Shown: positions 1-64,000, counted from the stretch's first letter. The stretch is DNA of 64,000 nt from Channa argus (GCF_033026475.1 NC_090210.1:20059894-20123893); one strand, 5' to 3'. A program made the numbers and translations. The notes: a model not told the origin generated them from the letters alone.

Positions 1-1581
1 TCCTGTTTTTCTGCAACTCATTGTTTCTGCCACCTTCCTTTAAAACTTCTTAACTGTTAATTAGACAAATTGAGATTGTTTTAACTTAACCTGGTTAGTG
101 ATGAGCTGAAATCAAAGCATATGCAGTTGTCTAGAGCACCACAGGAAAAAGCCAGTTGAGTCGTGAATCAGCCTCAAATGTTCCTAAAGGCCCCAATAAC
201 GGTCAGTATAAAAAAAAACCCTGTTTTCCAGATCATCGTCTCCTTAATTTATGTTAAAGATAAACATATAAAGGTAAATGTTACTGGGCTGGAAAGTTAA
301 TTAGAGTGGGTTCATTGGAGTGTTGGACTTACTCCGTTAGTTTAGTCCCAATTAGTCCAAGTAACTTTTCCTTATTTTAAATGTGTCTTTTTCATTTTCT
401 GTCTCTTTCTGAATGTTTTGCATCTCTTTGTGGCAGTTGTGTATGTTTTAACTGAGCCCTATGAGTGTTTAACAAGAAATATTAATACTCACGTCATACA
501 GGAGCTCTGGCCCAGGTCGCCCTGACTTCTCAGGCCTTCAGGCCTTTGCCTAGTAGGACCATTTAGCATGTGTACCCAGTTTACAGTATATGGAATATTA
601 ATAATCCCTGATTCTTCTTCCACCTTATTGCCAATTCAATTTTAATTTCTAAACTCAAAGGCATCTGTAATATAGTTGTAGTACTAACTTTCACTAAAGG
701 TTCTAATAAATTGTGAATTTAAAGTAATATTTATTCCTTCCTCTCTTATATTAGGAATCTATGGTTATATTGTTTGTATAGGGAAAGTTGAACTAATGTC
801 GAGTTGGGATGCTCCTGTGTTGCTCTCGGAATAGTCGTATATCTAAAGCTTTTTATTTCTTTTTTAACCAGCAAGATCCTGACATGTGTTGGATGGTTGG
901 GATTCTGTCCCTATAAATTAAGCCAATAATTAAGCAAATGCTGTATATTCTTGTGTTTTCCACAGGTATTTCCCCCTTTTCAAGTTGCATAGCTGACATT
1001 GGAGTTGTTCTAATTGCACACGAACATAATCATAAGCTCAGTTCTCTTTTCCTTTTTATTTTACAAATCATTGAAATTTAATGTGCAGCACTATATACAG
1101 TTGTGTTTGCTTCACATTTTATTGAATACTCCACAAAGGCAATTCACTGCAAATTATTAGAGAATTACATTATAGGTAAATCCATGTTTTCTCCTTTTGT
1201 CCTTAAAAAAAAAAATTTAAATTCAAATAAGCAACAAATTGTTTATTGCGTTCATCATTTATTGTAAAAGAAAAGCTCATTTGAGTTTTCTTCATATCCT
1301 AATCTTCAATCCTGAGTTTATCAAAACGTAGTGATAAATTAATTTCAAAAAAATGACAATAGATGAAAATGCTTAAGTCTGTAGATTTTTTATACTTGCC
1401 TGATCCATTTGCAAGTTTCTCGTCATCTAAATGAAGGCACGTGTAAACATGAGAATTGCATAGCAACTTTTACAAAGACCCTTTTTTCAACATATTTTTG
1501 ATTAAATGCACATTCATCATTGAAGCAAAGACACAACATATTAACGATAATCTTTGGTTATAGTAGCAATCAATTCACTTT

Positions 1582-1716
1582 TTAAAGTCCTTCTCTAAAT
1601 TGCCTCCAGGAGAGAAAGTAGATTTTTCCCTGTCCATCACCACAAAGCAGCTCAGTGGGTTTTTGAGGGTTTACATCCAAAACCAGAACAGGACCTGCAC
1701 ATGCAAACATACCCAC
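1582..1716 (-). CDS. tep1: tep1-A terminal coding exon (VGMFACAGPVLVLDVNPQKPTELLCGDGQGKIYFLSWRQFREGL*). It includes the TAA stop at 1582-1584.
   Basis: The acceptor ttctttctctctctcttcacacag precedes the exon start at 1716. The exon is in frame and 135 nt long. Its C-terminal motif GDGQGKIYFLSW corresponds to the mammalian TEP1 C-terminus GDVQGNVYFLNWE. Confidence 0.8.
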   Translation of the reverse strand: MGMFACAGPVLVLDVNPQKPTELLCGDGQGKIYFLSWRQFREGL

Positions 1717-4700
1717 CTGTGTGAAGAGAGAGAGAAAGAAGAACAGTGATGCACAAACAGGAGAAAGACAGATTGAAATATTGTATAATAAAAACATTTC
1801 AGGAGAATGGAGACATTTTGGAATTAGCAGATGGCAGGAGAATTATACAGTAGTAAATCCATGAGGGATATATATGACATTAATTTATTAATAGCTGTCT
1901 TCTTCTTTTCCATGCATCTGTTCCCTTTCAGGGGTCGCGACAGCGAATCATTTGTCTCCAACTAAACCTATCTTAAGTCAGGCGTCAAGACAACTATATT
2001 GTATAATATAACAGTATAATTTCCACTATGTATAAAGGGCATATTTTGCACAAACATTTAAAAGATTAAATAATCAAATTCATATTGGTTTCAGGATGTA
2101 TAAGTAGCTGTGCCCCATCTTATTATTATAGTCTGTATAGTCCAGTTTTTGACCCCAGGGGCCAAAACTGGACTATACAGTGACTATACTGCACTGCTTA
2201 GTTTCCTCAGTGTTTGCTGAAAAACCAAAAGATTTCAGCTTATTTGAATCCTCACCAGTTTTCACCTCTACAGTACAGTGATAAGGTCCAATATGTATAT
2301 GGCTATGATAATTTGACAAATTAATTGATCCTTTGGCAATTTTCGGTCAAAATTAGGAAGAAATTACAGTTTAGATTGTGAATCACCAATCCAATAGAAG
2401 ATAAATATGCTATGATCTTTAAGCCAAATTAGTCACTCCTACATCCGACTTAGATTTTCATGATATAATGTACCCGTTTCTTGGTGGTTCTGTCCCACAG
2501 CTTCACTGTCCTGTCATAGGAGGCTGAGATTATGGTGCTGTCAGTGATTTTCAGCACACTGATCCTGTCACTGTGAGCCTGTGGACAAAACATCATTAGT
2601 AAACAGCTTTTCTTGTTGTAGAAAATGTGTAGTGAAGCATTTCTTACCATTCTTATGTTCTTCCACAAGGAAACCTCTGGAGGGTGGTTGAACCACACGT
2701 TTCCATTAACATCTCCACACACCACAAAGTCTAAAAAGGTATGCAGCACATTTGCAGTAGCATTTGGAGCAATAATTCCAGTAATATCAATGCTTGAAGT
2801 AAGAGTAGCAAAGGTAACAGCAGTTTGTACCTTTGTCCACAGTTGCAGCCGTCATAATGCTATTCTTCATCTCCTCATCAATATGTACAGTGTTCTCGCT
2901 GAAAGCTGACTCATTTTCTGGGCCCATGGCAAACTAGAAGGCAAATCACACTTTGATTTTATTCACATGTCAGTGACATGTAGTAACTTGATATAAGTAG
3001 GAGCTGCTGAATTGTACCCCCCCCCCAAAAAAAAGGTTGGAGGATTGAGTTGTAGGTTGGCTCAAACTCACAAGGAAGCCAATTTGAATTTTTCTTTTTT
3101 CATATATATCGTCACAAATGCCCAACAGCCACAAGCTTTTCTCATCGTTATGGATCACATCTAAAACTCTGGCCCTTTGGACCCATCTGCAAAAGGACAA
3201 ATATTCAGAATAAGCATGACAATAAACTCTTGTAAAATTAATAATCACAGCGTTAGCTGATCTCATTTTTTTTGCTGATAAATGTATTATAGAAAATTTC
3301 AAACTTTGTATGATCACAATAAATACTTTTGCCAGAATAAAACTCAAAGCTTATTAACCAGCCTTCATGAACTTGGAAAAGCGTTTATTAAAACAACCTA
3401 GACATCGATTATATTGTACAACATGTTGTGTTACCTAGAGACTGTGTAATTCTCACTGTCTTCATCGTTTTTTGAGACGTCAAATATGTTTCCAGTTTCA
3501 GAAACACCAATCAGGACAGAGCAGTAGGTGAGGTGGACCAGTTGTTGTGTTGTTGTGTACGTGGTTACCTTCACTAGTCTGAAACACAGAATAAAGCAGG
3601 ACTGCTTGGTGCGAAGAATCTCATTACACCTTAAAGTATGTGATGACCTTAATTTTCTCACTAGAACGCACATAATTCCATTGAGAAATTAAAAAGTCTG
3701 TGTGCTGTTGGTTAAGAAACCTGTTTAAATTTAGCACTAGAACAAAGATGGGTGATTATGGGGAGGTTTTATCTGCTGCTTCCTAACACAGTTACCATTT
3801 TGATGTTGTTCACCTTGCATTGCTGTGTTGGTGATTCCACACCAGCTTCCAAACATCAACACCCCACTGCATGTAGCCGACAGCCAGCTGGCTGTCAGGC
3901 ATGGAGCAGATCACTGTGATGGGGCTGTCTGAAGCCTGAAAGTGACAGACACTGTGTGATTACACAAACACAAAAGAACACAGGCCAAGTTTAAATCCCT
4001 TTGTGTACTTCTTCACCTGCTTGTGACCAATCACTCTGTTGTTTTGCCACAATTCCAGAAAACCGGATTCATAACCAGCAAGAGCCAAACCATCTTTCTG
4101 AGAGAAGCAGAGGGCGGTGACGGGGCCTCTCAGGCTAAGAGGACTCTCTGTAAAGAATTAAAAGTGAGTGACACTGCACAGACCATCTTTAAAAACGCCA
4201 CCTCTTCCTCACTACGTACGAGCTGGTCAGACACTCACTGGTGGTTATGTAAATAACCCAACGTTCTCTTTCATAGCATTCCTTTTGTGTCTCACATTGG
4301 GAAACACCAGGTAGATGTTGTCCCCACTGTCCCTCAAAGAGCACTACTGAGATGCACCTATACTAAGCAGTGAATGAGCTAGTAAGGAAGCTGTAACATC
4401 CAGCCTGTTAAACCTAGCAAAGGTATGAGGTGAGACCCAACTTGCTGCAGCACAAATGTCCTGAATGGAGGTCCCTCTGAAAAAAGCCCATGAGGTGGTA
4501 GAGTGCGTCCGCAGCCCCGCTGGTGGCTGTAGACCCCTAGAGCTATATGTCAAGGCAATAGTCCTGTCAATGTAGACGTGCCAGGAGATAGCAATCTCTT
4601 CCAACAGCTCCAGGAAGGTTGGCAGCAGTTGTTTCCGCTTTCTGCAGCTTCTTCCAGTCGAAGCGTGACCGAGTCACCTCGGCTTGAACCTCAGGCCACT

Positions 4701-7700
4701 GGATATTGGTCACACTGAAGGCGTTTCCAATGTGACACACAAAACGAATGCTATGAAGATAACCGCAAAAGACAGACCACAAAATAAAGCGGCACAGCTA
4801 ATCCTACTCTAATCATCATCATAACACACAAACATAACAATGACTAGGGGCTACTCTAACAACTTATAGAAACGGTAAGCTTTTTATTTTGTGTTTAAAA
4901 TTTGGTGAGTAATGGTGGTTTCAGATTTACCATGCAAATAAATAGTTTGCATAGGATAAATCCATTAGGATGCTACAGACACCTTCAGAGGATACACATG
5001 ACATTTTGCTGACTTTTTTCAAGCTTTCTTTCCTCGACTAATCTTAATTTTGAGGAGTTGCAATAATTTACTTTAAAATTAAAAGTCCAAAAGATGCTCT
5101 CTCCATTTTAATTTCATTTTTGATCTGACCTTGGTCTGTGTAAGAACAAACATTTTACGTGCAGATAATAGCAACTAGTTTAGCTTTTCAAAAAAAAAGT
5201 ACTTATGCTGGCAATGTAAACAGTATTACTAGTTGTCCGTGTCCAGCATCGCAATGAGCAATCTTCAGAAACTGTGAGAAATTCTCCTCCTTTGTGAACA
5301 ATTCCACGAACTGCACCACTGTGACCCCGAAAGGAGTTCAAGTGCTCCACCTGTACATAAAATACAGGGTGTGAGACAGGAGACAAAAGTAGAATAAATG
5401 AGTGTCAATGTTCACTCACTTCACGGACAATGAGACAGCAGATAAGTAACAATCACGTATTGGAGAGAACCCCACATAAAACTGAAGAGAGAATGTTAAT
5501 TGTGAATTAATTTAACACAAAAATGAATCGATCTGTGAGTGTGACAAAAGCATGAATAAAGATAAAGAGAGGTTAACATGGGTGATCTGGAAATATTGTA
5601 ATGAACTGAGAACAGACAGACCAGAAGCGGTTTCCAAATCCGCACTGTGCCGTCATCAGATGCAGTGAAAACAGTCATTTCTTCTGGATTGGTTGAAAGC
5701 ACAGCAATAAAGTATTATTACAAACATTAAGCTTGAGGACTTATTATTGTACAATATGGTAAACGACAGGGAGACAAAAAGAGTCCACTTGTGCCGTTTC
5801 CTCTACAGTACCTGTGTTTGGGTGGAGACAGCAGTGGTGTATCCGCTGCTTGTGGGCAGTGATGTGACAGATTTCTATGGAGGTTTCCCAGTTCCACACA
5901 TGTAGTGCTCCCTCTGCACAGCCAGCCACCACATACTGTCCCTGCACACAGAAACAACAACAGTTGACTCTTCGATAATTCGGGAACACAGCTAAATATT
6001 CATTTATCCACCTAAAGAGCTCATTTACCATAGTGTGATGACTATGTACACTGCATTATATCAATACACCTAAAGAAACCTTCTTACTAGGCAGCAGACT
6101 GAGGTAAGAGGACTCCTCCAGGAAATTTCCCTGTAATGCTGGCCTGACTGCAGGTCCCATAAACAAAGTCTTCCATCGACTGAAGCACTAATCTGGAAGA
6201 GAAAAGGTGGCTGAGAAAGTTTCTAGAGACACAAAAGTAAATGTAGTATGTTAATACTGCATGTCTCTGTGGGACAGACCTGTAGCTTTTTATTTTTAAT
6301 AAGTTTTATTTATGGCACTTGGGAAAAATACAACAATGACTCACGACACAGTCTGGAGTCCAAACACAGCCAGTGATCCATGCTCTGTGAGAGTGAAGGA
6401 GCGATTTAGAAAGAGCAGCAGGAGACGAACTCACATCCCACAGCATCAGGACCTGCAACAAATTCAGGTTTTTTTGTTAATCTAGTTGCACAGTGACAAG
6501 AATTCTACAACATGGGACACATGAGGTCCCATTAGAACTACTCGAACAAATGGATTTGCTCTTAACTGGCATGTACAAGCGATTTAAGGTGATTTATTGC
6601 ATTCGCCAATTTTCTCTTAGCTGCAAATGAAATTCTTGAGAGGCCTAGACCTTTCGAAAGTGACATGAACAGTCTGTCTTTCTCGGGGGGGGGGGATTAT
6701 GGTGGCTTTGTCTGAGAGAGTTTAAGTTTTAAATGTGATTCATTCTGTAGTTAAACTTGCAACTGAAAAAAAAGGTGCTGCCTTTCAGCTGGATATGGAG
6801 AAAAGCGCTCAGACTGACATAGTGTCCAGTGACTCTCTGCATAAGCCTTTCTATATTACATAATATTCTTTGTATATTAGTTTTATTAAGAAATTATCCC
6901 ACCTGATCTTTTCCTCCAGACAGTAACTGTCCACCATCAGGGCTGAAAGCCAGACAGGTGACTCCTCCACTGTGACCCCTCAGCAACGCATGTGGCTCAA
7001 TTGAAGAGTCAAGGGCCAGATCGCTCAACAACCACAAAGCAATAGTGAAGTCATCTAAATGAAAAGGTAAATATACAAAAGACATAATGTGACTGTACCG
7101 TTTTGTTTTTTATTTTTTAAACCAGATCAGGTTTTTAAGCCATACCCGAAGCTGTAGCCAGGTAAGTGGAGTTTTGTGCCAGTGCCAGGGTAGTTCCTAG
7201 TTGCACACCAAACATTCTCAGCATTTTCAGACTAGCCATCTTTCCCTCTACTTCTTTTCTCTTCCAGCACCTTAAATAATTGTCACTCCCTCCAGACACC
7301 AGCAGATCAGGTTCAGTCTGCTCTGGGTCCAAAACAACCCACAGCAGACACAGTATGGACACGTCAAGGTCACTGGACGCCCAAATCATGTCACCTATAG
7401 AGAGTTATAAAGAGAGATTTTGTTTACTAAATCTGAGTGTTACCTCTTCCGTTTTAGCACCGAATAAAGATATTGTATTATTCAACAATCAAAGATGTTT
7501 TGTTTCCTTTAAATCCCTAAATTACTGCATTTCTGCTCCACAATACAATACAAAAGCAACATATGAAATGCTATAGAATATAAATGTAGCTACTGTGTAC
7601 AGCTACAACTTCTGTAAAATATTACAGTTACAAAGCAAATGGTGGAAGTTTAGAATTTGAAGTCATGTCTTCTTAAACTGCCTTTAGCTGTCATCTGCAC

Positions 7701-7883
7701 ATCTCTACACTTTTTTAAAATATATGTTTCCAGTCAAGCAAACACACCTGAGTCAAGACTGAAGAGTTTGATGCCTTTAGCATGGTAACCCACAGAAGCA
7801 TAGTCTCCACTCACAGCCACACAGAGTGCGGCCGGATCAGAGAATACAGACTTTTTTAGAGGTGGATCCTGCTCTCTCACATA

Positions 7884-7944
<61 letters not shown>

Positions 7945-10900
7945 AACTAAACAACTGGAGCAATTTGAAAAAAAAAAAAGTCTGCTGTATCTTCATTATG
8001 GAAAAAACTAATTAACAACTAGCCTTTAAATATATATCATCTTATGTTAGATTGTAACTGAATCAAATGCGTCTCTTGAATACTGTATATGCAATTGCCA
8101 TGGCCAGCACCTTGTTTTTAGAAGAAATTACCACAATATCAAATTAGAATACCAACTTGTGCAGCTTGTAAAAATGTCTTTGTGTCTACAGTCTTTTTGT
8201 GGAATATGTGACCACTAGAAGGGATTAAAAAAAGAGTTAGCTGATGCCAGTGTATTATGTAAAAACTCAAAGATCGATATTGAACTTACATGATCACTTT
8301 TTAATGTCATGACTGAACGTCCAAGTTCTCCTGACCAGAGGTGGAGCTGTTTTATAGGAAACAAAATTACACTGATCAAAAATAAGACAGAGGATATGTC
8401 TTGCAGCAGCTAAAGAAATGCAACCTGCCAAAGTCAATTATGGTATATTTCTACACTGATGTCACTGAAACCATCCTGACCCGCTCCATCACTGTTTGCT
8501 ATGCTGCCTCCACCAACAAGGATAAGAACAGACTGTAGCATATCGTTCAGTTGGCTGATTGGCTGACAGTTGGTGTGATTGGCTGCAATTTGCCACTTCT
8601 GCATTTCTCTAGGACCCTGGACTAAAACTTTCAGAAAGACCCCCCTCTGGCAAAAGGCTGTGCTCTATCAAACCCTCACACCACAAAAACTGTTTCTTCT
8701 CGTCTGCTGCTGGCTGAACAAGGCCCAGGCCCCCCAAATAAAAAACTCACCATGTGATCCGATCCAGCGCTGAGCAGCATGGCTCCATCATCCAGGAAGG
8801 TGAGGGCCTCTATAGCTCCACAGTGAGCCTGGAAACATCGCACACAGGTGGAGGTGGGCACTGACCACATCCTGACCTCTCCAGACACAGAGCCAGAGCA
8901 GAGCATGGAGGAGGAGGAAGAGAAGCAGAGACTGCGCACTGAGCGCTGGTGACCACGCAGAGACTGAGGGAAAAGACGGAATAGTTTAACAATAAATGAT
9001 TTTAATTTGGAGAAGTAAGCATTCTATGCAAGTAACAATTCCTTTGATGTCTCCTCACTAAAACTCACTGTTAGAGATTTATTTTGCAGCCAGTTCCACA
9101 CAATCACATTTCCATCCCAGCAGCCAGCAGCCAGCAGATGACCCTTGGGGTCAAAGTTCGCACAGTTCAATGGGCTAGAGCTGGGCAATGCCGCTACCAC
9201 ATGACCCTTGGAAGAGGACCAGACCTGAAATACCAGAAAAGTATTTTGCAAATAAAATGAGAAATACTAAAATCAAACGGCTGAAGAACTAATACCAAAG
9301 TTTATTGTAATTTGTTGGAGACCAACTTTAAGCAAGAGGTCAAGAGAAACGGTTGCAAAGTGCTTTCGGTCTCCAGTGACATCACTTGCTGTTATCACAT
9401 GACTGTGGCCATCAATAAGAGCAGTCCTGCAACAGCACAAAACACAAGTCAGCTATTTAAAACGGTCTATGCTAGAGTATATCTGAGAAAGGCCAACAGG
9501 ATTCTGGGATTGTTACAAAGTCAGGTATTATGCAAAATTTCCTTCTAACACTTCTTTCACCTGCAGCTGTTCTTGATGTCCCAGATCTCTATCCTTCCAT
9601 CAAAGGAGGTGGAAGCAAGATGTCCATCGTTCAGAAAGACACAGCTTGAGATCCCGTCACAACTGCTCACCAGCGACCTCACTTCCTGAAAAATGCATAT
9701 TAGATATTTCTGCAGCTGTTTTTCTCATCACATTTATTAAGTGAACAGCCCATTTTCTCAAACATACTGGAATTGTATTTGTTTTACATACTGTGCAAAA
9801 CAATACAAAATACTGGGAGGACAGCAGAACAAAGATAAAGATTCATTATCTTTAACCTGGGAAGGCTAAAAATCAGATAGCTAACCTGATGCATTTATAC
9901 ATGGATTTTATATAAGAAGGCTGAAAGTGAGTTGTGTGTAAACAAGTAATGTCTGTTCAGGATTGCTACTCCTTCGCTCAATCTAGAAAACACAATTACA
10001 CACCACACACCATGTAAGCTATATGGTAAGGTAGGGTAAACTAATGATAAAGAACACAGAAAATCAGGAAGATATTTTTTTAGATTAATATGACAATAAC
10101 CATATGACAGTAAGTATATACCAAAATAAAACCCCAAATCCTGGAACTAAAGTTTGTTCATACTTGTCCTGTTTGTGTCTTGATGAAATGCAGCCTTCCC
10201 TGTCTAGTACCAACCACCATCAGCTCTCCATCAACGCTCAAAACCAAACAGGTTGGTTCAGACGAGAAGGTTGACACAAGTAAACTGTGATGAAACACAC
10301 AAGACTGTATATCAATTTCCAATCAAACACAAATATACCTTTTGCCAAAGTACAACCCCAATTCCTAAAAAGTTGGGAAAATGTGAAAACCTAAATAAAA
10401 TTGAATGCAATGATTTGAATGATGCAAATCTCATTAACCCATATTTTATTTACAATACAACATAAACAACATATCAGATGCTGAAACAGACATTTTACCA
10501 TTTCATGGAAAATATTGCCTTATTTTGAATTTGATGGCAGCAACACACCTCAGATCCCACATCTTGGAAGAGGGGCAACATGAGGCTGGAAAAATAATTG
10601 CCACAAATAAAAAACAAATGAAGGAGCATTTAACAACTAATTAGGTAGCTGGCAACAGGTCAGTAACATGACTGGGTATAAAAGGAGCATTTCAGAGAGG
10701 AAGAGCCTCTCAAATTTAAAGATTTAAAGGCAGAGAGGTTCACCAATCTGTGACAAACTGTGCCCAACAATTTCAGAAAAACGTTCCTCAACATAAAATT
10801 GCAAAGACTATGAAGATCCGACCATCTACAGTATATAATATCTTCAAAAGATTCAGAAAATCAGGATGAAGCTAGCTACAAGGTCAAGGTCAAAATTAAA

Positions 10901-13900
10901 TGCATGTGATCTTTGGGTCCTCAGTTGGCACTGCATTGAAAACATGGGAATGGGTTCAGGAACACTTCCAGATATCACTGTCTGTGAACACAGTTCACCA
11001 TACAATCAACAAATGTAAGTTAAAGCTGTAACTTTCAAAGAAGAAGACATATGTGAACATGATCTAGAAACTCTGCTGGGTTTCTGGGCCAAGTCTTATT
11101 TAAAATGGTCTGAGGCAAAATGGAAAACTCTTCTGTGGTCAGATGAATCAAAAATTGAAATTGTTTTTGGAAACCATGGACACCCTGTTCTGTGGACTAA
11201 AGAGGAGAGGGACCATCCAGCTTGTTAACAATGGACAGTTCAAAAGCTTTCATCTCTGATGGTATGGGGCTGTATTAGTGCCTATGGCGTGGGGGGCTTT
11301 CACATCTGGATTGGAACCATCAATGCTGAAATGTAAACAGTGGTTTTAGACTGGAGCAACATATGTTCCCATCCAGACAACGTCTTTTCAGGGAAGGACG
11401 ATGCTAAACCACATGCTGCATCCATCACAACAACATGGAGAGAAAAGGGGATGCTACACAATGGCAAACATCACCCTCTTCCAACTTTTTTGAGACGTGT
11501 TGCCATCAATTTTAAAATTAGCTCATATTTTCCATGAAATGGAAAAGTTTCTCAGTTTCAAGATCTGATATGTTGTTTATGTTCTACTATGAATAAAATA
11601 TGGGTTGATGAGATTTGCAAATCATTGCATTCTGTTCTTATTTATGTTTTATACATCTTCGCCAATGTTTTTGAAATTGGGGTTGTAATTTCCACTAACA
11701 CAAATTGAAGCTTACCACTATAAACCCACCCACCTTGGGTCTTGAACAGTCTGACTTTCACGGTTTAGCCACTCAACTACCTGGACCCCTCCATTTCCCA
11801 CTAGAGCTTGTGCCCACTTGTGAGCAGAGGTCTCTGGAAGCTCATTGAGGGCCTGCTGAATGAAAAGATCCGGCCAAGAAGAGAGCAAGGGGGCATATCG
11901 CTGCATGAAACTATGACAATCCTTCATACTGTCCTGAAAGTCAACTGTAAAGGCAAAAAAAAAAACTTGTAAGAACAATAAAACTTAAAATTGTGAGGAG
12001 CTTGTGGGTAAAATATTTTAAAGCACTTACTTGATGTTGCACACACATTCTTCTTATCTGAAGAAAAGGACAACATATACAGGATACAAAAATTAGTATT
12101 TGTTTTGATTTGCTACTTATCAAGGGGATGTTTTCCTGAGTCAACCTGCCTCTTCTTCAGTTTCAACTGAATATGAGCAAAAATTTGAAGAACTACAGGT
12201 AAATGATCTCAAAAGCAGCTAAACTATACAACGACATCATCACATTTATCATATAGTATCATTATGCAAACCCACCGTAGGTCTCCAGGAGGTGGTGCAG
12301 GAGGCCGTTGCGCACATTAGCATACAGGAAAAAGTAGCTTGAGAGCAGAGAATGAAGCAACTCCAGTTGGTCACTTAAGATCTAAACCAAAAATCAGAAA
12401 GACGATAAAACTGAGAAAGATCATCGGTAACTGTTAGTCTCTGAATGTGTCTGTATGAGGCATATTACATTTATTTTCCTGAATGAGCAATTTGTTTTCG
12501 GCTAAACACTCTAAACACTTAAGTTTGATTTAAGTTCACTGCAGCACTGTCTGTTTAAAATTTTATTAATTTATAATACACAATACACAAGATTCTATAA
12601 ATGTTGCTTGTCTGCTGTATTGCCAGAAGTGATTCATCTAGCTTTCAACCTTTGCCAAAGCACTGTTGTGATGAGTGGTGATAGATAATTACTTACCAGG
12701 CTAGAAGGCAGGTGCAAAACAGAGTTGGCCTCACCGTGAAAGAAGGTATCTTCTCCCTGGGGGTCTGCCCCCACCCAGAAATGAGCTGTTGAAGATCAAA
12801 TAACATATGGAACCACAGACTGTTTTAATGTGATATTTGACATCTTTGTAATGCAGAAAATTGACATTAGCTGGTAAACTTAGAACAAACATGTTTGCAG
12901 AGGATAGTAAGTTACACTAAGGTACATAAATTATCTTTAAGACACAATCATGCTACGCCTGTGTGTTTTATGCTCTTTTCCTATCCCGTTTTGTTTTCAT
13001 CTCTTCGAATCTTGTTTTAATGTTCTTGTTTAATTGAATAATGAAAGTGTGTTATTTGCCTCAGATTTGTGAGGTTTCTAATTCAAAACTAAAACAGGAA
13101 TTAAAAAACAATTTAAGAAAAGTGAGACAATGTGACTAAAACTAAAACACCTTTTACCTGCTAGTATGACATGAGCTCTGGTTCTGTCACTTTCCGCTGG
13201 GAGGAGAAAGTCTTCAAAGGCTTGTTTTACCACTGGATTGGTTAGAGCCAGCAGGTCATCAGTGCTGTGACAATGAGATGAGCCAACCAGACTGCAGGAA
13301 AATGTTCAAGGATGTTAATGCCCACACGGGTTCATGTCAGACATCATTTACAATGTATCTAAACAGACTGAAAAATATGAGTTTTTGTAATAAAAGTCAT
13401 ATCTTGACAATCAATTTCTGCTCTCATGAGATCCATACCTTTGTAAACTCTGCATTATACGGATAAATGTTGCCATGGGAACACGTCCTTCAGGATTCCT
13501 GGACAAGTGCAGCACTTCCTTCCATGACATTTGTCCATCCCGTGAGAATAGGTCATTGCATGTGTTCAGTAAAGAGTACAAGTCTCTCTTGCTGAGGGCT
13601 GTGGATGAAGAGGAGAAAATTTTGTGTACTATATTCAGTTCAGCACTTCAAGGCAAGTCTGCTGACCAGAAACACCAAAGCCAATCGAACAAGGGCCCTT
13701 AAAGGGCACTCGACAGACAACACTGTAGGAATAGTACAGTGTAGAGTGAAACCGAAAAAAAAAACAAAATAAGATTAATAACTACAGCCTAATAGTTGGG
13801 TTCCTTTATTGGCCCCCTTGGTAGTGTGGACTCTGGGTCATCCGCCCATGATACATATCTTACCAGTGGTGCTGACGGTGAACACTGCCAAAGCCCAGTG

Positions 13901-16900
13901 GAGTCCTGGAAAGTCCCTGTACTGGCAGCAGAGCCTGTTCAGGCTGTGCTGCAGCAACTGCTTCAGAGAGTGAGGCAAACTGTGGAGGTTCTCCTTCAAC
14001 TAAGACACAAAACAAAATCTGATGGAATCATTAATATGTTAAAAATGAAAGAATGTGAAAACTTTACTAAGCCATTGTAAAAAAATAAGGTTTGCTTCCT
14101 TGTACATGTTGAAAAATTCTGCTGTTGGGGGGTGAGCCAAACTGTGTACGAAAGGCCACCTATGGTTAATGCAGTCAACTCATTACCTACGTTATATCTT
14201 CCATCGTGTGGAGACAGTTGTAGGCAGTTAGGCCAGCTTGCTTCAATAGCGTTTTGAGAGAGAAGCTGACTGAATGACGAGTGATGCTGTGCATCTTAAT
14301 TAGCTGCCACTCGGGCTTGGCGTAACAGTACGTGTATAAATGCATTTATGAATACACAAGGGGCCACATCCCAAGAGAAACATGACAACTCTCATCAGAA
14401 AGTGGCTAAAAAGGTCACATCTGACCTTGTCAAACGAAGCAAAGTTCCTCAGGTCTTCACAGGCCAGGTGCAGGTAGAGAGGACTCCCTGCTCCATTCTT
14501 CATTATCAGTGTCTGCAGCTGGCCAAGCACAGCATGGTTTTAGGAGAAGAATTAGAGTCCAAATGTGTCAATGACAGCATAGTACACAGAGCTGCAGCAG
14601 AAAATGGAAAAAAATTATTTCTATGATACAAAACATAAGAAGCACCTGGTTGGCAAACGCAGAAGTACTTAGCTTCTTCCCAAAGATGTCCAGTCCCCTT
14701 TGAGCTATCTCTTTCCGGTCTGTCTCTGTAAGCTGTCCCAAAGTAAAAAGGACTGTGCGTCTCCTCTTGGCCAGGGTTTGCAACAGAGCTGTTTTAGATG
14801 TGACGCTCACAACCAAACACACACCCTAACAGAAAAACAGAAACTCATTTTATTCTAGAAATGTTTGAAGACTATACCTTAAGCAGTTAGTGTGTGTAAA
14901 TGTACTGTAGATTAATGGATGTTGCCTTTTAAATATGCACCTGCACCTCACTTTATAATAGAGTTGCATGATATTTGAAAGAATCAACATTAAAATATGT
15001 TTTCTCTTTTACATATTGGCAGAGGTTGCAAAAGTACAGAAGTAGGAGTACAGAAAAAACACAACAAAAAAACAGACTCTCTTGTATTGATTCCACTTCT
15101 TAAGTAAATTGAAAAAGTACAGGCTCTAAAATCTAACTTAGGTATAAAAGTAAAGAGTATATACAGTATACTGTAGTTTTAAATCACCTTTCAATCTCTG
15201 TGGCATGGCTACCTGCAGTTAGTGCCCGTTTTGGTAAAATATGTCACTACTACGTCAGTGAAGATTTTCAGCCACCTGGTAAAATTTGATAATATCCCAT
15301 ACTTTATGGATGTTGTTTGTGAACTTTTGAAGTATAAGGTGTTGGTGGAGTTGACACAGATAGGGTTTTGGAGAGCTGCTACCCTCCTAAAATCTTGAGT
15401 TTGTTTCAATTCACTACTTAGTTTGGGGAGAAAATATATATATATAGCTAGACCATAGAGATCAACACCTGTACGAAGACACTTGGAAATATTGACTGTT
15501 CCTGTCAGCAGAGACCAGCCATATAATGACAACAAAAACAAATCAAATCAAATCAATAATTTCCCTCAAAGGCATTAAAAAAATGTAACAAGCCTGTTTT
15601 TAAAATGTAAGAAGTAGAAAGTATAGATATTTGTATCAGAATGTAGGGAATAAAAGTAAAAAGCTGACAATAAAAAATACTAAAGTACAGATACCTTAAA
15701 TTCCAACAGTATTTTTACAACATTGCATCACCAGATAACTCGATTAGAAATACATAGCATAGAAATACACTCCTTGTTTCTGTTGCATTCTGTTTTTCTC
15801 TCCCCCCTTCTGTCTCCTTCCCTCTTCATTAATTTTATGAAATATATAACGTCTCTTTAAAATTCTATACAAACAAGCAGCCGTCAATCTGTCCTGAACT
15901 CTTTCATCACTCCATGTCAGTGTGGCCCGCCTAAGGGTACTTGTGTTTTAATCCCCGTGCAACACAAGTGGGTAGCAGATGAATGATCGCTCCATGTTAT
16001 CAGGATACAGTCGGGATGTAACGTTCCAAAGAAAAGCACTCTTAGATAATATGTAAATGAGACTGAAAAAGGCCAGGAAGATTTCATTACTAATGATAAA
16101 TGAGAACTGGGCTTGTTTTCCTTATGTACTTAGCAACAGAAAACTTTTATCATACATGTTGGGATTATTATGCCTAACTCGATATTGCACATCCTGCAAT
16201 GGGACTATTGTGCACACACCAATCGGAATGACGATGCTGGAACAATATATTGTGCAGCCCAACTACAAAAACTTTCCTTTAGTTTTCTACCCATGTGACC
16301 GACCTGTGGAAGCTGCCGTGGTATCCAGTCAGAGCTGAGCTGACCTGGGCCATCTCGGATAAGTTCCACCCCATCAACTAGCAGCACCAGAGGTCTGTTC
16401 TTCTTCGTGTCACTCAACGTTGAGTGAAATTCTGACAGTAAATCTCTGAGATTAAAATATAATTTTAGTCCATAATTAACATGACCTCCGAATCCTGACT
16501 ATTTGGATGACAACTGAAAATCTAATTACTTGTAAGAGTGGGGAAGAGGTGATTCCTTCTCAGCAACATTCATCTTCCTGAACCACTGAATGACGCAGCA
16601 AAGAAGGTTCCCCACAGAGCGAGCTGATTGGCTGGCAGCTGCAGAGTATGAGATGACATCACACACCAGGTTTCTCTTCGACTTGACTCCAGTCCTGAGG
16701 GCGTCGGCCAGAGCGGCCTGAGTGGAGACAGATAAATGTGAGTAGCATAATATTTTTTAGCAATTATGCAAATAGAGCTAAAGCAACTGATCAATCAAAA
16801 TCAAAATCAAAATCAATCAGCTAATAACAGAGAAATAATCTGCATATTTGAAACTTTATAAATCATAGTTATGTATAAAGTTCAAGTATTTCAAGTACAA

Positions 16901-19900
16901 ATGCCAAAATTCCAACAACATTCCTCCACTGGGTGATATTAATGTTGTGGCCGATACGTGTATGTATATGGCAGCAACAAAGTCATAAAAAAACGGTTAA
17001 AAAAATGTCATGTAAAAATTCATTTAGAGACATGTTCAGGGCTCTTTTGACAGTTCATTATTTTTAATAAACACATCTTACCAATAATCTCTGCTGCACA
17101 ACAGTAGTTACGGCTGTGTTTCACGTCTAATAGCTTTTATAGCAACTCTAGCACTTCAGAGACCATCACAAATTCAATCTTTTAAGGCAGAAACCCTGAA
17201 TCTATGGGGATAATTTACCATGAAGACAGTTTTGCCTTCTCCAGGTCCTCCCTCCACCAAGACCATCCCTCCTTCGACCTGGACCTGCTCCACCAGCTCC
17301 ACAGCCCCAGACATCAGCTTCGCCCTGCCGAGGAACTGTTGGTGCAGCGCCCTGTGGTGAACCTCCTGCTCAGTCACATCTGCTACAGCCTCAACCATGT
17401 CATCCTCCTGGCAGTCAGAGAATCAGGACTTTTAACTAACAAAACCTATTCTGAGTGTAACAGACGGCGAACAAAATGGCTTGGAGCTGACTTTGTTTAC
17501 TTAAGAGTTTAGCAAATGAAACATTAGTGTAACGAACTTCCACAAACAGCTTCACAACAGCCGCCCAAAGATCTTCCAGCACAGCCTTGCCAAAGTCGTC
17601 CAGGTTTTTCAGATATGGCTTCCCATCCAAAACATGTCCCCACTCACATGGGTAACTAGGGCAAAAAAAAAAACACACCGTAAACCAGACGTGCAGATTT
17701 AGGTAAAAATGTAATTGAAGTGACTTGTTATTGTGAACTGAAGAGAATTTGAATGTGTAATTTTCAAAAAATAAATTTTTTTTTTTAAATCAATGCAGCA
17801 AAATAGATCTAGGAATAGACTTTTTTTTTAGCTGCAATCCAAACTTAGTGAATAGTATTTTAAAGTAATGGTCCGTGTTTTTTTTATACTGGTCTTAAGA
17901 CAATATTGAGGCGCTTATATGTACGTAACAATAGGTTTTTAGTTGCTACCCGTGCTCTGCAAAAATGCTGAGATTCACCTGGAAAGCGACACTGTAAACA
18001 AAAATTGGGGCCACAATGCACATAGTAGAAACATTTGTCATCAAGACGTACTGCCACGTACACATAAGCACAGAAAATTTATATTAAGACCAGCTTAAAG
18101 ATTCCAAAATAGTATCACAAACTGTTTAGAAGACTGACTCACTTCTCAGTAACCTTAACATCACTGGCCCAGATCCTACTTTTCAGAGATGCCATTTTTG
18201 ACGCAGCGTCCTGTGATTCAGGGACAAACTCTGATTTCCAGGCCACTGGAACTGATCTGACAAACAGAAAAAACAGATAAAGAAATTGAGACATAAAGAA
18301 AGTACAAGGGATAGACCTAATAGAAATTGTGATGTGTGAATATAACCACGGACAGCCTACTTGGTTATGTTTGGATCTCTGAAGTAGCAGAACATTCGCT
18401 GGCGAGCTGTGTCTGGGTAAAGAGCCTGAAACTGACGGATCTCCATCTCTGTGATCGACAGACCAGGTGGAGCCGATGCCAGCTATACATGAAGAACAAA
18501 GAGGGAAACTTAGCATTTCTGTCAACTCCAATTGCAAAAAAATAGCTTTAAACTGTTGCTGTAAAATGAATTTGAAGTTTAGTTGTTATGTCTCCTTTAT
18601 GGACATTGAGGTCTAATATAAATATTAAAAAAAAAACACATGGGAGATGTGCAGGCTATGTACATGTCCCAGCTATAAATACCATGTAATAATCTACTGT
18701 GGTTGTGTTGAATCTTCTTGAAGGGACCTGGTGTTTATCACAAATTAATTGCTCAGTGGAATATGATATATGCTTCAATTCTGTACTTAGGTTGCAGGAA
18801 TAAAAGGGGGTAAGTACAGTTTGTATTATTGGGGTTTGTGAACTCGCCTGTGTCTCAAGAGTCTAAGTGCAGACAGACTGCGTAAGGTAGAGGGCCCTCT
18901 GTTTGTAGATGATCTTCCACTCTTTAGTGTAGGTCACAGGAGCTAGAAAGCTACATTCTCCCAGAGAAAAATGGGACATGCTGCTATTAGTCCTGCAGGC
19001 ACTGACAAAGTCACCCACTGAACTTGTGCCAAGAGGAACCCTCATAAATATTTTAATTAGGACAACTTTTCTGCTGGCAATTAAAACAGAGAAGATGTGA
19101 GTGAACTGGCCAAATGTTAGATTTTATCTGGTATCATGCCAGCGGTGTGGCTACATCCTGGACAGCCATGGGAGGGGGACAACTATTACCAAATGCTGCA
19201 GCAGCATTCTGGGCAGCTCTGGGCTCCAAACACCAGCCCAAATAGTTAATCATGAAATATCCCCTAGACCTGAATAACCAAAACTAATGAATGAATGAAT
19301 GGACTGGAAGATAACCCTATTAAAAACATACAATTAACATTTAAAATAAGGTTTTTAATTACCTTGGTGAACTCTGCTTATTCCATTTTTTTTACCTACG
19401 TATTTGTTTTCAAAATTTTTAATTCAACCCTCTTGAAAATAGAAAACAATGTACAATGATGCATGAGCATTGTTCTTTAACAGGATATAGTTTTTGACAA
19501 CTTAACCAATTTTAATCTTCAAATCATTGAAAAACAAAAGCGCTATCTCAGCTCTACTTATTCATTTTGTCATTTTTGTAGTATAATACCAGGTCTTACC
19601 CAGCTGTACTGTGGCAGGTCAGGTAGAAAAGGTTTGGGGAGCTCTGGGCCATACCTCTCCCCCAGGATTCCAACCATCATCTGGCTGGAACAAACCTCTG
19701 ACAGGCAAAGGTTAGTGGCTCGGTCCAACTCCACCTCTGTCAAACCCCAGCGCAGCTCCACCTCCTGCAGATACAGGCAGTGTGACGCAGCACGGCGACG
19801 AAGCTCAGGGAAAACACTCCGTGCCAACACGTCCCGCTCAGCATACATGTCTCCGAAGGTGGAGGAGATGAAAACTCGCACACACTGCCACCTGGAGACA

Positions 19901-22900
19901 GAAGGAGCTGATGTTGATTGAGAAAAGATGCCAGGGCTTGCCACTAACGCTTGACCTGGGTAAAAGTAAACTGCCTTATGCAGAATGGGCAGGTGAAAAA
20001 GTCTTTTCCAGACATTGATTTATGTGTGTTCCCCGATAAAAATTGGTTAAAATTGTATTTTACTGTAGAGCTTCACGCAGCATATTTGATCTTTAAGTGT
20101 CCACAATCTCTGAGTTCAGATGAACCAGAGACCAAGCCATTTTATTTTTAATTTGATGCTGTCCTAGTATTAATTAAACGTGGATCCATGCTACAGACGA
20201 AGTGTTCAAACTTGTTTTAACAAGGTATAGAAAAAGTGTCAACATATACACACAGTTCTTCAAACCTCCCACACTAGTTTCTGACATCCGTGATAATGAT
20301 AATGAATGATTATTCACAGGACTCTTACTCTCATTGGTGTCATGTCAATGTTTTAAGCTGCAAAACAAATTTTTGAATCAGGCCCTTCAGTATTTCGTTT
20401 AATTAGTTTGTTAAATATTAGGTGTAAAGTCAGGCAACAGATGTTATTGTAATGTGTTAGATACACATTTAATTAACATGTAATTGTTGTTAGAAATACA
20501 GACTACAATGATTCCATAATTTATTTGTTGTTCACATCTGTAGACAAATGCAGTATTTTGAGTATCAAACCATAATCGTTAAGTCACAGTCCTACATTTT
20601 TAGGACCCTCAATTTTAGGTTTTGTATATTAATAAAATGTAATGGTCAAAATTCCTGTTATTTTGTTTATCATTTAATAGTTCTAAATTTTTGGTTTTAA
20701 ACAAGTAAAGGATCCGTTACCTACCCGGACTAAAAAGCTTAATGTAAAGCCCTGGATGCATTTTTTTGTTTTGATATTAGAAAGAACACATGCAGACATA
20801 TAAGATTTTCAGTTTAAAGTTTTTATTCTTTTTGCAAAAATTACCTTAATTTTGGGCTGGATGGTATTGGGATGACATCATCTAAAGTCGGACGGTCTTT
20901 AGCTGACACTGGTGGTGGGATGTTGTACACTTTGTCCAAGTGCTCCACATGGTCCAGTAGTCTGGGAGATCCACGTGCTGCCACCACCCTGATCACATAA
21001 ACATACATTTTTCTGATTTGTTGGAAAAGGCTGAAAAGCGCCAATCTCTAATCCATAAAATAAATATGATAGCATAACAATGTAGACTGTAAAGTTAAAC
21101 TGTCTCTGCTCTAAGCTGACACCTGACAGAATGTCTGAAGTTAATTCAACGGACATGACAAGGCTCACAATTTTCTAGTTTTCTGCATAAATTGGGTGAT
21201 GAAATGTGATCTGATTTTCCCCAAAGTCGTAAATATCAACAAACACAATATTTCTAAGCTGAAAAAACATAACAGCCATGCTCTTTCATGCCTTTATTGA
21301 ACACACATAATGAAAAGTGGACTGAGCTTAAAATTCCTACATTTGTATAAAAGGTTTTTACCTCAGCATTTGTTCACTGAATTCTGTCAACTTCACACAG
21401 TTTCTGTCAGTCGGGTTCGGGTCCGGGAAATTGTCCCTGTAACAATACAACAGTATATGCATTCAGGATTAGAATAGCAGATGCTGATATTAACACAGTC
21501 TGAGATTTATCACTTAACAGGTCCAATAGGTTTTTTTACAGGGACATTTTTCATCAATCAAAAAAAAAAATACATAAAAAATAATATATGTGGCCAGTCA
21601 CTACTGTTATCAGTATCAGATTTCCAATACTGTCTGAGAACCAGATATAAAAGCATATAAGAAGAGAAAAATAAAAAACTACCAGTCGTTCATGTAGAGG
21701 TGCATCACGAGGGTTTGGTTGTTTATTTTGTTCACGTAGGTCTCAACGGCCCACCTAACATCTTGACTGATGAACATGCAAGCATTTGTCACCAAAATGA
21801 TGTTGTCCACCTAAGATACAAAAGTATACAGTTTGGTCATCTGATAGATGGGAATGACGAACTGCATGCCAGATCCACTAAGGGCTTCGAAAAAAAACAA
21901 CAACAACAATACGGCAGTGCCCTTTCAAGACCACAATTGAAATTTTTTTTTCATACACTCATTTCACATTTTTGTTTCTTCTAATGATAACAGATCAGTT
22001 GTACTTCCTGAATGTCCATTGTTAGTACACTAGGTTTGGGATCAAGTTTGCGTCCCCTTACAATTCAACTGTGTGTAGGTTGATGCAAACTTACCCCTGA
22101 GTAGTAGAGTAGATTAATTTGTGCCTCAGATCACTGTCTTGTTAAAGGATCAACTGCCTTCTAACTTTTTTGCTTTTAAATCTTACGATGTCGGGCTCCG
22201 TTCATTCTTTCTTCCTCTTCCTACAGAGCTCCAGCTGCCACACGTACCAGTGCAAATTATGACCAAATAATTCTACTTTGGTCTCATTAGAGCACACAAT
22301 CATGTTCCAAATCAGATTTGGTTCTTAATCACATAATCCTTAGTACTGTATACTCTAAGCATCTGCCTTATGTCTAAAAGTGCTTTTTTCTCCCTAGCGT
22401 TCCAGAGTTGTGCAGACTATGTTTTCACTGTGGAGATGTGAAAGCAAACTGACCCTGGAGGACTACCCCACTTTAAAGTGCATTTATTTACACGCCTGCT
22501 GCCACCAAACCAAAGGGGATGCAAACTTTTGCACTGATATAACTTTCATAATTTCACTTTTTAAACACTCCTCGGCCATTTTTGTTTATTCTGTCGATGA
22601 AGGAACATTTGTACTAGCTGAACATATTGTTGATGTGCTGAAATGCCATTTGTTTCTATCTTTTTACCATTTCAGTGTAAGCGGATGCAAACTTTTTCCA
22701 CTCCACTCTAGATCCCTTTGACATGTTTGGGAGCAAGAGAGTAATTTCCACTATTTCACTCAACTGTACATACAGCATATAAAAATAAACTAACCTTGTT
22801 TTTCTCGGTCAATAGTCTGAAGAAGGTTTTGCTGTGATCCACATATGAATACTTCTTCTTCTGTATATGCACCTGTGAAAGAAAAGCATTCAAACTTCTT

Positions 22901-25900
22901 TCAAAGCATGGAGCTCAGAAATAAAGATGAAAACAAAACAATAACTTGTAAACAAAACACGGATACAATACTACAGGATAGAAAAAACTCCAGACCTTTA
23001 CTCGCTTCATGACACTTCTGACATTTTCCAAAAGGACATCAGATGTCAACTTGATTTCTTCCATACGTTTCCAATTGTGCAAAAACATGTGACAATCTTC
23101 AGCACTGCTGCCAATCATCAGAGAGAGCAAAACGGGTAACTTCATCGTCTGAAGAAATATAAAGGGAGAGGTTAGCTTAGTTATGATCATTCGTTCAGAT
23201 ACACTATACGCCATATAAGTGTTATCGCAAATCAAAAGAAAACAGAATCTTACATCCTCCTCCTCTTTTTTTGTCCACCCTCTTCTCTTTTGCCTTTTTT
23301 CTTCCTTGTCTTCCTGATTATTTCCCTGCGTTGTTTGGTCTGGCGGAAGGTAAAACTTTGGTTTCGGGTCCAAGGGCATCTTGATCCTGTAGAACACGAT
23401 AATGGTTCGTCCAGGGAGGGGTGGCACGTTGTAATCACAGGAGATCTGCACAGCGGTCTCCAGAGCTTTGCGGTAACGATCCAGTAGATCAACCGTGTAC
23501 AGCCGCCTACTGGTTGCACAGATAGAGTAACAATTACATTACAGGATGGAACATGTTTTCTGGTAATCCAAGCTGAAGTCACTTTGTCTAGTGTATTGTT
23601 CGAAATGATCGTACATCAGCAGGTTTGTACTGTCTTTGCAATCCTTTAATGACTCCTACTGTATGACTTTCAAACTAAAAATATGACTTCATATGTCACT
23701 TCATACAAATGCTCTGACATAGTGAGCACTTGAACAGTCAAGTGCCCCAAAGGCAGATGATCTTTGCATAGCTCTAGACATGTTCAAACTAATATTTACA
23801 CGGTATTACCAAGATACTGCTATGCGCAGGGTCACATTATTGACAAAATGTCATGTACCATATACAATCAGACAAGACAAACAAGAACAAACCCAATACA
23901 TTTGGAAAAAATGAAATGTTGGACTAGTTAAACTATAACGATGATCCACGCTACAAACCAATTGCAACACAAGTACATATACCTATTATTATTAATATTC
24001 CATTGATCAACATCATTGATTGATTTCGTGTGTTGCTCAAATCTGCAGAGATGTTGTGTTATTCACAGATATCTGCTGCACTTTGCTTGATGGGTTTTGT
24101 TGTTCTGCTTTAAAATCCACTTCTTGAGACAAAGGAGCCTTCTTGAGCCAATTGTTATTGACAGTATTTTGGTTTGCATTCAGAGTGATGTCCATAAATG
24201 CCATGTCTATAATGCCTATACCTTTTGGCTCATATCAGCATGCTTCCACCTTCATGTTTAATATTTGGCAAGGTGGTGGTTTCTAGCAAGGTACATGCCA
24301 ATCAATCATCAAATACTTCATAAAATTATTGTAGGTCATCTTTACATTTCTCTGAGCAGGGCTCTGGGTGCACTAGCTTCTGTAAAGTAAGTGGCTGGAA
24401 TTGGGCAGTTTGAGGGGTTTAGAGTCTTGCCCAGATATATTTATCTACCAACTGACCCCCATCTTTGCACTGCATACTCTCTGGTATTAAAGAGGACTTA
24501 AACGTCTGAGATTTCAAACACTTCAGAAAACCTAAAGTCCGATCAAATTTAAGAAATAAAAGTGAAAAACCAGCATCAGCAACATTTTCATACTCGGCCT
24601 TTAGCATCTGGGCCTTCTTCATTTTGTACAACCGATAGATAAACGGGACCCCCAGCGTCGCCCTTATCCTCCTCGGCTTGGTCTTTTCCCAGAACACACG
24701 ACTGAAGCGTCTGCTCTTGGGAATCTTTTTCAGGATGCCCTTCAGGATATCTTTAACAGTGGGAAGTGCTTGTTGTGATGTCGAGGCTGAAAGACAAAGA
24801 GTAATCTCAATTAGATTGCTTTATTTTCGTGATATCTCTACATAGGCCTGGCCCCCTGCCTATTTAGACCCAGCTCTCCCCATAGTTCCCTCCCAGATCC
24901 TTGTATTTTCTCCCTGACTGAACACCCTGCCTTCTGGTTGCCGTCTTACTTAGACTGCTGACTCTTGTTATTTGGACTCTGTTTGCCTGCACCTTTTGGT
25001 CTAAGCTTTGGTAGTTGTGTTCCTCATTTAGCTCCATATGCACAGTTAGTTTACTCTTATTAGAATTCTACATTTGTTTTGGATATTCACACACTTCACT
25101 TTACACCTGTTCCTAGTCTTCCCTGGGACATGCACTTTTGTATATGACCTGGTAAGTTAGTGCCCACTTTTAAGTAACTGTTTTAACTGGTTTGCATGTG
25201 TTCTTTTGTCTGTGCTCTATTTTGATAATCCTTTACTTATCCTCAGTTATTTCTGGTCCCCTTTTCTGTTTAGTTTTCCCCTGATTGGTTTTTATGTATG
25301 CATTTTATATTATTACCTTCTACGACCAAGTCAGCTTTATGTTCTTTTATAAAGCTGTTGGTCTTGTCCAAGCTACTCAATGGAGTTTTAAAAGGCACTT
25401 ATGAACTTACTCAGGTCATTACTTTATGAAACCATTATCACCTTCCTTTTAGGTCAAATACTTTGCCAAGTACTGTACATGTATCTCACTCAAAGTTTGA
25501 AGCTCCATGATGACTTTATAGGCCATAAGGAATGTGAAGGGAAACTGCCGGCTCTCTATAACTTCTTTCTGTGAGCACATCAAAATCAGAGGTCAAGTAC
25601 TTGATGCACCCTGGTTCAAGAGTTAATATTACAAATGTGACTACTTAAAAAAATAAAATCATTAGTATATAAATTTGTATTTTTTTTTAAAGTAGTAAAT
25701 AACTAATCTTACCTTGTTGGCCAATCTGCTGAGGATCTTGTTGTGATGAGTCTCACTAATGCCCATAGATATTATGTTCCTCAGGTTCCTCAGCATGGCC
25801 ATGAAAGGAAGACATTCATTGTCTGTACAAAGACATAAACCATATGCGATTATGTATTCAATGAGGATTCAGAGTCGCCTTGTTACCACTCGTAAACCAC

Positions 25901-28900
25901 CTTCTCAGAAGCCTGTTGAAATGCTGTGTTGATCCACCAGCTGCAATAGTGGTTGGTGTTAGGATACTGCAAAGCATGTGATGATCTGAACTTTCTGCAT
26001 TGTGAACAATAATGCTACATGAATCCAGTTTCAGGTCTGTGTGTCCTGACAGTGGGCTACACACACCAGCAGAACAGGCGAAGGTGGTGAAGGTGTGTTC
26101 ATGTTTATTTGGGCTTTAGAATGTAATCGCAGAGAAAGCATCAGAAAATAATGCTTTATGTCTCGCTCACTGAGTCAGGGAGAAGGGGGCAACTGAGCAG
26201 TGCCAGTTTCAGTCTAATCATTTCACATGTACTAGTACATGTAGAACACATTAAATGTCCACAAGACTGTAACTTTTAGTGAGACATCTGCGGGTGTGCA
26301 GCGGTAACTTCATCAACCTGAACGTCATTTGACTAAACAACCTCACAAACAGCAGAAGTGGTGCTCAGCCGCCATCATCCCTGTGGAAGCACTGTGATGA
26401 ACCTATTCCATCGTTGGAAGCATGTCATGTAGTTATGCTGTCACTGTAGAAACAATTGTTACAACTGTCTCGTGTTTTTGTTTGAATCAGACCTATGATC
26501 TTCTCCCAGGTGGCAGCATTGTTGCCCTTTCGGCTGAGCAGGTGTTCCCACGTTTCTGGTTCTTTGAGCATCATTCTCTGCCCAGCTCTCTCCTTGTCCC
26601 ACACACCCTTCATTCCACTGTGGTTGAATGCTGTCAGATCAGCAGGATACCTGCAATAAACCCAACCACAACGCAACCATTGGATAAAGCCAAACACTGC
26701 ACAATAGCAAAGATGAAGGGTAAATAGTTTGCACTTATATTTTCTACCCTTTGGAAAAAAAAGCTTTACACTGCTCCTCATTCACCCATTAGCACTCACA
26801 ATCACACACACTCATACACCGATGGGGGAGCTGCTATGCAGCTGGCCAACACTCACCGGGAGCAACTAACTTCGGGTTCAGTGTCTTGCTCAAGGAGACT
26901 TTGACATGTGATCAGAGGAGCCGGTGGATCGAACCAACAACTGCAGGATTGTTGGACGATCGCTCTACCTTCCTGTGCCACAGTCGACCCACAGATAACA
27001 GGTGTATAACCAGGCCTATTTTTCTAGCATCTCTATTCCTTTGTCTGTTAATCTACATTTCTACTGGCTAAAGAACTAAATGCTGACTAAATGTTAACAG
27101 TAATAAAAAGTACAGTTCTTATTGTGTAAATTCTTTTCTTTAAAATTTGAGTAATGTAAGACCTGTGTAAGACTTTTTATTAGATAGATGGAAAAGAAAG
27201 TATTTCCAGTTCCTAGAAAGACATTGTATTGCGTCAAATTACATTCATTTTAAATAGTCGGGCCAAAACATTAAAATCACCCCTAATATAATGAACTATG
27301 ACTCCACCATCCACTATGACCTCAATGATAAACACATAAATTATCACCTTTCTGTTTAAAACATGACTTTTAAAATAGAATACATGGCAGAGCTGCTGTA
27401 TTGGATGGCATTTGATTGCACAGGTGTAATTAATAACGTGTTCAGTAAATGTACTTCTCCCTGTGTGTCCCTGTGTATCTTACTTTTGTCCCAGAATGGC
27501 CATGACATGTTCGGCCGGTTCTTTAATATGGAGTCTCTTAATCATCTTCTTCATAGTGAAATCACTCTTTTCATCCACCCCAACGTTGCCGTCTTTTATC
27601 TGCATCTGAAGACGTATGTAAACCAATTTTCCCAGCAGTTTGTTTCTTAAAAATTACATCTTAAAATTCAATCTTAAGACTAACAATCACAGCAGGGATA
27701 GATATAAACTATAATTAGCTCTACTACATTAAAGTACGTATAAAAATGGAAAAGTACAAAGACTTACAAAATTCTTTACGACAGAGTCATCTGCTCTGAT
27801 CAAGTCTGCCCACTGTTTCAGCTGCTGTTTATTTGGTTTCTAGAAATCAAAGAGAATATGCAAAGAGTATAAACGTCTTATTAGATTATGTATTTACTAA
27901 AGCTTAATTGACAGTACTTAAAAAGTACTAAAAAAGAAAGCACAGAAGCACAAAACGTTTTTTATCTTTTTTCATCCAGGGCAGTTTTTGTGTGTTTCAA
28001 TTGTGAGTGTTATCAGTAATACTGAGAATTGTTTATTGTCTGTTAGTAACAGGGGTGTAGGGTTATTTTAACTTTCTGATTTCCTAGTTTGAAAATGCAC
28101 ACGCGAGGGATTTAATTTAAAATCCAACACAATACACAAATCTTTTGTACTTTTACCCTATATACAGTACAGGATTTATTTTTTACACATTTTTGGTGAC
28201 GGATACCATCACCGTAGATACTATATACAAACCTTTACAAATCATCATCATCCACCATAAAGATACTTTTCATTTTAGTTATTACACTTGATGTCATTTA
28301 TGTAAAATCTAATGGATTATATAGTTGATCCATAAATATCTGTAAACTGCAATGTTAGATTTGTTTTTCAAAGTGATGTAATAAAATTTATTTTAAAAAA
28401 AAGCCAGAATATTTAGGTTAAAATAATAAAGAATTTGTTTACACATATTGAGGAATCTATATTCAACTGTTTTATTTAATGATGGGTTATAATAAAAAAT
28501 GCATTTAGTTGAAAATATTGTGAATTATTGACTGTAATGTCATACTCTGCATCTATGGTTACTGGATTTGTTAACACTTTTGTATTAAAGTGAAATTCTA
28601 TTTTGTAAATACAATTTTGAAGAAAAAGGTGATCATAAACGTTGTCTATGGACCAGACCACAATCCTGACAGATTCATTGCATTGTACAAAGGAAACAGC
28701 CACAAACATCACCCTAATGACGGCAAAACCTCTGTTATGCATAAAGCAGTACGTATTGTTAATATAAAGACCAAAAAGACCAAATTAAAATCTTCTGTAC
28801 CTTGCTTTTGCGACTGTATTCACACTGCTGTTTTCGTGTGTTATATTTTGCCAGTTGATGCTCGCTGAACTGTTTGAACTTGTCAGCCATTGCCTTCTTC

Positions 28901-30718
28901 AGGCACGTTGGCAGGGAGCAGCTAAAGCACTGGAAACAGACAATCATAGTGTTGGCACAGAAAAGGGACGTTGACATTACACCCTACAGCAGATGCTTAT
29001 TGAGACTTACTGTGCTATAGATTCTGGCTACTTCCAGCCAATCAGAAGGCAGCTGGACAGCAGCACAATAGTATCTGCGGACATGAGGCTTGGTGGCGGG
29101 CTGACTGGCAGCCAGAGCCAATAAGAAGTTTGCTGTGATACAAGCATCCAACTCCTGTCGAGCATAAATTGCCACCTGCACAGGGGAAAAGAACAAACAC
29201 AGGGTAAATATTCTTGTATACCTTTTGGCTTCTTTGCTTCTTTACATTCCCTACTATACCAGTTTAATTTAGCTGTGTTAGTATATCTGATGTGAAAGTA
29301 GAGTCCACGAAAATCTTGCATAAAGATGCTATAATAACATTCCATGGTTTTAAAAGAGGTTGGCCACAATTTGCATAGGAAAATGGAACTTGTGCTGCAA
29401 ATTAAAAGGCTACAAATGTTTACAACCCAAGGTCAAAAGTCTAAAACTAAAAGTCAAAAACTAAAATCAAAGTGAACTCATGTCTTCTGGTGTTGAACTT
29501 AACTAAACCAAATTATAATTTGAAACCTTACAGCACCTGGAAACTGATGTCTGTATTAGACTTAGCCCTGATCAACATGGAGACATACTTTTATTTTCAG
29601 ACATGAATACACACCTTGAGAAGAAACTCTGGGTCAGAGACAGAAATGTCTTTTGCTAGGTTTGTGATCCTGGTCCAAAGACTGTTCTCCGAGTCCCAGT
29701 CCTGCTGGCCTGGAACTGTGATCTTATTGACCAGGGAGCAACACACTGCATTCAGCAGGAGATACTGAAGGGAAACACAAACAAGTATTTGTTCAAAACT
29801 AAGTGGAGTCGCCTGAACCTAGACACAAAACATGCAAACTCGAATATTTTGTTAGCTCTGATAGAGATAAACTGTTGTTGCCTCTGCTACCTTTTTATCC
29901 TTCAGCTTCTCTTCAATCTTTTCCTTCGCATTATCAAACTTAGCAAATTCCTCCTGTCTGACAATCATAGTTGGTTGTCGTTCATGGTTGGCAGATGCTG
30001 TTTCCAGCACAGGTAATTCGATAGTTGAACCAGCATCTTCCACCTTTCTCTCCTCTTCAGACAAAACGTCCTCTTCCCCAGAATACAGCTATGAGATGAC
30101 AAAGAATTTAGTCTGTCAAACATTTTAAGTAATGTATCAGTAGCTCAGGTTAGACACAACAAATGATTAAAGACCGAAAATAAAGAATATTTCATGCACC
30201 ACACTTGTGTCTTCAAAAGAGGACTGCATCAGTTCAGACATTTCCTCTCTGCTTTTGTCTCCTCCATCGTCCCTCTTCTGTTCTCCACTCAGCCCATGAT
30301 GGAGGAATGAAGGAGAACGAGCATGGTGACCATGCAGAGCACTGCTGGCCAGGGAAGTGGAAAGCAGAGAATCTTTCGGGATAGAAGAAGTCCAGGAAAA
30401 ACAGAGATGTGGTGGATTTTGTTTTAGGAGCTTGTTTTGGGTAGAGAGGAGGGGTGAAGTGAGAGAATGTGATGAAGTGGTGGAAAGAAGGGAGGATGAG
30501 GTGGAAGACAGGCTAGTGGGCTGGAGAGAAGAGGAGGAGGAAGGCTGCACTGCAAGTTGTATAAGTGGAGAGGGGGGCTGGGTCATTAGCGTAGAGGTCT
30601 GACTTAAAAATCTATTATCCAGATTTGGAGGAGTGCAGCTGGAAGAAAAACGTCTCCAACACATGTCCTGCCGCTGCTGGTGTTGCTGCTCTCCCTGGGC
30701 CATGTCAGCGTGCTGCAT
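1582..30718 (-). CDS. tep1: tep1 paralogue A (telomerase/vault-associated protein 1; TROVE-DUF4062-NACHT-WD40). This is the gene span of a multi-exon minus-strand gene. The stop is at 1582-1584. The start codon is provisionally at 30716-30718.
   Basis: Minus-strand ORF fragments from high to low coordinates reproduce TEP1 in order. There is an S-rich N-terminal exon at 30167-30718. The motif VAIYARQELD...RRYYCAAVQLPSDWLEVARIY lies at 29028-29196, and LPTCLKKAMADKFKQFSEHQLAKYN at 28759-28977. The TROVE exons are RLHIKEPAEHV (about 27480-27620), RYPADL...LKEPETWEHLLSRKGNNAATWEKIIG (26493-26650) and [14 protein letters not shown] (about 25700-25830). Further matches are RYRKALETAVQISCDYNVPPLPGRTIIV at 23330-23520 and the DUF4062 exon at 19600-19891. 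The run continues with SYPCEWGHV at about 17560-17650, the NACHT Walker A GGPGEGKTVFM at 17219-17407 and Walker B LVLLVDGVELIRD at about 16330-16400. WD40 exons carry GH and WD dipeptides from about 10250 down to the terminal exon at 1582-1716. Splice sites with AG/GT flanks were read directly at several exons. Confidence 0.85.
2118..2170. repeat. Near-perfect palindrome with roughly 24-bp arms (ctgtatagtccagtttttgacccc / ggggccaaaactggactatacag) in the last intron of tep1-A
   Basis: The arms are direct reverse complements with one mismatch and a 2-nt spacer (ag). Confidence 0.8.
2474..2578 (-). CDS. tep1: tep1-A penultimate WD40 exon (AHSDRISVLKITDSTIISASYDRTVKLWDRTTKKR)
   Basis: The exon has a CAG acceptor and a GTACAT donor. 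It is 105 nt long and phase 0 at both ends. It corresponds to the mammalian TEP1 sequence HSGSVTALHVL...TASKDRDVKLWERP. Confidence 0.8.
2648..2730 (-). CDS. tep1: tep1-A WD40 exon (..DFVVCGDVNGNVWFNHPPEVSLWKNIRM)
   Basis: The exon has a TTTTTAG acceptor and a GTAAGA donor. It is 83 nt long and separated from the next exon by a 69-bp intron. Confidence 0.75.
4300..4790 (-). mobile_element. Fragment of a DIRS/Ngaro-type tyrosine-recombinase retroelement in a tep1-A intron
   Basis: The minus-strand ORFs at 4344-4604 and 4567-4782 encode ...SWAFFRGTSIQDICAAASWVSPHTFARFNRLDV... This matches the highly repeated teleost motif GVSLQDICxAAxWSSPHTFxRFY found at the C-terminus of tyrosine recombinases. 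Confidence 0.55.
7884..7940. repeat. (CA)n/(GT)n microsatellite with about 28 units. It lies immediately upstream, in minus-strand sense, of the acceptor of a tep1-A WD40 exon.
   Basis: An uninterrupted acacac... run is visible in the sequence. The WD40 exon VFSDPAALCVAVSGDYASVGYHAKGIKLFSLDSGV begins about 40 bp downstream on the minus strand. Confidence 0.95.
10351..11690 (+). mobile_element. Tc1/mariner-like DNA transposon remnant in a tep1-A intron. Its transposase ORF is degenerate and frameshifted.
   Basis: The terminal inverted repeats are tacaaccccaattcc... at 10351 and ...aaattggggttgta at 11675-11687. The internal plus-strand frames give transposase-like sequence. Examples are ...QNVPQHKIAKTMKI..STVYNIFKRF..., ...LLWSDESKIEIVFGNHG..., ...MVWGCISAYGVGG.HIWIGTINAEM... 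and a DDE-region FQGRTMLNHML. Confidence 0.8.
17219..17407 (-). CDS. tep1: tep1-A NACHT exon carrying Walker A/P-loop (EDDMVEAVADVTEQEVHHRALHQQFLGRAKLMSGAVELVEQVQVEGGMVLVEGGPGEGKTVFM)
   Basis: The acceptor ctgactgccag and the donor GTAAAT were read from the sequence. The exon is 189 nt and phase 0. It contains the GxxGxGKT motif. Confidence 0.8.
19600..19891 (-). CDS. tep1: tep1-A DUF4062 exon (WQCVRVFISSTFGDMYAERDVLARSVFPELRRRAASHCLYLQEVELRWGLTEVELDRATNLCLSEVCSSQMMVGILGERYGPELPKPFLPDLPQYSWV)
   Basis: The acceptor tctgtctccag and the donor GTAAGA were read directly. The exon is 292 nt. It matches the mammalian TEP1 segment [21 protein letters not shown]...LRWGVTEEE...VGILGSRYG. Confidence 0.85.
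22020..22720. mobile_element. Second Tc1-like transposon fragment in a tep1-A intron
   Basis: The fragment contains Tc1-type end motifs (ggggatgcaaacttttgcactg; gtaagcggatgcaaactttttccactc). It also has a stretch like actttggtctcattagagcacacaatcatgttccaaa, which is typical of Tc1 elements. No intact ORF is present. Confidence 0.5.
26493..26650 (-). CDS. tep1: tep1-A TROVE-domain exon (YPADLTAFNHSGMKGVWDKERAGQRMMLKEPETWEHLLSRKGNNAATWEKIIG)
   Basis: The acceptor tttattgcag and the donor ATAG|GTCTGA are both conserved in copy B. The exon joins in phase to the next exon, [14 protein letters not shown]. It matches the mammalian TEP1 sequence [46 protein letters not shown]. Confidence 0.8.
26785..27010 (-). 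mobile_element. tRNA-derived SINE copy in a tep1-A intron
   Basis: The copy is the reverse complement of the SINE consensus seen at 62450 and 63210. It has ccatcggtgtatgagtgtgtg, gtgtccttgagcaagacactgaaccc and a ggttcgatcc B-box. Confidence 0.65.
30167..30718 (-). CDS. tep1: tep1-A putative first coding exon. It is a serine-rich low-complexity N-terminal region that opens MQHADMAQGEQQ.
   Basis: This is a long minus-strand ORF with an in-frame TGA four codons upstream of the ATG. A possible acceptor (tttttctacag) sits immediately upstream, so a 5'-UTR exon or an alternative start cannot be excluded. Confidence 0.5.
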   Translation of the reverse strand: MQHADMAQGEQQHQQRQDMCWRRFSSSCTPPNLDNRFLSQTSTLMTQPPSPLIQLAVQPSSSSSLQPTSLSSTSSSLLSTTSSHSLTSPLLSTQNKLLKQNPPHLCFSWTSSIPKDSLLSTSLASSALHGHHARSPSFLHHGLSGEQKRDDGGDKSREEMSELMQSSFEDTSVVHEIFFIFGL

Positions 30719-33700
30719 AGAGAGCCCTCATCTCTGTAGAAAAACACATCAAAGGGTTAAAGCCTCTCCTCTCAGTCAAATGTTCCAAATTTCACAATCT
30801 ATAACAGCAATAAAGATCAGCAGCTCAGCGGCTCTCCTTCAACTGTTTGAACAAGCACTGTGCTATTGTAAAGGGCGTGTTGTTCAATTGATAGCATCCA
30901 TAAAACAGGAGCAAAGTCTACAAATGGTCAGAAAATGGTCAAACAGGCCTCACAGAGTTTTCACAGAAACAAGGGAGGCCACTGTATATCAAAAGAATTG
31001 AAAACATTTAAAACCCATGAACCATAGGAAATATCGAATACAGCCGTGTAACTGAGTCGAGTGCTTGTCAAATGCTGCTGGCAGGGCACGAGAACCAAAC
31101 ATGAACATTGGGCTTGGCTGCAAACCAGATACGTAGCTCCAATTGTTGTGAGAATAAATACTAGACATTGAAAACCATTGAAATTAGCTATTGATTGTGA
31201 TCATTTTCAAATCAAATGTGCCAAATGCTTCCTAAATTCACAAATATTAGGATAGGACAGGATGCTGTTACTGTCAATGAAATGTCTTTTGGAATTTGAT
31301 GTGTACGACAGAAAACCTGAAGATGGTGTTTGAGTGTCTTTTATTTTTTTTAATTATTTGTTACATTTTGTAGATCAAGTAAAAAATAAACTGAAGATAA
31401 ATAACGGTCAGTTAGCTAAAGTTACTGTGTACTGCTAGACTTTTCTTTGTGTCAAGAATATTGAGATAAATGTAAATGTGATAAAGCTGGTGTAAATAAG
31501 CTGTTTAACTTTGAGAAAGAGTCACATGAATGATTTAAAGTCAAAACAGCCCATAGATTTAACTGCCACAACTGAACTAATCTCAAATGAGACATTATCA
31601 TTGGATAACGAGACATTTTCTACTGGTTAGCTTTGAGCTACCTGCATGGGATTTAGAAAACTCACCACAAAACCCACAATTTAAACTTCACAGGCAGCTG
31701 ACTTGGTGATCAAGTCTTCTGGTGCATGTTACATTTTAATATACTATAGCATTAGCATCAGCTTGTAAAACCTTGCAAAGCCAAGTGTGGCTTCTGATTT
31801 AGTTTATTTCCTTATACAGCTCCAGCTCAGCTTCTCATGTGTGAACTCTGATTGGTCAGTATTTTATGCATTTTACCGTAATAGCAGATATAAGTGTGCC
31901 TCCAAATAATAAGAAAATATTTCTCTATTTTTCAAAATTGAGAAAACTTTATTGATCCCATAGGGAAATTGTGTTGCCTTGTTACAGCTGCTCTCCACGT
32001 GGAAAGTATAAATTATTATAACACTGAATCTAAAAAAAAAAAAAAAAGTGGGCCCGTCTATCTCTTACCACATTTGACTCACTTCACTAACTCACCTGGA
32101 ACCAAGCTGACTGGTTAGGATTTTAATACAAATACCAAATTTCTTTCCCTGTCTCACGTCTTCCTTACTTCCAGGCCGTTTCTAGACTTATTTCTTTCAT
32201 TTCATATTTCATTTATATATATATAGACGTATAGAACAACACACAACGTATCACCGTTAGTATTAAATTCCACAAAATGTAGATGAGCAAAATTATTCAC
32301 AATCACAGTATGATTAGCAGGTGTTTCCTACCCAGATGTTTTCTGTGAGACCGATTGTCTAAACCATAAACAGGCTTAAGTCTAAATGACTGATTTAGGT
32401 TTTGGCCTTGAATTTTACCTGTTATTTAAGCTTTACTCCACGGGCAGAACACAACCGCTTTTTATTCTAAAGTTAAAATGTTTGCTGACTGCGGTGATAA
32501 TGCCACCTGATTCAAAATTGAAGAAAAATGACCCAGTGAATTGTGGTTGGTGATACAGACCAGAGTGGAATCCCAACCATAGAGTCCTACCAAAAACTGG
32601 GTATACCACGTTTATGGTGTTTGTCCTCAGCTTCACCAGAAAGTTTTTTTTTTTTAATGCCGATTATGTTCCAAAAATTATGCTTCTGTCATGTCAGGCC
32701 ATTTGAGAGAGTGTAATCATATAAGACATGACACATTTGTCCATGGTCCATCAACCACTCTGTCATGTCAAAATTGAAAACAAGCATGACAACTAATCTA
32801 ATAAAACAGCAAACCGCGATAAAAACTGGTCAGATAAGTTACCAAAGCCATCGGTCCTTATGTTATTATTGAGAGGATCTTTTTTTTAGGGTTTGAAATT
32901 AATGTTATTAAGGCTTCGGTCATTGTTAAGCCTCGAGACATAAGGGAGATTCAAAGGAATCTTTGTTCACATTTAAGAAAAAAAAAATACTACCATCTAA
33001 AAATAGTGTAATATCAAAAAAGGTGTATATACATGACATATTACTTTCCTATTTACCATTCCTATTTATTGAATTGAGGATTATAATGTTCAATGAATGT
33101 GTTCTTTTTTGGGGGGGTGGACATTGCTTATTTTCTTTTAAACATAATAATAATAATTTTAATAATTTTTTTGTAAATATAATAAGGCTGAAATAAATTT
33201 CCTGGGATATCCAATTTAGTTCGTGATTAAATAGGAGGGGTTGTGAGGCGCTAGTGTTAGTGTTTTTCAAAAGTCTCTTGTATTTACGTTTTGTTAAATA
33301 TGGATAATTTTACATCAGGATCCACAGGGAATGGATAGTAACTGAAATTCAACCATCTGAGAAGTTTTGTATAAGCTGTTTTCTAATTTAAAATTCTAGT
33401 TTTAAAAGCAAATTGCCCCAGCTGTCAGATAAGTGAATGTAGCAAGTGTAGTAGCCTGTTTCATCGTGAAATGTAATGGAAGTACAATAGAAGATGTTAT
33501 ATGATGAATTGACACTGTACACGTAGGCCATTGATGTCTGACAATTAAACAGATCCACATTTTGTCATTTAGTCTTTTTAAAACATGAAACCAAGCAACA
33601 AAGTCTCAACTGCACATAATTAAATGCCAATGTAACGCTCATATTTTTTCCTAAACCCATTTTCACAATTCAAGTGATGTCATGTCCCACATTCACATTT

Positions 33701-33999
33701 TCATTCCATCATATCTTTTAAATAAAAAACCCAATGATAAGTTCATCTCACACAAAACTATAAATGATTTTTTAAAGCATGTCATTTTTTTGATTTAAAT
33801 TAAAAGCGCATCTAAATATGACGTGAGCAAAGCTTTACAACTTTACTCTATTGTCCTTGTTGCACAGCAGGAGTAGATTTTTGTTTAATGCATACTCAAA
33901 GAAGTGAAAAAGAAGCAAAACATTTATGAGAATCTTTGGTTAGTATAGCAATTAAGTGATTTTCCTAAATCACAAATTTCCTGTGCAAGACCTAGAGGA

Positions 34000-34119
34000 T
34001 TATTCCTTCCAGGAGAGAAAGTAGAGTTTTCCCTGTCCATCAGCACAAACCATTTTAGTGGGTTTTTCAGGATTGACCTCCAGAACTAGAACAGGACCTG
34101 CACATACAAACATACCAAT
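34000..34119 (-). CDS. tep1: tep1-B terminal coding exon (IGMFVCAGPVLVLEVNPEKPTKMVCADGQGKLYFLSWKE*). The TAA stop is at 34000-34002.
   Basis: The acceptor ctctctctcccccctcccctattag runs directly out of the (CT)n tract. The exon is 120 nt and in frame, and it is homologous to the terminal exon of copy A. Confidence 0.8.
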   Translation of the reverse strand: MGMFVCAGPVLVLEVNPEKPTKMVCADGQGKLYFLSWKE

Positions 34120-34133
34120 CTAATAGGGGAGGG

Positions 34134-34176
<43 letters not shown>

Positions 34177-37100
34177 GAGAAAGGTGGGGCAGAAAGTGTA
34201 AAAAGAAACCGTTAATGAAAGACAGACAGAACCGAACAACTTGAAGGCAATGAAAGCATCTCAGTAAACATATAGAAGAAATAAAAGTGTAAAACAGGTT
34301 TACACTTGTTTTATGTCATTACTGAAATGGGTGTAAATAGGACATTTAGAGGGAACTAATATCAGCAAAGATTAACTTATGTTATGAAAATGCTGTCTCT
34401 CCTTTTTTTGTGGGACAACAACCAAGGCCTTAAAAAACTGTTAGATTCGTGAATGTTTGGACCTTTGAAAAGAAATTGTAAAGACAATATTTGTCTTAAT
34501 CTTTCTGTACATTCTCAGTTAATGACCTACAAATGGCAGGTAAGCTAATGTTACTCTGGAAGTTATGATAGTTAACATTTAGCTGGGTCAGTTAGAAAAA
34601 TGTAAAAGATCAATACTCAGTAAGATTTGATTATCAACATAATAACTTTAATATTACAGTGCACCTGTTTCTTGGTGTTTCTGTCCCACAGCTTCACTGT
34701 TCTGTCATGGGAGGCTGAGATTATGGTGCTGTCAGTCAGTTTCAGCACACTGATCCTGTCACTGTGAGCCTGAGGATAAAGCATCATCATCATCATTGGA
34801 AACACCAGAAAGTACAGCCCTACCTCAGAGTAAAAGCAAAATGTATCATTGTTTTGAATTTGTCCTTTGTATTTGTCCCTTAAATAAAAATATACTCATC
34901 CTGTTTGTCGGTGGCCCATAGAGACAAAACAAGAGTGAAAAAATTTCAGGATATTTCACAAAACTATATTTTAGGAAACAACATTTCACAAAACAGGACA
35001 ACATTTCAGGAAAAATAGGGACAACACTGCTCACCCCTGACTGGAGTGGATCCAGTTTAAGGTACTAAACCCTCAATGGTTTTTTAGGACTTTGTAAAGC
35101 TTTGAGATGTTTTCAGGTAAACAAAAATAACCATGTAGATGTTGAATATGTTATCATTTTATCCTATATAAGCCAATTTGGAATATTGCTTAGAGATTTT
35201 ATTAATGTGAGACTCGCATAATGGGTGGAGATGACCAGGCCATTTCAGAAGCTCCAGCCGGAGTTCTGTTATGACAGACAGCAGCCTCTTTTGAGCTACT
35301 GTTGTCTTGAAATATGTTACAGTATCATTTCTTTTGAAAGGAAAATCGGGTGTTGGAGTTAAGACATATATTGCTGTTCGTTTTTCTGAAAGGAATACAC
35401 ATTTTTTTGGACATTACATTCTGTTGACTTCGATGTGCTTATGACGTTTGCAGAATGGCTTTCACCATAATAAATCAATCAATCATAATGCATAAATAGA
35501 CCTATATTAAGGGAAATTAAACAAAGCAGGAGGTTTACAGTAAATAAGCTACACTACAGACAGCATCAGTTTGTTCTTCTACCCTAAAAACATTGGTTTA
35601 GCAGTTAATTGATATTATTTTGCCACTTTAACTCTGAGCTGTAGATGTATTTAAGTGCAGTCAGCTGATACGTCTTTGGGAGTTTCAATTTGGCAGACAG
35701 CTAGGTGATCTCTGCCAGCATGTGGGTCCTCACGTCAACAAAAACCTCCACAATTTCCAAATAGATATTATTTGGATAAAATGACCACATTCTCAACAGC
35801 TACAAGGTTATTTTCTCACCTGAAAACATTTTAAAGCTTCATAAAGTCCCTAAATAGCAGTGCTAGTGGGAAAAGTGTAACATCTATGAGCCTGGTTCCC
35901 ATGGATGCGAGGAAGGGTCTGCTTCCTTATACTGACGCAAATCCTGATTGATTTTGGTCGAGCAAGGTTGTTTTCTTTAATTCAAAATATTTTGTTTACT
36001 GAAATGCGGTTTGTTTTGCAAAATGTGTTCTCATGTTATCTGAAATACTTTGTGTGTTGCTGAAATGTTGTGGTTTGTTGTGTTTTGAAATGTGTTTTGT
36101 ACCCACAGACCACACATTTGTGCTGTAGAGTTCAACATTTCTTACAGGTCTTCTGCTGCTCCATGATGAAAGATCTGGAGGCTGATTGAACCACATGTTG
36201 CCCCTTACATCTCCACACACCACAAGCTCTGCAAGAACATGAAACATTTCATATTCACAAAATAAATAAGTAAAACCTGGCACGAACGGAAGAAGTAGTA
36301 ACTGATTGAGTGATGATTGTAACTGCAGTTGGTTTCTACCTTGGTCCACTGTTACAGCTGTTATCAGGCTCATCTTCTTTTCTACATCGTCACTCTGTAG
36401 ATGCATAGAGCTCAAAAGTGCATTCAATCCAATTTTGGGGCCCATTGCAAACTAAGCAAAAAAAAAAGGGGGAGAGGCGCATAAAATTATATTTGTTGAA
36501 AACAAAACACTATGTTGCACAAAACAATTAAGCAAAATAATTAAGCTTAAAAAAGCTTAATTAAGCTTAAGACAGGTAGTATAAAATCTAATAAATATTC
36601 CTAATGATATATTACTAAATAAATGGACCCTAGAGCCTCATTAGGAGCAGAAAACTCATGGATAGAACAAACTACTGAAAATGCATAACAGTGGACCTCC
36701 CAGTCCTATGTATAAATATGTATATGTAGAGTATATGTAGGTCATTTCTCCTGACAGCCCACAAAGTGATATTAAAACATTTAAAAACAAATGATCTGTA
36801 CAGGAAAAAAAAAGGAATTGAACACTTTAAATGTCTTCTTAAGTCTTTTATGAGAGGACTGAAGTTTTCAAGACATGCAGATATCCAATTTAGGGGTTGA
36901 GTAGCGGGTTGATTAAAACTCACACTGAAGCCAATGGCAACTTCTCCATTTTGCTCGCCCACCAGCCATATGCTGTTCACACTGTTACGGACAAACCCCA
37001 AAATTCTGACGCAATTCATCCAACTGCATAAAGAAAAACAGAAAAGGCACTTCAGAGCTGGGTGTAGTCATTTTGTTCCAGAGAGAGAACAGAGCTGAAA

Positions 37101-40100
37101 TTAATGTGAATAGACGTTGTCTTTAGACTCAGGAAAGCGGGGCCTCGCCCAAGTTGTTTTCAGCAGGGAAGGAGACCTGCAAACGTGGACTGGGGGATAT
37201 TGTCACATGGTGAAAGGAACTCCTTAACCAAATGACATGTCCTTTTAGTGGAAAATAAAATGTCAGTTTATTAGGTACACCTGGGTGAAACTATGCAGTC
37301 AATCCAGCAGTGTTGCAGTAACGAAGGTGATAAAATGTTTAGTTTGTGTTCAAACTGCAGGCTGCAGCTTTATACAGACAGGAGATTCTGTTATTTAATT
37401 TATACTCATTGATGTACTAAACTGGTATGATTCAGGCCAATAAAGTTAAGTCTCGGTTTCTCATTTTCTCGTGATAAGATAATTTCTCGGGAAAACAAAG
37501 TTTGTTTTCTTGTGATAAGTAGATCATTTTCCAAAATCCAAATTACAATAAAGTCCATTTAATTTTCTGCTTCATTGTGTTTATATTATGTTACTGAGAT
37601 AAATTATTCTCCCTTGAACCACCAGCAGGGGCCAGGTCTAACCTTAAGGGCATTCACTGCCCTATTATTCTGACATTGTATTCTGAGATATTCTGACTCA
37701 TGGAACAAGTCCATCCAGTTTACATTTTGCCACCACCTGGTTCAGAGGTTTTATCCTGAAAAGGCTTTACAGCACTTTTGATATTGTTATATTACAACAC
37801 GAGCGAGTAGAAGACTGATAAAGCATTGGATTGGTGTAGGCTAATAATAAACAACATCACATCATGCAGAGAGTTATGTTCTTAGTTCTCACAATCACGG
37901 GGTATCAGTTTCCTTTAATATGGTCTCTATGTGGAAAAATGTTGTGGTGCTGCATGAGTGGTTGTTTCCATTACTTTCTTTAACCTAAGATTGGGAGCAG
38001 CAAGTATAATAAGGCATGGACAAGAAACACTATTCAGTGGATCACACAACAATAAAAGCTATGATGCTACATTGTTTCACGCAACATAACTTTAAAAACT
38101 AACCATAATCCCGAAAGTCTAAAAAACCTAGACAGGGATTTCGGAACATGCTGCACAGTATATCGTGTTACCTAGAGTCTACGAACTTCCAATCATCTTC
38201 ATCATTCTTTGTCACGTCAAATATTGTTCCATCTTCTGAAATACCAATCAGGATAGTGTAGTAGGCAAGGTAGGCCACTTGTTTTATCACTTTGTATGTT
38301 TTTATCTTCCGCAGGCTGAAACAAAGAATACAGGAGAACTAGTTACTTCCCAGAATCAAACTCATAACATTGTTTACCTTCCTAAGCCTCAATTCACTTT
38401 CATTACACTGCTGAGTTATTGACACCCAGCAGAGTTTTTGGTTGAGTTTTAAAATGTCTACAACAAGCTTGGTCAAAATGTGCACAATGTGTATGAAATA
38501 ATCCTCCTTACTCTCAACTTTGAAATAGATTATCCACTCAACTTGGAGCAATGTAAAATGTATTAAATATAATTAGCTTCAGTTTAGTCATTTTTTTTGT
38601 CCCCACCATGCAATCATTATACTAACTGCTAACCCTTTAAGGGGTTGCTGGGTGCAAGAAGCAACGCCAGCTGTCACTGGATGAATGGCAGGGTAGACTG
38701 TATACAGGTTGGCACTCTGGCTTAGGGCAGACACACAGAACTGAAAAGACAAACAATCACTGGACATTGTACACATTTGTGGCAGCTTAGCATTGGATTG
38801 CTTTGTTGTTGTTTACCTCGCACTGCACTGTTGTTGATTCCACACCAGCTTCCACACATCAACACAACATTTCCCGTAGCCGACAGCAAACTGGCTGGCG
38901 GGCATGGAGCAGATCGCTGTAATAGTGCTGCCTAAAGCCTAAGACACAAACAAACGGGAGGTTTGATTGTACAAAAACGCATCTTCAGTTTAAATTGGTT
39001 TTCTTAAGCATTTCCTCACCTGCTTGTGACCAGCCACTCTGTTGTTGTGCCACAATTCCAGTAAACCAGATTCATAACCAGCAAGAAGCAAATCATCTTT
39101 TTGACAGAAGCAAAGAGCAGTGACACAGTCTATCAGAGTCGGATGACTCTCTGCAAAGAAAAGGCAGAATTTAGACCTGAACTGAACACCAAAAATCAGG
39201 CACAACATTATGACCAAGCGTTAGTGGAGTCGTACTGCAGTGCATTATAAGTGGTTCTAAAGTTTTGGTCACCCAAATTTTGTTTAAATCGGGTGGCCAA
39301 AATATTGGCGGCAGTGGCTCAGTTGGTAGAGTGGCCGCCTACCGACCATAGGGTCGGAGGTTCACACCCTGCTCTGAACACCCAACAGCCCATCCCCATC
39401 CGTATTGTCACTTTTCTGACAGTTTCAACTTAAAAACTGAGAAATTATAACCTTGTAAAAAAGGAATTCATGGCAGAGCTACTGTACCAGATTGCATTAA
39501 ATTGTACAATTGGTCATAATGTTAAGCCTGGTCAGTGTATACTGTATGATGATCAAAGACACACAATTTCCATTTTAGATCTTTTGCTAAAAAAAACATT
39601 TTCATGTGGAAAGCTAACTATGAATTTTAATGGGTTCTTGTAGATGGCAGCAAGTTGATCACGTTAATAGCAGTGAAAAATAGGAGTCATGGTGGTAATT
39701 AAGTACAGGTAGAATACACAGCACTACCTGTTGTCCATGTCCAACATCGCAATGAGCAGTCTTCAGAAACAGTGAGGAACTCTGGGATTCCTTTTTTACA
39801 AGCCACTTTATTAACTGCACCACTGTGACCCTGAATCGTGTTGAAGTGCTCCACCTGTGACGATACAAAATGTGAGGCATGACGCAAAAGCAGAAAAATA
39901 CGTAGTTTTCTGCTCTGCATTTAGGCTACAACTAGGATCACAGATCAGAGAAAATAGGTGAATAGAATTTATAGAAGCTGAGAGCCTATAGAACATATGA
40001 CTAAAGAGAAAACAAAACCCTAATAGGACAAATCTGACATAATATGACAAATATTTTCATGAACTGGGAACAAACAGACCTGCAGTGGTTTCCAAAGCTG

Positions 40101-43100
40101 CACTGTGCCGTCATCAGATGCAGTGAAAACGGTAATTTCTTCTGAGTTGTTTTCTTTGTTTGGATCTTTAAAACAAAACAATAATTAGGATTAAAATGTT
40201 TTAAAATTTAAATAAAATTTGGAGACTAATTATATTGTAAATGACAAAAGACAACCTCCAAATGGGGCTTTTCTACCCACTGCTTGTGTGCACTTGTTTT
40301 CTTTTATTGTACCTGTGTTTGGGTGGAGACAGCAGTGGTGTATCCGCTGTTTGTGGGCAGTAATGTGGCAGATTTCTCTGGCGGTTTCCCAGTTCCACAC
40401 ATGTAGTGCTCCCTCTGCACAGCCAGCCACCACATACTGTCCCTGCACACAGAAACAACAACAGCAAGTTTACTTAAAGGATCGTCTTTGTCTTAAAAAT
40501 TAAGAATTTGAAGGTAGTAACTGTAAATTTTGTATTTCTCCTCATTTACTCTACCAATATACCAATTAGCCGCAAAATGTTTTTGCAGTAAGCAAGAACA
40601 CAATCTACTATATACTGTAATTTCTCTGATATGCCTTAATTTTCTCACCAGAGAACAGACCGAGGTAAGCGGGTTTGTCCAAGAGATTTCCCTGAGACGC
40701 TGGCCTGACTGCAGGTCCCATAAACAAAGGCTGCCATCATTTGAACAGCTAATCTGGAAGGGAAAAGGTGACTGAGGAAGTGAATGTTGAATGTTATTGT
40801 GACTCGCTGGTTTAATACCTTTAACATACCTGTAAGTCAGGTTAGTTGCACACATAAAGATAAGGAAGGAAAAGGTTTGAGAAAAACTTACAACACAGTC
40901 TGGAGTCCAAACACAGCCACTGATCCAGTCTCTGTGACAATTAGGGAGCGATTTAGAAAGAACAGCTTGAGATGAACTCACATCCCACAGCATCAGGGCC
41001 TGAAACAAAGATGCTTATGATCACAACACAATCAGCAGCAAGCCTGAAACAGTGGTATATATATAGTGGACACACTATTGGTAGTGTGACACACACACAC
41101 ATAATTTTTTTTTGTATGTATTTTTTGTATTATGCGTGCGCATAATCTTCCCTATATTGATATTAAAGACTAAAGTTTTTTAATTTTGTTAATGCAGACA
41201 TGTGAAATCCTACATGATCTTTTCCACCAGACAGTAACTGTCCACCATCAGGGCTGAAAGCCAGACAGGTGACTCCTCCACTGTGGCCCCTCAGCCACAC
41301 ATGTGGCTCCACTGAGGTGTCAAGGGCCAGATCGCTCAACAACCACAAAGCAATAGTGAAGTCATCTGAATCAAAGGGAAATACAGAGGTTTAATTAATA
41401 AAACTATTAGAAAGAAGACAAGTATACTGGTTAAAGCTTTAGATAACTGTTAAATATTTTATGATCATGTTTCTGCTTTATTATCAACGTGTACCTGAAC
41501 CTATAGCCAAGTAAGTAGAGTTTTGTGCCAGTGCCAGGATGGTGCCTAGTTGCACACCAAACATTCGCAGCATTTTCAGACCACTCAATTTTCCCTCCTC
41601 TCCTCCTTCTCTCTTCCAAACCCTCAGACATTTGTCACTTCCTCCAGACACCAGCAGATCAGGTTCAATCTGCCCTGCGTTCAAAACGACCCACAGTAGA
41701 CAGAGTATGGACACGTCAAGGTCACTGGACGCCCAAATCTTCTCACCTATGAATAAAAGAAAATAATTCATTTTCTCTTTATTTACTTGGTCTATGTTTT
41801 GGTTATTTAAAAGTACATGATTTTGTACAATTATATTAAGTGGTGGAAAGAGACAGGATAGTTACAAGAAAACATGAATTTGACATTGGATTTAAAATTA
41901 GTTTAAGCATAGCCATTTATTACTAGATAAGGTCTGAAAGAATTTTATCCATTAAAGAAAACCTCTTATTGAGAATCTAAATTGGAATATTTTAAAGGGG
42001 AAAAGAAATTAAGGGACAATACTAACTTTGATAAGGTTAATAAAAAAAGGGGGGTGCTCATTCTTCCCAGCCTGTTCTGAATTCATCTATCAAAGGGGTT
42101 GGACTAAGGGGTCATGGGATCTGGGGTTAACCATGCCAAGATATTTAATGTGTGAACAAAGCATTTTAAACAGAAATATTGGCTGTGGAATTGTTTTGGG
42201 CAGCTGGATTAACTGGATGTAACTCACTCAGACTGCTCACACTTTGACAAAACACAGGGCGTTGTCTGATTCTTACAATAAAAAGGTTTTCCTGAGTTTG
42301 ACAAACTACAGTGATTGCTTCTTCAGGTAAGTTTCTTCATAAAGCTTCTTAATAGAGTACACTTCATAAAATGTTTCACAGCAAGACAAAAACCAAACAC
42401 AGGATAATGTACACCATGACTGCTTTATCCAGTCTGTAAAGTCATGGTCCTAGTCATAGTTTTATGATGCTCAATAATTATGTCACTGTAGCTGAAGATC
42501 CTGTACACAGTGACATTTAGAAACTGAATTTGAAGCATTTCTTCTCTGGTGTCTTGCAGCGATAAATATTTAATAAAAGTGATATTTCCATGAACATATA
42601 CACACCTGTATCAAGACCGAAGAGTTTGATGCCCCTGCTATGATACCCCACAGCAGCATAGCCTCCACTCACAGCCACACAAAGTGCAGCAGGCTCAGAG
42701 TTTACAGACTTCGGTTTCTTCTGCAGACGCTCCTGTTCACGCTTACAAAATAATAATAATGATGATGATAATAATACAATAAAAATAAAGAACGTTGTAG
42801 CTGTACATTCAGTTAAGGAGAAATGGAGCGTCCAGTTTCTAGTACATTCACCAGATGTTTTCTACTGAAACATTTATACGCAGTCTACAACATGAAGCAC
42901 CACTAAAATGGATTAGGATGATCTCATTGACATGAGCATAGAAAGGAAAGAAACATATAAAAGATCAATAAGGCGCTTACTTCATCACTTTTTAATGCAG
43001 TAACTGACCGCCGAAGTCCTCCTGACCAGAGCTGGAGCTGTTTCACAGGAAACAAGAACACAGTAATTACTGCCTTGTGGTTGTATGCCGTCATAAACCA

Positions 43101-46100
43101 CTAAAGTGGCAGTTTACATGTTCAAATCAGTTTATCCATGAGTGGAAGGGGACATGTGTGCCAGATGTAGTGAAATTTCCTGCAGGTAATTTCTGAGATA
43201 TACCATCGACAAGAATAGGTGGACATGGGTTCACAATGACTGATTCATTCTTGTATCCTGATGAATGCTGGTCTCAAATTTAAAAAAAACCCATTAAAGG
43301 CATTCCTGTCCTGATTGGGAACAGTGTGAGATCACATTGACCATGACCTTTGACCTCTGACCACCAAAGCTTAGCAGTTTATTCTGTGAGTGGATGCTTT
43401 TAAACTTACTTACTTGGATAGTGTGTTAGCAAGAATGGGAGAGGTGGAAGGAACAGATCTAAACAGTTCATCCTTGAGTCCAAGTGAGGTTTTGTGCCAA
43501 ATGTAAATATGCAGAAGCTCCTTAAAGGCACTTCTGAGATATCATGTTCACGAGAATAGGACGGAGCGATGGACAACTCAAAAAACATAATGCCTCCAAC
43601 TACAACTGATACCAGCACAAAAAGACAAGTCATTTCTTTAGAAGAAAGCTTCACTAAGCTTGATTTAAGTGTAATACTCAACAATGGACTGTCTCATAAT
43701 TTGTTTCTAGCTGGTTTATAAGTCAGTGAAGGGGTGAAATAATAATTTTATGATCCAGCCACGCTAACCTGAGTGAGTGAGTGACTGAGTGAGTGAGTGA
43801 GTAACCAGTGTGCAAGCACTACCATATGATCAGCACCAGCACTGAGCAGCGTAGCTCCATCATCCAGGAAGGTGAGGGCTTCTGTAGCTCCACAGTGAGC
43901 CTGGAAACATGCCACACAGCTGGAGGTGGGCAATGACCACATCCTGACCTCTCCAGACACAGAGCCAGAGCAGAGCATGGAGGAGGAGGAAGAGAAGCAG
44001 AGACTGCGCACTGAGCGCTGGTGACCACGTAGAGACTGGAGAAACCAGTTAAAGCAGTTTAATTATATTGACGTTTTCATACATATTGGCAATAATTACA
44101 AAGTGATCAACATTATAAAATTGTTCCAAACACAAAGGCCAAGTAGGTAAATTCTAAAAAAAGTGAAAACCATATTACTTAAACACACACATACAAAAGA
44201 TTTGAAGTTATAAAATAATCCATATCCCTGTGCAAGTAAACACTTAGTCTTATTGTAACTCACGGTTAGAGTTTTATTCTGGAGCCAGTTCCACATGATC
44301 ACATTTCCATTCCAGCAGCCAGCACCCAGCAGGTGACCTTCAGGATTAAAGGTCACACAGTTTAATGGGCTGGGGCCAGGCAAGACTGCCACCTCCTGAC
44401 CATTATCAGTGGACCAAACCTTCAGAGCAAAAAATAAATAAATAAAAACATCCATCAGTACAAATAATGTCACTCAGACTGAACAGCCACAATATTACCA
44501 CCTCCTGGTGGTTTAAAATAAAATGATATGGTTTCTATAAAAATGTTTGAACTAATAAATGCTGATACTGTATATCATTATGGGCTGGCCATGTGAGAGT
44601 ACATAAAATCAATAAAATGAGCTCCACCTAAACCAACAGTGATCTGTTATATTTTATTATTTATTCATTATCAATAATTAATAGGTACTGTACATGTTTT
44701 GCCATAATTACTTTGTTTACTTTTGTTTTAAGTACAATGTTTTTTTAGTGGAGTACTTTTACTTTTGTGCTGTGAATAAAATGTAGCTAATCTGCTTAGT
44801 AAATTTATTTGTGTAAAAGCTTTGAGGTGGTAGTATAGTAGAGTATTTTACTTGAGTATTGAGTTTGTGTACTTCTGTACAAAATGTGTATCACATTTTA
44901 CTGTGTATGGGCCTGCGTAGAAAGTTGCTCCTATGTTAGACCAGCAGCTCGTGGAGAGGATGTGAGCTGTTCTCCATGATGTTTACCAGTCTGTGCAGCA
45001 TCCTCCCCTCCACTACCAACACCAGAGTTTCCACAGTGGTCCCAGGACAGAGCCAGCTTTCCTAATCCGCTTGTTCAGTTTATTAGTGTCACTGGCTCTG
45101 ATGTTGCTGGCCCAGCAGATAGCGCCAAAAAAGATTGCATTGGCCACAACAGATTGGTAAAACATCTTCAACATCTGGTTGAACACATTAATGGACCTGA
45201 GCTTGTTCAGAACCTAAAGTCTGCATTGAGCCTTTCTGTAGACAGCCGCTATGTTGCATGTCCAGTCCAGTCTGTTGTTATGGTGAACTCCAAGATATTT
45301 GAACCCCTCCACCATCTCCACCTTTCACCCAGAATGGAAATGCTGTCGACACTGCTCCTAGTCCTGCTGAAGTCCATGGCCATCTCTTTAGTCTTAGCCA
45401 CATTAATCACTCAAGACAGATGGATAAGATTTCTTTGGCACAGGAATCAGGCAAGATGTCTTCTACAGAGGTGCTGTAGAATCTCACCAAGCTGCTCAGA
45501 ACAGACTTTCAGGATTCTGGGGCTGATACCGTCAGGACCTGCAGCCTTGTTCCGATTCAGCTTCGGCGACCGCTGCTTCACCTGGCTGCTGGAAACTGTG
45601 GCGACTGTGTGTCCAGAGGCAAGGGGGGGAGATCAGCCAGGGGTCCCGAACTGAACCTGTTGAAGCATTGTTTAGACTCATTGGTGACCTTCATGCTGTT
45701 TTGCTGCGGCTGGTTCTCCAGTTTCCTCCTGTAGGAGTCTTTGTTCTCCCTTAGTCTCACTTTAAGCTCCTTCTGAAAAGACTTCAGCACGTCCCTTTCC
45801 CCGTCCCTGAAAGCGCTCTTCTTTCTGTTGAGCAGCCCCTTTACGTCTCTGATCTATGGTTTATTGTTGGGAAGTACCTCACTGTCCTGTTTGGGATGGT
45901 GTTCTGTGTCTGTGACCCAGTCTCCCCTGCAGAGTCTCAGTAGCCTCCAGAGACCACGTCCTGCTGCTGAACAATAGGTTGTGATCTATAGAGGTGTATG
46001 CTTCTTTCATGCTTGCATAAAGTAGATTCGATGTTTACCGAGCCTTCTCTATACATAAATTAGATACTTTGGACCTTAGAGGTCTAAATGATGACTTTTC

Positions 46101-49100
46101 TTTAGCGTAATTTCTTTGAATTAATTTTCGTTTTTTAGGGTTAAGGACAATAATAATTGACCCAGATTATCGAGATCAACATGCTATTTTTTTTTTGTTT
46201 TTTTCTATTTAGATTTATTACCCGTTATATACTATGTCTTTCTGACAGGGTTCACCATTTACTAGGTTTACTTGCCATTATGCAAGTACTCCTCTCGCTT
46301 GTTTCAAAAGTTTAGTGTAATTACTTTGATACTAACTTTCAGCATAAAGTCAAGGGAAACTGTTGCAAAGTGCTTCTGGTCTGCGGTGACATCGCTTGAG
46401 GTTATCACATTAGTATGGCCGTCAATAAGAGCAGTCCTGCAATGATATGAAGCACAAGTCCGCTACTTCAAATGACCTGTGCCATAACTCAAGAAAACCT
46501 ACAGGATTATGGAATTGTTACAATACAAACTGAAAGTTTGCAGATTCTCCTGCAAACACTTTTACCTGCAGCCATTCTTAGTGTCCCAGATCTCTATTCG
46601 TCCATCAAAAGAGGTGGTAGCAAGACATGCATCCTTAAGAAAGACACAGCTTGAGATTCCATCACAACTGCTCACCAGTGACTTCACTTCCTATTCAAAA
46701 GAACACATTTTTTTATTAGATATCATTTCTGCAAATGTGATAACACATGATATACTGGCAATTAGATCCCTTACAAGTACTACAATCATCGTGAAATCAG
46801 GAGTAGGGCATAAGCTACAGTAGATTTACCCCCCCAAAAACAGATTTCTTGGTAATGAAAAAATTTAACCGTGCCTTATTTTGGTTTACATATGTGCATG
46901 TGCATAAAAAAAGAGTTTGTTATTGGTTCTTCACTTGTAGCAGGATAAATGTCAAGACTGAAATAGTGTAGAAAAATTGATTTCCTCATGTACATGTTAA
47001 TGTACTGAATGTGAACCGAAAACGAATAATGTGTAAACAAGTCATTTGGTCAATAAAATCCATAAATACGAACCACCCAGATAATCTATAGGGATACAAA
47101 ATGTACTAGAAGAGGAACAAAGTACATCAATATTAGAAAATAATCTAAGTTATAGATTATGCCAGAAGTAAACGCCAACTACTAGAGTTAAAGTGGGTTC
47201 ATACCTGTCCCATCTGTGTGTTGAAGAAATGCAGCGTTCCCTGCACTGTACCAACCACTGTCAGCTCTCCATCAGAGCTCACGGCCAAACAGGATGGTTT
47301 AGAGGAGAACGTCGACACAAGGTTACTGCAATAAAGCACACAACAAAATAAATAAATACACAAATCAACATTAATACCAGCTGGTGGTTTTAATAAAAAA
47401 AATGTTTTTATACTAATATTATGAACTACTAAATATTCATGTATTATTATGAGTCAACCAACTGTCACACATAAAGTGATTAAAATATGCTTCACCTTCA
47501 CCAACAATGATTTTTGACTCTTTTTATTATTTACTGTACATGTTTTACCATAATTACTATGATTAGTATTTTTTTAATACAGTGTTTTCTTAGTGTAGAA
47601 CATTTACAGTACATTTGTTAGTAAAATGCAGATAAGCTACTTTAAGTGGTACTTTTAGTGGAAATTTCTTTTACAGCAATACTATATAAAATACTTTTAC
47701 TTGAGTATTGAGTTAATGTTCGTCTACCACCTCTGCACACAGTAGATCACATTTTGCTTTGTGTAGGGTTGTACAGCTGTAAACTGCTCAGGGTGGACAT
47801 GCTGACCCTCATCCTCCATTACATTGCTATGATCACCAGTATTAATGTTGTGGCTGATCTGTGTACACTTCTATATATTAATACTTCCAACAATCTAAAA
47901 CAAAAACTATTTGATACCATTTGGGGATGTAGTTTTTAATACTTTGGCAGCACCACCTTGAAGATAACCCACTCACCTGGTCTCTTTAGTAATTTGTCTG
48001 CCATTGCTGTTTAGCCACTCAATTACCCGAACCCTTCCATTTCCCACCAGACCTTGTGCCCACGTGTGAGCAGAGGTTTCTGGAAGCTCATTGAAGGCCT
48101 GCTGAATGAAAAGAGCCGGCCACAAGGAGAGCAGAGGGGCATGATGTTGCAGGAAACTATGACAATCCCGCAGTCTGTCCTGGAAGTCAACTGTAAGGTT
48201 CAAGAGAACATGAGAGAAAAAAAAACCCCACTGTTTTTAAATCAGTTTTTTAAAATTCTAATGGTATTTATGAGAAATTTCAGTCTGGTTTTAGATCAAC
48301 TGCAAACACTGAATCTGCTTTGGTGAGGATACTCAATGACATTTTGCTGGCATTGGATGCAAAAAATTCTGTTGTCCTCCTTCTACTAGCTCTTACAGCT
48401 GCATTTGACACTGTGGACAATGAGATCCTTATGCCTCATCTGGATAAGCTGGTGGAGATCTGTGGCACAGCACTTAATAGGGTCAAAGCTCACCTGTCAG
48501 GTCAAAGCTTTTTCATAAAATGGGGTGAGGCGTCATATGCTGCTGCTAGTTTGTCTTATGGGGTTCCCCATGGCTCTATTTTGGGTCCTATCCTGTTTTC
48601 TTTGTATATGCCACCATTGGGGTCTGACAACATTCAGTTACTGTATATCTACCACTGAATGGCTCATCACTAAACTCTGGCAGCAATTTTTTGTTTTTGA
48701 ATAAGGGCAAATCTGAAGTAACTTTGTTTGGATCTAGTGACAAATGGAAACCCTGTAATATTGATCTTCCATCTTCCAATGTGGCACCTTCCTATTTGGC
48801 TGATATGCTTACTTTCCATGTGGCAAATTGCAGTACTTTCTAACTTTGCCCAGATCTAGGTCAAAGCGTTAGGGTGACAGAACCTTTGCTGTTACTGCCC
48901 TGAAGCTGTTTGGCTCACAATCTTCGTGTTATATCTGAGCTCCATACTTTTAAATCCAAACTTAAGACTCACTTGTTCAAGCAGACATTTGATACTTAAG
49001 TGATCTCAGACTGTTGTTCTTTTTGTAGAATTTTATTGTTTTGTTTTTAATATTTTAATGATTTATGTTTTTGTGCTTAGGCCAATCCCTGATTGTTATC

Positions 49101-52100
49101 AAGCACTATAAAAATAAAGGTTACATTACATAATTGAGAGTAATATATTATTCACAATTATATATAGGAACATATTTGTGCGTAATATATTTTAAAACAC
49201 TTACTTATGGATGAAGTTTGATGATTGGCATCTGCAGGAAAGGGTAACATTTACAGAATACAAATTAATGTTGAAAAATATAATATAACAATTGAATTGC
49301 AAATTTTTGGATGAAAAGTTGTAAATTAACATGTGATTTTAACAAATGTTTCCCTTTTCTGTAATATTCACTGCAAATAACCAATAAATGTTAAGAATGG
49401 CCAGCATTGCCCCGAATATCACATAAACTACTCTTTCATGTTGGCCATGCGTTTCACATAGACAAACTTATTCAACCATTTTGTTCTTAATGCTGTCTTG
49501 TTTTACAGTTTTTTACTACCACCTCTCTATTTCTACCCCATCCTGATTAATGGCGTTTAATTTAAACGCCGTTAAATTGATTAAGTGTTTTGATCCAAAT
49601 TCATTTGAAGTGATGCTCTCTCATACGTCCGCCACAGATCCAAATAGTGTTTCCAGGTTGCATTAGCAAACGTGTTTTAGTCATTATTGCCCCGATTCAT
49701 CATGCTGCCTTAAAAGTATTGTTTAAAAATTTTTTGAAAATTCATCTCAACATACACCTTTAAATTGTACATACTGTTCAGAAAATAAAAGCAAAGCAAA
49801 AAGAGAGGTGAAACTGCAACACATCAACACCACAACTATATTTTCACGTCCACTAATTTCACTTACTTTTCTTAGCCAATGAAATGCAGCCAGTTGTTTG
49901 TCCAGACAATTTTATTCCCTTGCATACTCTAAATTTCACGTGCACTTGTGAGTAAAATGCTCAAATTGTAGGCTGCAGATGTGCCTGCAGACACTTTTTA
50001 TTAACTGGCCATGAGTGCAGAGATCACCAGAAGTGAAACGATTAAAAGTATCAAAGATCAGCCCAATAATACTCACCACACAAGCTGTAGGTCTCCAGGA
50101 GGTGGTGCAGTAGGCCATGGCGCACGTTAGCATACAGAAAATAGTAACTGGAGAGTAGTGAATGAAGTGCCTCCAATTGGCCACTTTGAATCTGACAAAA
50201 AGATTATTTAGAAGCAGATTTTTACAGCACTCTTTTAACACTAACGCTCATCTACAGTACAGTAAGTTTATTTAGATAAAATAGTAAAAACTAAGAAAAA
50301 CATTGTATTTAAACAGTCACAGATCACTATTGGTAAAGGTGGAGCTAATTTTAACCATTTCATGGTCTGACAGGTGGCTAACCCATAATGAGACATCTAT
50401 ATTTATTAGATCGTGATATTTTTATATTGAAACCACCTGGTGGTATTAATGTTGTTGCTGATGGGGTAAGTGAAATGTATAATTTAACTTCTTAACTGGT
50501 TTTAAAGCACTACTGTGATGAGTGACTGACTCACCAGGCTGGATGGCAGGTGCATAACAGAGTTGGCCTCACAGTGAAGGAAGGTATCTGTTCCTTGGGG
50601 GTCAGCCAGCACCCACAGATAAGCTGAGGTAGGACAAATTGGATATAGAACAACAGACTACTCAAGGGCGGAATGAGATCTTTGTGAAAAAGAAATTGAT
50701 ATTTGTTTTACAACTTGCCCTCACTGCCTTAAAACATGGATTGATTAATAGTTTATAAAACTATTTAGACAAGACATCGGGCAAAGTATCAATTGTATTC
50801 CCACAAGTTCTCAGCTACAATCAGCTATGAGTTACCTTAATAGATTAGAATGAGTAAAAAAATGATAAACAAATTATCTGTGAGGCATTGTAGTCTTTTT
50901 GTCTGCATCTGTGTTTTCATCACTTCTTCACAATGCCCTGTATTATACAGTCTAATTTTTCTAATACTAATTAAGAAAGAACATTTTTAAAAAATGGAGG
51001 GGGCCAAATGGACTGTGTAGGAGACAATTAATCTGTACTTTACCTGCCAGTATGAGGTGAGCTCTCGTTCTGTCACTTTCTGCTGGGAGGAGAAAGTCCT
51101 CAAATGCTTGTTTTACCTCTGGATTGGTTAGAGCCAGCAGGTTATCACTGCTGTGGCAATGAGATGAACCAACCAGACTGCAAGGAAAGAATTTACGCTT
51201 GTTTATTGTCCACATGGATCCCTTTATGTAACTTACCACTCAAATACAACCAGCTTCTGTGGTTTGTTGAATGTGATGAGAAACACAAACCACAAAGAAA
51301 AAAAAAATGGAAATGGAAAAGGCAATAATTTTATTGAAACATTGAAAGCGATAAAATAAAATAAAAAGGAAATATCACTACTGTATATGATATAAAGACT
51401 GGCTGTAGCTGCACACTGTTACTTTGACAAGATTAAATTACATTTCAAGATTACTTTAATTTAACTGTAGGATTCTTCCCAACATCCCTGTTGAATTTAT
51501 ATCCATGGGATTCATACATACCTTTGTAAGCTCTGAACTATATGGATGAATGTTGCCATGGGAATACGTCCTTCAGGATTCCTGGACAAGTGCAGCACTT
51601 CCTGCCATGAGATTTGTCCCTCCCGTGAGGACAGGTCATTGCATGTGTTCAGTACAGAGTACAAGTGTCTTTCCCTCAGGCCTGGAAATCGAGAGGGTAA
51701 AATGTTCAGGCAACTACAGTCAAGTCAGCACTTTGATCATGTCAAGCTTATCATCGATGAAAAGACAGCAAAGAAGAGTTTAAAACATTGTGGAGTACCA
51801 AACAGTTTGATAAAGTAAAGTGTCTGCATGAGTGAGTAATTTTTAGACAAATAAAACTTGCAACTATTTTTGGTTGTCTAATATAGAAAGTCTTCATTCC
51901 AGTCCATCACAATATTGGGCAACAGTCAGTAAAACCTAGAAACTGGGCTTAGTATCCCTCTAGGTACTCTACACCTAGTCTGCTACAACATAACATGGTG
52001 CCTCATATTTGATTAATCTTACCAGTGGTGCTGACAGTGAGCACTGCCAGGGCCCAGCGGAGTCCCGGCATGTCCCTGTACTGTGAGCAGAGTCGGTCCA

Positions 52101-55100
52101 GGCTGTGCTGCACCAACTGGCTCAGAGACTGAGGCAAACTCTGAAGGGTCTCCTTCAACTGAGACACGAAGACACAGGCAGGATATGAGAAAGGCAATGC
52201 TCACAAACCAGGAGAAAGAAACGTTATTATAAAATTATTGCATACAACATCCTGAATATTAACCAAACTGTCAAAAAAGTACATTATTTTTAACACTGTT
52301 TATTTCTTCCTTACTGGAGTTATTTTATTGTAGGAAAATTGTATTTACGTATAACCACAACCAGCAGTAGAAATACAACCATTAATATCTAAGTGAAAGT
52401 GGGTAAAAAAAGAAAAGTCACTACTGACCTTATCAAGTGAATCCAAATTTCTCAGATCTTCACAGGCGATGTGAAGGTAGAGAGGACTCACTGCTCCATT
52501 CTTCATTATCAGGGTCTGGAGCTGGACAAACACAGCATTGTTTCAGGAATAAAATATAAAGTGTGAGAACATGAGTGATTGCATTATTCCCACAACTAGA
52601 TTTGGACCAACCGATCGATCAACTAGCAGAAGCGCAGAAAAGAAATGAGAACCCTGATTTACACACTGCAAAACATATAAGAAGAACCTGGTCGTTGAAT
52701 GCAGAGTCCCTTGGTTTCTTGCCAAAGATGTTCAGTCCGTTTTGAACTATCTCCTTCCGGTCCAGCACAGTGAGCTGTCCCATGGTAAATATGACAGTGC
52801 CTTTCTTCTTGGCCAAGGTTTGTAATAGAGCTGCTTTAGACGTGACGCTGACTACCAAACACACACCCTGAAGAAAAAAAGAAAAAGAAGCATTAATGTT
52901 TTACGGCAAGAAAGAAGTGGACAAAGGTAACTTTAAACAAAGCAATTAATGTGTATACATGTCGATGGGCTGTTTGAGTTTTAAAAAAGCCACGATTATT
53001 ATGGGGGCAAGGGTATAAAAACAATTTTTTAAAGCTTTTACTTTCCCAGGAGCAAACTGGCCTCACTAATTGTCACATCCATCAGGACCGCATTCTGGAG
53101 TTTTAGAAATAGAGCCAATTTTCTGTTCTGCATCCAAACCATATTATGTTAGTCAACTCTGAAATATCAGAGCTTTTGTCTGAGACCAGCCATGTAAAAC
53201 ACCTTCCAGCAGGAATATTAAAAAAATTCTTAATGTCAGGTAGACTGTGACAGAAGTCAGTCCTGTCCATGTGAATCTAATAGAAATCAATGTTTTGGCA
53301 GTTTGAGGAAGTACATTGTGCTTTTTCCTAAGTTTTCTATCCACGTGACCAACCTGTGGAAGCTGCTTTGGGAGCCAGTCAGAGGTGAGTTGACCATGAC
53401 GATCTTGAACAAGATCCACTCCATCAATTAGCAACACACGAGGTTTGTTCTTCTTCGTGTCATTTAACATGGAATGAAATTCTGAAAGCAAATGCCTGAG
53501 AAAATAAAAATGCGTTGTTAGTTCAAGGACAATAGTACCTACCAGCAAATCTTAACTATCTGAAAGCCAATTAAAAATCTAGTCACTGGTAGAAGTGGGG
53601 AGGAGATGATTCCTTCTCAGTATCTTTTATCTTCCTGAACCACTGAACAAGGTAGCGAAGGAGGTTTTCTACAGAACGAGCTGATTGGCTGGCAACCGTA
53701 GAGTATGAGATGACATCACAGACAAGGCTTTTCCTCGAGTTGTCTCCCGACCTGAGAGCATCTGCTAAAGCAGCCTGTGTGAAGAGAGATAAATGTGGCT
53801 ATAATAGCATTTTTACTTATCCAAAGGTTTTTTTATCATGTCACATGTATTTTGAAGTCAAAACACCAGTGGTTGCACAAGTAGACCATCTACATACATA
53901 ATGAAGAGTTCAGGAGGTTTTACACCCCTGGTAAAAACACAAAAAAACAAATCTGCAACTATTTTTTACAATTTACGAAGGATTCAATCATTTGAAAAAA
54001 ATGACTCAGTGTGTGGATTTGCCAATGTTTATTGTCAATACTAATTTAATAAATTTGGCATTTTAAAAAGTAATCTTAGATGTTCCTTATAATAACAAGC
54101 AATGTTCCTTTTTATTTGTTGGTATTTTATAAACTACACAATCAAAGCTATATATCCAGAAACTAATTGGCTCATCATTAGATAATGAAAACAATCCTTA
54201 GATCCAGCCTGATATGCAACAGTGCAAAACTTATCGTTGCATGTCAAATCACAATCCACCAGTTTCAAAAGAAATAATTACAATATTCTCTACATGTAGA
54301 AAGGCCGATGGATTTTACTAGTATAAATTACCATGAAGACAGTTTTGCCCTCTCCAGGTTCTCCCTCCACCACCATCATCCCTCGTTTGGCCTGGAGCTG
54401 CTCCACTATCTCTATGGCTCCAGACAGGAGATTGGCCCGGCCACAGAACTGTTTCTGCAGCGCCCTCTGGTGAACCTCCTGTTCAGTGAGATCTAATGAA
54501 GCCTCAGCATCATCATCCTGGAGAATAAAGTCCAGTATTATTATTCTAAACAAGCGTGAACTGACAGAGGATACTCTAGGAATAATTTTCAGTGGTTTAT
54601 TTGAACAGACTTTAAAAGTCACTACCCTGAGTCAGGTTAATGAAGAGATTAGAAAGGAAATGAAGTGGATCCTATAAGAAACTAACTTCCACAAACAGCT
54701 TCACAACAGCCGCCCAAAGATCTTCCAACACAGCCTTGCCAAAGTCCTCCAGGTTTTTCAGATATAGTTTCCCATCGACAACACCTCCCCACTTACATGG
54801 GTAACTAGGTCAAAAACAAAACAAGCACACAGATTCAAGTAAGGCAATTTAAGTCATATTTTACTTTTAAATTCTCATTTTTAACAAGGCAAAGAAATAG
54901 TTTTTATTTTTGCAACCTAAAATTAGTGAATTTCCTTATCCCAAAGGTGCTGTTCAATTGCACCTGATGTTCCAGTTTTTGGGATTTCCAACTTTTCTTT
55001 TAACACATCAATCGTGAAATGGATAAACCACTAAACAGCAGCATAGGATAACCATGACCCGGACGACTGAAAATCTAAACAAACACACAGTGGATGATTT

Positions 55101-64000: not shown

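Follow-up and report, generated by a model that had tools for sequence, protein, structure and literature searches.

Tandem TEP1 paralogues of Channa argus with intact NACHT NTPase motifs and a predicted impairment of the NADase domain in one copy

Introduction

TEP1 is a vault- and telomerase-associated STAND protein, which combines a TROVE/vWA RNA-binding region, a TeTIR NADase domain, a NACHT NTPase and WD40 propellers. The protein has lately been recast as a STAND protein with a TIR-like domain that cleaves NAD+ inside vaults, it was reported to be interferon-induced, and NADase activity was found to be weak or absent in several of the proteins NWD1, NWD2, NPHP3, and TTC41 (bioRxiv 10.64898/2026.09.21.753143, 10.64898/2026.05.01.722283). 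These four are ancient paralogues without TROVE, in which TeTIR immediately precedes a NACHT NTPase whose P-loop is intact, and they provide a precedent for a NADase-silent yet conserved STAND protein. Animal NLRs such as NLRP3 and NLRC4 share the STAND P-loop fold, but their repeats are LRRs, whereas TEP1 has WD40 repeats and a TIR-like NADase effector; the sensor-1 Arg of the NLRs is absent from the TEP1 clade, in which the Gly of GxP is not conserved. Plant TNLs resemble TEP1 in having a TIR-type NADase effector, a STAND NTPase, and C-terminal repeats, but contain NB-ARC rather than NACHT and no TROVE RNA-binding module. TNL genes are often tandem duplicates.

The window analysed here, a stretch of 64 kb, contained two TEP1 paralogues side by side, both on the minus strand (copies A and B). 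Both shared the domain order of vertebrate TEP1 (human Q99973), namely TROVE, vWA-like/DUF5920, TeTIR (DUF4062), NACHT, and TEP1-type WD40 propellers. The retrieved vertebrate orthologues were represented by one sequence per species, in contrast to the two tandem copies of this locus. Copy B differed from vertebrate TEP1 in having WCWG where LRWG is invariant and in an altered TROVE motif, and copy A in R908G and a 5-residue C-terminal extension. The arrangement of TeTIR and the intact P-loop matched that of the NWD1, NWD2, NPHP3, and TTC41 proteins; however, the collected homologues keep LRWG, unlike copy B, and the NADase loss predicted here would be recent and inside the TEP1 clade. Among the structure and profile matches to animal NLRs were NLRC4 and the NLRP3 NACHT structures 7alv and 9gu4, and the plant TNL WRR4A (9qlv) was among the fold matches.

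Organization and identity of the two copies

The gene models were obtained by a joint two-copy DP with 48 exons common to copies A and B, and the features are listed in Table 1. Two additional upstream TROVE exons of copy A (29767-29600 and 29181-28810) were located by tblastn with an orthologue. The coding sequence of copy A stopped after ...YFLSWRQFREGL, and copy B ended at the ancestral stop (...YFLSWKE, then stop). The two loci were collinear, exon for exon, over ~26 kb. All 48 modelled exons had canonical GT-AG sites and equal intron phases in both copies, and no stops were seen. The NTPase modules likewise showed canonical splice sites and matched phases with no stops or indels, and a nucleotide-level frame test detected no indels between the copies in exons 12-24. 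Exon pairs 5, 6, 7, 8, 10, 32, 40, and 45 of the 48 gave noisy indel alignments, and are divergent or have uncertain boundaries. The nucleotide identity of exons was 63-96%, the introns were mostly unalignable, pS was typically 0.3-0.6, and the proteins were 70% identical.

The best protein matches of both copies were teleost TEP1 or TROVE-domain proteins, and the protein identity with teleost TEP1s was 55-78%. The assignment of both genes as TEP1 paralogues with a NACHT NTPase was supported by Pfam domains. TROVE (PF05731) was detected with E-values of 8e-66 in copy A and 6e-62 in copy B, the N-terminal half of the latter lying beyond the window edge, and the propellers Beta-prop_TEP1_2nd (PF25047) and Beta-prop_TEP1_C (PF25048) with E-values of 1.5e-75 and 2.7e-33 in copy A and 3.7e-77 and 1.5e-35 in copy B, respectively. 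The copies covered 713 (A) and 729 (B) of the 732 residues of the orthologous WD40 region. NACHT (PF05729, gathering cut-off 26.7 bits) scored 28.5 bits for the NTPase fragment of copy A (E = 1.6e-06), 40.1 bits for that of copy B (E = 4.2e-10), and 53.5 bits for the draft protein of copy B (E = 3.3e-14).

Table 1. Coordinates of the TEP1 copies and their motifs, counted from the first letter of the window
Feature	Coordinates	Strand	Remarks
TEP1 copy A	1585..29767	-	at least 50 exons; spans the N-terminal TROVE exons through the stop codon
TEP1 copy B	34003..63767	-	48 modelled exons; 5' end past the window edge
Copy A Walker A / P-loop GGPGEGKT	17228..17251	-	exon 17404-17219
Copy B Walker A / P-loop GEPGEGKT	54341..54364	-	exon 54517-54332
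Copy A Walker B LVLLVDGVE	16364..16390	-	exon 16445-16304
Copy B Walker B RVLLIDGVD	53414..53440	-	exon 53495-53354
Copy A Walker B peptide string LVLLVDGVELIRD	16352-16390	-	
Copy B Walker B peptide string RVLLIDGVDLVQD	53402-53440	-	
Copy A strand beta4 / sensor-1 position CLVVSVTSKT	14790..14819	-	family-typical Ser, no Arg
Copy B strand beta4 / sensor-1 position CLVVSVTSKA	52832..52861	-	
Copy A GxP-like motif GAGSPLYLHLACEDL	14450..14494	-	
Copy B GxP-like motif GAVSPLYLHIACEDL	52453..52497	-	
Copy A TeTIR motif STFGDMYAERD	19831..19863	-	human R908 to Gly (GGA, 19852-19854), H911 to Tyr, R914 kept
Copy B TeTIR loop VEWCWGVTE	56014..56040	-	human L941 to Trp, R942 to Cys
Copy A catalytic Glu region SITEMEIRQF	18429..18458	-	human E1008 kept
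Copy B catalytic Glu region SIQEMEIRQF	55572..55601	-	human E1008 kept
Copy B TROVE motif SFSLTDMLSNLRN, rewritten (SLPFMAMLRNLRN in orthologues)	60941..60979	-	

Age of the duplication and selective constraint

In an NJ tree, copies A and B were sisters in 95 of 100 bootstraps, with the climbing perch Anabas next, and both were placed inside percomorph TEP1 on branches that were long relative to Anabas. The duplication is lineage-specific, and with a dS of ~0.43 between the copies it is old. Comparison of copy A with copy B gave an overall dN/dS of 0.43 and a value of 0.32 for the nucleotide-binding domain of NACHT, with values below 1 in every domain. Both copies are under purifying selection, a pairwise value of 0.43 not denoting strong constraint. 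Substitutions specific to copy A and to copy B were equal within noise for 17 of 19 outgroups. The earlier note had described the NTPase motifs as canonical and neither copy as obviously decayed, a description that agreed with the splice sites, the reading frames, the Pfam NACHT matches, the dN/dS values, and the symmetric rates.

TeTIR and TROVE domains

The TeTIR domain was encoded by exons 12-15, and its residues were numbered after the human TEP1 TIR structure (PDB code 11gz), to which the alignment had an E-value of 4.6e-63. Residues F902, S905, R914, C959, and R976 were kept in both copies, and the catalytic glutamate was contained in TEMEI of copy A and QEMEI of copy B, which aligned to TEMEV of the human structure. 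The sequence LRWG was present in 147 of 147 relatives and in copy A, whereas copy B had WCWG. This sequence was three base changes away from the conserved one, with TGG TGC in copy B (56029-56034) against CTG CGC in copy A. Neither an independent sequence of this species nor an orthologue of copy B containing WCWG or GEPGEGKT was returned by database searches, in which the best match was 89% identical. The R908 position was occupied by Arg in 130 of 145 relatives, in every vertebrate TEP1 examined, and in copy B, and by Gly in copy A.

In human TEP1, the R942A mutant was inactive and the R908A mutant was partly active; the R908 position was described as poorly conserved in the wider family, and the residues changed here were catalytic or substrate-binding ones (bioRxiv 10.64898/2026.09.21.753143, 10.64898/2026.05.01.722283). 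Because the RWG-loop Arg that all relatives have (human R942) was replaced and the human R942A mutant was inactive, the NADase of copy B is predicted to be dead or strongly impaired beside an intact NTPase, the effect of Cys in the fish protein being extrapolated from the human Ala mutant. The R908G change of copy A falls at a position where the alanine mutant was only partly active. The functional divergence of the copies most likely lies outside the NTPase.

The conserved TROVE motif of copy B was rewritten by seven point substitutions, all of which were non-synonymous, with no indels. A compensated frameshift was considered as the origin of this cluster and rejected, since the changes consisted of point substitutions only.

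It could be proposed that both copies, as STAND sensors of an immune type, are subject to diversifying selection, and that the changes in TeTIR and TROVE were adaptive and did not abolish function. The sensor-effector architecture of TEP1 and its reported induction by interferon would fit such selection, as would the long branches of both copies and the clustered, wholly non-synonymous TROVE substitutions of copy B. However, dN/dS exceeded 1 in no domain in the pairwise comparison of the two copies, and the changed TeTIR residues were catalytic or substrate-binding instead of surface residues. Diversifying selection was judged unlikely.

Copy B also had the most changes at otherwise invariant sites among the teleost sequences compared, with 8.8% (14/159) against 5.0% in copy A and a median of ~2% in teleost orthologues. 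Together with the missing RWG arginine and the altered TROVE motif, this would suit a young or incipient pseudogene, copy B being the likelier one, in which the NTPase motifs are intact for want of time. A lesion might lie in the seven or eight of 48 exon pairs that were poorly modelled or very divergent, and the 5' end of copy B is past the window edge. Against this, an unconstrained coding sequence of ~6.8 kb at a dS of ~0.43 should bear many stops or frameshifts, and none was found across the 48 exons. The splice sites were intact in both copies, dN/dS was below 1 in each domain, the substitution rates were symmetric with no acceleration in copy B, and copy B kept the ancestral stop codon. 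Incipient decay of one copy was regarded as improbable, and an impaired NADase in an otherwise constrained copy B is the preferred reading.

NACHT nucleotide-binding module

All four Walker A and Walker B strings given by the earlier note were found exactly, on the minus strand. The motifs of copy A lay inside the interval 16200-17410 to which that note had assigned them, and those of copy B lay ~37 kb from them, outside it. The Walker A and Walker B motifs were located in separate exons in both copies, and all four exons were bounded by AG and GT. Chance was not an issue across ~26 kb of collinear exons. An error in base calling, which the earlier note had named as a refuting explanation for the motifs, is formally possible, but WCWG would take three base changes.

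Both P-loops conformed to GxxxxGK[ST], in which G1, G4, G6, and K7 were invariant in the family alignment, and that of copy B kept G1, G4, G6, K7, and T8. In the Walker B motif of both copies, a hydrophobic strand led to the nearly invariant Asp, which was followed by an acidic residue, and copy B had a unique Leu-to-Arg change at the first position of the strand. The sensor-1 Arg after strand beta4 was absent in every TEP1 orthologue compared and in copies A and B, both of which had the family-typical LVVSVTS. Its absence therefore characterises the TEP1 clade as a whole and does not mark a loss in copy A or copy B. In the GxP-like motif, both copies kept the Pro and the LYL after it. The GxP Gly position, two residues before this Pro, was Gly in copy A and Val in copy B and varied among family members (V, A, L, R, F, D, and E), Val being the common state and Gly the unusual one. 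Loss of the sensor-1 Arg or of the GxP motif in one copy, which had been put forward as evidence against an intact NTPase, was thus inapplicable to TEP1.

A structural model was used for the tuatara orthologue, standing in for copies A and B. In this AF2 model, which has the natural P-loop GESGQGKT, the NACHT module had pLDDT values above 90 and the P-loop sat between strand beta1 and helix alpha1. A sequence-profile search of the PDB, started from the nucleotide-binding domain, yielded mostly generic P-loop matches (midasin, ORC, and Clp), with NLRC4 at an E-value of ~0.01. Foldseek with a multi-domain model gave generic AAA+/STAND matches (NLRP3, MalT, ORC, and p97) with poor TM-scores, which were non-discriminating. 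Searching the literature for Walker A strings of NLRs gave no result.

Both copies retain a complete NACHT nucleotide switch, comprising the Walker A Lys and Thr, the Walker B Asp and acidic residue, the beta4 Ser, xSPLYL, and the winged-helix region. Both could still bind and hydrolyse nucleotide, and this step would lead to the conformational or oligomerisation change by which STAND proteins control the effector domain.

The Gly-to-Glu difference at P-loop position 2 of copy B had been singled out as a non-conservative change. In the proposed check of the ancestral residue, Gly was ancestral among close relatives, since most percomorph TEP1s had GGPGEGKT. Within TEP1, however, G, N, A, V, Q, P, and E all occurred at this position. 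Among 123 TeTIR-NACHT homologues, Glu was the commonest residue (61), followed by Gly (19) and Asp (17), and GEPGSGKS, GEPGCGKS, and GEPGGGKT were all present. The view of this change as noteworthy is not supported, because position 2 is a free 'x' of GxxxxGK[ST] and Glu is the commonest residue in the 123 relatives; it reads as a neutral shift to the commonest family state.

An altered nucleotide affinity or hydrolysis in copy B, and with it a divergence of NTPase function between the paralogues, would agree with the derived state of Glu relative to percomorph TEP1 and with the accompanying Arg that opens the Walker B strand. This was considered very improbable, as the position is unconstrained with GEPG-type loops occurring naturally, the tuatara TEP1 itself has Glu there, the AAA modules of midasin contain GETGTGKT and GETGCGKT, and all the invariant P-loop residues were retained.

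Discussion

The locus is probably explained by a lineage-specific duplication of TEP1 in which both NTPases stayed intact and the copies diverged elsewhere, with a predicted impairment of the copy B NADase. An assembly artefact (uncollapsed haplotypes or a mis-join), to which the tandem layout and the near-identical exon structure might point, can be practically dismissed because the divergence of exons, introns, and proteins between the copies was far above allelic.

More tentatively, copy B may be expressed with an intact NTPase and a dead NADase, and could regulate the NADase-competent copy, serve as its decoy, or partner with it. Copy B keeps the STAND switch and the WD40 sensor, lacks the RWG-loop arginine, and has the RNA-binding motif of TROVE remodelled, and its role would resemble that of sensor/helper or catalytically silent proteins in immune STAND families. 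If this is true, copy B would represent a natural separation-of-function allele for the NTPase role of TEP1 apart from NAD+ cleavage.

For a duplicated gene, keeping the P-loop motifs while a free position changes is routine, and the value of this observation is that of a pointer. The two old and constrained copies form a natural experiment, in which copy B is without the RWG Arg and copy A without R908. With this pair, the parts that NTPase activity, RNA binding, and NAD+ cleavage play in TEP1 could be easier to tell apart, and the locus adds to the examples of immune-like STAND families that have expanded in tandem.

Tandem TEP1 Paralogues and Gene Models

The window is eukaryotic, with a GC content of ~38% and short ORFs only. 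A self-comparison joined 1.6–27.8 kb to 34.0–63.8 kb through ~40 collinear blocks of 67–94% nucleotide identity, between which the introns were unalignable; a many-exon gene is thus duplicated in tandem. The two TEP1 paralogues, copy A and copy B, were modelled by a dynamic program over exon pairs, which was scored by global peptide alignment of copy A with copy B and demanded AG/GT sites, the same intron phases in both copies, and frames without stops. The model contained 48 exons common to both copies, and the donor site after ...QLPQ was set by the divergence point of fragments from other species. Exons 12–26, containing the TIR-like NADase (TeTIR) and NACHT module, had canonical splice sites throughout in both copies, and nucleotide comparison of exons 12–24 revealed no indel between them.

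Judged by Pfam matches to TROVE, Beta-prop_TEP1_2nd, Beta-prop_TEP1_C, and many WD40 families, both drafts carry the TEP1 architecture. The NACHT family matched the draft of copy B and the NTPase fragments of both copies. Orthologue proteins covered 713 and 729 of the 732 residues of the WD40 region and 325 and 354 of the 380 residues of the vWA region in copies A and B, respectively, and stops in the orthologue matches were confined to HSPs running through short introns. The earlier note regarded neither copy as an obvious decayed duplicate, a view that was borne out as far as sequence can show. Exon pairs 5, 6, 7, 8, 10, 32, 40, and 45 (seven or eight) were very divergent or poorly modelled, and could therefore hide a lesion. 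Copy B ended at the ancestral stop after ...YFLSWKE (34003–34023), the same ending as in the Dissostichus orthologue. In copy A, the ancestral stop codon was gone and five more codons led to ...YFLSWRQFREGL and a new stop (1585–1620).

A ~200-bp inverted repeat of 80% identity (10347–10542 and 11498–11691) in an intron region of copy A, for which no counterpart was found in copy B, may derive from a transposon or MITE. A ~270-bp block of 75% identity lay in opposite orientation in matching 5' introns of the two copies (26720–26989 and 62444–62700), representing a local inversion or else repeats that were inserted independently. A (GT/TG)n dinucleotide microsatellite adjoined a WD40 exon in a copy A intron at about 7885–7945.

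Features of the two TEP1 paralogues (positions in the window)
Feature	Copy	Position	Strand	Remark
Upstream TROVE exons	A	29767-29600, 29181-28810	minus	copy B equivalents beyond the window edge
TROVE motif, SLPFMAMLRNLRN to SFSLTDMLSNLRN	B	60941-60979	minus	copy A counterpart 25776-25814
STFGDMY, STFRDMH in others (R908G + H911Y)	A	19831-19863	minus	TeTIR alignment
EWCWG, ELRWG in others (L941W + R942C)	B	56014-56040	minus	TeTIR alignment
Walker A, GGPGEGKT	A	17228-17251	minus	exact string match
Walker A, GEPGEGKT	B	54341-54364	minus	exact string match
Walker B, LVLLVDGVELIRD	A	16352-16390	minus	exact string match
Walker B, RVLLIDGVDLVQD	B	53402-53440	minus	exact string match
Low-pS exons	A	17655-17538, 8963-8751, 7054-6903, 5941-5812, 2578-2474	minus	each with a copy B partner

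NTPase Motifs

The four Walker A and Walker B strings quoted in the earlier note were all recovered exactly. When both copies were aligned with 26 relatives, P-loop position 2 was Gly in most percomorphs, Asn in cyprinids, Ala in piranha and several fishes, Val in a turtle, and Gln in two invertebrate-like sequences; the tuatara TEP1 has GESGQGKT, with Glu at this position. Among 123 TeTIR-NACHT proteins, position 2 was occupied by Glu (61 proteins), Gly (19), Asp (17), or another residue (26); positions 1, 4, 6, and 7 were essentially invariant. GEPGSGKS, GEPGCGKS, and GEPGGGKT are natural P-loops of these proteins. Since Gly prevails in percomorphs and Glu in the family, the Glu of copy B is derived with respect to its close relatives, yet it is the commonest family state. 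The significance that had been attached to the Gly-to-Glu change was therefore not upheld. The AAA modules of midasin (GETGTGKT) extend this to P-loop ATPases at large.

Walker B was intact in both copies, and the DGVE of copy A and the DGVD of copy B were each found in orthologues. The hydrophobic strand before Walker B began with a Leu-to-Arg change in copy B (53438–53440; KPRVLLIDG versus KPLVLLVDG in all orthologues), which no orthologue shared. Loss of the sensor-1 Arg or the GxP motif in one copy had been proposed as evidence against intact NTPases, but the Arg and the GxP Gly are not features of this family. The sensor-1 position read LV[VL]S[IV]xx, without Arg, in every TEP1 aligned; its Ser had a conservation of ≥90% across the family alignment, and both copies had LVVSVTS. 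Conservation of the GxP motif was limited to the Pro and the following LYL, with V, A, L, R, F, D, or E two residues before the Pro in relatives; at this position the Val of copy B was typical and the Gly of copy A was the outlier.

An AlphaFold2 model of a tuatara fragment with the natural Glu, built from a 58-sequence alignment, had a mean pLDDT of 80, with values above 90 across the NACHT module. In this model, the P-loop was located between strand β1 (548–553) and helix α1 (559–572), and the Walker B Asp654 closed the strand 647–654. The Foldseek matches of the model were STAND/AAA+ NTPases, among them the NACHT domain of NLRP3, MalT, ORC, and WRR4A, a plant TNL, and they were not discriminating.

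Divergence in the TeTIR and TROVE Domains

The sequence comparison suggests that the real divergence of the copies lies outside the NTPase, in TeTIR and in the TROVE domain of copy B. The DUF4062 domain of TEP1, directly upstream of NACHT, is a TIR-like NADase; in human TEP1 the mutants E1008A, F902A, R914A, R942A, C959A, and R976A are inactive, R908A is partly active, and W943A is mildly affected (bioRxiv 10.64898/2026.09.21.753143, 10.64898/2026.05.01.722283). The human TIR-domain structure 11gz matched copy B with E=4.6e-63, and residues were numbered by counting positions along the 11gz chain aligned to copy B. F902, S905, R914, C959, R976, and the catalytic Glu were retained in both copies.

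At positions 941–942, copy B had the codons TGG TGC versus CTG CGC in copy A; a database search recovered no independent sequence of this species. In a search that left both residues ahead of WG free, LRWG was present in all 147 homologues, which ranged from bacteria to tuatara. Position 908 was Arg in 130 of 145 homologues and in every vertebrate TEP1 examined, and dozens more fish exon fragments had canonical TeTIR residues only. When the human Ala-mutant phenotypes are extrapolated to Cys and Gly in the fish, a catalytically dead or strongly impaired TeTIR is predicted for copy B and one attenuated at most for copy A.

The TROVE motif, which is conserved in orthologues, differed in copy B by seven clustered point substitutions, all non-synonymous and without an indel, which suggests altered RNA binding, local relaxation, or positive selection.

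Duplication and Selection

In a word-indexed database search, the copy A module matched teleost TEP1 and TROVE-domain proteins with identities up to 72–78%, as well as TEP1 of tuatara, turtle, and amphioxus. The nearest non-animal relatives were ~100 prokaryotic DUF4062-NACHT-TPR proteins, many annotated 'nephrocystin-3', with 27–35% identity across ~70% of the module and a GE[SP]G-type P-loop in nearly all. A distance tree of 21 sequences joined the copies as sisters in 95 of 100 bootstraps, with Anabas testudineus as sister to the pair and long branches for both copies; the duplication is therefore confined to a lineage near Anabantiformes.

The proteins shared 70% pairwise identity, and the Nei–Gojobori dS, dN, and dN/dS were 0.43, 0.19, and 0.43 overall, with dN/dS values of 0.32 in the NACHT nucleotide-binding domain, 0.31 in TeTIR, and 0.51 in WD40. 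Uncollapsed haplotypes were ruled out by this protein identity and dS. Three-way counts with 19 outgroup TEP1s gave as many substitutions specific to copy A as to copy B, with chi-square < 3.84 for 17 of the 19; the nominal deviations, with Scophthalmus and Lates, both gave more change in copy A. By these counts, neither copy evolves faster. Of 159 sites at which 19 orthologues all agree, 8 were changed in copy A and 14 in copy B (teleost median ~2%), and errors in the database outgroup gene models add noise to these and the rate counts. The pS per exon was 0.06–0.62; five exons had values of 0.06–0.13, much below the 0.3–0.6 found elsewhere in the gene. Local gene conversion between the copies or synonymous-site constraint may explain these low values.

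Functional Interpretation

The STAND nucleotide switch and the WD40 region are present in both paralogues. By analogy to other STAND proteins, the NACHT domain would control the neighbouring effector by converting its nucleotide state into a conformational or oligomeric change, which is also the literature view of TEP1 (bioRxiv 10.64898/2026.09.21.753143, 10.64898/2026.05.01.722283). This effector would be attenuated at most in copy A and dead or strongly impaired in copy B, in which RNA binding by TROVE may also be altered. The divergence of the copies may represent subfunctionalisation, a role of copy B as regulator or decoy, adaptive change, or early decay.
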